In this document: in pieces, positions 1 to 64,000 of the stretch
How positions within the stretch are numbered: position 1 is the first letter of the stretch
Layout of the letters: every line of letters starts with the position of its first letter
NCBI RefSeq assembly: GCF_018977255.1
Contig: NW_024704843.1
Location: 1-64,000, forward strand
Direction: 5' to 3'
DNA length: 64,000 bases
Source of the DNA: Callorhinchus milii
Taxonomy: Eukaryota
Notes under the pieces: model-generated
Database searches by the model: none
What the model was told of the DNA's origin: nothing
The model's input: the letters and a program-made list of their open reading frames with translations, nothing else
Translations under genes and position numbers: made by a program

Positions 1-900
1 TTCTAAATTGAGCAATAATGTGCAACGGATAAATTAATCCTTTCCTAAGCTCTTCTCTGAACTTAGTCTGTGTCAATGCATAAATGCAGGGATTGGTACA
101 GCAACTCAACCTTTGAAGCATGAGTCCAGTTTCTTGGACGATATATCTGGTGTTATTGACAAACGTTTCGGTATAATTAAAATTAGAGAGTTGCCATTTA
201 AAGGAGTATATAACAAAAGTTGTCCACAACAGTATAAAACAGCCCGATATGGCGAAGAGTAAAATTACGGATTTTCTTCGTTTTTCCAACTCTGAATCAA
301 TAGTTTTCTCCGTATTTCTGCGTCCCTGAAGCCTTCTGCGGACTTCACTGGCCGTCACAATATGCCTTGTCATCAGCGCATTGAACAGACAAATCAAACC
401 AAAAACAAACAAAGGGACTATAATACGATGGAACTTTTCAAATCCTTTCCAATTGGCCAAGTTATAATAGTTTGATTTGAAGACACATTACCATGGAATA
501 TTGTTAATTATAACGAAAGGATCAACTACAAAGTACCAGGGAATGCTCAGTGAGCAGCTTAGAAAAGCCAGGGATACTATAACCTTTGTGGCCATTCTCT
601 CTGTACAATATATTAATTTCAACTTTCGGCAGCAAATGGCTACAAATCGATCGAAAGTAAATGCAAGCGTGAACCACAAAGATATGTGGAGAATTGCACT
701 TAGCAACACACCTTTAACACTGCACACTGGAGTGTAGAATAAGAAGCTTATTGGGAAATACAGATTGTTAATTTTGTTCAACAAAACATCTACAAGGACA
801 ACCAGGAGATCCGCCACTGCCATGGCTACCAAATAGCAAGTAATGTTCTTGGAGAGTCCACACTTTCCTCTTGAAAGGATCACAATCGCCAGCAAATTAA
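1..900 (-). pseudogene. GPR139-like class A GPCR paralog 1, exon 2 (premature stop; 3' end runs off the window)
   Basis: Acceptor ttgcag at 901-906, then (V)NLLAIVILSRGKCGLSK...AMAVADL...AFTFDRFVAICC...NIPW. A TAA at 488-490 follows, and the same frame continues CVFKSNYY...RRKSVILLFAISGCFILLW...LSCCTNPCIYALTQTKFREEL to position 1. Colinear with the intact paralog at 54997-55943. Confidence 0.88.
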
Positions 901-2432
901 CTGCAAGAAAAATTTACAATAGAAAATTAAATTTTCATCAACAAAAATTGTTATACTAAACGTATAAAGCTGTATCTCATGAATTTGCGTTGTTTTTGCA
1001 TTGTTTCAAAGATGTTCGTATACAAAATACAGCGCAATTTGCAGCAAATCATGCGTAGTGGAAAGCAACATCCTCAAATTATTTATTGATTATTGAAAAG
1101 GGAAAATAATCATTTGCATAAACCAGTTTGATTAGAATTGTAAGTGTTCGGCTGCGATTTCATTCAATTGCTTCAATTAATTTCCAACTCATTTAGTATC
1201 ACGTAATACTTGCACGTGTCGTTCACGAGTATCGAATACCATCACGTTTGAGAACTCGGTACGTGATATAGTAACAGCGAATTATTTCGAGTTAGTAAAT
1301 TCGGCAAAACTGTCCTTGCCTCTCCTCTTCTGATGACCCTGTAAAGTGAACAATTCAGTTAATTGCTGTGAGAATTTTCATATTCACACCGTGTACAATA
1401 TGTCTACTTAACCATAGCGAATAGCACACTTGTACGTAGGAAAGAACAGCGTATTATTCAATGAAAAAGGAGCTGAGTTTTTAATCCGTTATCTTCGGCA
1501 GCATTTTGCATATCAGGTGACGTATGCAAACCAAGAAAAGGCAAATAATATTATTATGAATTTGTGTAATTATTTTTCTAAGAACAATTTATCGGTGAGT
1601 TGCAGGAATGAACATTCGTTGTGCTAAGTATTCACCATTATTGCTCATTTCATTTGTAACTGATAGTCCTCTTCTCCATGTATAATACGGACGAAGAATA
1701 GCAGAATACCCCGATATCAGAAAAAATCTGTATCGCAAGAAGTTACAGCTCAATGTGACAATTTCAGCGAAATTCACAATTAATCAGAAACTTGCCAAGA
1801 ACCCCCCTGCTGGAAACACAACACAACTATTGTCAGGTTCGAGACGTATTCAAATTCAGAATAATAATAATAACATCAGAGAAATATACAAAATAATGGC
1901 CCCATAGTGTGTGCATCAGCTCTCCGATGAAGGGGATCAATCACTTTTACTGACCTATTGACCTCATACATTTTGAAGGCTTTATCATTAATACACGGTC
2001 TACCTTCATCTTCAATCCTCAAATGGGCTGTGCCACTATAACCTTACCCTCGCCAAACTGTCCGAACAGTATTTTCAGGAAAAACGATAGGGCTTTGAAA
2101 CAAGTCAGCTTTTCTCCTTTGGTAAAAACAAGCTTTTCGCTGCTCATCCATTCAGAATCTCTGAAATTCCGTACCTCTATGAAGTCCATTATCAACCTTT
2201 ACATGTTGCAATGAAAATGAACCAACTTTTCTAATCTTTCCTCATGAATAAATTTCCTCATTCTTGTTGGCTTTCCTGTGGCCTCTCAGCCATTGTCCAA
2301 AGACTTAACTTGTTTCCAGAAAGCAGGTCCAAAGCAGAATGAAAATATCCATACGCGCCGAAGCACTGATTTGAAAGGTAGAATTTCTGCTTAAATTTCT
2401 TACTAATTTCTCATTTGTGAAAATGGAAGTCA

Positions 2433-2828
2433 TTACCAACTGAAACAGCTTACATTAAAAGTGCATCTGTCCTGCAGGTATTGTCTCAGAGTAATGTAAC
2501 GTGGCAGGGCTTCACGACAATTTGTGGAGAGATTGTGCAAGTCAGTGCCTGCACCATCAAAGAAGTTGTTGAGAACCGAATAGAGTAAGCAGGGAACATT
2601 GCAGAGCGATTGAGGCAGACAGATGTATAGTTTGAGATGAGTGCAGGCTGAAAAGATAGCCGTTGTATCATAGGGAACAAGCATAGAGGCATGACAACGG
2701 GATAGATATGTGTGAAGTATCAGGTCAAAAAGGTGTGAGGTGATGTTCGTGCTGAGACTTGAATTAATTTGTGAGTAGGCGTGGTGACCTTGAAATCGAT
2801 CAAGGGTTTCAGCTGTTAGGTGCTGCAC
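2433..2828 (-). mobile_element. Possible degenerate Penelope-like retroelement RT C-terminal fragment
   Basis: ORF segment STNIT...HTYL...AIFSACTHLKLYIC...NNFFDGAG loosely recalls the Penelope RT thumb pattern (ST..Y.K.TD.H.YL...S.H....K..IP.SQ..RL.RIC). Recognised from memory only. Confidence 0.3.
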
Positions 2829-2989
2829 GTGGTCTCAAGTGGGCAACGAAGCAAAAGTGAGATGAAACGATAAGAAATGTGGGGTAGCAAATACAGTTGG
2901 GTGCTCTTGTTAGGTTGTGCTTATTTTGGAAGCTGTTTATACTTTTTATGGATTCCAAAACTAGGGTCGCAAATATAACATAGCGACGA

Positions 2990-3220
2990 TGGGATGAAAA
3001 ATGGAAATTTGACCGAAGTTCTTCACGCTGAGAACAGTGATATTGCCTGAATAAATGCTTTGATCAGATGCATTCAAAATGAATACATACATTGACTTGA
3101 TGGAGAGGGGAATACAAGGTTATGGGAAGATGTGAAGACTCATGTCGATTACAAACACCAGCTTGGACGGGATGATCTTAGTGGCCTGTTTCCGGGCTGT
3201 AAGTTCTTTGTCTCTCTTTC
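2990..3220 (+). mobile_element. CR1 LINE 3' end fragment
   Basis: ttcttcacgctgag...gatgcattcaa...ggttatggg...tggcctgtttcc matches the layout of the CR1 3' end seen at 27.8 kb. Confidence 0.45.
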
Positions 3221-3551
3221 AAATTCTTTGTAAACAATTTTGTCACAGCCCTTTCCACTTATGTTATTACTTTCAAAGATTTATTCGCCTGTAATACCTA
3301 GTCAACTTGATCTTCTACGCCTGAAATGCTATACTCTGTCCAGCGTCTTGGGAGGTCCTCCTGACTTAAAATGCGCTAAACAAATGCAACCTTGCTGTTA
3401 TTGTTGTTATTGTTACACTATTCAATACATACATGCCCCTCAACTTCTTTCTCTCTACCAACATGAATAATGTAGCATTGTTAAATATTTTATGCCAACC
3501 AATGGAGTAACTTATTGAAAATTGTAAATCAATGCGGACAACTCGGCTTAC

Positions 3552-3621
3552 CTGGAATACCAACTGCTACAAGAATGGGATAGTAAGCAGCTACTATTGC
3601 GTACAACGTTGGAAGTTCCAT
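3552..3621 (-). CDS. GPR139-like GPCR paralog 1, exon 1 (MELPTLYAIVAAYYPILVAVGIP+G)
   Basis: ATG at 3621-3619, 70-nt exon, GTAAG donor. Phase 1 joins the exon at 900 in frame (G|TT = Val). Same length and YYP(I/V)L...G(I/V)PG motif as the exons at 52001 and 62166. Confidence 0.85.
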
Positions 3622-3847
3622 GATCCGTGTTACACTACAACATTTTGTTGCTGAATCCAGAGGCTTGTGTGAATACACTGATATCACACTCCAATAAGCT
3701 TGCACTTATAGCAAACACAAATCTGCAGCTTGCACAAGTATTTAGTTTCAATTATTACAATTAGTTCCAGACATGTGAACAAACAATATAGTGTATTCAC
3801 TTGGGAATTGCACATGTAACACTCGAATTCAATTGGTTATTGTACAC

Positions 3848-4170
3848 CTGTAGCTCCGTGGTTGGAGCACTCCCCTTGCAAGCGAGACACCTGGGTTCAA
3901 TTCCAGGCGGGGCGAAACCTTTGGCAAATTTCCTTACTGCACACGCCGAATAATAATCCCTCCAAAAACAAAAACAATAATAAATTGCTCATTTTCAATC
4001 GACGACTGTTTGCGGAGCACTACTCTGCGCCATCGGCTAACTATTCTCCCACAAATATACGGTCATTTCATTTTACAGTCTATTTTGTGAAGCGCTTTAA
4101 GACGTCGAGAAGATGCAAAAGGCGCTATATCAAATACACGGATTACTATGTTATCATTTTTGTGAATTCT
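3848..4170 (+). mobile_element. tRNA-derived SINE, divergent copy
   Basis: Head gtagctccgtggttggagc...gggttcaattcc and tail gtgaagcgcttt...cgctatatcaaat, homologous to the family copies listed below. Confidence 0.8.
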
Positions 4171-4969
4171 AAACAAAATACGTGAAAAATTCAGATTTGA
4201 ACAAAACCAAATACAGAATGAGCTGAAATTAGTATTCAAACATTACACATAAGTTACAGGAACAACACACAGAAATTGTAGCCTCATACCGCCGTTCATG
4301 CAGGAAGTTTTTCAAATTTAAAAATAGACTACATTCACACACATGAACATTGAATATTGAGAACCGAGATGGGGTGGCTGCCGAGGAGGTTAGAAAGCAA
4401 AAGAGAAAAAAGACATTGTTCACTGAGAATTGTCTTGAAAAGGACCGTGAGAGAGGTACGGGAGCGAGCGAGTCCATGGTTTATAAACATTAAGACCAAA
4501 TATATGTTCCCTTAATAAGTCCTCTGGAAGTGCTTGGTGGATCTCCAGAATTGAGTTGCAGACAGTGTAGTAGGTACGGCTGAAGCCTGGTCAGTGATGG
4601 TGGAACAAATACGGTGGGATTATAAAAAATGCTGGAGTTTGCAGTGTGATTGGAGCAGGCGGTTCACTGTGAATTCAAGGGTTTATTAAATTCAGGGGGA
4701 TCTTGCAAGCGAGGACAGGAATATTGAAATTAATTCGCTAGGGACGGGAGAGAAAATATAAAAAGTCAAGGTCTGCTTATAGGCACGAGGAGCCTTGTGT
4801 GGAAAAGGAAATGAGCTGGAAATTTCTGTATTTGCTGTAGATTATGTAAGAAGAAACGGGATAATCGGGCGAGCAAATCCTTGGCCAAGCTAAGTGGGGC
4901 GTGATAAATGCAAGTCGAATAGTTTGGTTGCTGGAGGGGAGTCTATTTGCTCGCCCATCTTCATGTTGC

Positions 4970-5245
4970 TTCCCACTGTGAAGATGGAGTTCAAGAATAT
5001 CCGCTTCGTCCATAATTCCCACAAAGGATTGACGTTCCTAACCCGCTACCAACCAACCCGCTCCCTCTGCTCAGTGGGCTCCAGCCTTCTTCAAGTTGAC
5101 CACTTCGCACACCCAACCTTTCGAGAGGGCCTTTTAGCCTCTCGGCAAACACTCTCTGAAACTGAAACCCACCACTCCTCGATCTCGATCTCGCTCCCCC
5201 CTCCTTCCCACTGGCACCCCCCACACCCCGAAACCCTTGCCTATT
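4970..5245 (+). mobile_element. L2 LINE 3' fragment (degenerate)
   Basis: C-rich block (gagttcaagaatatcc...cgctccctctgctc...actgaaacccacc) parallel to the L2 3' parts at 11.5-11.8 kb and 20.6-20.8 kb. Confidence 0.5.
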
Positions 5246-5289
5246 ATTTCCTGATCTGCAACTCAGCCTGTTATGTGAATTAACCTGGC

Positions 5290-5360
5290 GCCTTCGTGTC
5301 GCATCGGTAACGCGTCTGTCTCCAGATAGGTGGCTGCATATTCAAATCTTATCGAGGTCA
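5290..5360 (+). pseudogene. Degenerate tRNA-Trp(CCA)
   Basis: gccttcgtgtcgcatcggtaacgcgtctgtctccagataggtggctgcatattcaaatcttatcgaggtca aligns to vertebrate tRNA-Trp (GACCTCGTGGCGCAACGGTAGCGCGTCTGACTCCAGATCAG...TTCAAATCACGTCGGGGTCA), with several stem mismatches. Confidence 0.7.
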
Positions 5361-5895
5361 CTGTCTTGGTTCACGTTAACCCGACAAACAATGAAGTGGA
5401 CATTCTCATCTACGCAATTCAAAGTTTTACCAAGAAAAGCAACGTCATACCACATCTGTGTTTTCCCAGTTTAAAACAAAAATGTTGAAATTATTTTGAA
5501 ATCAATTACAACTTTATATTTCTGTCTTCCTTTGAAGAGTAAAGAAAGCACATATCTATTCAATCTGAGCTTCCCTCTTTAAATTCCAGAAACGTATCCT
5601 TGTTTTATTTGGAAATCCTGATGAGTTCTATACCAACTAACAATAAAAGTGATTCAGAACACGAATTGTCAACAAGTTGTGAAAAGCGTTCGCCGTCAAC
5701 TTATCCCATCTTATCTATTGAACTAAAATAACTTTTACTTACAATATCATGAAGGAATATGATCAGTGAGGTAATCTTTGTATCGGGCTTCCCTCCAGCA
5801 CATCTGTTCCACAGTTTTTCACAATTCATGGTTGATACAAATTTGGAAACATTCCTATAAACAGTGGCACAATTATAATAACAGGGACCAATATA

Positions 5896-5978
5896 CGTAG
5901 TCGGCAGGATTCGAAACTGCGCGGGAAGCTTCCCAGTGGATTTCTAATCCATCGCCTTAAGAACTCGGCCACGACTAC
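5896..5978 (-). tRNA. tRNA-Ser(AGA)-like, probably pseudogene
   Basis: Minus strand GTAGTCGTGGCCGAGTTCTTAAGGCGATGGATTAGAAATCCACTGGGAAGCTTCCCGCGCAGTTTCGAATCCTGCCGACTACG is close to vertebrate tRNA-Ser(AGA). D-loop GG has become TC, the B-box G has become T, and there is one anticodon-stem mismatch. Confidence 0.8.
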
Positions 5979-6449
5979 TGAACAACTATCGAGGAAATCA
6001 ATTGGAGAAAACCTTGCGTGCACCTCATTCCTCTANTTTTTTTGCTGATTTGAATTATCATTTGATTTGATTTCTTGCATTTCATATTGTAGTTTAGTAT
6101 GTTATCACATTGCCGTGACAACTCAATGACCTATGTGAGATTTTTTATTGATTGACATGTGTTGTGAAAATGTATATCTGCGGAACCTCTGCAGCAATTT
6201 GTCCACAACAAATAGCCGTGACGTGTCCAATTTTATCCTGGCAAATTGGGGCTACAACATAAGAAATAAACTTGATTCACTTTAACGCCCACTAGATGGT
6301 CTGTTCATATGTCAGGGTTGCAGTTTTAGCTGCTTATCATTCAGCAATTTAGTCATCAAACTCGCAGTCCGCAATCCTTTGCTTCTTGCCAACCTGGTCC
6401 AAATACTCATGGTAATTATGTAAACAGGCTGTGTTCCCTTTCTAGAGCA

Positions 6450-8030
6450 GCATGCCGAGGAAGCAACTAGGCACAGGCCATTCTAGACATTGTTTTATGT
6501 AACGAAACAGGTTGAGTTGGCAGTGTAGGTATTAAGAATCCTCCAGGGCAGAATGATCACAATATGATTGAATTCTGCAATAAGACAGAGAGGGATATAT
6601 TTAAGTCCGAGGCAAGTATTTTGAATTTAAATCAGGCAAATTTTGTAGATATGAGGAAAGATTTAGGTAAAATAGACTGGAGACTAAGATTAACAGGTAA
6701 AAATGTAGACCAACAGTGGCAAATATTTAAGATGTAGAGCAAAATTCTCAGCTTTCGCATATTCCCTTGCAGAAAAAAGAGAACTAAAGAGAAAGATGTT
6801 CATCCTTGGCAAACCAGTGCAGTTAGGGACAACATCAAATTAAACGAAAAGGCTTATAAAACTGACCAGAAAAGCAGCAAATCTAAAGATTGGGAGAGTT
6901 TTAGAAACCAGCAAAATAAAACAAAAAAGCTCATTAAGAGCGTGAAAAAGGAGTATGAGGGTAAGCTACCTCGGAACTTTAAGTCTGATTGTAAAAGTTT
7001 TTACAACTGTATTAAGGGGAATAGACTAGTTAGGGTAAATATAGGTCCACTACAGTCAGAGGTGGGAGAAGTTATATTGGGGGACAAAGACATGGCAGAT
7101 GCCCTAAATGGGTACGTTGCATCTGTCTTCACCTTGGAAGACACAAGTCTGCCAACAATATAGATGAACCAAAGGCATCAGGACAGTGATCAACTGGGGA
7201 AATTTTCATTAGTAGAGGATTGGCACTTGGGAAAACGTTAGCACTAAAAAGTGACGTATTCCCTGGTCCAGATTGCTTCCATCGCAGGGTTTTAAAAGAT
7301 GGAGCGTATGAGATAGTGGAGGCCTTGTGTCTGAAGAGCCCCCAAGGATTGGAAGATCGCAAATGCCACACCACTATTTTAAAAAGGTTGAAAGGTAAAG
7401 TTGAGGAACTATAGGCCAGTTTGTCTCACAGCAGCGATAGGAAATTTTTTTGAATCGTTGATTAAGGATGTGGTCGTGCGATATCGGCACAATATAATCA
7501 GGCCAATCCAACATGGCTTTACAAAAGGGAAGTCATGTTTGTCAAATCTCATAGAGTTTTTTGACGACATTTCCAGTAATCTAGATAAGGGTGAATCAGT
7601 GGATGTGGTCTGTTTGGACTTCCAGAAGGCATTCGATAAGGTGCTGCATAAAAGGTTTGTCCAAAAGATAGGGGCCCATGGAATTGGTGGGAGCATATTA
7701 ACGTGGATTGGGGAATGGTTAACGTGTAGGCAACAAAGAATAGGGAAAAACTGGTCCTTTTCTGATTGGCGGGATGTGATTCGCGGAGTGCGAAAAGAAT
7801 CAGTCATTGGGCCTCAGCTATTTAACATCTGTATCAACGATCTCGATGAGGACATCGAAGTTAATATATCCAAATTCGCGGATGACCCAAAACTTGCAGT
7901 AAGTGTCAACAAGGAGGGCAACGTTTAAAAAATGCAGCGAGACATAGAAAGGTTAGGTGATTGGGCAGGTAGGTGGCAGATGACATATAATGTAGAGAAG
8001 TGTGAACTCATCCACCTCGGCAGCAAAATC
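6450..8030 (+). mobile_element. CR1 LINE ORF2 fragment (late endonuclease to RT), frameshifted
   Basis: NYRPVCLT, HGFTKGKSCLSNLIEFF, VDVVCLDFQKAFDKV, INDLDEDIEVNISKFADD motifs in the 7401-7928 ORF, with upstream stops and frameshifts. Confidence 0.92.
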
Positions 8031-9335
8031 AGTATAGGGGTTCNTTTTTCAGGAGGGCAGAGCTTATAATGTTTACCAGAATATTTCGTTGTAGGCATAT
8101 GTTCGAATATTTATCTTTCAAAAGATTTGTTTCATATATATTGGCATAGTGTGTGGTTGAAGAGGGGCAATGAAGAATTATGATAGCCGAATGGCTGAGA
8201 TGTTGAACTCCAACATCATTTGTTTTATCACGCTAAAACATGCGCACAGAGTCTTCTATACGACATTTTGCAAGAAAAGTACAGCTTTATGTTAACATAA
8301 TTGTTGTCTCGGGCAAACCCTGGATTGACGGAAAATGACAATAACTGTAAGTGAGTTATTTAAAAATTGAAATCTGAATACAAAAAGATGGAAACACTGA
8401 CCACTGTGTGGTTTGGGATTGTTTGATCATCAGTACCTTGTTCTCCCACAACAGTTATCCAAGTGAAATATAAATGCCTTTAAAACCTGATTTGGATGAA
8501 CACAGCAACTAATTTTGGAAGAACGTTTTTTGGAGACCAAAAAGTTAACAGTGAATAGTGAATATGCTTATGAACAATGCTAGAGTCTCGCATGGTGGCT
8601 TAATTTACTATAAAATCTAATAACTTGGAGTGACAACATTTTCTTGTTGGTTAACTGTGGCTCCTCCACATTTGAACAGTTAGGAATAACTGCATTAAAA
8701 ACACTATGAACTTTTGAGAGCATATATTCGCCTTGAAATAATATGATACGTTTTAAATCATGTGTAACGGGCCTGTATCTGACGGAATAACTTTGTTGCA
8801 TCGACGGGAGCTGGGGTTTGGAGCCACCCGGGGTGGGGAGGGGAATGGGAAGCTTGCAGAATGAGACCGATAAGTTGTTTCCAGAAAGCAGAATTCCTGA
8901 AGAATGTATACGCTTTTCCAGTGCCCTTTGATCTCTGCGACAGGGTAACTATGTTACTTCCGTTTTTTTTCTATTCAACGTCAGAAAACATAATATCGAT
9001 ATATGTGCACAGTAACCAACACCGATTCTAAGCCGTTTGGACAATTGCTATGCAGAGTCCAGTAATATCAATTGCCCAAAGCGTAAACATCCGAAAATAT
9101 CTGCCACTGGATGTGTGAAATTGGGTGAAAAATATCCGTATGTCCAGGACTGTGTTTGTGACAAGGACCAGAAGTAAAACTCAGGAACTTTTCTCCATGA
9201 GCATCCAAGCTCTACCAAAAACAAATTGCAAACATAATTTTTTCATCATGTCTTTAGATTCACACCAACATTTTTTTTTAGTTTAAATTTCAGTGGATCT
9301 CGTATGGTAAAAAAGAAATCAATGCTGAAAACGAC

Positions 9336-9407
9336 TTCTCCGTCGAGGAATTGAATCCCGGTGTCACGAGTGACAAGCCGGGTTACTAACCACTACTGTA
9401 ACGAGGA
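9336..9407 (-). pseudogene. Degenerate tRNA-Asp(GTC)
   Basis: Minus strand TCCTCGTTACAGTAGTGGTTAGTAACCCGGCTTGTCACTCGTGACACCGGGATTCAATTCCTCGACGGAGAA aligns to tRNA-Asp(GTC). A TTTT follows a few nt downstream, and there are several stem mismatches. Confidence 0.75.
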
Positions 9408-9956
9408 TTCACACTGATTCATTTCGCACAATGCACAAAATACACAACGAATTTTTTATAAGGGTAACCCGATTGCTAATACCAAAGGCTGCAACTTTCA
9501 AAACAAGAAGTCTCGCCTTTGTGCTTAACTGAGTAACAAGGATAAGCCTGAATAAGATTCTCCGCAGCCACATCACAGCGTAGTGCTTCCATATTCAAGT
9601 TTTCATAACTTATGGCTGATTCCGTTGATACTACAAATCGTAAATGGAAAACGTAGATATTCCCCGAAAGGAAAGAATATTATTCAGACATTGAATCACA
9701 TGGCCCAAATCACACGGGATTCACGTGAACATCTCAAGGTGTGTACTTGCAGCAGCAGTGCACATTTTGTTCTTGAGACAATCACGTGATCTTGAGTGTC
9801 CATCATGGCTTTCAGTCTACTTGACCCATATTTAACTTAAAAGTTAACCCGTTCGCAACATCTACCATGATCCTAATATTACCAAAAATATATAAGTTCT
9901 AACAATATGTAGGTGACAAATGAATGAAGGAGAGTTTCGGCTGTATTTGAGGTAAA

Positions 9957-10284
9957 TAATAATAATAATAATTATCCTTGCATTTGATATAGCGCTGTTC
10001 ACGTCAGGAGGATGTCCCAAAGCGCTTCACAGAACACACTGTAAAGTGAATTGACTGTATATTTGTGGGCGAACGCGGCAGCCAATTGCACACAGAAATG
10101 TCCCACAAACAGTCATAGATTGAAAATGACCAATTTATTATTATTGTTTTTGGTTTTGGAGGGATTATTATTAGGCTCTGTGTGGAGCAAGGAAATTTGC
10201 CCAAGGTTTCGCCCTCTGCCTGGAATTGAACTCAGGTCTCTCACTTGCAAAGCGAGTGCTCTAATCACTGAACTACAGGACTCC
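9957..10284 (-). mobile_element. tRNA-derived SINE, full length
   Basis: Reverse complement of the family consensus, from the GGAGTCCTGTAG head to the (ATT)n tail. Confidence 0.92.
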
Positions 10285-10379
10285 ACTATGTTTGGATGCG
10301 GCTGACGTGGTGGAGCTGGAGGAAAGGTGTCTGATTCAGCATCGGATGAGGGTAGGAGGGACAAGGGAGTATTGAATCG

Positions 10380-11930
10380 GACGCTTCGATTGCACAGTCA
10401 TCTTGCAAATATTTCTTGTACACTCAAAATCCCCAATCTCACCACCACATTAAAGAAAACTTCCCTTGACCCATCACAGCTACCCTGCTACCGCCACAAA
10501 ACCGACCACACTTTTCTGTCGAAGGTCCTTGAGAGAGTCGTCGCCTCCCAGCTTTGCTGTTTCCTCTCCTCTCGTTCCCTCCATGAAACACTCCAATCGG
10601 GTTTCCGTGCTGCCCACAGCGCATAAACAGCCCTGTTCCAGGTCACAAACGACATCCTGACCTTGTATGAACAGGGCTCCCTTTGCCGCCCTCAATTCCT
10701 CGACCTCTCCGCCGTCTTTGACACCGTGGGCCACTCAAACCTCCTCCACCGCCTTTCCTCACACGTTAACCTTCAAGGTTCTCTCCTTGCCTGGTTGATG
10801 TCCAACCTTTCACATCGCTTCCACTTCGCCGCTGCAAACGGCTTCACCTCAGGCCCGCGCATCGTCTCGTACTGTGTTCCTCAGGACTCTTTCATGGGTC
10901 CCCGCCTCTTCATTCTCTGCATGCTCCCCCTTGGTAACATCATCCGCAGACATATGGGAAATTTCCACATATATGCGGATGAACTCAACTCTACCTCTCC
11001 AGCTCCACACAGAACTCCATGAATACTGGCGCTCTGAGCGACCTCAAGTCCAATTTTCTCCATCACAACATCAACGAGGCCGTCCTGTTTGGCTCGCGCC
11101 AGGGATTCCGCAACTCAGGCGCTGGCAACTTCAGGCTCCACGGCTGCACACTCAACCTCAATGAAAAAGTCAGGAGCTTGGGAATCTTGTTTGACCATGA
11201 ATTTTCCTTTCTATCCCACATCCGCTCCATGACCGGCACTGCCTACCACTACCTACGAAACATTGCCAGGCTCAACCACCGCCTCACCGCTCAGGATGTT
11301 GGAACCTTCACCCATGCGCTCGTCACCTCAAGACTTGGTTACGGGATCTAACTCCTCATCGACCTTCCCAACTCTTCCGTTCACAAGCTGCAGACCATCC
11401 CAAACTATGCAGCTCGTGTAATCTCAAGCACCAAGTTCAGTGACCCCATCACCCCAACGTCGGCAGACTCTACTGGCTCACCGTCCTCCAGAGGATCGAC
11501 TTCAAAATATTAGTCCTCACCTTTAAGGCAATCCATGATTTTGCTCCCTGCTGCTTCTATGACCTGCTTACACCCCACCAACCTGCCCGCTCCCTCCGTT
11601 CACCGGACTCCGGCTGCTCCGTGTCGCCCGCCCGACACGCCCTACCATCGGTGGCCGGGCTTTCAGCCTCTCTGCCCCCATACTCTGGAACGCCATCCGC
11701 GTCCCTTCGCCTTGCATTCTCCATTGCCTCTTCAAGGCCAGTCTAAAGACTCTTATCTTCTATCGTGCCTTCGATCGCACACCCACCTTCCTCCCTTATT
11801 TCACCCCTAACTCATTACTCCGCCATGCTCGCGTCCCGACCCTTGACTTTCGGCGCTTTGGGACGTCCTCCCGACGAGAAATGTGCCGTATAATAGTTAT
11901 GTAATTGTTGTTTTTGTTATTGTTCAATTA
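10380..11930 (+). mobile_element. L2 LINE, 5'-truncated RT plus 3' tail, decayed
   Basis: FLSKVLERVVASQL, LQSGFR, LDLSAVFDTV, VPQ and IYAD motifs across several frames. The 3' end ggcgctttgggacgtcctcccgacg is followed by (TTG)n-like repeats. Confidence 0.9.
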
Positions 11931-12404
11931 TCAATAAATACAAAAGTCCGGTCAATAGCGTTGACAAATGTCAGTATCGGAGTAACGGAACCCGGAGATG
12001 GTCACTCCATATCTCATTACAATATTTCCTTCTTTGGAAAAAATCAGTTAATAAATTCACAAACAGCAACACAATTCTTCCATGAGACGAATATTCACTT
12101 GCCTCTGCCCAGGAATCTGTCTCTTGTGTTCGTTCAGTGCGAAATGAAAGATGATTATTTAATAATGGACAACTGAGATGCGTACTTTAAATTGCAGTTG
12201 ATTTCCGTAGTTATGCTTCTCCTCCGTTTGCTTTCCAGACGATTTCAGCCATACTATAAGTTAAGTTAATTCTTGTTCTTCCTGAAATTACTGGAAACAT
12301 CAAACGTTGATGAAACGTCTATTTCTTGCGACTTTTAATCCCGAAGATAACACATTTGCTGCATCATTTCATGTCGTCAATTGAAAGATGATTGGGTAGA
12401 TATC

Positions 12405-12732
12405 GGAGTCCTGTAGCACGTTGGTTAGAGCACTCGCTTTGCAAGCGAGAGACCTGAGTTCAATTCCAGGCAGAGGGCGATACCTTGGGCAAGTTTCCTT
12501 ACTCCACACAGAGCCTAATAATAATCCCTCCAAAACCAAAAACAATAATAAATTGGTTCTTTTCAATCTACGACTGTTTGTGGGACATTGCTGTGCGCAA
12601 TTGGCTGCCGCGTTCGCCCACAAATATACAGTCCATTCACTTTACAGTGTGTTCTGTGAAGCGCTTTGGGACGTCCTCCCGACGTGAAAAGCGCTATATC
12701 AAATGCAAGGATTATTATTATTATTTATTATT
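12405..12732 (+). mobile_element. tRNA-derived SINE, full length
   Basis: A box, B box gagttcaattcc, body, L2-type tail, (ATT)n. Confidence 0.92.
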
Positions 12733-13377
12733 ATATCACCTGATATGTTATGACCTGGGCTGCACAAAACGTAATACAGCCACACATGTTTAATCTTAGA
12801 TTTTCACAGTCAGGATGGTACTACAGAATCTTTCCAAACTCATGTTAATGGAGCAAGTTTCTCAAGTAAAACAGTAATAAAATATAATCTCGAAATTTTT
12901 TACCATACCTGCGGAATTCTTGCTGATACAGAAGAATATGCACTTTTGCAAAACTTGAATTGTGACAGAAGAAATATTCAATGTAAAAGTCATGCATTTA
13001 TTTGAGGGAAGTCTCTCAAACTGCCTCATCGTTGACACAACACTGAATTAAAAGATGTTTATTTTGGAAAATATTTTCAGCAAATTTCAAACGCGATAAA
13101 AAAGCAATTTTGACATGTCCCTAGTGTAAAACTATATTTGCGATGTATATTATTTTAGATCTTTTAGTTAACCTTTATATATGTTTAGAATGTAACCTAC
13201 CGATAATCCTACAACAAGTGTGGTTTGGATTTAATAACAAGGAGAAGGGTTTTAAAGGAGATTTGCTCGAAAGGTTGAGCTCCGTTTCTGATTAAAAGGT
13301 TACAGCCTAAACTCCTGCTTATCGCAAGACTGAGAAACACGCCGGCTGTGGAGAGCTGCCCAGAAGGTGTCCTTATA

Positions 13378-13590
13378 ATAATCCTCCAAAACCAAAAACA
13401 ATAATAAATTGGTCATTTTCGATCTACAACTGTTTGTGGGACATTGCTGTGGGCTATTGGCTGCCGCGTTCGCCCACAAATATACAGTCAATTCACTTTA
13501 CAGGGTGTTCTGTGAAGCGCTTTGGGACGTCCTCCCGACGTGAAAAGCGCTATATCAAATGCAAGGATTATTATTATTATTATTATTATT
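13378..13590 (+). mobile_element. SINE, 5'-truncated
   Basis: Body and tail of the same family, without the tRNA head. Confidence 0.85.
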
Positions 13591-13983
13591 ATATCTCTCT
13601 GTCTCTCTGGAAAGCGTCCTTCGAAGAATGGGGCCTATCGCTGTGACTAAGAATGGCGGAGATGGAGTTAAAAACACATAAAGAAAGATGCAAATTTAAA
13701 CAAGTTGGATTGTGTCGATGGACAGCGCACTTCCCAGCGATTAGAGATAAGTTGATATGTTTGCATTACTTAATAAAACTGGACTATTGCACCATAATTT
13801 TTGACGACTCCCTCCGAATCTCTTAGAATTGGGTGAGCCAGCCTGTAGGAGGCTGTGTGATTGACCTGGGTTAACTAAAAAAGTGATACAGATAGATTTC
13901 GAAAAGCAAGCTTTGTGAACTAATCGATCCGGAAGGAGGAACTGAACTGCCAGATTGCGTGGTGAGAGTTGAGACTCTGCTGT

Positions 13984-14290
13984 GGAGTCCTGTAGCTCAG
14001 TAGTTAGATCACTCGCTTTGCAAGCGAGAGACCTGAGTTCAATTCCATGCAGGACGAAACCTTTCTTAGTCCACAAACCTAATAATAATCCCCCCACAAC
14101 CCAAAAAAATAATAAATTGATCATTTTTAATCTAAGATTTTTTTGTGGGACAATGCTGTCCGCAATTGGCTGCCGCGTTCGCCCACAAATATACAGTCAA
14201 TTCACTTTATAGTGTATTCTGTGAAGCGCTTTGGGGCGTCTAGAAGACGTGAAAAGCGCTATATCAAATGCAAGGTTTACGATTATTATT
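13984..14290 (+). mobile_element. tRNA-derived SINE
   Basis: ggagtcctgtagctcagtagttag head through gtgaaaagcgctatatcaaatgcaag tail. Confidence 0.88.
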
Positions 14291-14507
14291 GTTAAAGTGA
14301 CGATGAAAGGTGGAAGGGAATTCGAGATAAAATCTTGCCCGTGATTGTCGTTAAGGAAGAATTATGCTCTGACCAATGAGGGTCCCGTCTGTAAGGACAG
14401 AAGCAATCAACTTGATCAAGAAGTTGATGAAGTTCATATTAACGTGAAGAAGACCAGACAAGCTGTTGGATTATGTCATTTCTCTATGCACATTTTTGTG
14501 CGGAGAG

Positions 14508-15383
14508 ATGTCAGGAGAACCTAGAACGAAGACGCCAAGAACTGTCATAGAAGAGAGATAAAGATATAATCCACCATCTCCAGCTCCAGTTTGGGGAAGG
14601 AATCCCACTCTCAATGAGAACAATTTGTCCGTCACCGTAAGAACAGACAAGTTTGATATTGCCGGAGTACTGATTTACCACTATAAATCCGCCGAAGCAA
14701 GTACAGAGGTAAACTCGTTGACTTCTGATTTCGGAGCCTTAGCTATGGCTAGTTACGCAGCTGATGCTATGCACCGTATGTTAATCTTCGGGGCGCTACC
14801 TCCAGAAATAAGCACTGAAAAGTTTAGGAAAGTAATCATGGCTGTATGTTCGGGAGATATCATGATCGCTGTTCCAGGTGATTTACATGCCCTGACAACT
14901 ATTAAACAACGATGGCAGCGAGTTAATAAGTATTGTGATGGGAAAAGGAATATTTAATCTGCAAGTGAAGTGATCAAAGGAACAGACAATGGCTTTTGCA
15001 GCAGGTCTGATCAATGTGTATGTACGCGCCGCGCAGGCAACAAAAGCCTTATCACCATTAGCTGGGACTGTAGGCGTCAATGGTGGCCAAAGTTTCATTA
15101 TCAGGCCCTTCGCTACAATGGCAGATCCTCAGTTTATATTAACTTTCCGATAACAGTCATTGCCTGACATGAAGCTTTATCTCGGATTATCAGTAAAAAA
15201 GGAAATATTATATTTGGATTGTATAGAGAGAGTGTGACATGGTGGCACCTCATAAAATCATCAAGTTGGAACAGGTATATAAGGCAGGAGCAGTTGAGGA
15301 ACTGGAGGGAAACCCCCTTCTAGAATGGCATAGGAAAAGCGAAGGGGAAGTTCGGTTCCTGAACAAAACCAGGAGTGTGATAT
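14508..15383 (+). pseudogene. Decayed intronless ORF of unknown origin (~290 codons, stops and frameshifts)
   Basis: ATG at 14508, TAA at 14559, then the same frame is open to 14957. Protein-like continuations follow in shifted frames (KEQTMAFAAGLINVYVRAAQATKALSPLAG...; VAPHKIIKLEQVYKAG...NKTRSVI*). No homolog recognised. Confidence 0.35.
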
Positions 15384-16019
15384 AATTGCTGGAATTTCGG
15401 CACCTGGTTAGCGCAGCAACACGACATTGAGGTCTCTAAAAGCGGCACTTCACAGGATAAAGTTTAAGGTGAATTGACTGTATATTTTGTGCAAACAACG
15501 CAGCATTCGATTGATCACATCTTCACTGAAACCTCTCCGCATGTTCACTCATTCGTCTCCTCATTGCAGCTCCCGCACAACTTACTGTGGGCTCGAGTCG
15601 CAGCGTGAATGTTGCTGACAGTCAGAGCGTTGGACAGCAAAGTCGGAATGAATTTGAGGGTCGGGTGTGTTACGAATTTAAACAGATAAAACGCTGCCCA
15701 TTGAGGGAAAAGTGATGACTTCTTTTATTTTGACACCCTCATATTAAGCGCTATGGAAAGCTACTCTGCGTGGGGTAAACGTGTAAGCAACAGCTTTTGT
15801 TGTTGGATATTATACAAAATGCTAAATTTTTGGGAATACTTTGCGCAAAGACAATCGCACTCCATGCAGAGCAAGTGTTGATGAGTAAGTGTATTTATTG
15901 TCAATTCAAAGCCTCCACCACATGAACAAAATCGCACCAGTTTGTCCCACAGCCATGTACATTTTCCATTTCCTCTACTGGTCTTATTAGCTGTTTCTTA
16001 ATGGCCCTTTACTTCTTAA

Positions 16020-16335
16020 AGTGATATGCTCCGGCTCTCTCTCACACAAACACACATTCACACACACGCATACATAGACGCACAAAGAAAGAACTACACG
16101 CCCACATACATGTGGGATAAAACAAATTTGTCAATCCCACTCATTCATCACTAACACACACAATCGCAGGCACATACGCGTACACCCAGACAGACACAAA
16201 CAAGCACATACAAGTTGATACAGACACATACATGCAGACGCACACACAGATGCACATATACACATACACAAACACACTCACACACAGACAATGAGATACG
16301 CACAGGCATAAACACACATCTACAAAGAGCCACAG
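16020..16335. repeat. CA-rich simple repeat, ending at an assembly gap (N 16336-16365)
   Basis: Degenerate (CA)n/(CACATA)n run followed by 30 N. Confidence 0.85.
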
Positions 16336-16544
16336 NNNNNNNNNNNNNNNNNNNNNNNNNNNNNNGGAGACCACCTGGTGCTCTCTCAATAGACTCGGTA
16401 GTGTACAAGCGCCATAACCCGTCTTCGAGACCGTTCTGATCATCAGCCACGATGGCCCCTGAAGTTACAGGGACCGAAGCTGCTCACAGTGACTGACGTC
16501 AGACTGGAGCGGACTGCAAAGCGCTGCCGTTCCATTTCCATCTC

Positions 16545-19120
16545 AGTCCAGTCATGTCACCATTACTGTCCAGTCATGTCACCATTACAGTCCAGTCATG
16601 TCACCATTACAGTCCAGTCATGTCACCACTGCAGTCCAGTCATGTCACCATTACAGTCCAGTCATGTCAGCATTATATCCAGTCATGTCACCGTTACAGT
16701 CCAATCATGTCACCATTACAATTCAGTCATGTCACAATTACAGTCCAGTCATGTCACCATTGCAGTTCAGTCATGTCTTAATTAAAGTCCAGTCATGTCA
16801 GTGCAACAATCCAGCCATGTCACATTTACAGTGCAGTGATGTCACCATTACAGTCCAGTCATGTCTTCCTTGTAATCCGTTAATGCCACAATTACAGTCC
16901 AAACATTTAACCATTACAATCCAGTCATATCGCCATTACGGTCCAGTTATGTAACCATTAAAGTCCAGTCATGTCACCATTAAACTCCAATCATGTAAAC
17001 TTTTCAGTCCAGTCATGCCTCCATTAGAGTCCATTCGTGTCACCGTTACTGTCCGGTCATGCCACCGTTGCAGTCAAGTTATGTCCCAATAGACTCACGT
17101 CGTGTTACAATTGCACTCCAGTCATGTCACCAATGTATCCTTTCATGTCACCATTACAGTCCAGTCATGTCACCTTTATAATCCAGTCATGCCACCATTG
17201 CAGTCAAGTCATTTCACCATTAGAATCCAGTCATGTCACCATTACAGTCCATTCATTTCAACATTACAGTTCAGTCATGTCACAATTATAGTCCAATCAT
17301 GACACCATTACAGTCCAGTCATGTCACCATTATAGTCCAGTCATGTAACCATTACACTCCAGTCATGTCACTATTTCAGACCAGTCATGTCACCATTGCA
17401 TTCCAGTCATATCACTCATAAAGTCCAGTCATGCCACCGTTCCAGGCCACTTATGTCACCATTACAGACAAGTCATGTCACCAATACTGCTATGTCATGT
17501 CCACCATTACAGTCCAGTCATGTCACCATTACAGTCCAGTCATGTAACCATTACACTCCAGTCATGCCACTATTTCAGAGCAGTCATGTCACCATTGCAT
17601 TCCAGTCATATCACTCATAAAGTCCAGTCATGCCACCGTTCCAGGCCACTTATGTCACCATTATGGACCAGTCATGTCACCGTTACAGTCCATTCATTTC
17701 AACATTAAAGTTCAGCCATGTCACAATTATAGTCCAATCATGACACCATTACAGTCCAGTCATGTCACCATTATAGTCCAGTCATGTAACCATTACACTC
17801 CAGTCATGTCACTATTTCAGACCAGTCATGTCACCATTGCATTCCAGTCATATCACTCATAAAGTCCAGTCATGCCACCGTTCCAGGCCACTTATGTCAC
17901 CATTAGACAATTCATGTCAACAATACTGCTATGTCATGTCCACGTTTACAGTCCAGTCATGTCACCATTCCAGTCCAGTCATGTCACCATTATGGACCAG
18001 TCATGTCACCGTTACAGTCCAGTTATGTCACCGTTAAAGTCCAGTAATGTCACCGTTACACTACAGTCCCGACAACGTTTCAGTCGTGTCATGTCACCAT
18101 TACAATCCAATCATGTCACCAATACAGTCCTTTCTTGTCACAATTGCAGTCAAGTCACGTTAGCGTTACAGTCGTGTCATGCCACCATTGCAGTCGAACC
18201 ATATCACCATCACAGTCCAGTAATGTAAATATTGCAGTCCATTTGTGGCAATATTGCAGTCCAATGGAGCCACCATTAAAGTCCAGTCATGTCAGTGCAA
18301 GAGTCCACCCATGTCATATTTAGAGTACAGTGATGTCACCATTGCAGTCCAGTTATGTCTTCGTGATAGTCCATTAATGCCGCCATTACAGTCCACACAT
18401 TAAACCGTTACAATCCAGTCATACCAACAATACGGTCCAGTCATGTCACCATTAAAGCCCAGTCTTGTCACCATTAAACTCCAATCATGTCACCTTTTCC
18501 GTCCAGTCATACCTCCATTAGAGTCCATTCGTGTCACCGTTGCAGTCCGGGCATGCCACCGCTGCAGTCAAGTTGTGTCAACATTGGACTCAAGTCACGT
18601 TACAATTACACTCCAGTTATGTCACCAATACATCCTTTCACGTCACAATTACTGTCCAGTCATTTCACCTTTATAATACAGTCATGCCACCATTACAATC
18701 GAGTCATGTCACCGTTACAGTCCAGTCATTTCACCGTAAAGACCAATCATGTCACCATTACACTCCTGTCTTGTCACCATTTCAGTCCAGTCATGTCTCC
18801 ATTACAGTCCGGTCATGTCACTGTTACAGTCCAGTCATGCCACCATTGCAGTCGAGTTATGTCACCATTAAAGACAAGTAATGTCACCATTACACTCCAG
18901 TCATTTCACCATTACAGTCGAGTCATATCACCGTTATAGTCCAGTTATGCCAGCATTGCAGTCGAGTCATGTCACGATTAGATTCCATTCGTGCCACCAT
19001 TACAGTCCACACATGTAACAGTTACAATCCAGTCATATCACCATTAAAGTCCAGTCATATCACCATTAGATTCCAGTCATGTCACCCCGACAGACCGATG
19101 TCACCATTTCAGTCCAGTGT
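16545..19120. repeat. 22-bp minisatellite, unit CAGTCCAGTCATGTCACCATTA
   Basis: About 2.6 kb of degenerate tandem units, including internal higher-order repeats (for example 17150-17430 recurring near 17690-17900). Confidence 0.95.
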
Positions 19121-20129
19121 GACAGCTTCTCCCTGTCACTGAGCATATGGGTGGGTCACACCATTACATGTCTGTGTGTGAGTCTGGGATACTGAACATA
19201 CACCCACTGACATTTTAACATGGTAATTGATTTAACATCTCTCTCTGTTCAGCACTGTGGTGAAAATATAATTCATCTTATTTTGTTTCGTTACCGTTTT
19301 TGGGTGTGTGTCAGATCACTGACCTCTGTGCTGTTTAATGTTATTGAAGCTGGGGATTGACAATTCCTTCTTAATAACCGTTTTCAAATTTAATCGTAAC
19401 GTAAGGCGTTTGTGCGTATCTCTGGAGCTGATGAACAACAACACGACGACAGAACCAGTGAAATCTTTTCTCCAATGGGAACGCTGACACTGACAGAAAA
19501 TCCTTGTGTCTCTCTGTAACTCTCTGTGCTGCTAAACATGACAATCTGCCGGAAACTGCAGCAAATACTACGCACAGAATCAAATAGAATAAAACAGCTT
19601 TTAAATGGAAGCTGCTGGTTTTAGTTCAGCTCTGTACCAGCGCCTTGAATTGTCCTTCCGTCGTGAAAGGTGCTCTATCAATGTCATTTTGTTGTTGTTG
19701 TTGTTGCTGCTGTTGTTGTCTTTGCTCTGATGATTCACAGTGAAGAGGAGACTGTGAATTCGAGTAAAATGCTATGTTTCACTCTTAGGACAAAAGAGTT
19801 ATTAGAGAGAAATGGTCAGATTCACAAATCGGTGCGTGTGCAGCAACGGCAATCGCCCAAAGTTCCGCCATACCACCGAACGATCCCAAGTCTATCTCTT
19901 GTAGGCGAGTGCTCCTAACCTCTGAGCTACTGTACTCCGTTTCAATGGTACTATGTTGAACATGATTCCTTTGCTCACGTCAGATATCAAGCTATCATTT
20001 CACCATTTCTAAACTGACAGTCTTGCTGTTCAAAGGTTCTCATCGCCAGTGCCAGTCTGTTCGTAGATTATTATCATTAATATCGCACCTTTTATGTTAT
20101 TTCCTTCAATCAGCTGGCAGGAGGTCATC

Positions 20130-20940
20130 ACTGAACATTGATGTTGGGAATTCTCTAATTGGTTAGCACTAGATTAGGGCTGGTGGAGTGCAACATTTGA
20201 TAGCTGGAGATAAGGGTTAGACTGTGGTTGAGGAACGAGTTCAAAGCTGGAGATGAGGATAATTTTGGATGAACTGGGGAGGTTGGCATCATCTTGTCCA
20301 TTTTTATGTGCGGAAGCTGGTGCTGAGCAAGCCCGTGATGTGCCACAAAAAACTGTGTAGAGTCTCTCCACCGCTCCTCACCAGAGCACTACCCTCGTAC
20401 CCACGCCCCATCCTTCCCCCACACACCACCATTGACCTGCAAACTTGTTCTCCACGAATAATTATAGATTTCTCTCTGAAAAGTTGTGATCGAATCGGCT
20501 TCCTCAACCTCAAGTAATGCGTTCCAGATTCGAACGACTTGCTTTGTAAAAATACATTCTCATGACATCCTCTCAAACCCCCCACCACCTCTGCGAACTC
20601 CTAACGCCCTATATCCTGCTCGCTCACTCCGCTCAACGGGCTCCAGACTACCTCACATCCCCCGCCTCGCCCAACATGCCTTCCTCCACTCTGCCCGCAC
20701 TCTGTGGAACTCCATCCCACATTCCTTCCGCTTCGTCCTCTCCCTTCCCACCTTCAAGACCCTTCCCAATACCCGACTCTTCGACCCTGCGTTCGTTCTT
20801 CCTCTACCCACCTGCCGTTCACACTACCCGTATCCAAATCCCCTCTCGGATCTGTACCTCTTTCTATCCGGCGCCTGGGACTTCCCGCTGATGTGAAAGA
20901 CGCTTTTGAAATGAAATTGTGTTGTTGATGTTTCTTTTAA
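20130..20940. mobile_element. L2 LINE fragments (minus-strand RT piece next to a plus-strand 3' piece)
   Basis: Plus-strand 20350-20940 has the L2 3' motif cccaccttcaagaccc...ctcttcgacc and a tail like the SINE tail. Minus-strand 20130-20350 has a weak YADD-like segment (gatgatgccaacctc). Confidence 0.55.
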
Positions 20941-20959
20941 CAATTACTATAATCGATGT

Positions 20960-21960
20960 CCTCGGTTTACCGACAAACCTTCCAGTAGAGTTAGTTTCTC
21001 CTTGTTCACGCTCTCGATATCTCGTAATTTTCAAAACTTTTATTACGTCTCCTCTTTATACTCCCTGCTCCACGAGGAATAATCTTAACTTGAATAGCTG
21101 CTCCTGATAATTGAAGTCAATCTTCAATGCCGCGTCATCCCTCCTGAAGCGCAGAGTCCAGAATTGAACACAGTCTCCAGCTGAGCCCTAATCACTATTT
21201 TATGAAGTTTCATCATAACTTCCTGACTTTTGTATTGTATGCCCCTATTTGTAAAGCCTTGTATGCTTTTTGATATCTTTATCTACCTGTCCTGCTACCT
21301 TCCAATATTTATTTATATTAATTCCCAGTTCTCTCTATTCCTTCATTTCCTTTAAGATTCTAGCATCTAGTTTGCATTGCATGTACCAATTATTCCTCCA
21401 AAAATGTATCTCTGTGAATTTCTCCACATTAAACTTCATCTGCCACATGTCTGCCTATGATTTTGCAGTCCTATGATGTCCTATTCACTCTTTGCTGTAT
21501 TTCCAAGCTCAGCATCATCTTTAAACTTGGAAATTGTACTACCTGTATCCAAGTGCAGATCAGTTATATGCAGCAAAAACAGCAGTGGTCCCAGAACTTA
21601 TCCCTGTGTGGCACCGCTTCTCTCCCTTCAAAGAAAACGTCGTGTACCACTACTCTCTCTTTTCTGTCTCCCAGCCAGTTCTGTATCCAGGATGCCACAC
21701 TTCAGTTAATTGGCATTTCAACAAACAACTTTTGAAAATGCATATAAACTACATCAACTGCTCGACCTCAGCCACACTCTCTGCTATGTCATCAAAAAAA
21801 CACTATCAGGTTTGTGAGACATGATGTGCCTTTAGCAAATCCGTGTTGCCTGATCATTATTAACCCATAATTTTCAATTTAACAGTTTCAATTTATTGAG
21901 AACTGGATTACAATCTCTAGAAGTTTCCCCAATCCTGATATTAGGTGTCTGGCCTGTAGT
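20960..21960 (-). mobile_element. CR1 LINE RT C-terminal fragment
   Basis: Reverse-strand CR1 motifs (gaattgaacacagtctccagctg, cttcatctgccac, catcatctttaaacttgg, atgtgcctttagcaaatccgtgttg). Confidence 0.75.
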
Positions 21961-22069
21961 GTCCGGGTTTATTGTCCTGCCGCTGTTTTGTACAGAGGAG
22001 AAGCATTTAGAACACTCCAGTCTTCAAGCTCCACACTGGTACCCGAGGAGGATTGAAAGATTATTGCCA

Positions 22070-23280
22070 CTGCTAATGGTGGCGCTGTTTTTCTCTATGT
22101 GTGATTGTGAATGTCGGAGCCTATAATATACACAGAGTGTTGCGGATGGCGGTAATTTAATGTTTGTGTGTGTGTGTGTTTCAGAGGCTGTAACATGCCC
22201 CCTGTGCTGAGCGTGGCGCTGTTTGTGTCTGTATGTGTGTGTGTGTGTGTGTGAGTGTGTGTGTTTCAGAGCCCCTAATGTGCCCACAGTGCTGAGGCTG
22301 TGGCCCTGTGTGTGGAGCTTTTTNCTGTGTGTCTTTGTGTCTGAGTCCTGTAGCTCAGAGGTTAGAGCACTCGCTTTGCAAGTGAGAGACCTGAGTTCAA
22401 TTCCAGGCAGAGGGCGAAACCTCGGGCAAGTTTCCTTACTCCACACAGAGCCTAATAATAATCCTCCAAAACCAAAAACAATTATAAATTGGTCATTTTC
22501 AATCCACGACTGTTTGTGGCACATTGCTGTGCGCAATTGGCTGCCGCGTTCGCCCACAAATATACAGTCAATTCACTTTACAGTGTGTTCTGTGAAGCGC
22601 TTTGTGACGTCCTCCCGACGTGAAAAGCTCTATATCAAATGCAAGAATTATTATTACTATTATTATTATTAATGTGCAACCAGTGCTCAGGATGGCGTTG
22701 CTATTGTTTGTGTTTGTTGTGTGTCTGTGTGTGTCAGAACCTGCAATGTGCTCCTAGTCCTGAGGGTAGCGCTGTTTGTGCGTATGTGGGCGTGTGTGCG
22801 TGTGTTTGTGTGTGTGTCAGAGGCTGCTGTGGCCCCCAGTGCTGAGGGTGGTGCTGTTTGTGTGTTTGTGTGTGTGCGTATGCAAACTGGTGTTTGTGTC
22901 TATGTTTGTGTGTGTATGTGTGTGTGTCAGGGCCTTTACAGTGGAGTCCTGTAGCTCTGGTGGTTAGAGCGCTCGCTTTGCAAGCGAGAGACCTGAGTTC
23001 AATTCCAGGCAGAGGGTGAAACCTTGGGCAAGTTTCCTTACTCCACACAGAGCCTAATAATAATCCCTCCAAAACCAAAAACAATAATAAATTCGTCATT
23101 TTCAATCCACGACTCTTTGTGGGACATTGGTGTGCGCAATTGGCTGCCGCGTTCGCCCACAAATATACAGTCAATTCACTTTACAGTGTGTTCTGTGAAG
23201 CGCTTTTGGACGTCCTCCCGACGTGAAATGCGCTATATCAAATGCAAGGATTACTATTATTATTACTATTATTATTACTT
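22070..23280 (+). repeat. Two adjacent units of TG-rich repeat plus full SINE (SINEs at 22343-22670 and 22943-23280)
   Basis: Each SINE is preceded by similar tggcgctgtttgtg...tcagag...gtgctgag TG-rich sequence. Confidence 0.85.
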
Positions 23281-23699
23281 AGTGTGCCCCATGTATATTT
23301 GACTGTACATTTGACTGTATATTTATTCGAAACAAGGAGATAGAGTTTTCCTGTCCTACTGTGAAATGCCTCAACAAGCGCATAATATGGTGTCTGCAAT
23401 GCAAATATTATTAACAATCAAGATAAAGTAATAATAATAAAATAATAATAATAATAAATTGGTCATTTCAATCCCCGACTGTATGTGGGCCCAGCTATAC
23501 GGATTTCTGCATCGCATTTTCCAACAACATATACAATGAATTCACTTTACAGTATATTATGTGAAGCGCGTTGACACGTCTTTTAGATGTGATCAGGCGC
23601 AAAATAAATGTAAGCATCATTACTAAGGTAACATGGTATTGTAAACTGGGGATTGTTGGCCTAAATACCCTGAGATATTCACTTTTGTATCAAATTAGA

Positions 23700-23880
23700 G
23701 TTACAGGATCTTTAACATCCAGAGAAATGGACAGACCAAATCTCCTAAAACACAGGTATGCAATGTACTGCAGTGTCGGCCTGGACTTGACCAGTTCCAT
23801 AGGCAAACATAGGGCTTGAACCCACGGCTTCCTGACTGACAGGTGAGAGGGCTGACAGTGAGCCAGTTAGGGCATGCGTT
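23700..23880 (-). mobile_element. Old SINE with a Deu-domain-like core
   Basis: Minus strand has a tRNA-like head (gccgtgggttcaagccc) followed by ...ggatgttaaagatcc, as in DeuSINE cores. A similar relic lies at about 52125-52300 (+). From memory. Confidence 0.4.
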
Positions 23881-26799
23881 TAGCCTTGTAATCTGAGTTT
23901 GGTTCTCAATCGGGGCAATGAGCAAAATGAGCCATATTGATGGACAAAGATAAGGGTAACCTCAGCACTGAGACTGACAGAATAAAACAGTTTACTTATT
24001 TCCCAGCCCTTTGGTTTGAACATTCTTAGACATGAAATTTACAATAATTCCTGAATAATTAGGCTTCGTATTAATAGTCTCGAAAATATAATTTCAAAGA
24101 GCGTTTAGAGAGGATACATTTTATTAAATGAAAAGGTTCTATTCTGCAGTCACACTTGTTAACCATGTAGATGCTAATTTACAATAAAGCTTCCATGATA
24201 AAAACTCCAAGAGGTTATTTTCTCTGGTGTGGTTCACCTGCAATGTGTTTCAAATATTTGTTTTAATTCTCAAATTTACAACTTTTGTGGGAAGATTACA
24301 CTGGCAGACACTTTAAATATCCATGATATTTTAGTTAAACGTTAACTTGTAGAAGATGTAAGGTTTGATTTATATATATTCTGGCAATTGCCAACGGTCG
24401 GTTGTCACTTAAGATAAGTGCTGTGGTATGAAATATAACCCGATAATGATAAAGAGATTCTATTTCCATTGGAGAATCATATCTGATCCTTTGACAATTA
24501 TTTTATTTACACAGTCATAAGGCATGAGTGGAAAATACTCAGTGTTGCTTGGTGCAGTATTTTTTAACCTGTTTGTAGCAGAAGGTTTCGGGTCAGATTC
24601 ATATTAAGAGGAAACCGGTTAAAATTAGAGTCAGAAAGTACAGGTGTTTCCTGCAAATCAGAAAATGACTTCATTTCAGATTACCACGTGGCGATTAACA
24701 ATCATTTCTTTTAAATGTTTTTTGAACCGCAGTAATTGTGGCAGTAGGATTCAGTCCAGTGTTTGTTGCAGTTAATTTGTCTCATAGTTATCAATTGTAT
24801 GTACATTTGCTGTATTGTAATTTGGCTTTGGTTCTGGAAGCCAGGGGAGTTGTATACTTGTATACTTCTCATTGGTCCTGAACTTACTCCAGGTTGAAAT
24901 ACTTGGGAACAAAATATGGGAAGTCAGTCAAGCCTTTGTGGGTCAAGAGCTTTTCACGTCCAGAGGCCGCGTAAAACGGCTTTAAGGATTTACTGACAAT
25001 GGAGAAGGAACGACAGATCAAACCTTCAACTAAATAGCACTTCTGCAGCACAGCATTGCAGTGTGTTTCACAAACACAAATTTCATTACATTCAAGTCCT
25101 AATATGGGTTTGTGCCCAAAAGCTTCTGTCTCAGAGCAAGGAATTGTGACTTGTCCTGATACCCCTTCACCCATCTTGACTGTTTTTGTCGAACGATTAA
25201 TCAATTTTAGTGAAGATTCATATCCTTCAATGTGAACTGTAAGTTTAAAATGTCAAACACAGAGACTTCCTTCTTACAACAAAATCATCTGGTGGTTGAG
25301 AAGCTGAAAGTCAGTGTGCAGTGTGAGTGGGAGGTTTTTCAAAACATTAATGTACTGTCACATTTGTAACTGCTTTCAAGTGGGGCAAATAATTTTTCTC
25401 CTCGTTGGGCTCCTACTTTTATTGAATTCTATATCTTCCCAATTGCACATTAGCAATTATCGTGACAGTAATAAAATGGTAACATTTGGAAAACTGCTCT
25501 GCTTGCTAGATGTTTAATACGCTCCTTCCCAAGGAAAATATTGTTCAGCGTATCGCTATTATATGTTATCAGAGGCAGGCCAGGCTGAGGGTATCTTGTG
25601 TGCTCCAGTCAGCCAACAATTCAGAAGCTGCAGAGAGACTAATTGTGAATTCAGTCTGATGGAGGGATCCCCGAAAGAAAGTCAATGACCACTGTACAAA
25701 TTTCAAAAGCTGAGACCATACACAATCATAAACCATGACAGTGATCATTAGAAGGTGATATTCCATCTATATCTATAATATATATATATTCGTGCTACAG
25801 GGGCTAAACGGATTCAGGTCAAATTTAGGCACATTAGGCCCAAAATTCTATCGCATTGCACACTATGAGATTCATGTTGTTATCAATAACAATGATAATA
25901 ATCATTGTGTTTGGTTTAGTCCCTCTCACGTCACCAGGACCTTTGAAGAGGTGTCTGGCCCTATGTAGCAGATCAATTACCCACAGCAGGAATTTGGGCT
26001 GTATGATCTCCCATTGAGGTGCTGCCCGGCTCAGATTGTTCAGCTCAGCACAGGCAGGAGATAAAGCTCTGTCAGTGTATAAAATATGGTGCTATAAATA
26101 TTCTAACGCAGAGCTGCATGTTTCTATATTTAAATAGCCGTGTATCTGAAGCTGTTTCTGGGTGAGGGGCTGATGAACGTGGGACGGAAAAAAGCTGCTG
26201 GTCACCGGAGCGAAGAACCAACTCAAGCGGAACTGTCATTGCCATTTTTGTTCTCAGCAAAACTGTACCTGAAGTTACACGTTTCACTTAACAGCTCTTG
26301 TTTAATGCTGAGTTACTGGGAATCTGAATAATTTCGAAAGCAGCGGCAAGGCACAATTGACACAAAAGGAACAGGAAAGAGAGGAATCAAACAGCGCAAT
26401 TAATTTTAACATTTTTTATTGATGCTTCAGGTAAAAAATATAGAGAATCTGGAGATAGTATGAATGAGGAGCAGATACAAACATAGCTTCAGATTAAAAT
26501 CAAGGTACAGAGTACCACAGGCACTGTCTTTCTGTTTCATTACACCACACAAATAGTAATCACAAATAAAGAACATCAGAGGCGTGAATGTACCATTATT
26601 ATTCATTATTACCAAAGTCACAATGTAACACAAATTAGCAATAAGAAAGGCTTCTAAACTTCAGTTAGTTGCCTAAAAAAAAGTATACTTTCAGCGGATT
26701 TGTACAATGGGTGAAAATAGACATCACGTAATCTGTCACGAGGCACAGTTGTTACACATAAACGGACGCGACACACTGGTGAAGCTGATCTTAAGAAAC

Positions 26800-26808
26800 T
26801 CATTGTAT
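26800..26808 (-). CDS. Duplicate IgH TM2' exon (IQ*)
   Basis: ttttccag|ATA CAA TGA, paralogous to GTA AAA TGA at 31438-31446. AATAAA at 26415-26420. Confidence 0.7.
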   Translation of the reverse strand: MQ

Positions 26809-27289
26809 CTGGAAAATATAAGATATAATGGATAATGACATTTAAGCTTGTGCTTATTTTTGTCTCTATGTATCCGCACAGATACGCGCACAAACACGCA
26901 AACACAGACACAAACATACACATGAGTCCAACTGATTCTGTGTGAATCTGAGTTTGTCTGTTGGGGACTGAAAAAGGCAGAAAGCCTTCGACACGCTTCA
27001 TATTGTCCACAATAACTCACAGATACACTAAATCTTTAAATAACCATTGCCCCTTGCCTGTGTCCATAGCAGGTGAGCATATGCCAGGTGTGATAGGCTG
27101 TGTTGGGGTGACAGGATATTTTGATCACCCTACACACAGCCCAGTCACAAGGATCGTGGCCTGTAGTTGCAGGTTGAGATTCGCAGCAAAGTGGTTGCAA
27201 TGAGCATCACTATCAGGATTCCCATGGACCAAGTATTTGAAAGCAGCTGTTACACCACATCACGGCGTCAATGCATTTACTCTCCTCAC

Positions 27290-27411
27290 CTTAACGGTGG
27301 GGTAGTAGAAAATATTCAGGAAGAAGAAAATGATAAAGTTGGAAGCAGTAGGCCAGAGGCTGTCACATTGAACTGCTTGAAAACTTTCCAGAATTAACTC
27401 GATTGGGAAAG
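27290..27411 (-). CDS. Duplicate IgH TM1' exon, open frame
   Basis: tcctcacag|CT...AAG|gtgag, 122 nt, encoding (A)FPIELILESFQAVQCDSLWPTASNFIIFFFLNIFYYPTVK. In-frame 9-nt deletion relative to TM1. Confidence 0.8.
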
Positions 27412-27794
27412 CTGTGAGGACAAATTAGGGCAAATATCTTCAGAGCGAAATGAAACCTGAGTCAATTCTTATTTTTCCTGTTGAATTATTAATGTATTTT
27501 CAATTTAATAGTCAATCCATTTGTTAAGCTGCACAGAAACATATGCAGATTCTTCCAAACTTTTAATATGAAGAAAAATAAAGAAAACAATTGTTTTATT
27601 GTTTGTTCCTCTCAATTATAGAATTTAGAGAAGAATCTGTGGAACACTTGTCAAAAATTTGAGGAAATACATAAGGAAGGAAATGCTCCCATTGAGACTG
27701 TGCTGGTCGTAAAAGGACAGATCTACTCCAATCCTCCAATTCCACCTTCCAGTCTGTTCTATTGCAAGTTCACATCGTCACTGTTCAAATACCA

Positions 27795-27995
27795 TTTTGA
27801 ATTCCTTTACATTTAGATATTGAAATGATGAACAAGGCTGAAACTGATAGATTTTTAACAATAGAGGAATTAGGGGATATGGGGATAGGGCAGGTTATTA
27901 CAGTTAAGTCTGAAGATCAACCATGATCTTATCAAATGGCGGGGCAGGCTCGAGGGGCCGAATGGCCTAAACCTGCTACAAATTGTTATGTTCTT
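27795..27995 (+). mobile_element. CR1 3' end inserted in the distal duplicate only
   Basis: gatcaaccatgatcttatcaaatggcggggcaggctcgaggggccgaatggcct...ttatgttcttatgttct. Absent at the paralogous site near 32640. Confidence 0.85.
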
Positions 27996-28689
27996 ATGTT
28001 CTCGATATAAAATTCGACTGAGCTTTTATATTTCACGGTGATTTTCCTGGATGTTTTATAATCATTTGTCGCCTTTCACTGCATCATTCTTTCAAAACTG
28101 CAGTAAATTTGAAAGCTTGTATTTGCTTATCTTCCCTTTCTCTTTTACGATCTCTTTTTCGGGAGCAGCCACAATGTTTGAAGCGGATCCTCATCACTGT
28201 AACGTCAATCACAGGCGTCATCTTTCGTGATCTTTGTGAATCTGCCCAAAATCCTCTCAGCTGCTCGTATATCCTCTGTTTAATAAAATGCCCAGAACCG
28301 CACTCTGTACTCCACCCAGAATCCTGCTAACTTCATATTTAATTGACATTCATATTCATATTTAATTGACCTTTTGAAATATGGTCTATCGACCTATACT
28401 CCAAATTTTCCACACTGCCCTTAAACAGAAGATTTTCCTGCTGATTCAATAAACAACTGCAATTCCACTTTTCAGCCAATTGAGCTAAAAGATCTGTAAT
28501 TTTAAGCAATTGCTCATGTTGCTCCTGACTGTGACCCACACCACTATTATGCTATCATCAATAATTCTATAAATAGTAACATGTCGATTTCCAAACCGTC
28601 CATATTATAGTAAAGCAGTGGAGGATCCTGCAAAACCGTCTGTGTAAATGAACTAAAGCAATTCAGGATTAAATGTAACAGGATTCATT

Positions 28690-29410
28690 CAGAGCGATAT
28701 TGACTGTGTGTTGGCCTGGGTGAGCGTGAGTGTGTGTGTGTAGCCCTGGGTTGAAGTGAGTGGTTTGTGAGTGTATGTGGGCATTGATGGATGCGAGAGA
28801 ATCTGGGTTTTTGTGGGTGTGTGCGAATGTGTAAGGTCCTTGTTGAGTGTGAGTATACATGAGTATGTGTTCAGTTGTGTGTGAACCTGGGTGGATTTGA
28901 GTGTGTGTGAGTGTGTATGGAATTCGGTGACAGTGTGTGGGCCTGCATGGAATTTCTTATGTGACAGTGTGTGTGAGCCTGGAAGGAATTCAGTATTTAT
29001 AATTGTGTGGGAGCCTTGGTGGATGTGAATGTGTAGGTGTGGGATGCTGGGTGTGTGAGTGTAAGTAAGTGTGAGTGGGCCTGGTTGAGTGTGAGTGTGT
29101 ATGGAACTGGATGGAAGCCTATTTGTGTGAGTGTCTCGGGCTTAATGGATGTAAGAGTGAGTATGTGTTGTCCCCTGTAAGTGTGTGTGCGGGAGTGTGT
29201 GTGGACTTGTTTGGGTGCGAGTATGTGCGAGTTTGTGTGATCCGAGGTGGATGTATGAGTGTGTGAGCCTGGATGGATGGGAGATGGTGTCGGTTTGTGT
29301 GTGTCTGTGTGTTTGGGAACCTGGGTGGACATGTGAATGATTGTGGGCGTTTGTCGACATGATTGTGTGTGTGAGGGTGTGTGGATGTGAGTGTGAATGA
29401 ATGCGTTTAC
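28690..29410. repeat. TG-rich degenerate repeat (paralog at 33370-34030)
   Basis: Low-complexity GTGT/GAGT/GGAT tract at the same position in both duplicate copies. Confidence 0.85.
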
Positions 29411-29997
29411 TTACAATGTAAAAGTACGGCTAAGCGTGTGTTTAAGTGAACATTTTCCAGTACCCGGAACAGTTCTGTGTAAGAAGTATTTACTTTAAAG
29501 GAAATGTAGTATAAAAGGACGCTGCTTACAGCAGAGATGCTGTTGCATGCGGATTGCGATGCTATTCGGTGGAAATGAAAGTATCATGGAAAGGAACAGG
29601 TGTAGCTGACTTGTGCAATTCTAAATGAAACTGCAAATAAAATCTAGTCCTAGATTGGGTGGTAGCAATTAATGTAGATTAATTTGGGAGCATTAGCGCC
29701 TTTTTTTTGATCAACCCAGTTTCTGACACGTGTTAACTCATCAAACTGCTTAATAGCTCACATACCAATCTGAAAGTTCTATTAAATTGATGTTCAAATC
29801 GCCTCAAGGAAAGGATGTATCTCTCCTTATTATAGAAGTTGTCTGTGTAATTAGTTGTAAATCATGCCCTCTGTAGCTGACTCATCAGTACAACTGTAAT
29901 CTTTATTTGAGTTACTTTGTCATGAAACCAAACAGTCAATGCAATGGTAGGGAGGTGCATGCCTAAAAGATAAAGAAAAATAGTATTGAGAGACACT

Positions 29998-30106
29998 CAT
30001 TGACAGGCATTGACGGTGTCCTTCAGGACAAGGGAAATGTTTACAACACTCGATTTTCCGCTGGATTTATTAACCTTTCTGGTCAGGGTCTTCAGTGGGA
30101 ATGTTT
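29998..30106 (-). pseudogene. Orphan CH4 C-terminus plus secretory tail ([35 protein letters not shown])
   Basis: Paralog of 34617-34726. It has no splice acceptor, the internal TM donor GT is changed to GA, and AATAAA is kept at 29902-29907. Confidence 0.85.
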
Positions 30107-30746
30107 AGGCCTATTAGATCCAAAATACTATTGTATTGCAGCCCGTGAGGTTTATGTCGTTATCAATAACAATGATAAGTATCACTGTGTTTGGTTCAGT
30201 GTCTCTCACACCAGCAGGACGTCCCCATGATTTTCACAGTATGACCTGTGAAGAAGTGTATGGGCCAACGTCGCAGCAGGAATTTGGGCTTTACGGTCTC
30301 CAATTGAGGTGCTGCCCTGGTCAGATTGTCCAGCTCAGCACAGGCAGGAGATAAAGCTCTGTCAATGTATAAAACAGATTGCGCTCTCACATTGTGCTAT
30401 AAATACTCTAACACAGAGCTGCATGTTACTATTTTGGAATAGTCATGTGTCTGAAGCTGTATCTTGGTGAGGGGCTGATCAATGCGGGACGGAAAAGGCT
30501 GCTGTTCACTGGAGCGAAGAACCATCTCAAGCGGAACTATCATCGCGTTTAGTGTTCTCAGCAAAGCTGCAACTGAAGTTTGACATTAAATTCAACAGCT
30601 TTTGTTTAATGCTGAGTTACTGGGAATCAGAATAATTTGGAAAGCAACGGCAAGGCACAATTGACACAAAAGGAACAGGAAAGAGGAAACAAACAGATCA
30701 TTGAGATTGTAATATTTTTATTGATGCTTCTGGCACACAAGAGACG

Positions 30747-31076
30747 GTGTCCTGTAGCTCAGTGGTTAGAGCACTCGCTTTGCAAGTGAGAGACCTGAGT
30801 TCAATTCCAGGCAGAGGGCGAAACCTTGGGCAAGTTTCCTTACTCCACACAGAGCCTAATAATAATCCCTCCAAAACCAAAAACAATAATAAATTGGTCA
30901 TTTTGAATCTACGACTGTTTGTGGGACATTGCTGTGCGCAATTGGCTGCCGCTTTCGCCCAAAAATATACAGTCAATTCACTTTGCAGCGTGTTCTGTGA
31001 AGCGCTTTGGGACGTCCTCCCGACGTGAAAAGCGCTATATCAAATGCAAGGATTATTATTATTATTATTATTATTA
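30747..31076 (+). mobile_element. tRNA-derived SINE, full length, inside the TM 3' UTR
   Basis: Family consensus. Absent from the paralogous site near 26430-26445. Confidence 0.92.
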
Positions 31077-31437
31077 GAATCTGGAGATAATATGAAACCG
31101 GAGCAGAATCAAAGATTCAGCTTCAGATTAAAAAAAAGGACAAATTATCTCAGCCACTAACTTTCTGTTTCTTTACACCAAAAAAATGGGAAACTGCAAA
31201 TGGAGAATATCAGAGAGGCGTGAGAGTTAACAACTTCAGTTATTGTTACCTAAAGAAACATTTGTAAAATAAACGAACAATAACAAAAGCCACGAAAATT
31301 CAAGCAGTTGCACAACACAATGTTTAATTTAAGTGATTTGCACAATGAGTGAAAACAGGCAGCGCGTAATCTTTCACACGACGCTCTTGTTAAGCACAAA
31401 CGGACGGGACACATCGTTGAAGCTGATCTTTATGAAT

Positions 31438-31446
31438 TCATTTTAC
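31438..31446 (-). CDS. IGHM: IgM-type TM2 exon (VK*)
   Basis: tattttccag|GTA AAA TGA. Joins TM1 in phase 0 to give the KVK cytoplasmic tail. Confidence 0.88.
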   Translation of the reverse strand, partial: VK

Positions 31447-32086
31447 CTGGAAAATAGAAATAAAGATGCCATGATATTCAAGCTTGTGTTTATAAGTGTA
31501 TATCAATCCAAACAGGTAAACACGCACAAACAAACAAACATACGCCTCATAATAATCCCTCAAAAAAACAAAAAACGTTGATCATTTTGAATCCATGACT
31601 GTTTGTGTGACATTGCTGTGCGCAATCGACTGCCGCGTTGGCCCACAAATATGCACTCAATTCACATTACAGTATGTTCTGTGAAGCGCTTGGTGACGTC
31701 CTCCCGAATGGAAAAGAGCTATATCAAATGCAAGGAGTATTATTATTATCATTATTATGTACACACACACGGATACACAAGGGTCCAAGTGATTCTGTGT
31801 GAATTTGTATTTGTCTGCTGGGGGCTGACACAGACAGTAATCCTTGCACCTTGCCTGTGTCTATAGCAGTTGAGCACATGCCAGGTGTGTTCGGGTGTGT
31901 AAGGGAGATGGGATATTAGGATCACCCTGTACACAGCACAGTCACAAGAATCTTGGCCTGTAGGTAGAGTTTGAGTTTGCCAACAGAGTGGTTGCAATGA
32001 GCTTCACTGTTAGCCTTTCCATGCACCGAATATTTAACAGCAGCCGTTGCACGACATCGTGGCCTAAATGCATTTACTCTCCTCAC

Positions 32087-32217
32087 CTTAAAAAGAGTTA
32101 CGGTAGCGCTGTAGAAAATGTTCAGGAAGAAGAGGATGATGAAGGTGGACGCAGTAGGCCAGAGGTTGTCACACTGAACTTCTTGAAATCCTTCCAGCAT
32201 CATCTCGTTTGGCAAAT
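32087..32217 (-). CDS. IGHM: IgM-type TM1 exon
   Basis: cctcacag|AT...AAG|gtgag, 131 nt, encoding (D)[43 protein letters not shown]. This is the canonical IgH CART motif (LW.TASTF..LF...FYS.TVTL.K). Confidence 0.93.
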
Positions 32218-34616
32218 CTGTGAGGTTATAAAAAGGGAAAAATCTTCAGAGCGCATTGACAACTCAGACATTTCTTGTTTTTTCTGTTATACTATTAACG
32301 TATGTAGAGATTCCGAGTTAATTAATGGCTCTCTCCGTCTATTAAATAACACTTGACTTCATACCATTTCTTCCAAACTTTTAATTCAAAGGCAAATGAA
32401 GAAAAATATTATTTTATAGTATGTTCCTCTCAATATAGATTCCACGGAAGAATTTGAGGAACATTTTGGGAAGGCTCAATTTGTGCAAATGCAGAAAGAA
32501 GGAAGTTCTCCCATTGAGTCTCTGCTGGTAGTGAAAGGACAGATCTACTCCAATCCTTCAATCCTATCTTTCTTTTTGCCCTATTGCAAGTTCACATCGT
32601 CTCTGTTCAAATAATATTTGAAATTCCTTTACATTATAATGCTGAGGTGAAGATTTCTCTATTCTAAACAATTCTCGATATAAAAATCGACTTTGCCATT
32701 ATATTTTACAGTGATTTTACTGGACCTCTTATACCCATTTTTATGGATACTATCGCTTTTCACTGTATCAGCCTTTCAAAACTTAAATACATTTGAAAAC
32801 TTGTATTTGCTGATCTTCCCTTTCTGATTTACCTGCACTTTCCTTTCGAGAGCAGCCGCGCTATGTGAAGCTATTCCTCAACACAGTAACCTTTGTGAAA
32901 CTTCCCAAAACCCTCTCAGGAGCTCTTATTTCCTTTGTTTAATAAAATGCCCAGAACCGCACACTGTACACCACCCATAATCCACCCCTAATCCACCAAC
33001 TTAAATTTATATTTAATTAACAGTCGATTGCCCAACAAAAATGACAGGGTCCATTTTTACTCCATTTGATATGCGCTCCCATCGACTATTACTCCAGGTT
33101 TTCCACTCGTCACTTATAACAGAAGCCGTAACTGATATTGAACTGCAATTCCACTTTTCGGCCAACTCAGCCAAGGCGTCTGTAATCTTATACAATTGCC
33201 AAAGTTATTCCTGACTGTGTCTAACAACCCTATTAGACCATCATCTCTTTTATCATGGATAGCCATGTCGATTTCACAATCGTTAATATTATTGTAGGAA
33301 CCGGCACAAACGTCTCTGTAAATTAACTAAAGTAAATGAGGATTAAATTTAAAAAGGTTCATCCATAGCGCTATTGATTTTGTATTGGCTTGGGTGAGTG
33401 TGCGTCTGTGTGTGTGGTCATTCGTGGATGTGTATATATATGTATATGTGCGTGTTCCTGCATGTATGTATTTGTGTGGCGACATGGGTTGATGTAAGCG
33501 TGTGTGAGTGTCTGCCTTGGTGGATGTAAATGTGTCAAGTTGTCTGTGTAATTAATTGTAAATATGGGTATGTGAGTGTGTTTAAGTGTGCGTGGGCCTG
33601 GGTGAGTGTGAGCTGATGGGGGCCTGGATGGAAGTGGGTGTGTGTGAGTATCTGTGGGCCTTAATGGAAATCAGTGTGAGTCTGTCGTCCCCGGTAAGTG
33701 TGTGTGCGGAAATGTGTAGGGGCTTGTTTGGATGTGGATATAAGTGAGTTTGTGTGAGCCAGGGTGGATGTGTGAGTGTGTGTGAGTGTGTGTGGGACTG
33801 GGTGGACGTGAGTTTGCGTCTGCAAGTGTCTGCATGTGTGGACCTGCGGGGATGTGTGAGTGTATGTGTGTGTGGCCCCTGGGAGGATGTGAGTTTGTGT
33901 GTCTGTGTCTCTGTGTGTATGCGTGTGTGTTTGTGAACATGGGTGGACACGTGAGTGTGTGTGGGCCTGGATGGATATGATGTTGTTTGTCAGTATGTGT
34001 GGATGTGAGTTTGAATGAATGCATTTGGTTACAATGTCCATGTATGGCTAAGCTTATGTTTAAATGAACATTTTCCTGTATTCGGATCAGTTTCAGTGTG
34101 AGAAGTATATACTTTTAATGGAAATGTAGCAATAAAAAGCCGGAGTTTACGTCCGCGATGTTATTACACGTGGAATGCGATGCTATTCGGTGGGAAAGAA
34201 AATATGTTGAAAAGGAACAGGTGTAGCTTCACTGTGCTATTCTGAATCAAACTGCAAATAAAGTACAGTCTGAGTTGGGCTGTAGCAAGTAAAGTAGAAT
34301 AATTTCGGACGGGTAACTTTTTTTTGGTCACCCGGGTGTCTGACACCTGCAAACCCATCACGATGATTAAGAGTGTACAAACCAACCTGACTGTCCTATT
34401 AACTTGATGCTAACATCCCCCCAAAAATGGATGTATCTGTCCTTGCTATGGAAGTTGACAGTGAAGTTAATTAATTGCAAATCATCCTCTCTGTACCTGA
34501 CACATCAATGCAACTATAATCTTTATTTGAGTTACTTGTTCATGAAAACAAACAGCCAATGCAATGGGAGGGAAGCGGTTGCATAAGAGAATAGGCAACA
34601 TGGTATTGAGGGACAC

Positions 34617-35008
34617 TCATTGACAGGCATTCACGGTGTCCATCAGGACAAGGGAAATATTTACAAAACTCGGTTTACCGCTGGATTTATTAACGGATCT
34701 GGTCAGAGTCTTCATTGGGAAAGTTTCATGTCCGACCACACAGGAGTAGGAGTTTCCTCTGCCCCAGTCTCCGGCTGAGATGGACAACATGCTGTACATG
34801 GAGTAGTTGCGATCTGCACTGTCTGCCATCACATCAGTGTTCTTGTAGTTACTGCCATCAATCACCTGGTCATTCTCAGTCCACTGCACAAAGATCTCTT
34901 TGGGAGCGAAGTCCTTCACCAGGCAGGTGAGGGTGACAGACTGCTGAGCAGACAATTCTTCTGCCGACGGGAGGAGGAGATACACTGAAGGTCGTTTCAC
35001 GTGCTCCA
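34617..35008 (-). CDS. IGHM: IgM CH4 exon plus secretory tailpiece
   Basis: C1-set domain (LTCLVKDF, VQW, YSCVVGHE). Tail GKPSFVNISLVLMDTVNACQ* has N-I-S and a penultimate Cys, as in chondrichthyan IgM. Internal G|GTAAA donor for TM splicing at 34679/34678. AATAAA at 34522-34527. Confidence 0.93.
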
Positions 35009-35265
35009 CTGTTGAAAGAACACAATCGAATCAATACACTGAAAGTGGTCAATCAGAGAAAAGTTTGGAGCATAAGAGTCTGCAGAATAAGCTGAGATTG
35101 ATGTGTTTTTCTGTTCAGACTGCGTTCAGCTGTTTGTAATTGCAGGTGCGAATGGGAACACGGATGTTGATTGAAATCTCTCGACAGCAATTTATTATTT
35201 GCACCCAGTGGTTTTCCTATATTCTGGAATTATAATAAACACGTAAATTATTTTTCACTCCTCAC

Positions 35266-35577
35266 CTGTCTTCTTAAACGTCTTTTCTCTGATGGGAGAT
35301 GGTATATCATCATGGCTGGCTACACAGAAGTATTCTTTACCACTGTTCCAGTCTAATACAGAAATGTTTAATTTACTGATCACTTTCTGAGGCTCAGTGG
35401 CAGAAGTTTTCCCATATCCAGACTGCAAATGTGTATTTCCTTGTGTCCAAGTCACGTTGACATGAAGTGGTGCATTAACCACGACACATGTTAGCGTTAC
35501 AGAGGAATCCATCAAAACCTGTCGCTGTGCAGGTGGCAGGATATAGATCTTGACACCTCCAGAGGGATCCTCGCATT
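35266..35577 (-). CDS. IGHM: IgM CH3 exon
   Basis: ttctag|AA TGC...ACA G|gtgag, 312 nt, phase 1-1, encoding ECEDPSGGVKIYILPP...VTLTCVVVNAPLHVNVTW...YFCVASHDDIPSP. Resembles shark IgM CH3. Confidence 0.9.
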
Positions 35578-36248
35578 CTAGAAAAGTAAAAGAAACTTAG
35601 AAAGACAAAGAACAGCCCATTTCCAGAATTTCATATTGGGTCAAGTTAAGCAATGACCGCCCATGAAGATTCTCACTTTCTGGCTCATCTGACCGCAGAT
35701 TGTTGTTTCCTAATACAATTTTCAATCGTTGATGGAATAGTTTACTGGAAAGTTGAGCAATCCTGCCTGAAGCATTGCGTGATATTTGGCCTATTGATTT
35801 CCAATTCCCTCCGACGGACAACCGCTCATGATGTAACGCATATGATGGATGAGCTTTGACTGTGTTTATATGTATATCCGCCCTGCTTGATACAAATTGT
35901 GATCAGAAAGTTCAGTGGTAGTAGATGTTGAGGAAGCGGGTGGAATATGAGCAAAACCGCCACAATCCCGTGGACCTGTGAGTGATGCCTCAGCTCCTCA
36001 TGAGCAGTAGATCAGAAACATGATCTTTGTTGCTACCCACTGAATACTGCGTGAGAATTGGGGCCCGATTTCCTCATGCCGTAAAGATCAACAAAACTGG
36101 GAATAAGCTCGCTTGTGTGTTGTTCCCAGTGAAATATCCAAATGGGGCTGAAAGCAATGTATCAATAGAGCTCTCACCAGTGGACATTTGAAAGGAAACT
36201 GAGAGTGACGTTCTTGCCATGTGTACCAACTATTGCCGTGTTTCCCAC

Positions 36249-36569
36249 CTGAGGTGATGTTCTTGACAATGATGGTGTGGGTGGGTTCATGGGAAACCTG
36301 GCAGGTATAAACCGCGCCACTCCTCCACTCTCTGGCGGGGACAGTCAGGCGGCTGCTGGTGCTGAATGTCACGTTGTCTTCTTTAACCGAGGGAGAACTC
36401 ACAACACCTGAGGTGATGGGCTGCCAGTCTCTTAGCCATTTAACCCGGAGTATGTCCGGATGAAAACCAAATGCTAAGCAGACAGCAGTGGCCTGGTTGT
36501 GCCTGGTGATGTCTTCAGGGGAAGTTTGTGTGAGGATAACAACTGGCGGCGTTGGCTTAGGTACATTAT
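36249..36569 (-). CDS. IGHM: IgM CH2-like exon b (intact)
   Basis: ttccag|AT AAT...TCA G|gtggga, 321 nt, phase 1-1, encoding NVPKPTPPVVILTQ...ATAVCLAFGF...VKW...FSTSSRLTVPAREW...YTCQVSHE. Confidence 0.9.
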
Positions 36570-37293
36570 CTGGAATAGATTAAACGATAGGTCATGTTTT
36601 GCTCCATGGACATAAATATTGCTATGTGAAGTTTATACCAATATTGAAAAAAAATTGAGATCAGCCACGATATGGACACTTCTCACTCATTGACCTTTCT
36701 ATATTCCTAGTCAAGATAATCTTATCTTTTTTTTCCTTCAGAAAGATAGAAATTATGTAACCTACTCAATCACTGCTTTTGATATATTCCACTAAATCAG
36801 CAATCGGGAAATGAGTGTGGTACCATTAGACCGTAGAAGGTTTTCTGTGATGTCAGTGTTCAAATATCCTGGAGAAGAAAACTGAGTTGCCCATGTCTAC
36901 GATGCTGATTGTTCTACCCTTAACATTAATGATAATAATTATTGCTGCGTTCCATATAGTGCCTCATCACTTCCTCGGGACGTCTCCAAGTGCTTTACAG
37001 ACAATGCTGTCGTGTCAATTAATTTTTCTCTGTGGCTGAAACGAGGCAGCCAGTGGCGCCCAGGAGATACACCAACTCACTGACAACCCGGTCCCGACTT
37101 ACTGCTGGATAAGCAGAGGCGAGTGATGTAAAAAAAGTGCCCAACATCTTGCTCTGTCTGGGAAACGAATCCACGTCTGTCGCTTGCAACGCCAGGGCTC
37201 TAACCACTGAGCTACAGGCCTCCGGTGTAAATATCAAAGGACACTGAGAGCCACGTTGCTGCCATGTGTACCAGCTGCTGCTGTTCCTCCTAC

Positions 37294-37622
37294 CTGTTGG
37301 GGTGGTGATGTTCTTGACAATGATGGTCTGGGTGGGTTCATGGGACACCTGGCAGGTGTAAACCGCGCCAGTGCCCACTCTCTGGCGGGGACCGTCAGGC
37401 GGCTGCTGCTGCTGAATGTCCCGTTGTCCTCTTTAGCCGAGGGAGAGGTCACAACACCTGAGGTGATGGGTTCCCAGTCTTTCAGCCATTTAACACTGAG
37501 TTTGTCCGGACGGAAGCTGTTTATTGAGCAGACAGCAGTGGCCTGGTTGTGTATTTTGATTTCTGCAGGGGAAGGCTGTGTGAGGAACACAACTGGGGGC
37601 AATGGTTTCGGTTGTACATTCC
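37294..37622 (-). CDS. IgM CH2-like exon a (first C exon) with a 1-nt deletion frameshift
   Basis: tttcag|GG AAT...ACA G|gtagg, 329 nt (not a multiple of 3). Close paralog of exon b. The frame breaks at the G3 run (plus-strand ccc 37374-37376) just after REW. Confidence 0.88.
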
Positions 37623-38029
37623 CTGAAATACATTGAATAATACGTTATGTTACGTTAAAAATATATTGCGTTAGGTGTAATTGGTATTAATATGAAAACA
37701 GACATTGATCTCAACCATGATGTGGATACTTGCCTCTAATTCACTTATCTCTTTCAACCTTCCCAGTTCAAATTTATCTTTAGAAAAATAAACATTGCAA
37801 TCTCCTCAATCGTTTTGTCTGATGCTTTGCATTGAACTCTAAGCTGAGCTTGGAGTTGGCAACTCTTCTATTCCCCTTTCCCTGTTTGTCACGGAAAATC
37901 GTTAGGTCTTCTTCTTTCGAACTGAACCGCGTGAAATGATTCCTATTCCGTTCGTATCTGCACTTTATCTCCGAGAAAAGCAGCTCTCGGGAAATGAAGG
38001 CAACAGGAATAGGCCATTAAGCTAATGTC

Positions 38030-38230
38030 TGTATGGCTGTTTGTGTGTGTGTGTTTGTTTGTGTGTGTGTGTGTGTGTGCATGCATGAAGATCCCATGAC
38101 GTATTCAAAAAGAGATGGCAATTTCTCTCTCTCTCTCTCTCTCAATCTCTCTCACACTCTCTCTGTCTCTCCCCCCCCCCCCAACCCCCCAAACACACAC
38201 ATTCTCTCTCTCTCTTTCTCTCCAACTATG
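38030..38230. repeat. (TG)n and (TC)n microsatellites
   Basis: Direct inspection. Confidence 0.9.
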
Positions 38231-38676
38231 TCTTTCCATCTCGTTCTCTGTTTTCCGCGCCCTCGTCAACAATCCCCCCAAATAAAATCGGCCAAACTCT
38301 CTACGCCTGTTTGTGCGGATTTGCTTTACGAATCGGACTGTTGACGTTTTGGCCACAAAATTCAGTCAACGCACTTTACATTCAATCCTGTGATGCGCTT
38401 TGTGGCCTATCTCCGCCGTGAGAGGCACTGTAGCTAATGCAATGATTATTATTTTATTGGTGTGTTCATGTCTGTGTGCGTACTTGTTCCAGCAAAGCAT
38501 CCCAGCTGGAGTTTGTGCTGAGACCAAGGTTTTCATACATAACGGTTTAAGGAGAAATGTAGCCTTCATATATTTGTAATCTTTATCAACGTTTGTACGG
38601 CCAGAGCTGCACTGTGCACTTGTAGCGCGCGGTGAGGAGTGCGCTTTGTAGAGCAGCTCCTGAATTGGCTCCAACG

Positions 38677-39004
38677 TTATAATAATAATAATAATAATCC
38701 TTGCAATTCATATAGCGCTTTTCATGTCAGGAGGACATCCCAAAGCGCTTCACAGAACACACTGTAAAGTGAATTGACTGTATATTTGTGGACGAACGCG
38801 GCAGCCAATTGCACACAGCAATGTCCCACAAACAGTCGTAGATTGAAAATGACCAATTTATTATTGTTTTTGGTTTTGGAGGGATTATTATTAGGCTCTG
38901 TGTGGAGTAAGGAAACTTGCCCAAGGTTTGGCCCTCTGCCTGGAATTGAACTCAGGTCTCCCGCTTGCAAAGCGAGTGCTCTAACCACTGAGCTACAGGA
39001 CTCC
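38677..39004 (-). mobile_element. tRNA-derived SINE, full length
   Basis: Reverse complement of the family consensus. Confidence 0.92.
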
Positions 39005-39154
39005 ACGTTAAAAAAATTGCCAGTTTAAATTTAGTATCCCAATAATGTTGGCTCAAGTGTGACTTTTGTATGAGAGAGAAATTGCTAATTTACACAGCAG
39101 AGCATCGACTTCCTTTCCCTCTCTCTCTCTCTGTGTTTATCTCTGTCTGCCTGA

Positions 39155-39420
39155 CTGAAAAATAAATAAATAAAGAAATAAAGAAAGAAAGCAAAAAACA
39201 AGAAAGAAAGTAAGAAAGAAATAAAGAAATAAAGAAATAAAGAAATAAAGAAATAAAGAAATAAAGAAATAAAGAAATAAATCAAGAAACAAATAAAGAT
39301 ATAAATAAATAAATAAATACATGGATACATAGATGCATAGATACATAAATTAATAAATAAATAAATAAATGGTAAATAGATAAATAAATGAATAAATGAA
39401 TAGATAAATAGATACAAATC
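39155..39420. repeat. (AAGAAATA)n/(AAAT)n simple repeat in the J-C intron
   Basis: Direct inspection. The F/L/Y-rich ORFs over it are artefacts. Confidence 0.92.
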
Positions 39421-41616
39421 GATATATTAATGCAGAGCTATCTGTATGTGAACCTGGTGTCAGTGACTGTGCATCGACTGTGAAGAAACTCAAAGTCACC
39501 TCCTGACCAGTTTCAATTTTGAAACACGGAGCAACAGACGGTGGTTATAACGTTAATTTTAAATCATTTCAGGCCAAAATGTTCACTGGTCTTACGCCGA
39601 TTAACTTCGTTTTCAGAGTTAAAGTCGTGCGGCATTTAAAAAAACACCTCAAATAAAAATTTTGCTTCCATTTTCAAATCGTCCACTGGATTCACCAAAA
39701 AATATCGATCCAAGGATATTCAGACATGTGGATCATCTTGCGTTTTTATCCAATATTCCGAAAATTTTAAAAAATATATTTTTTCTTGTTCCGACATATA
39801 CTAAAACAAGTTACTCTGTTCAGATTGGTTACAGATTCGCCGCAGCCAATTTGCCACCTGTCAGCTGCTAAGTGGTATTAAAATAGTACATTAATTATTA
39901 ATAATAATAATTCATCCATTTGATATAGTGTCTTATCGACACTTTCGAGATATCTCAAAGCGTTTTACAGACTAAACTGTGAGGTGAATAGTCCGAAAAA
40001 TTTCAGGGCGGAAAATATTTGTTTGACTGTTGAAGAATTTTGGTCCCTGTTAAATATTTTGTCAACACAATTGCAGAGACCATATAATGGGCAGATTCAG
40101 TGTTCAGATGAGGAATGAAGGACTCTAATCAGTGTTGTGCCCAATACAAGTCTCTCACAGGGGATCCTGTCTGATTGGTGAATGTGACCTACGGAACCTG
40201 CAACAGCTGCTGCACAGCGCTAAATACAGACGCAGAAATAACCACATTTACGAGTAATTGTGTCACACAGCTGCACCGAAAAGGTTAAATAAAAAGAGAA
40301 GTCGCTGTCTTAGGATTTGTTGTCAATGGCGCTGCATTGCATTGCAGCTGCAAAACACGTTTACTTTCATATTTCGGAATAAAATAATCATATTATTTGC
40401 CTTTCATTTAGCGCCTGATTACATCTTCGAGAATTCGCAATGCGCTGCGCAGAATACACTGCAAAACTGTTGCTGGTAAATGTGCATCTGTTTCCTCTTT
40501 CCTGCACCCACGACCATTTTATCGTCATTGATCAATAAATTTTGTTCACATCTGAGATCCCAATAAACAACTATTAATAAACAACGAGAGATCATTATAT
40601 CTCTAATTTAAGATTTTGCGGAAGTGTGTAATAATCTTAAATTTACTTAAAATTTAGAGTACCGGTTCCTCTTCAGAACTCGAGTCAACCTCTTTCAGAA
40701 ATCAAACCGAATTTGACGATTATTCACAATTCTCCGCGAATTTACACTTTAGCACATGTTCTCCTTACAGCCTGAGGGACAATCGTAGCCCCATCTCGCA
40801 TCACAAACACAAAGTGTTTCCGTTCATTAACCCACACGTTACTCTATATTCTCTTTCTCTCTGAGAGACTGAAGGTTTCAATTACTGCACAGCAGCTCCC
40901 ACACTATCCTTCCACATCACACACATAGCATTATATATGATGCAATTTAACTCGGTCACAAATCCCTGCAGCACAAACACTTACATAGAATAACTAAATC
41001 ATATATTTACAGTCAAATGAGAAAAGGCCACTTTCACCCTCATCTCTGCCGACTCTGCAGTTTGAGATGATCTTCTCTGAATTCACAAATTTGGTATCAC
41101 TGATCAGTGTCGCTGTGCGTTAAACATCTCAATGAACAAATGGTAAGGTTTGAACAGCAGGCTCTTGCACTGCAGCTGGATATGTTACATTGCAGCCTGC
41201 TGTGCAAACTTTACCATGTGTTTATTGAACATATCTGTGTTTTTCTACACAACGTTTATTACAAAACAGGAAGTTGATGTTTACAGATCAACAACGACCC
41301 CTTGTGTCTCTGAACACTGTGAGAAATCGAGGTCCTGTTCACTCAATCGCTGTTAAAATCAAGTGAAATGAAGTCAGTGCTTAAGGTGTCGCTGAATAAA
41401 ATCGTGACCGATGTATGTGGTGCAGCTGAAGGAATGAGATTGTGAGCAACACATTAGTGCTGATAATAAAATAATGACCTTCACTATTATTTCTGTAACA
41501 TTGGAGTCGATTGAGCTGCTGTATTCTCAATCACATCACTGCAATATAAACCGCTTTATTCTCAGTGTCATCCCCTACGCATACGAGTCATTCTAAATCG
41601 CAACCAATTTCCTTAT

Positions 41617-41953
41617 GTTAAACAATGGATTTAAATACATAATAATAATAATCCTTGCATTTGATGTCGTGTTTTTCGCATCTCTTTGACGTCTCAAAGC
41701 ACTTCACAGAATAGACTGTAAAGTTAATTGACTGTATATTTGTGGGTGAAACGCGGCAGCCAATTGCGCACAGCAGTGTCCCACCAAAAGTCGTGATTGA
41801 AAATGACGAATTTATTATATTACTGTTTTGGTTTTTGGAGGGATTATTGTCAGAAATTGTAAGGAAACTTTCCCAAGATTTCGTCCTACCTTGAATAGAA
41901 ACCAGGTCTCTCGCTTGGAAGGCGAATACTCTAACCACTGAGCTATAGGACGC
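41617..41953 (-). mobile_element. tRNA-derived SINE, divergent copy
   Basis: Head, body and tail are homologous to the family. Confidence 0.85.
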
Positions 41954-42373
41954 CACACAGTTATTCTCAACTGCTGTTGGAAGCGATCAGATAACATTCC
42001 CATCACTCATCCCACCACATTTCTGGCCCTAATTCCCAAAGAATGGGCACAGTTTCAAACACTTTTGCACACTTAAACACCGAAACCCAGCAGCCGCCAG
42101 TCACCGCAATAAGAAAGTCCATCAGATTGACCTCTGCTGGATCTTCACAAACCACTAGAAATATCACCAACAATTACCTAAATATTGAGAGAGTAATCCA
42201 TAATGGAACAGTTGCTGTTGAAAGCAATAACAGATAAATACTTTCAAGTTGGATTAAAGTGTGAGATAGCCTGCAACACGGAGTTCATTACATTAACAAG
42301 CTGCTAAAGTGAAGAAAACGAATATATAAAGAGACCCGTTCACTGAAGTGAGTGAGTTAGTGTCTGTTCTTAC

Positions 42374-42427
42374 CGTCAGTCACCGTCACCGCTGTGCCTT
42401 GTCCCCAGTAGTCAGGGCTGCTGCAGT
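42374..42427 (-). other. IGHJ: IgH J segment (CSSPDYWGQGTAVTVTD)
   Basis: WGQG motif, G|GTAAG donor at 42373. Putative RSS: heptamer CACTGTG 42428-42434, 23-bp spacer, nonamer TCAACAACT 42458-42466 (non-consensus). Confidence 0.88.
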
Positions 42428-42803
42428 CACTGTGCTGCAGTCAGTGGGCTGCTCACTTCAACAACTGCTGAGTGGGCAGACCACATAAAAACAATATTGC
42501 TGTAAGTGTTGGCTTTCCCAAACCACACACAGATCACGATATGTGTCTGTCATGTTCTGAAAACAATTGCTCGGCTCTGCGTTTACCTTTTAAATGTTTG
42601 TGTCTTTGTCAGTTTGCTGTGTTCGTGCCAAACCACGTTTCTTCTCACCAACAGGTTGAAGAATAAATCCGATGTTTTATGTCGTTTAAAATCTCGTGAA
42701 ATCCTCGGGGTTCAGCAACATATTAGAAGAACCAAATCCCCGCAATTTCAGTGGGTCCCACACAAGCGAATAGTGAGAGAGATTAGCTGGTTTGTTGTTG
42801 AAG

Positions 42804-42869
42804 GGTTTTTGTATTGACAGTGAATGCTGTGGTTCCAGTATCACAGTGATACACAATGTGACAAAAACT
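42804..42869 (-). other. IgH D2 segment (ATACTGGAAC, 42832-42841) with 12/12 RSS
   Basis: Plus strand GGTTTTTGT-12-TGCTGTG-[D]-CACAGTG-12-ACAAAAACT. Confidence 0.9.
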
Positions 42870-43179
42870 GCACAAGACGGACTGACAAACACTGACGTGG
42901 AATTTGACATAAAATCTGGATCTCAGTTCAAATTCTCCAGTGAGGCCACGTGTGATGTTTAAGTCAAAATAAATTCTTATGTTCATCAGAGACTTTGGAT
43001 TCTTCTTAAAGCAGCTCAGCACACCTCAAATTTGTTTCGTATCGCACTGTAATATAAATTAAACTTAATTAATTTGCTAAACATCAGGTTATTTCCGAGA
43101 ATGACCCACGTTCAGTAACATTAATATGAGAGCTGTGGATGTTGTAGTGATGACAGTGATTATCATATTTTCTCTCTGG

Positions 43180-43257
43180 GGTTTTTGTATGAGGAGGTAA
43201 CTGTGTGCAGCATTGTGATCTGTTGTATACACAGTGATACAGTCCCATACAAATACT
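43180..43257 (-). other. IgH D1 segment (TATACAACAGAT, 43218-43229) with 5' 12-RSS and 3' 22-RSS
   Basis: Plus strand GGTTTTTGT-22-CATTGTG-[D]-CACAGTG-12-ACAAATACT. Confidence 0.9.
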
Positions 43258-43671
43258 GATCCCCCAATGTCTGCTCCACACTGACAGCCAAAATTTACTT
43301 GAAGGGACTATTCCCCTCTAACATGACACAGAGGATATAGATTAGTGTTTTGATATCCACAGAAACAGAAAGCAATTATTTCCATCACCTTGTAACAAAA
43401 TGATGTTTGTGAACCGTAACATAGACAGTCTCCATTCGCAATCCTTCCCGCCTCAACAGCACAGTGTCACTCACCATCTGAAATCACAGAATAATGCAGC
43501 ACAAATAAGGAATTCATTCACCCCAATCAAACCACGATTCACTGTGTAGGTTTAGTCTGAGACTAAATCCATTTTCAGCTTCTCCTTTAAACTTGGCTAC
43601 AGATACAGCATTGACCCCATGGATGTCCATCAGTCAGTTTAGGGTGGGAGGGGCTGCCTTTCCTCCCCCTG

Positions 43672-43710
43672 TGTATTTGTAGAAGTTCAGCCCAGTTCCC
43701 TCTCACTGTG
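43672..43710 (-). promoter_or_regulatory. V 23-RSS
   Basis: CACAGTG, 23-nt spacer, ACAAATACA directly after YYCGAY. Confidence 0.93.
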
Positions 43711-44022
43711 AGTAAGCTCCACAGTAGTACGTCGCGGTGTCCTCCACTCTCGGGCTTTTGATGATCAGATCGAAGATGTTATTGGAATTCTCTCTGACGA
43801 CAGTGACGCGGTTTCCAACACCGGACTCGAAACTGTTGCTGGATCTGTAGTCAGAAGTCAGGAGCTTTTCCCGCTGCTTCCCGGGAAGCTGCCGGTACCA
43901 GTACATACAGTAGTAGTAGCTGTCGTGATCAAATCCGCTGGTTCTGCAGGTCAGTCTCAGGGACTGGCCGGTTTTTCCGGTGAGAGTCGGCGGCTGTGTC
44001 AGCGACCCGCTAGCCTGGACAC
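43711..44022 (-). CDS. IGHV: IgH V exon, single-domain (VHH-like) type
   Basis: ttacag|GT GTC CAG GCT...; open frame SGSLTQPPTLTGKTGQSLRLTCRTSGFDHDSYYYCMYWYRQLPGKQREKLLTSDYRSSNSFESGVGNRVTVVRENSNNIFDLIIKSPRVEDTATYYCGAY. Canonical Cys, Trp and YYC are present. Confidence 0.93.
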
Positions 44023-44138
44023 CTGTAAGGAATAAAGCACTGAAGATGAGTGATGGTGAAATCTCCTGTCTCTGTCACATTGCAAGGAGAACAGTTCCCA
44101 CACAGCAAAAGTGAGAACGTCAGAATAGTAGCACTTAC

Positions 44139-44184
44139 AGGAGAAGGCAGCCAGCAGCAGACTGAGCGAAATGAGGAATTTCAT
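44139..44184 (-). CDS. IGHV: IgH leader exon (MKFLISLSLLLAAFS+C)
   Basis: 46-nt exon with GTAAG donor and a 116-nt intron, in frame with V. Resembles shark VH leaders (ISLSLLL). Confidence 0.9.
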
Positions 44185-44275
44185 GCTTCTCGACACTTAT
44201 CAGAACTCAAACCTGTGCCGAATAACCGAGGGCCAGAGAGCAGCCGGACAGTTGGCCTCATTCCCCAGTGACCGC

Positions 44276-44350
44276 TATTTAACAGAGGCCACTGGGTCAG
44301 GGGTTTGAGAATCAACCAATAGATCCAGGACTGAGGGGAGTGACGTGTCA
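44276..44350 (-). promoter_or_regulatory. Putative VH promoter: TTAAATA (44276-44282), CCAAT box (44316-44320), CRE/TCR-beta-decamer-like AGTGACGTGTCA (44339-44350); no octamer seen
   Basis: Motifs lie 90-170 nt upstream of the leader ATG. Chondrichthyan VH promoters are known to lack the octamer and carry a TCR-beta-like decamer. Confidence 0.5.
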
Positions 44351-47300
44351 CATTCCTTCTGACCTGCACAGATCATTAATCAATAATATTAACTGTATAT
44401 TCTGCATTTACAGCAAATCAATATAAATGTATGTCTGAATCGTATGAGACATAGCGTTGACTCTGAATCATCTTCAATTGCTTCATTCCATGTATTTGTC
44501 AAAATGTGTGTTTTGGGGTCAATTCAAACCATATCTGCGGAAACACTATTTCAGACAGTTAGTAATAAGTATTTGGAACACGCTCCCTGAGATGATGGTT
44601 TAAGAAGAAATTATTCATTATTTTAAAAGTAAATTAGGTATTACTTTTCGGAAATAATATCGGGGAACTTAGTATGTTATTTGGAATATTATAGGTGCAT
44701 TATGTGTAATATGTTCTTATTATAACAAAAATGATCATTATTCATGAAGTATTATTATAATCCTTGCGATTCATATCGTGCCTTCTTCAGTAATTAAAAG
44801 GTCGCAAAGTGTTTTAGAAAATATATTGCACAGTGGAGTGAATGTGCATTTTATGGCCAAAAATTTATATTGTTTCATATGTTGGAGGAATCCCGAACAA
44901 GTGGCATAATCTGAAATATCAGCAAGGTCATTTAGGAGTGAAAAGCAAAGCCAAAAATGTCGTGTTTATCTGGAAATCTCGCCTTCAAATGTCTGTGGAC
45001 GTTGGATCCCGTCATATTTTTAAGATTGTGATGTAAAATATTTGATATTGATTGTATTAAGGGATCAGTGGCAAAGGCGGTTATTTTGACTTGAGGTTAA
45101 GACCGGCTATGATCTTAAAAAAATCCCAATGTACGTTTTCTTACTCATACTATTTCTCTCTTTTCTCCTACTATAATAATAATGATAATCCTTGCTTTTG
45201 ATGTAGCGCTTTTCACCTCTACTAGACGTCGGTAAGCGCTTCAGGGAGTATGTTGTAAGGTGAATTGACCGTACATTTGTGAGCGAACTACTTTAGAAGA
45301 AGCCTCCTTTGCTAAACTGCTTTAGACGAGGCCTATTTTGGTTTCTGCTAACAACATTTATCTTTGGTCTCATGGAAAACTTATACAAATTCAGCACGAA
45401 GCACACTTCTAGAATTATTCCTTATTATATTTGTTCCCCATATTTACTGAAATCAAAAAAAGGATTGGTGATGAAGTAATGTAATGAGTGTGAATGATTT
45501 GATGTGTATATTGATGCGTTCACGCCAGTCATGAAACCATCACTTGAGTGAGAAGCCGAATGGCGAGAGCTGCTGATGGAATCTGAGCCAAGTGAAATGC
45601 AGGGACAATCACATTCCTTTGGGACGAGGGAAGAAGAAATTGAAGTAGAAAACCGACAAGAAAAATGTGATGTGAAGTTTCAATTAGAAGTGATATCAGT
45701 GGAGCACTTCTCCAACTCACATATCCTTACTCCACCAACCTGTTTACCAAGGTAAGAAGGAAACCGGTTGTAATTCCGTTAGCAGATCACTATTCTTGGG
45801 TTGTTAATCTCCTGTCAAATGCTAATGATTTGGTCAGTGAACTCACAATTGTTTGTTGAACTTTGCGCAGTGCAATTTATTGCCGCGTTTCTACAACAAA
45901 ATGCGCAGTCAATTCAAATCGTATTATTATCCGTGAAGCATTTTGAGATGCCTCGAATTCGTGAGAGGCTATTACTTCAATTGCAAGGATTATTAACTTA
46001 TGAATACTGGCAGTTGCCAGTAACCGTGAGCAAATTCTAATAGGGATTCTGATCAGACACTGTTTGTTTTGCTCCCTGTCTGTTTTATGGATTATTACCC
46101 AGTAAATTGAAAAAAATAATTGTTTTCTTTTTACAAGTGGTGTCACAGATTATTTAAAGTCCACCTGATTCTGGAGAGAGGACTCGGTTTGATGACACAG
46201 AGAACCAGTCATTGCTGTGATCTCAGATCCCAACATGAACCCCCCACCTTGTCTGAGAGTAACGGGACGTACCTTGCATCCTGGAAATTGCAGTATTTTG
46301 GTTTGTAATTCTCTCTGGCCCATTAGACAGTCACACAGGCAATCTCTGACCAGCACCAAAGTCCCATCGTTAGATCAGATCAAAGCGCATAGATTGTGGA
46401 TTCCTGAAGCTCAGTGGTTGAGGCACTTGCCTCACAAGCGAGAGGACTCAGATTGGATTCCCGAGCAGAGCCAAATGTGGGGCAAGTTTCTTTATTCCAC
46501 GCTCTTGACCTTGTTTACCGAGCAGTAGGTAGTCGTTTGATAGTGAATTAGCGTATTCCTTTTCCTGGGATAATAATCCCTTCAATGGAAAATAATAATG
46601 CACTGAATTTGGAGGCACTGACTAGTAAGACAAGAACTTCTATCTTACAGCAAACTTATCAAAGCACAACACATATTCTCACTCGACAGATATATATATC
46701 AATGTAACGGTTCACAAACAATGTGGCAGAAAAGGATTCCATGAGCGACTGATTAACAAAATCTTCCAGCATTGAAGGAAAGTGAAGTATAATATAATTT
46801 AAAGTTATATAATAATCGTTGGATTTATATAAAATTGCATCGTTGAAGCGTCTCAAAAGGCAACACAGAATATACTGTAAAAGTGTACTAGTGACAGTAA
46901 ATATTGAGAGCGAAAAACGGCAGGCAATAGCGTTATTTTTTATCCTTGTTATTTATGATTGTTATTCAAGACACTTACTTTAATGACATTTGCATTTGTT
47001 GACTCTGAGTACAATCCTGGTGGTCTCAGTGCCTCGGCGGTGTGTCGGAGAAGAAAGAGTAACATTTGACATAATTTGGAATCAGCCAAATATAATCATC
47101 ATTTGAAAAGAATAACAATTTAGAGCATGCGAAAAAGGTCATTTTATTATTTCTTTTTTTTTTGCATTGATGCGTTTCTTTTTATTGATAGTGTTTTCCG
47201 CTCAGTAGTTGATAATGGTTCCTATTGTATCTGTGGAATCGCCAAGGCCGCTGGACCTGCTCTGGCTTTTGTGGTAATTCTGACTGCATTTCTCCGCTTT

Positions 47301-48096
47301 GCCTCCATGTAACTTCATGTCTTGACTTACATACTATCATTTATTCCCTTTTCCCATCGTCCAAAATTGACTGTGTATGTGGCCTCCCAAGGCTGTTCAT
47401 TCCAAGGAATGTGTATTTACCGACAGTCTCATTGTGAAAATCAAAGTGTCAGTGTATCTGAAAAATGATCTGTGTTAATAATATATAGTATCTACATGTA
47501 ATACACTTCTATCACAAAGTGTAATGTAACAGGGATATACTGGCTCATTATCCTGAGTATAATAGTGTTGTCTCTTTCACTAAGCTTGTGATGTCGATTT
47601 TCATTCCCTGGAGTGTTAGGCCGGTGTCAACACATCTGAATTTTCTGCCGTATTCTTACATATAATATGAATAAAATTAGCATCTAATACAAATGCAGGC
47701 AAGTTCTCAGTCTCGTTATATTGGTATGTTGGTTTGAGCTTCATTGTGTCACTTGCAATTCAAGACTGCGAGTTTAAATGAAATGTTTGTTTGCAGATGT
47801 TTTAGAACAGTTAACTGTCAAGCACAGTTTATCAGCAAAGAGCTGTACAAGTTATTGTTTTTTATGTGTAAAGTCTTTTTGCTGAGCGCAGTCAGGAAAG
47901 ACGCTTCGCACAGGAGGAGTCAGGCGGCCTTCAGGTGGGACGGAAACTCAGAGCACAATTGTCAGGAAACAGCTGTGATGGTGTACAGTCAGTCAGTGAT
48001 CAGTTTCCTGCCCTCACACCGCACAGCCACAGCCTGAGCTTTCATACAGTGTTCCCCATCACACCTGCCACAGCAGTAACAGCAGCAACAGCAGCA

Positions 48097-48620
48097 CCTG
48101 GTCATCTCACACTCTCTGGTCATCTCACACTGTCTGGTCATCTCACACTGTCTGGTCATCTCACAATCTCTGGTCATCTCACACTGTCTGGTCATCTCAC
48201 ACGGTCTGGTCATCTCACAATCTCTGGTCATCTCACACTCTCTGGTCATCTCACACTGTCTGGTCATCTCACACTGTCTTGTCATCTCACACTCTCTGGT
48301 CATCTCACACTCTCTGGTCATCTCACACTGTCGGGTCATCTCACATTGTCTGGTCATCTCACATTGTCTGGTCATCTCACACTGTCTGGTCATCTCACAC
48401 TCTCTCGTCATCTCACACTCTCTGGTTACCTCACACTGTCTGGTCCTCTCACACTGTCCGGTCATCTCACACTCTCTGGTCATCTCACTTTCTGGTCATC
48501 TCACACTGTCTGGTCATCTCACAATGTCTGGTCATCTCACACTGTTTGGTCATCTGAAACTGCCTGGTCATCTCAAACTGTCTGTTTGTCTCAAACTGTC
48601 TGATTATCTCAAACTGTCGG
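48097..48620. repeat. 18-bp minisatellite GGTCATCTCACACTGTCT
   Basis: More than 25 near-perfect tandem units. Confidence 0.95.
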
Positions 48621-49559
48621 ATGAAATAATAAGAGTAAGAATAAAAAGTAACATTAATACGTAAAAATGTTTCTACTTCACCCAAATTCTTACATGTCTC
48701 AAACTTCTTTTTTCCAGGATTCGCCTCACTTATCTCTGCGATTTGCTTTAGCCTCAGCGACCACGCCTCTCCCTTTGGTGACTGACAAGCATCTGATTGA
48801 TATTGCAACTGCTCTATGTGCCCCACGTTGGCTCTTTGGAAATCACAGGCCTTCTGTCGCTTGCTTTATGCTTTATTGAACAATGGAGAAAAATGTTTGT
48901 CTTAGTATCTTGTGGTGTGATTCCCAAATCTGCTGACATTCAAAAATATTATGTAAAGTCACTAGAATTTCATGCCTTACATTTTTGCCGCCTGGAGCAG
49001 AATCATTCTGCATCTGGTGATATACCTGGGTCACAGCCGGGTGGATGTGGATGTCCCACCGACTCACGTAGCCTTCAAGAAGCTGTTATTCTCCTCTATG
49101 TCTTGGCTAACCTTTAGTTGCTTTGAGGCAGCCAACTAAACTGAAAGCTACGTTATCTTGTTATTGTATAATGCAACAAGATAATCTCGAATTCCACTAC
49201 TAAGCATATCCCATGGTGCTTAACCATAATAATAATAAACCTTGTTTTTCATGTAAAGCATTTAATGCGGTGGAATGACAATGGATTTTGGAGGCGACTG
49301 CAGCAGAGGCATCAATATCCCTCAATCAGTTATTAAGCAAATTATCAATTCGATCTCGATATTTTTGTTGGTAGAAACGCCCTTCCCTTTTCCAGCAATT
49401 TCACGTTAGCATTAATGTTCAACAGAAAAAGGAGACTGAATCGCTATTTTTTAATCTGAACCCGGTGAACACCCGCTGCAACAATGCATCAGAAACCAAT
49501 CACTGCTTTATTGTGTCAATTTAAACGGTATTATATCTGGTCGTCTCTGGCCCAAACCC

Positions 49560-50640
49560 AGGGAAACACTGAGCCGCCCATCATATGTCAGCACACACCA
49601 GTAGTCATATCACGTCACTCAGCCTGCAGCATAGCCCAGTACACAGCCCTGAGCATCGTCCACCACACAACACCAATCATATCACATCACACAGCCCCCA
49701 GCATAGCCCAGGACACAGCCATCAGCATACCCCATCTCACAGCCTGCAGCAATGCCCAGCTCACAGCCTGCAGCAAAGCCCAGCATACAGCAAGAATCAT
49801 TTCACATCACACAGCCCCTAGCACAGCTCAGCTCACAGCCACCAGCAGAGCCCAGCTCACTGCATGTAGCATAGCCCAGCACACAACAACCAGCACAGCC
49901 AAGCTCACAGCCTGCAGCATAGCCCAGCACACAGTCACCAGCACAGCCAAGCTCACAGCCTGCAGCATAGCCCAGCACACAGCCACCAGCACAGCCAAGC
50001 TCACAGCCTGCAGCATAGCCCAGCCCACAGCCACCAGCACAGCCAAGCTCACAGCCTGCAGCATAGCCCAGCACACAGCCACCAGCACAGCCAAGCTCAC
50101 AGCCTGCAGCATAGCCCAGCACACAGCCACCAGCACAGCCAAGCTCACAGCCTGCAGCATAGCCCAGCACACAGCCACCAGCACAGCCAAGCTCACAGCC
50201 TGCAGCATAGCCCAGCACACAACAACCAGCACAGCCAAGCTCACAGCCTGCAGCATAGCCCAGCACACAACAACCAGCACAGCCAAGCTCACAGCCTGCA
50301 GCATAGCCCAGCACACAGCCACCAGCACAGCCAAGCTCACAGCCTGCAGCATAGCCCAGCACACAGCCACCAGCACAGCCAAGCTCACAGCCTGCAGCAT
50401 AGCCCAGCACACAGCCACCAGCACAGCCAAGCTCGCAGACTCCAGCATAGCCCAGAACACAACACGAATCATTTAACATCACACAGCCCACAGCATGGCT
50501 CAGCTCACAGCCACCAACATAGCCCAGCTCACAGCCACCAACATAGCCCAGCTCAAAGCCTGCAACCAGCATGAGACACCCAGCACAGCCCAGACTACAG
50601 ATCGCAATTTAGCCTGGCGTACAGCCCCCATCATGTGCAC
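49560..50640. repeat. 48-bp minisatellite CACAGCCACCAGCACAGCCAAGCTCACAGCCTGCAGCATAGCCCAGCA (three 16-bp subunits)
   Basis: About 12 near-perfect units at 49870-50450, with degenerate flanks. Confidence 0.95.
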
Positions 50641-51551
50641 AATAACACACAGTTTCCTCATGGCCCTAGTGTAGGGTGACAGTATCATATGATCCAAAGG
50701 CGGGGAGACGTACAAAATATTGAGCTGACGACAGTTCCTCCTTCTGTCAGACCAGGATAAGGTTTTGCATTAATGGGTGTGTTTCCTTGACCAACGGGTG
50801 TGTTTGACAATCTTAATGTTCTTCTTTATTTTCTTGCTGTTTGAACGTAATAAAGATTTACCTCAAAGATTCACTGGCTCACTTTACCTCACCCCTGAAA
50901 CCAGTGGCCCCTCACTTCACATGCTCAAACCCTCACTCACATTCACACAACATCGGACACAAACACTCTCAGATACATACATAGGCCTCACACAATCCTC
51001 AAACACACACCTCGCACACGGACACTCATGCACAAACATTCACACACAAAGTCTCACACGTACACACTAACACACACTGTAAAACATAATCCTCTCTCTT
51101 CCACAACATCACGCAATCCCTCACATTCACCCACACTATGAAACACACTTCACACACAGAGTGTCAGGCACACGCACCGTCGCTCACACACTTCGTCAAG
51201 ACATACTCTGCAAGGATTATTATTATATTTTTATAGGCTCACACACAAAAGTCTCAATACACACTCGCATACCCACTCTCTCGCATCCTCACAACCAACA
51301 TAGTGCTATTAATCTACACGGATTTGGAAATCTCTTCACTTAATAAGAAATATAAACGTTGTCATCTGAATTATCAAAAAAATATAACATGCAGGTCAAT
51401 AATGTATACGAATGTCAGAGTGATAGGTTTCCGCATGGATACCATAACAAGTTGCTAAAAATAATTAATTTACGTAAGTTGCACCGCTCAGGGAGAGTAC
51501 ATGTTTTCCACATGGCTGAATCTCGTTCAACATCATGTAATAAATCTTCTA

Positions 51552-51886
51552 AGTCCTGTAGCTAAGTGGTTAGAGCACTCGCTTTGCAAGCGAGCGACCT
51601 GAGTTCAATTCCAGGCAGAGGGCGAAACCTTGGGCAAGTTTCCTTACTCCACACAGAGCCTAATAATAATCCCTCCAAAAAACCAAAAACAATAATTAAA
51701 TTGGTCATTTTCAATCTACGACTGTTTGTGGGACATTGCTGTGCGCAATTGGCTGCCGCGTTCGCCCACAAATATACAGTCAATTCACTTTACAGTGTGT
51801 TCTGTGAAGCGCTTTGGGACGTCCTCCCGACGTGAAAAGCGCTATATCAAATGCAAGGATTATTATTATTATTATTATTATTATTA
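51552..51886 (+). mobile_element. tRNA-derived SINE, full length
   Basis: Family consensus with (ATT)n tail. Confidence 0.92.
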
Positions 51887-52000
51887 AGTCAAGCGTTCAC
51901 GTTGGTATAAATCAGGCTGTGTTTTTTGCTCTTGAATCTCACATAGTTATTCTGATCTCCTGTCTATACGGAGACGAGGTACCATCGGTTCTCTGTCGAG

Positions 52001-52070
52001 ATGACGATTGCGCCAATACACAGGATACAAAACATTTACTATCCGGTTCTCGCTGCCTTTGGAGTTCCTG
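52001..52070 (+). CDS. GPR139-like GPCR paralog 2, exon 1 (MTIAPIHRIQNIYYPVLAAFGVP+G), GC donor
   Basis: 70-nt exon paralogous to 3552-3621 and 62166-62235, followed by GCAAGT at 52071. Joins 54997 in frame (G|CA = Ala). Confidence 0.82.
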
Positions 52071-53599
52071 GCAAGTTTTTTAAATTAATCGTCAGTTAGA
52101 CTCGTTTGCAGTAAAGTTTGCAGCCTGACTCAGTTGGTAGCACTTTCTCCTCTGAATCAGAAAGATGTGGTTTGCAGACCCCGACCCGTTGATCTTTGCT
52201 GTAGGAGCCGCGATTTGTATATGTATTTAACAAGTAAAGTCCTACTTGATCCTTCAGATATCAAAGATCCTGTGGCACAATAAAAGAAAGGGGGATTTGT
52301 TTGGAGGTTGTTGGGCAACAACTACTTGCAAAAAACTTCGCGATATGCTTCATAATTTACTTTATATCTGTTTGTTTGCTTTTAATTGCCGCGATTGCCA
52401 GCAAATAGGCTTTTCAGTAAACTCAAATGCTTTGGGATGTTTGGACGCCGAAAGGTGGCGATGCCTCAAATGTTAGTCAGTCTGTACCGTACTATTAATA
52501 TATATATATTAATGGATTCCTGTCGCTCGGTGGTAAGAGCAATAACATCGCAAGCGAGAGACCAGGGTTCAATTCCCGGGAGTGCGAAATGTTGCGAAAT
52601 GGAGATAGTAATCCGTACAAAAAATCCAAGTGAGTCTGTGAAACATTTTTGTTTGGAATTGACTGCCGCGATTCATCCACAAACGTACAGTCAATTCACT
52701 TTACAAAAATAATAATATTCCTCATATTTGGTATTGCACTTTGTATGTACTCCATACAACGCAAAGCGCTGCAGAGAATATAGTGCACAGAGAATTTTCT
52801 TTACACCGATAGATTAAACTCGGCAGCCATTTGCCATTGCAATATACCACAAACAACCATGGATTTGGCGGCCAGATGTTTATTTTAATGATTATTATCC
52901 TAGGAAATGTGAACTACCAATTGACTAACAACCGGGTGTCTGCTTACTGCTCGGTAAATGGATATATCAAGTGAAGCATTTTGATATGTCTATAACAAGT
53001 GAAAAGTGTCATATCAAATGCAAGTAAAATTACTATCATGATTATATATTACACAGAGGGAAAAATCGCAACTGGTTTTATTATTTTAAACTGTGGGTTT
53101 AGCCAATGATTATCCATACGTTTGACTCATTTATTAGTGTTCTTACCTCTCAGTTATAAGTTTGCGGATTGAAGACCACAACACTACATTGAGCTGAGGG
53201 TCCGAACCGTGATAGTCGATGCTTTTGGCCTGTGTTGTTTCCTGGCAATTTACCCACAATTTTAAATTGTAAAACTCTGTGCGTTTGGCTGCCGCATTTC
53301 GCCCACAAAATATACAGTTAATTCACTTTCAGCTTATTTTGTGAACCTATTTTAGACCTCACAACGAAACGTTAAAGCGTTGCATCGAACGCAAGCATTT
53401 CTATTAATTATTATTAATAATTTTATTATTAATGAGGGCCGGATGACTGCCACATATGGTTTCTTTACGAAACATAACCTGTAAGAATTATATAGAAATC
53501 ATATGTTTAGAATTGTGTACCTTTATTTGATAAACAATTCAACCTGTAGATAGGCAGTAAAAAATAATCCAAATTGTTAAACTATAATACCTACAGCGA

Positions 53600-54800
53600 T
53601 GAGAAATCTACCTCTGTGTGTCTCTGCCTGTCTTTTACTCTCTCTCTCTCTCTGTCTCTTTCTCTCTCACCCTCTCTCTCTCTCTCTCTCTATGTCTGCG
53701 TGTATGTCTGTACCTTTCTTTGTCTGCATGTAGTTTTGTATCCCACACTATATAAATATGTGTGTCTCTCTCTACCTATGTAGGTCTGTCTATGAGGATC
53801 TCTCCATCTCTCTGTCTGTTTGTGTGATATTTTCTATGTATCTCGCCCTGTCAGTTGATATCTCTGTATCTGAATCCATCTCTGTATATCTGTTTAACAC
53901 TCAGTCAGACAGTGCTTGTCGCTATCGCTGTGATTCTCTGATTTCTCTGTCACTGCATTGCTCAGTAATTATGTATGACTTCATGTGTATTTCTCTCGTG
54001 CTGTCTGCTGTGCCTCTCTCTGTCTCTGTGCGTATATTTTTCTGTCTGTGTCTCTGTTTCTCTATCTGGGTGTGTATCTCTCTCTGTGTCTGGGTGTTTC
54101 TCGCTGCGTGCGTTTGTGTTTCCCTCTCTCTCTCTCTTTGAATCTCTCTCTCACGCTGTCCATGATTGTGTTTCTTTCTCCACCGGTCTCTCTCTCTCAT
54201 TCTTTCTGATAACGATGATTCTTTTTTGCGCATTGTTTTTGCGTCTCTCTGTGTCTGTCTGTGTCAGTGAATCGCTCTTCTGTTATCCTTTTAGAAATGA
54301 TTGACAATTTCTGCTGAATTTGTTTTTCTGTCTTTACGTCCGGGACAGACCACATACACACAGCGAAACAGCGTTCGAGGGCACAAGCAACATTTATGTG
54401 TTTCCGATCGAGAAACACAACCCGTAGGAGTATAGAAACCCTGCATTAAAACTGTATCATTTTAATGCAGTTTCACTCCATTTCAGTTACGATACAGACT
54501 CTAAACGGGCAATGTAAAAATCATACAAATTTTAAAATAATGATAGAATCCCTGACAAGATATCTCTCTTTGCTTCTGTTCTAACAGCTTCTACCATTGT
54601 CTGTCTCTAACTTGCGCGTTATCTCTGTACGAGTTCGTATCAAGTGCTCCAAGTCGCTTGAAGGGCTCTATATAAATCCAAGTGATTGTTGCATCTATCT
54701 CTCTCTCTGTCTGTTTGTCTCTGTATCTATCTGTCTGCGTGTATCGATACCTGTCTCTCTCTTTCCCTGTTTTGGTACCTTTGCATGTCAGGCATTTGCG
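53600..54800. repeat. TC/TG-rich degenerate simple repeats in the GPCR intron
   Basis: Low-complexity tracts. Confidence 0.8.
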
Positions 54801-54996
54801 AGTCAGGTTTTGTGCGATCACACATCGAATCCATTAGGTTAGATTTTGAGGTGGGAGAGAAAGTCAACTGTTCTTCATTCAGCGAGTCACTGCTTTCGAT
54901 TTCTTGATACTTTATTGATTGAAGCGACTTGCTAAGTAAATGCAAGTTGTTGTATTGTTGTGATGGGCATTTCTCTGTCTCTCTCTCTCTCTCCAG

Positions 54997-55943
54997 CAAA
55001 CCTGGTGTCGATTGTAATCCTGTCTCGTGGGCGGTGTGGACTCTCCAAATGTATCTCTCGCTATCTGGTGGCCATGTCCACAGCAGATCTGTTCGTGATT
55101 ATCACATCAGTGGTTTTCTATCGAGTAATTCTTCCTCATTTCCCGAATTCATTCCTGTCCATCACACCTATTTGTGCGCTCCTTATAATACTGGCTGCTT
55201 CTACAACGTCAATCTCTGTCTGGTTAACTGTGGCTTTCACCTTTGATCGATATGTGGCCATTTGTTGCCAAAATCTGAAAACAAAATATTGTTCAGAAAA
55301 AACTTCTGTTACAGTTATAGCGCTATTGAGTGCGCTGTGCGTTGTGATAAACATTCCCTGGGGTTTTATAGTTGAACCAAAGCACATAATTAACGATATA
55401 CCGTGGGGTTGTGAACCTAAAGCAAGCTATTTCACTTCTCCAACTTGGGCAGCGTTTGACACAATTAATTATATTTTAACCCCAATTCTCCCATTCGTTA
55501 TGATTTTGCTGCTCAACCCCCTGACTGTCAGGCACATACTGGTGGCCAGTAGAGCCCGCAATAGATTGCGGGGACACAGCATTAGCGACAAGAATAGAGG
55601 AAAGAGTGACAGTGATCCGGAGATGAAGAACCGAAAAAAATCCATCGTTTTACTGTTTGCTATTTCCACCAGTTTTATATTATTATGGATGACATATGTT
55701 CTATATTTCTTGTATTGGAGGATTTCTGAAACATATGACGTTACAAGCCCTGATGACCCGATGTATATGACCTTGCACACTGGTTACATGCTGCAGCTTT
55801 TGAGTTCCTGCACAAACACTTGTATTTACGCGGCTACTCAGACGAAATTCAGGGAGGAGCTCAGCAAAGTGGTGACTTTTCCTTTCCTTCTAATTGTTAG
55901 ATTATTCCATTTGCAAAAGTTGTTTGCGGCTCTGATAACCTGA
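54997..55943 (+). CDS. GPR139-like class A GPCR paralog 2, exon 2 (spliced protein 338 aa, intact)
   Basis: Polypyrimidine tract and ccag acceptor. Seven hydrophobic segments, with TM2 ADL, TM3 AFTFDRYVAICC, TM6 FILLW and TM7 SSCTNTCIY...KFREEL. TGA at 55941-55943. Confidence 0.93.
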
Positions 55944-56199
55944 TCGATGAACAGAAACCTATAAAGCGCCACACTGTCTGCACAAAGCCCCGTTAGGGTC
56001 AGAGATAGAGGAAAGCTCACTCCAACCTGACCATCAAAACGTGCAGGTGAAGGATAGAGATTAAGTAAATTTTCCTATTCACCGTCCGTCCAACCTCTGG
56101 TGTTAGAGTGTTTGGAGAGATGTTGTGATTCGGTTAATACAAAAAGTTGGCGAGTGTCAATCTTTCTCTTCATGTGTATTTTGTGATTGAGTACAATTT

Positions 56200-56930
56200 C
56201 ATGTTTGTGCTTCTGTTTCGCAGTGTGTGAGTGCATGTGTATTTTTGTGTGTTTTAGAAAATATGTGCCAATGTGTGTGTGTGTGTGTGCGTGTATGTTG
56301 GTCAGTGTATGAGCGTGTGTAAGTATGCACGCGTATGTGTATCCATTTTTTTTGTGTTTTAGTAGGTATGTGACAATGTGTGTGTGTGAGTGAGTGTGTA
56401 GGTCAATGTATGTGCCTTTGTGTCTGTGATTTTATATGTTTTAAGATGTATTTGCGAATCTGTGCGTGACCGTGCGTAGATTAGTGTGTGAGCGAGTGTG
56501 TAGAACAGTTCATGTAAATGTCTATGTGCATGTGTAGGTTTCTGTGCGTGTGTGTTTCACTTTCTGTGTCAGTTTGTGAGTCTGCGTTTTTGTATCTTTC
56601 AGTCTGTATGTGTGAAATTGTGCTTGCGCTTGTGCTGATCAGTGTGTGTATAGATCAGTGTGTGTATAGACCAGTTTGTGTGTGAGTGTGTGTGCGTGTG
56701 TGGGTCAGTGTGTGTGTGTGTGTGTGTGATTGTGATGGAGGAAGTCAGTGCATGTGTTTGCTTGAGTGAACGTTTGCTGGTCGGTGAGTGTTTGTGTTTT
56801 AGTGTGTGTGTACTTGTGTGTGTGTGTGTCGTTGTCTGTGCTTTTGTGTGTTTTATTATGTATACGTCAATATGTGTGTGTGTGGGTCAGTGTGAGTGAG
56901 AGTGTGTGCGTGTGTGTTTGTGTGTGTTGG
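56200..56930. repeat. TG-rich simple repeat
   Basis: Direct inspection. Confidence 0.85.
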
Positions 56931-57056
56931 ATACGGGAGCAGTCGCCTTTCCCTCTCCATTACCACACTTGCTCCCATACCATCAATGGTGATACCATCC
57001 TTATCTGATTGTGTTCATTTCTATTGCTCTCTCTATACATCAAGCACCTCATAAGC

Positions 57057-57377
57057 AAATAATAATAATAATAATCCTTGCATTTGATATAGCGCTTTTC
57101 ACGTCAGGAGGACGTCCCAAAGCGCTTCTCAGAACACCCTGTAAAGTGAATTGACTGTATATTTGTGGGCGAACGCGGCAGCCAATTACGCACAGCAATG
57201 TCCCACAAAGAGTCGTAGATTGAAAATGACCAATTTAGTATTGATTTGGGTTTTGGAGGGATTTTTTTGTGCGTGTGGAGTAAGGAAACTTGCCCGAGGT
57301 TTCGCCCTCTGCCTGGAATTGAACTCAGGTCTCTCGCTTGCAAAGCGAGTGCTCTAACCACTGAGCTACAGGTCTCC
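57057..57377 (-). mobile_element. tRNA-derived SINE, full length
   Basis: Reverse complement of the family consensus. Confidence 0.9.
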
Positions 57378-58042
57378 ATTTCTGAGTCAAATCCTTGACT
57401 CCCGTAACCCGATTCGGTGCATCGTGACACCAATAATGTACCACGATCCGCCACATAGAAACCAGAACTATCATTTACCGCAGGGGTTAGCGTTACAATG
57501 TAGACGGATTGTGGTAGATTTTAAAGTAAGCTTAGCCTGGGCAGAGAAAAACAGTTTTAATGATAGAATAAGAGCAGATAGTATTATGTTCAGAATAGAG
57601 AGAGTGCGAGGATTGGAGCTTGACAAGCGTGTGTGTTAGGTGAGGCATAATAGTTTGAGAGCAGCACCACAGCCCTCACATATCACAACCCACGCATAAT
57701 TTCATACACTTTATGTCGCTATAGTGTCTATCAACATAAGTTATTTCCAGGCATTCTGGGTTTTATAGTTGTGTTCCACAAACTGCATGATGTAAATAAG
57801 TTAATGATTAACCACTGTAAAATGTCGATATACTGGAGCAAAACTGCATATTTCTTGATCTTTTCTTCTCTGCCCCAACCTCTATTAAAAATGCTATAGA
57901 GTACAGGTGTGTGATAGTTCTTTACAATGTCCACCCACCATGTCCACACATGTGCAGAATGGCCTCTCTCGCCTCTGCCCTGAACCCCATGTTCCTGACT
58001 ATCAGCCACGATTGTAAAGCGCTGCGGTTCCTTCTCCATATC

Positions 58043-59220
58043 AGTCCAGTCATGTCACCATTACAGTCCAGTCATGTCACCATTAAAGTCCAGTAACGTC
58101 ACCGTTACAGTCCAGTCATGTCACTTTTACAGTCCAGATATATCACCATTACAGTCCAGTCATGTCACAATCACAGACCAGTTATGTCACCATTAGAGTC
58201 CAGTCATGTCACCATTAGAGTGGAGTCATGTCGCCATTACAGTCCATTCATGTCTCCATTACAGTCCAGTGATGTCACCATTACAATCCAGTCATGCCAC
58301 CATTGCAGGCCAGTTATTTCAACATTACTATCCAGTTATGTCACCATTACAGTCCAGTCATGTCACCGTTACATTCCCGTCATGTCATTATTGGAGACCA
58401 GTCATGTCACCATTACTGTCCAGTAATGTCAGCATTAGAGTCCAGTTATGTCACCATTACCGTCCAGTCATGTCACAATTACATTCCATTTAAGTCACCA
58501 TTGCAGTCCAGTCATGTCACAATTGCAGTCCATTCATGTCCACATTACAGTCCAGTCATGTCACCATTACAGTCCAGTCATGTCACCATTACTGTCCAGC
58601 CGTGTCACCATTACAGTACAGTTATGTCACCATCACCGTCCAGTCATGTCACCATTACCGTCCAGTCATGTCACAATTATAATCCATTTAAGTCACCATT
58701 ACAGTCCAGTCATGTCACTATTGCAGTGCATTCATGTCACCATTGCAATCCAGTCATGTCACCATTACAGTCCAATCATGTCACCATTACCGTCAAATCA
58801 TGTCACAATTAGAGTCCAATCGTGTCAACATTGTAGTCCAGTAATGTCAACATTGTAGTCCAGTAATGTCAGCATTACAGAACACTCAGTCACCATTAGG
58901 GTCCAATCATGACAGCATTAGAGTCCAGTCATGTTGCCGTTAAAGGCCAGTGATGCCAGCATTAAGGTCCATTCATGTCAGCATTGCAGTCCATTCAGGT
59001 CAATTCTAAGGTGCAGTGATGTCTCAGTAGCAGTCTAATGATGTCACCATTACAGTACAGTCATGTCACCATTACAGTCCAGTCATGTCACTTTTACAGT
59101 CCAGTTCATTGAATCACCGTTACAGTCCAGCTATTCCACCATTACAGACCAATGACGTCACCATTACATTCCAGTGATATCTCAAATGCAGTCCAGTGAT
59201 GTCGCCATTGCAGTCCAGGT
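58043..59220. repeat. 22-bp minisatellite, same unit as 16545-19120
   Basis: CAGTCCAGTCATGTCACCATTA tandem units with homologous unique flanks. Confidence 0.95.
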
Positions 59221-59735
59221 TGACATTTTCTGCCTCTAACTGAGCTACTTGGGTCACACCCACAGGTTTGCGCTGTGTGAGGAATCGCCACGTAATGTCT
59301 GCATTTGGTATTACTTTGTGAGGCAGATCTTGTGTGTCTGTGTATGTGTTTGTGTGTGTGTGTGTGCACGTGTGTGAGTCTGAGACTGTGATCTTATGTC
59401 CACTGCCATTGTAACCTGACAATGGATGTCAAAGCTCTATCTGTTCAGCTCAGTGGAGAGAATACAAATCGTATAATTTTGGTTTATTACTGGTACTGTG
59501 TGTGTCAGATCTGTATTGTCTGCGCTTATTCCTTTTACTGTCATTCATGGGGGATTGACGAATGTTTGCGAATGTTCCGTTTTCACTTCATTCACAACGT
59601 AACACATTTCTGCATATCTATATCGGTGCAGTTAATGATCAACAACATTTTAGCACAACAACAGAAATCCTTTCCCCTGTAAGCTGACACTATAAGGAGC
59701 TCCTGGCGGAGTCTGTTACTCACTGAGCAGCCAAA

Positions 59736-60272
59736 ATGTGACAAACTCCGGGAAACACCAGCACATGCTTCGCACAGAGCGAAATACTCTTCGGAAAATT
59801 ACCTGCCTGGTGTATACTTTCCTGGATAAAGTTGTGTAGATTGCGGCGAGCGCTGAGCAGCGCAATGGCATGTCCGTGGTCGCCATCAAGAAGGCTCAGG
59901 ACGCCAAAGGCTACAAGACGGTAACTCACCAATTCCACGTCAGGAGTCCTTTGAAGGGACAGACGGAGAAAAGTTTCCTGACCCAGACCAAGGGCATCAG
60001 CGCCACCGTCTCCTGCAAACACAAAAGGGCAACCAGGCAAATAATCCGACCCCGTTGGGGAAGACAGGGGTCACGAAGAAATGTACTCACGGAGAAACGT
60101 ACAGTGAGAAAGCCAAATTCACCGCGTTAACCACCAGTGTCTAACAGAGTCAGCAAAGCCAAGTCTCCCGGTGCCAAATGACAGAGGAACCGATAGCGTA
60201 TAACATGCCAATACCTACCAAAACAAGAAAGCTGTAAAGAAGACGGAATCTGCAGCAGCCTCGAAGACATCA
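59736..60272 (+). pseudogene. Linker histone H1-like pseudogene
   Basis: RNGMSVVAIKKAQDAKGY-x12-LKGQTEKSFLTQTKGISATVSCK aligns without gaps to the H1 globular domain (RSGVSLAALKKALAAAGY-x12[23 protein letters not shown]). In-frame TAG at 59837-59839. K/A/SP-rich tail pieces (KAKSPGAK, KKAVKKT) lie in shifted frames. TATAAG at 59691. Confidence 0.75.
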
Positions 60273-60900
60273 TTACATAACATAACATAACATAACGTAA
60301 CGTAACGTAACATAACGTAACATAACATAACATAACATAACATAACATAACATAACATGGCATCACATAANNNNNNNNNNNNNNNNNNNNNNNNNNNNNN
60401 NNNNNNNNNNNNNNNNNNNNNNNNNNNNNNNNNNNNNNNNNNNNNNNNNNNNNNNNNNNNNNNNNNNNNNNNNNNNNNNNNNNNNNNNNNNNNNNNNNNN
60501 NNNNNNNNNNNNNNNNNAGGCCATTCGGACCTTCGAGTCTGTCCCGCCCTTAAATAATGGCTGATTTTCCAATCTAACTCCAGCTAATAACCTAACTCTG
60601 CCTTATCCCCACATCCCTTAATCCGTTTTGCAATAAGAAATCTATCCATTTCAGTCTTGAACATGTTCAAGGACTGAGCGTCAACAGCCCTTTGGGCAGT
60701 GAGCTCCATACATTCAACACCATTTGAGTGAAGACATTCTTCCTTAACTCAGTGCGAAAGAGCTACCTCTGATTTTAAGACTGTAACCATTGGTTTTAGT
60801 TTCTCCAACCAGGGGAAACAATCTCCCACTATCTACTCGATCAAGCCCTTTGATGATCGTACAGGTTTCTGCAAGATCCCCTCTTATTCGTCTATTATGA
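60273..60900 (-). mobile_element. CR1 3' end with (ATGTT)n tail, split by an assembly gap (N 60371-60517)
   Basis: (CATAA)n run, then aggccattcggaccttcgag... which is the reverse complement of the CR1 3' end seen at 27.9 kb. Confidence 0.8.
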
Positions 60901-61240
60901 TACTGAAATAAACAACAGCCACCCGGAGAGATGACGAGGAAAGAAATTGATTTCCCTGTCTGACCACACTCTAGAATTAGATGGTGATACCCAGAACGGG
61001 TAAATGAGTAATAAAATCAATGACATCGATTAAATGGGGAATTATTTATTTACGTAAACAGATACAAAGGGAATGAGAATGTATTCTTCTATTATAAAAC
61101 AATCTCGAGCTATGGCTCCGAGTCTTGATGCGAAGTCAAAGCGGCAAAACAAACGCAGATTGTTTGTTCTTTTGTTGAAAACGTAAGAATATTTTAACTG
61201 AATACTCTTGGAGCTNNNNNNNNNNNNNNNNNNNNNNNNN

Positions 61241-61440
61241 GATAATAATTCCTCCAAAGCAAAACAATAATAAATCAGTCATTTTCACTCCACTACTGTT
61301 TGTGGGACACTGCTGTGCGCAATTGTCTGCCGCGTTTCGCCCTCAAATATACGGTGAGTTCATTTTGCTGCACATTCTGTGAGGCGTATTAAGACGCCCA
61401 GAAGACGTGAAATGCGCTATGTTAACTGCAAGGATTATTA
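61241..61440 (+). mobile_element. SINE 3' part after an assembly gap (N 61216-61240)
   Basis: Body and tail homologous to the family. Confidence 0.75.
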
Positions 61441-62165
61441 ATACATTAGCACAGAATACCCTGAAGCGCTACGCGAGGGGTGGTTTGTTTATGCAAATTG
61501 TTGTTGTTATTATTTTTGAAACCAGGACTCGCTTGCTCACGCATCTCTATCATAGTCCGTATCAAGACGTTCTTCATTAACCACCCTCTTGTTTATCTTT
61601 CCCTTTCCAACCCACGTGGCAAACATCCCTTCCTCGGGTCTCAATATTCTATGTTCAATTCTATGTTCAAGTATGTGAGTGTAATATATTTTTAACTTTA
61701 CACAATCCCATGCACTACCCGCGATAATTCTGCATCATATTCGCCAGATATAGATGCAAGAAATCCTGACTGTCCAGAGCCCTGGAACGCCTTTGCGACA
61801 CGAAGTGCACTGTGCACGTGTAATTTGTTGTTTTTGATTTAGCTCTATTTGTTCTTCTTGTAACTCCTGTAAGATGTTCTGAGTAACAGTGTTCCTTTCT
61901 TTCTGCATTTATTTTATGCTACGCGTAATTTTTTAAAGTGGTTTTATGTGTCTAGTTTTCAATTCACGATAATAAATTTAATCCGAGTATTACATACGCA
62001 ACTCTCCAGTGAACACGTCATCTTGTTTGTTCATTCGTCTGGAACTGATGGTATTCATGATGCAATCTGTATTGTTACGTTCCCTATAAGTACAAATTTA
62101 GTTCAATGTGACGGCAGTGTGTTCACTGAAGTCTCTGCCTTCGGCATCAAGATGTAACAGAGAGC

Positions 62166-62235
62166 ATGGAACATCCAACGTTGTACACAGTAATTGCTAT
62201 TTACTACCCCATTCTTGCAGCATTTGGAATTCCTG
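62166..62235 (+). CDS. GPR139-like GPCR paralog 3, exon 1 (MEHPTLYTVIAIYYPILAAFGIP+G); exon 2 not in the window
   Basis: 70-nt exon with GTAAG donor, closely similar to paralog 1 exon 1. Confidence 0.82.
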
Positions 62236-62492
62236 GTAAGTCTATTTGGTCGCAGTATTATCTATGATCAATAGCTTCCTGCATTGGGTGACAGAAGATA
62301 TTTATTAAAGTGGCATATCAGGTTATTCATGTTCGTAGAGAAATATGTAGGTGTCGAAAGGCAGTATTTTTGAATGCGCATAGGAGCGAATGTACCAGGG
62401 ATGAGGTGTACGTTAGTCTATGAAAGTAGCATCAGTAGTGGAAAGGGCTGTGATAAAATGTATTCAAAGACTAACAAAGACTGCACAGCACG

Positions 62493-62789
62493 GAATAATA
62501 ATAATAATAATAATAATCCTTGCATTTGATATAGCGCTTTTCACGTCGGGAGGACGTCCCAAAGCGCTTCACAGAACACACTGTAAAGTGAATTGACTGT
62601 ATATTTGTGGGCGAACGCGGCAGCCAATTGCGCACAGCAATGTCCCACAAACAGTCGTAGATTGAAAATGACAAATTTATTATTGTTTTGTTTTGGAGGG
62701 ATTATTATTAGGCGTGTGGAGTAAGGAAACTTGCCCAAGGTTTCACCCTGCCTGGAACTGAACTCAGGTCACTGAGCTACAGGACTCCA
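62493..62789 (-). mobile_element. tRNA-derived SINE with an internal deletion in the head
   Basis: Reverse complement of the family consensus. Confidence 0.88.
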
Positions 62790-62879
62790 CGATTTTTAGG
62801 ATGGAGCTGAACACGACCAGAAATTGCCCTGAAAACAAAAGAGCCTCAAAATTTACAGTATAGAAAAGGACTATTCAAC

Positions 62880-63430
62880 CCATCGTGTCTGCGCTATCAA
62901 CGATCTAGATGAGGACATTGAAGTTAATATATCTGAATTCGCAGATGACACAAAACTAGGAGGAAGTGTCAACACAGAGGACAACATTAAAAAATGCAGC
63001 GAGACATAGATAGGTTAGGTGATTGGGCAGATAGGTGGCAGATGAAGTATAATGTATAATGAAGAGGGACGCTCAGATGATTCTGACCAGGTTGTTGTTT
63101 ATAATGGCACGTCCAAGGCACCTCATTACCTATCTGACCTCCTCACTCTACACTCCACTACACAGTGCCTCCTGCTGGTCCCTCACACCCTCCGCCCCAC
63201 CTTTGGAGGTCGCGCTTTCATCCACAACGCCCCCAAAATTCTGGAACACTCCCTCAATACCCCCGCCTTGCCGACTCTCTCCATTCATTAATGGCCCGGC
63301 TGAAAACTTTCCTATTCGACCGTGCTTACGGCTGCCTCCCCCTTACCACCCGGATCGCAGTTAGGCTCCGCCACTCTTAAGCGCTCTGAGACGCTATCCT
63401 GCAAGCAGAGCGCTTCGTAAGTGCAAGTTC
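62880..63430 (+). mobile_element. CR1 RT fragment (62880-63055) followed by an L2 3' fragment (63080-63430)
   Basis: INDLDEDIEVNISEFADDTKLGG, nearly identical to 7840-7990. Then a C-rich L2 3' segment (ggtcgcgctttcatcc...tgaaaactttcctattcgacc). Confidence 0.8.
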
Positions 63431-64000
63431 TTCTCCGCGGTGTTGTTGTAATCCACAGGCGTCGTTATTCCCTCCCATAGCCTTGTATTCTCTTCTCACT
63501 CAGGTGAATGTCTATCTTCCTCCTCAATGCACCGAATAAAATCATCAATTTAGACAAGAACTTTCACATTCTCTCTGGTCTCTGGGTAGAGGAATTTCTT
63601 CTCATTTCATTTTCTTATCCCAATATCGCTCACTTATACTTGTGTCGCTTGGTATCGGACTCCCCATAGAATGTCAGCAGCTTCCCAAATTGGCACAACC
63701 TCCGCGACACGATAGATCCCGATCTATCTATCCTCCCGACATCCCTGACCAGAATGACGCGATTTCACAGTCTGCATTACCCACCTCAGACCATTTCTGA
63801 TACCCAAGAAGTAAATCCCTCATTGATTGACGCAACGATTTCGTAATCCTCACCTTTACTCACAAATCAATTCATGTCGTGTCACCTCCCTGATCTCCTT
63901 CCCTGTCTGACCTGCTTACATTCAATAACTGTATCCCCTTTTGACTCAGTCGGCTTCCCTTCCATATGTTTGTTGTCCCCGTTACTCTGCCATCAGTACA

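Follow-up and report, generated by a model that had tools for sequence, protein, structure and literature searches.

The minus strand of the window, by which we mean the whole 64 kb of DNA analysed from Callorhinchus milii (elephant shark), very probably carries one germline cluster that belongs to the CH1-less IgM family of chimaeras (holocephalans), also called the 'holocephalin heavy-chain-only antibody', an assignment to which we give a probability of about 0.85. The cluster consists of a germline leader-V-D1-D2-J, four C1-set exons, an IgM secretory tail and two transmembrane exons (TM1/TM2). The best matches in a database search were all from C. milii. The window copy is a real and ordinary member of this family and is possibly a pseudogene or affected by an assembly error. 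In order of transcription, its parts are:

44139..44184, minus strand, leader exon (MKFLISLSLLLAAFS), with a split Cys codon and a GT donor
43711..44022, minus strand, V exon of the VH-type V-set, with an extra CDR1 Cys (FDHDSYYYCMY) and a polar FR2 (WYRQLPGKQREKLL)
43672..43710, minus strand, V recombination signal (RSS): CACAGTG, 23-nt spacer, ACAAATACA
43180..43257, minus strand, D1 with its RSSs; coding TATACAACAGAT at 43229-43218
42804..42869, minus strand, D2 with its RSSs; coding ATACTGGAAC at 42841-42832
42374..42466, minus strand, J with RSS23; RSS at 42466-42428, coding 42427-42374 (CSSPDYWGQGTAVTVTD)
37623..42373, minus strand, J-C intron, 4.75 kb long and containing SINE copies and an AAAT microsatellite
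37294..37622, minus strand, exon A, a CH2-like C1-set exon at the CH1 position, 329 nt
36249..36569, minus strand, exon B, an intact CH2 exon of 321 nt, both ends in phase 1
35266..35577, minus strand, CH3 exon of 312 nt, beginning ECEDPSGG and with one hinge-like Cys
34617..35008, minus strand, CH4 exon with mu secretory tail (GKPSFVNISLVLMDTVNACQ, then stop)
32087..32217, minus strand, TM1 exon, intact
31438..31446, minus strand, TM2 exon, VK then stop

The L-V-D1-D2-J order with 12/23-compatible RSSs given in a preliminary description of this DNA was recovered in full, with every element that it listed found on the minus strand. The leader is preceded, at a distance of about 97 nt, by a TATA-like TTAAATA, and no canonical octamer was found within 400 nt of the ATG at up to one mismatch. 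The V exon matched the Pfam V-set (E = 1.9e-16), scored 65 bits against VH and about 30 bits against VL among PDB chains, and encodes a protein identical in sequence to UniProt entry A0A4W3GEP3. D1 is flanked by an RSS12 on its 5' side (AGTATTTGT..CACTGTG) and an RSS22 on its 3' side (CACAATG..ACAAAAACC), and D2 by an RSS12 on each side (AGTTTTTGT..CACTGTG and CACAGCA..ACAAAAACC). The RSS23 of J has a weak nonamer (score 12/16), and the J coding segment has an in-frame Cys near its 5' end and a phase-1 GT donor. On both strands of the whole 64 kb there were six RSS matches of at least 14/16, all within 42831-43710; the chance expectation from shuffled sequences was 0.08 per window. The spacer order (23 for V, 12-22 for D1, 12-12 for D2 and 23 for J) forces three joins, which RAG would carry out within the cluster. 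V, both D segments and J are all flanked by RSSs, so that the germline sequence has the potential for a diverse single-V repertoire.

All four C exons have AG/GT borders and match the Pfam C1-set (E = 3e-21 for exon B). The first two had been described as both CH2-like, and this was confirmed: exons A and B fell in the CH2 clade with support of 96/96, separate from the CH1 clade (100/99), and scored 122 and 160 bits against a CH2 HMM, versus 38-49 bits against a CH1 HMM. Exon B was 82% identical to the CH2 of one CH1-bearing elephant-shark model, and its protein agreed with A0A4W3GV19 at 110 of 111 residues (146 of 147 when the intron read-through was included). The IgM secretory tail that had been claimed is present on the CH4 exon; within this exon an internal donor for the membrane form (G/GTAAAC) follows 34679, and an AATAAA is found directly 3' of it at 34527-34522. 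The TM core differs from that of the membrane-form cDNA AFK11405.1 by one residue (N for S).

Neither a CH1 exon nor a CH1 remnant was found in the J-C intron by tblastn and a CH1 HMM. With three chimaera CH1 domains as queries, tblastn found no CH1 anywhere in the 64-kb window, and returned only weak generic C1-set matches on exon A, exon B and CH4. The CH1 HMM, run with --max on all stop-to-stop pieces in six frames, identified no further CH1 in the window, and the 'LLPxCG' cysteine of CH1 is absent from exons A and B. The absence of CH1 noted earlier thus stands on both kinds of search.

The cluster had also been called complete, which it is not as assembled. Exon A is one base short at GAGTGGGCACTGG, in the G-run at 37376-37374, which puts the final 27 codons of the exon in the wrong frame, so that a reading from J through exon A meets a stop in exon B; no open reading frame spans J, A and B in the assembled copy, and no alternative donor that would restore the frame was found on inspection near the end of exon A. 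The preliminary description had overlooked this frameshift.

At close to even odds, the deletion is real and the window copy is a recently inactivated pseudogene, yielding no useful protein, in an otherwise functional family. The frameshift and the downstream stop argue for this, as do the nearest paralogs, whose gene models uniformly begin at exon B, the missing upstream octamer, the duplicated and decaying 3' end of the cluster, and the general observation that Ig cluster families of cartilaginous fish often hold pseudogenes. Against it, there is a single lesion across about 2.2 kb of coding sequence; splice sites, RSSs and both Cys/Trp cores are all intact, as are the V, J, B, CH3, CH4, TM1 and TM2 exons; and the codons after the shift (24 codons only), when read in the correct frame, continue to look as if under constraint. 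The dN/dS between exons A and B was 0.45, the same before and after the shift.

The lesion lies within a G-run, which is also where sequencing undercalls occur, and a cluster that is functional, its GGGG undercalled as GGG in the assembly, is a serious possibility, if one that falls short of an even chance. With the base restored, exon A would contain ...PAREWGTGAVYTC..., giving a chain of four C domains (CH2-like, CH2, CH3 and CH4). Adding one G gives EWGTGAVYTC, which matches the EWGSGAVYTC of two related proteins (P0013 and P0091), the window contains isolated Ns and short gaps of the kind expected in draft assemblies, and the rest of the cluster is intact; however, G-runs are prone to slippage mutations as well. 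It is quite unlikely that the frameshift is real and exon A is skipped, which would leave a shortened heavy-chain-only IgM of three C domains (V-CH2-CH3-CH4). Splicing J to B-CH3-CH4 does produce an uninterrupted reading frame in the correct phases, and the Ensembl model of one paralog, P0004, shows only one CH2-like domain following J, but that model makes odd splice choices and may be a modelling artefact, and default splicing should include exon A, whose polypyrimidine/AG acceptor is good and which also has a GT donor.

In the CH1-less IgM family to which we assign the cluster, transcripts would have J spliced straight to the CH2-like domain, followed by CH2, CH3 and CH4. Lacking CH1, the chain would have neither a light-chain cysteine nor a BiP-retained domain, and exit from the endoplasmic reticulum without a light chain would thus be possible. 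The mu tailpiece would give a secreted, possibly polymeric form, and TM1/TM2 a membrane form. That the chain is independent of light chains, that it may polymerise and that the window copy is expressed are inferences. Related database proteins contain in-frame junctions of the required types, both from J to a CH2-like domain and from one CH2-like domain to another. The first is seen in P0086 (UniParc UPI0000114065), whose rearranged V-DJ is joined in frame, by splicing, to an exon-A-type domain; P0086 is probably a ratfish cDNA, judged by its old UniParc identifier. The second is seen in P0093, in which two CH2-like domains follow each other in one reading frame. P0093 was 100% identical to one C. 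milii model over 64 amino acids, and could be a predicted gene product and not a cDNA. Database searches returned no transcript or protein of the exact window cluster, and exon A is missing from every Ensembl model of the window-like subfamily. The accessible literature does not show light-chain independence for any chimaera protein, and a 2011 essay (PMC3149040) states that the holocephalin protein had not yet been examined. The window has the features by which the same essay recognises heavy-chain-only antibodies. Of the earlier reading as a rearranging, mu-derived nanobody-type locus, the mu type, the lack of CH1, the second CH2-like exon and the polar VH-derived V were upheld, but exon A is untranslatable as assembled, so that the reading as a whole hinges on one base.

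The VHH-like hallmarks previously noted in the V are genuine. The residues of the window V at the light-chain interface are polar (Y37, Q44, R45 and K47), and in the window V together with ten related database V domains (nine C. milii models and P0086) there was Q at 44, R or Q at 45 and a residue other than Trp at 47. Six conventional VH domains from C. milii, H. colliei and sharks have V or I at 37, G44, L45 and W47, and FR2 as a whole is WYRQLPGKQREKLL in the window versus WVRQVPGKGLEWLL in conventional elephant-shark cDNAs. The least probable of the readings considered is that light-chain pairing persists through V alone, the CH2-like exon being a replacement spacer: J retains W103 (WGQG) and the V keeps the general VH fold, but throughout the family the four positions that would contact VL carry polar or charged residues, where conventional VH domains of the same species keep V/G/L/W, and the CH1 light-chain cysteine is missing.

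The class itself is already published, and its genes are already in public annotation. A CH1-less IgM cluster was reportedly described from the spotted ratfish (Hydrolagus colliei) by Rast et al. in 1998 (Immunogenetics 47:234). It is named 'holocephalin HCAb' and placed among convergent single-domain antibodies in PMC3149040, and PMC12227049, in which the class is cited as references 73 and 74, uses the V of this cluster under the name 'single-domain Hydrolagus IgM V'; these citations agree with the earlier statement that the class was known. Our comparison with the ratfish is based on the summary in PMC3149040 and on P0086. Both species have an IgM-type cluster with separate V, D and J segments in which CH1 was lost and replaced by a duplicated CH2-like exon, and P0086 shares the FR2 WYRQLPGKQR and the splicing of J to a domain of the exon-A type that ends in ITxPT. 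The ratfish sequence comes from another species with a V only about 62-65% identical; P0086 lacks both the CDR1 Cys and the J-encoded Cys of the window copy, and the frameshift in exon A is a feature of the window copy.

Paralogous CH1-less IgM clusters within C. milii (Ensembl/UniProt models A0A4W3GC02, A0A4W3GBJ7, A0A4W3JAA6, A0A4W3GK68 and others) share the FR2 hallmark, the CH2-like domain after J and the start of the intron after exon A (GRR.SSS), and in the nearest subfamily the C exons are 92-99% identical. A paper by Anumukonda et al. in 2022 (Eur J Immunol 52:247), said to deal with fish heavy-chain-only antibody genes, probably covers these paralogs, to judge by its title. In the paralog P0095 exon A is intact with the same intron start, whereas it is frameshifted in the window copy. 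The P0004-type model has V-D-J in one continuous stretch, which suggests a germline-joined cluster, unlike the unrearranged cluster of the window.

A conventional cartilaginous-fish IgM cluster was rejected as an identification, since all of its features (V-D1-D2-J, CH2-CH4, tail and TM) are present except CH1. Conventional elephant-shark IgM (cDNAs AFM90331.1 and AFK11405.1) has a cluster-type VH 52% identical to that of the window, CH2, CH3 and CH4 domains that are 68%, 65% and 85% identical, and the same tailpiece and TM core, but it possesses a CH1, in which LLPYCG supplies the light-chain cysteine, and the FR2 WVRQVPGKGLEWLL, neither of which is found in the window.

Camelid VHH IgG is likewise a protein without a CH1 domain, with FR2 substitutions at 37, 44, 45 and 47 and, in CDR1, an additional Cys as a possible bonding partner for CDR3. 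The llama-type FR2, WYRQAPGKQRELVA, is close to WYRQLPGKQREKLL of the window. Camelid heavy-chain-only antibodies are IgG encoded in a translocon locus, and their gene retains a CH1 exon, which is skipped because its donor site is mutated, whereas the window has the mu isotype, a cluster organisation and no CH1 exon. A camelid-type antibody was rejected on the mu-type C exons, the mu tailpiece and the lack of a CH1 exon in the window, and the origin of the window type is independent of the camelid one. Shark IgNAR resembles the window in being a cartilaginous-fish cluster gene with a proposed light-chain-free dimer, a single V and non-canonical cysteines. Its V lacks C'-C'' (CDR2), and it has three D segments and IgW-like C domains (also given in PMC3149040). 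The window, in contrast, has a full-length VH (V-set positions 1-92, best PDB matches VH), two D segments and mu CH2, CH3 and CH4 exons, and IgNAR was rejected on these grounds. The elephant-shark genome paper reported no IgNAR in C. milii.

Codon 1 of J is an in-frame Cys (AC TGC AGC AGC CCT, reading CSSP). This residue and the germline CDR1 Cys lead us to propose, as a speculative and rather improbable idea, that the V subfamily of the FDHDSYYYC type has a hard-wired CDR1-CDR3 disulfide, like that of camels and type II IgNAR, combined, given the mu tailpiece, with a polymeric light-chain-free IgM bearing many single-domain sites. No report of the disulfide pair or of polymeric single-domain IgM was found in the accessible literature, and the 2022 gene paper may cover the cysteines.

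The structural reading behind the earlier suggestion of a possible third natural single-domain scaffold is supported, but the suggestion is not new, as holocephalin HCAb is already listed in PMC3149040. Besides camelid VHH and shark IgNAR, chimaera CH1-less IgM would be a third, independently evolved route to single-V binding; it illustrates how readily CH1 loss and a polar FR2 may arise, and could supply another small binder scaffold. What the window adds is small: one fully mapped cluster, a warning about the frameshift in the CH1-replacing exon, the CDR1/J cysteine pair and a duplicated, decaying 3' end, the parts of which are:

25825..30104, minus strand, decayed tandem duplicate of the 3' unit, 70-80% identical to 30105-34724
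29997..30104, minus strand, CH4-tail remnant in the duplicate, TM donor lost
27290..27411, minus strand, TM1' in the duplicate, with a 9-nt deletion
26800..26808, minus strand, TM2' in the duplicate, altered to IQ then stop

The preliminary description had claimed TM exons within a range beginning at 26800. Intact TM1 and TM2 exons do exist, at 32217-32087 and 31446-31438, but 26800 is the stop of the decayed TM2', and the lower third of that range is the tandem duplicate, which had been overlooked.

The Ig cluster, on the minus strand, is a member of the holocephalan CH1-less IgM family. Its elements were located as follows.

Elements of the Ig cluster and of its duplicated 3' end
44184-44139, minus strand: leader exon, 46 nt
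44022-43711, minus strand: V exon, then a consensus heptamer, 23-nt spacer and nonamer
43229-43218, minus strand: D1, with 12- and 22-spacer RSSs
42841-42832, minus strand: D2, with 12- and 12-spacer RSSs
42427-42374, minus strand: J segment, with a 23-spacer RSS and a phase-1 GT donor
37622-37294, minus strand: exon A, Pfam C1-set, 329 nt
37376-37374, minus strand: G-run at the exon A lesion, one base short
36569-36249, minus strand: exon B, Pfam C1-set, 321 nt
35577-35266, minus strand: CH3 exon, Pfam C1-set, 312 nt
35008-34617, minus strand: CH4 exon, Pfam C1-set, with the mu tailpiece GKPSFVNISLVLMDTVNACQ at its end
32217-32087, minus strand: TM1
31446-31438, minus strand: TM2, encoding VK-stop
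within 25825-30104: CH4 remnant, last 35 codons, TM donor destroyed
within 25825-30104: TM1', lacking 9 nt in the membrane helix
within 25825-30104: TM2', with IQ-stop in place of VK-stop

The preliminary description had reported a leader, V, D1, D2 and J with their RSSs, and all of these were present. Both strands of the 64 kb were scanned for RSSs at a cut-off of 14 of the 16 consensus positions, with block shuffles of the window as the control. Six matches of at least 14/16 were found, all six within 42831-43710, while the shuffles gave 0.08 matches per window, so the signal is beyond chance. The spacer order, 23 / 12-22 / 12-12 / 23, which is the classical shark IgM cluster layout, forces V-D1-D2-J joining. 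The 400 nt preceding the leader ATG (44185-44584, minus strand) hold no Ig octamer, whether ATGCAAAT or its complement, at up to one mismatch. A TATA-like TTAAATA at about -97 was the sole promoter-like element; the missing octamer counts for little.

An intron of 4.75 kb follows J, and then come four constant exons with canonical AG/GT borders. The claim that the cluster has no CH1 and two CH2-like exons proved correct, because searches for CH1 were negative, exons A and B both fell in the CH2 clade and the characteristic CH1 cysteine was absent. With CH1 domains from three heavy chains (two of C. milii, one of H. colliei) as tblastn queries, the sole matches were weak, generic ones to exons A, B and CH4, and none with E < 0.1 lay in the J-C intron or elsewhere in the window. 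A CH1 HMM trained on six cartilaginous-fish domains and run, with every filter off, on all stop-to-stop pieces of the window had the same outcome, and a Cys..Trp..Cys motif scan of the window for a hidden CH1 was also negative. A maximum-likelihood tree covering 31 domains placed exons A and B within the IgM CH2 clade (support 96/96), with the CH1 clade separate from it (100/99). The N-terminal cysteine with which CH1 bonds the light chain (LLPYCG or LLPTCG) was absent from both exons. That exon A, which occupies the CH1 position, is a diverged CH1 was rejected, as it groups with CH2 and has no light-chain cysteine.

The cluster had also been called complete. Its listed elements are indeed all there, but exon A is one base shorter than exon B at the G-run, where exon B has GAGTGG-AGGAG-TGGCGCGG and exon A has GAGTGG-GCAC-TGGCGCGG. 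As assembled, the last 27 domain codons of exon A are out of frame, the second structural cysteine among them, and the phase at the exon end is wrong, so that the J-A-B reading meets a stop within exon B. No alternative donor that would rescue the frame was found within 4 nt of the exon A end. The ratio dN/dS between exons A and B was 0.45 before the shift and 0.45 after it, the latter over 24 codons only. Because the cluster outside the lesion is all intact, dN/dS is unchanged and one added G restores the reading of related models (EWGTGAVYTC in exon A, EWGSGAVYTC in the models), the lesion is either an assembly error in a homopolymer or an inactivating mutation of very recent date. Single Ns at 6036, 8044 and 22324 and N runs at 16336-16365, 60371-60517 and 61216-61240 all lie outside the Ig cluster; such isolated Ns and short gaps point to draft-quality sequence, which bears on an error in the G-run. 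Skipping of exon A, which would give a V-CH2-CH3-CH4 chain in an open frame, is doubtful, one oddly spliced paralog model being its sole support. This copy may be non-functional.

At the 3' end, the CH4 exon contains an internal donor for the membrane form (G/GTAAAC), and an AATAAA lies 90 nt downstream of the exon. The C-terminus encoded by TM1 and TM2 differs from that of the conventional elephant-shark membrane cDNA AFK11405.1 at one residue, N for S. The region 25825-30104 is a tandem duplicate of 30105-34724 (70-80% identical, 4.3-4.6 kb), and the duplication spans the last 35 CH4 codons through TM2. SINE insertions at 30745-31076 and 31544-31758 are in the proximal copy only. The distal copy is decaying, and the lower limit first given for the cluster, 26800, is the stop codon of the decayed TM2', outside the intact 3' end.

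Judged from its sequence, the V is VH-derived. FR1 and FR3 are typical of cartilaginous-fish VH, and the V was 52% identical to conventional C. milii V. Against PDB chains it scored 65 bits to VH and about 30 to VL, in a search whose ranking is dominated by multi-domain chains and which informs only on VH type versus VL type. FR2 is WYRQLPGKQREKLL, whereas conventional C. milii, ratfish and shark VH have WVRQVPGKGLEWLL; at the classical VL-contact positions this changes V37 to Y, G44 to Q, L45 to R and W47 to K. Ten related V (nine C. milii models and P0086, a rearranged database protein) had Y/F/K at 37, Q at 44, R/Q at 45 and K/N/S/Q/I at 47, while six conventional VH kept V/I, G, L and W. 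The FR2 sequences thus split cleanly and family-wide between CH1-less-family V and conventional VH, and the VHH-like hallmarks noticed earlier are borne out in the window V and its ten relatives. This polar pattern fits criterion 3 for a heavy-chain-only antibody (PMC3149040).

CDR1 exceeds that of conventional VH by two residues and has an extra Cys (YYYCMYW, 43950-43915), which is common to five related C. milii V models (P0081-P0084 and P0112) and missing in P0086 and in V of the type of P0004, a C. milii model. The 5' end of the J segment encodes a further Cys in frame (CSSPDYWGQG...). A CDR1-CDR3 disulfide could form, provided that J trimming leaves the Cys codon.

All close protein matches to the cluster were from Callorhinchus milii. 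UniProt A0A4W3GEP3 has the same protein sequence as the V exon, and exon B with two intron read-through stretches matched A0A4W3GV19 at 146 of 147 residues; these models are therefore either of this very locus or of an allele or very recent duplicate of it. It is a multigene family: several models of exon B type show 92-99% identity, and a remoter subfamily shows 66-79%. At the family level, three related database proteins are informative on function. One of them, P0095, a paralogous exon A, keeps its frame and shares its intron start with the window exon. In P0093, 100% identical to one C. milii model across 64 residues, one CH2-like domain, ending in ..NITTPS, runs on in frame into the beginning of a second. 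The same FR2 hallmark recurs in P0086, in which a rearranged V-D-J is spliced straight to an exon-A-type domain; an early UniParc number suggests that P0086 is the ratfish cDNA of 1998. In nr, CH1-bearing conventional C. milii cDNAs are plentiful; database searches whose length limits admitted a full-length cDNA of the CH1-less type returned none. In P0004 and P0006 (A0A4W3GC02 and A0A4W3GBH7, outside the window), V, D and J form one continuous reading YYCGARSHDYADYWGQGTKVTVTD, followed by a single CH2-like domain, which suggests a germline-joined heavy-chain-only cluster in the C. milii genome or a modelling artefact.

The original reading is real and right in outline, tempered by the doubt over this copy and by a class that, as it acknowledged, was already known; the genome and gene models are also public. 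Anumukonda et al. 2022, the likeliest account of these exact genes, reportedly concerns the elephant shark. The main text of the elephant-shark genome paper is silent on IgM and CH1. The first description of the chimaera CH1-less IgM family came from Rast et al. 1998, in ratfish; a 2011 PLoS Biology essay (PMC3149040) named it 'holocephalin HCAb', and a 2025 paper employed a family V as 'single-domain Hydrolagus IgM V' (PMC12227049). The only potentially new leads are the paired cysteines of CDR1 and J and the condition of exon A in this copy.

What the sequences show is the anatomy of the gene and a pattern that holds across the family; the protein-level steps of the best-supported mechanism are inferred from established antibody biology, on the basis of four heavy-chain-only criteria in PMC3149040 and of Feige 2009 as cited there. 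V, D1, D2 and J would rearrange inside the cluster, and J would be spliced directly to a CH2-like domain. The missing CH1 would remove the BiP checkpoint and the light-chain disulfide, and the polar former light-chain interface would keep a single V soluble. Heavy chains would dimerise via the Cys at the CH3 start and via CH4, the mu tailpiece would permit polymers, and TM1/TM2 would supply the B-cell receptor form. Such working would be like that of camelid VHH antibodies, but the locus is mu-type and its CH1 exon is wholly absent rather than skipped; it would also be like that of IgNAR, but with a mu-type constant region, a full-length VH and two D segments. The locus belongs in neither group.

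The cluster is solitary amid GPR139-like receptor genes, LINE/SINE debris and minisatellites, a position that fits the dispersed-cluster layout of cartilaginous-fish Ig genes. It is flanked by two GPCR ORFs of the rhodopsin family: an intact, single-exon ORF of 335 aa at 54936-55940 (plus strand), closest to GPR139 among solved structures (E = 2e-9), and a related copy at 2-913 (minus strand), which a single in-frame stop at 488-490 splits and the window edge truncates. A 22-nt minisatellite, CAGTCCAGTCATGTCACCATTA, forms arrays either side of the cluster at 16544-19118 and 58042-59218 (117 and 53 copies), and an 18-nt and a 48-nt array are also present (48098-48618 and 49688-50560); the minisatellite arrays account for strong GC-skew blocks in the composition profile. 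One SINE of ~330 nt, presumably tRNA-derived (translation ..SSVVRALALQ..DLSSIPGRG..), occurs in many copies, some pairs of which are 93-95% identical. The exon A donor is followed immediately by one copy, and the J-C intron contains two.

Copies of the ~330-nt SINE (approximate positions)
3820-4180, 10116-10400, 12372-12790, 13311-13640, 13744-14300, 22345-23300, 30745-31076
37019-37230, 38722-39030, 41618-41960, 46196-46525, 52386-52709, 57107-57520

LINE reverse-transcriptase fragments (Pfam RVT_1) at 7392-7925 and 10306-11350, both on the plus strand, carry stops and frameshifts.
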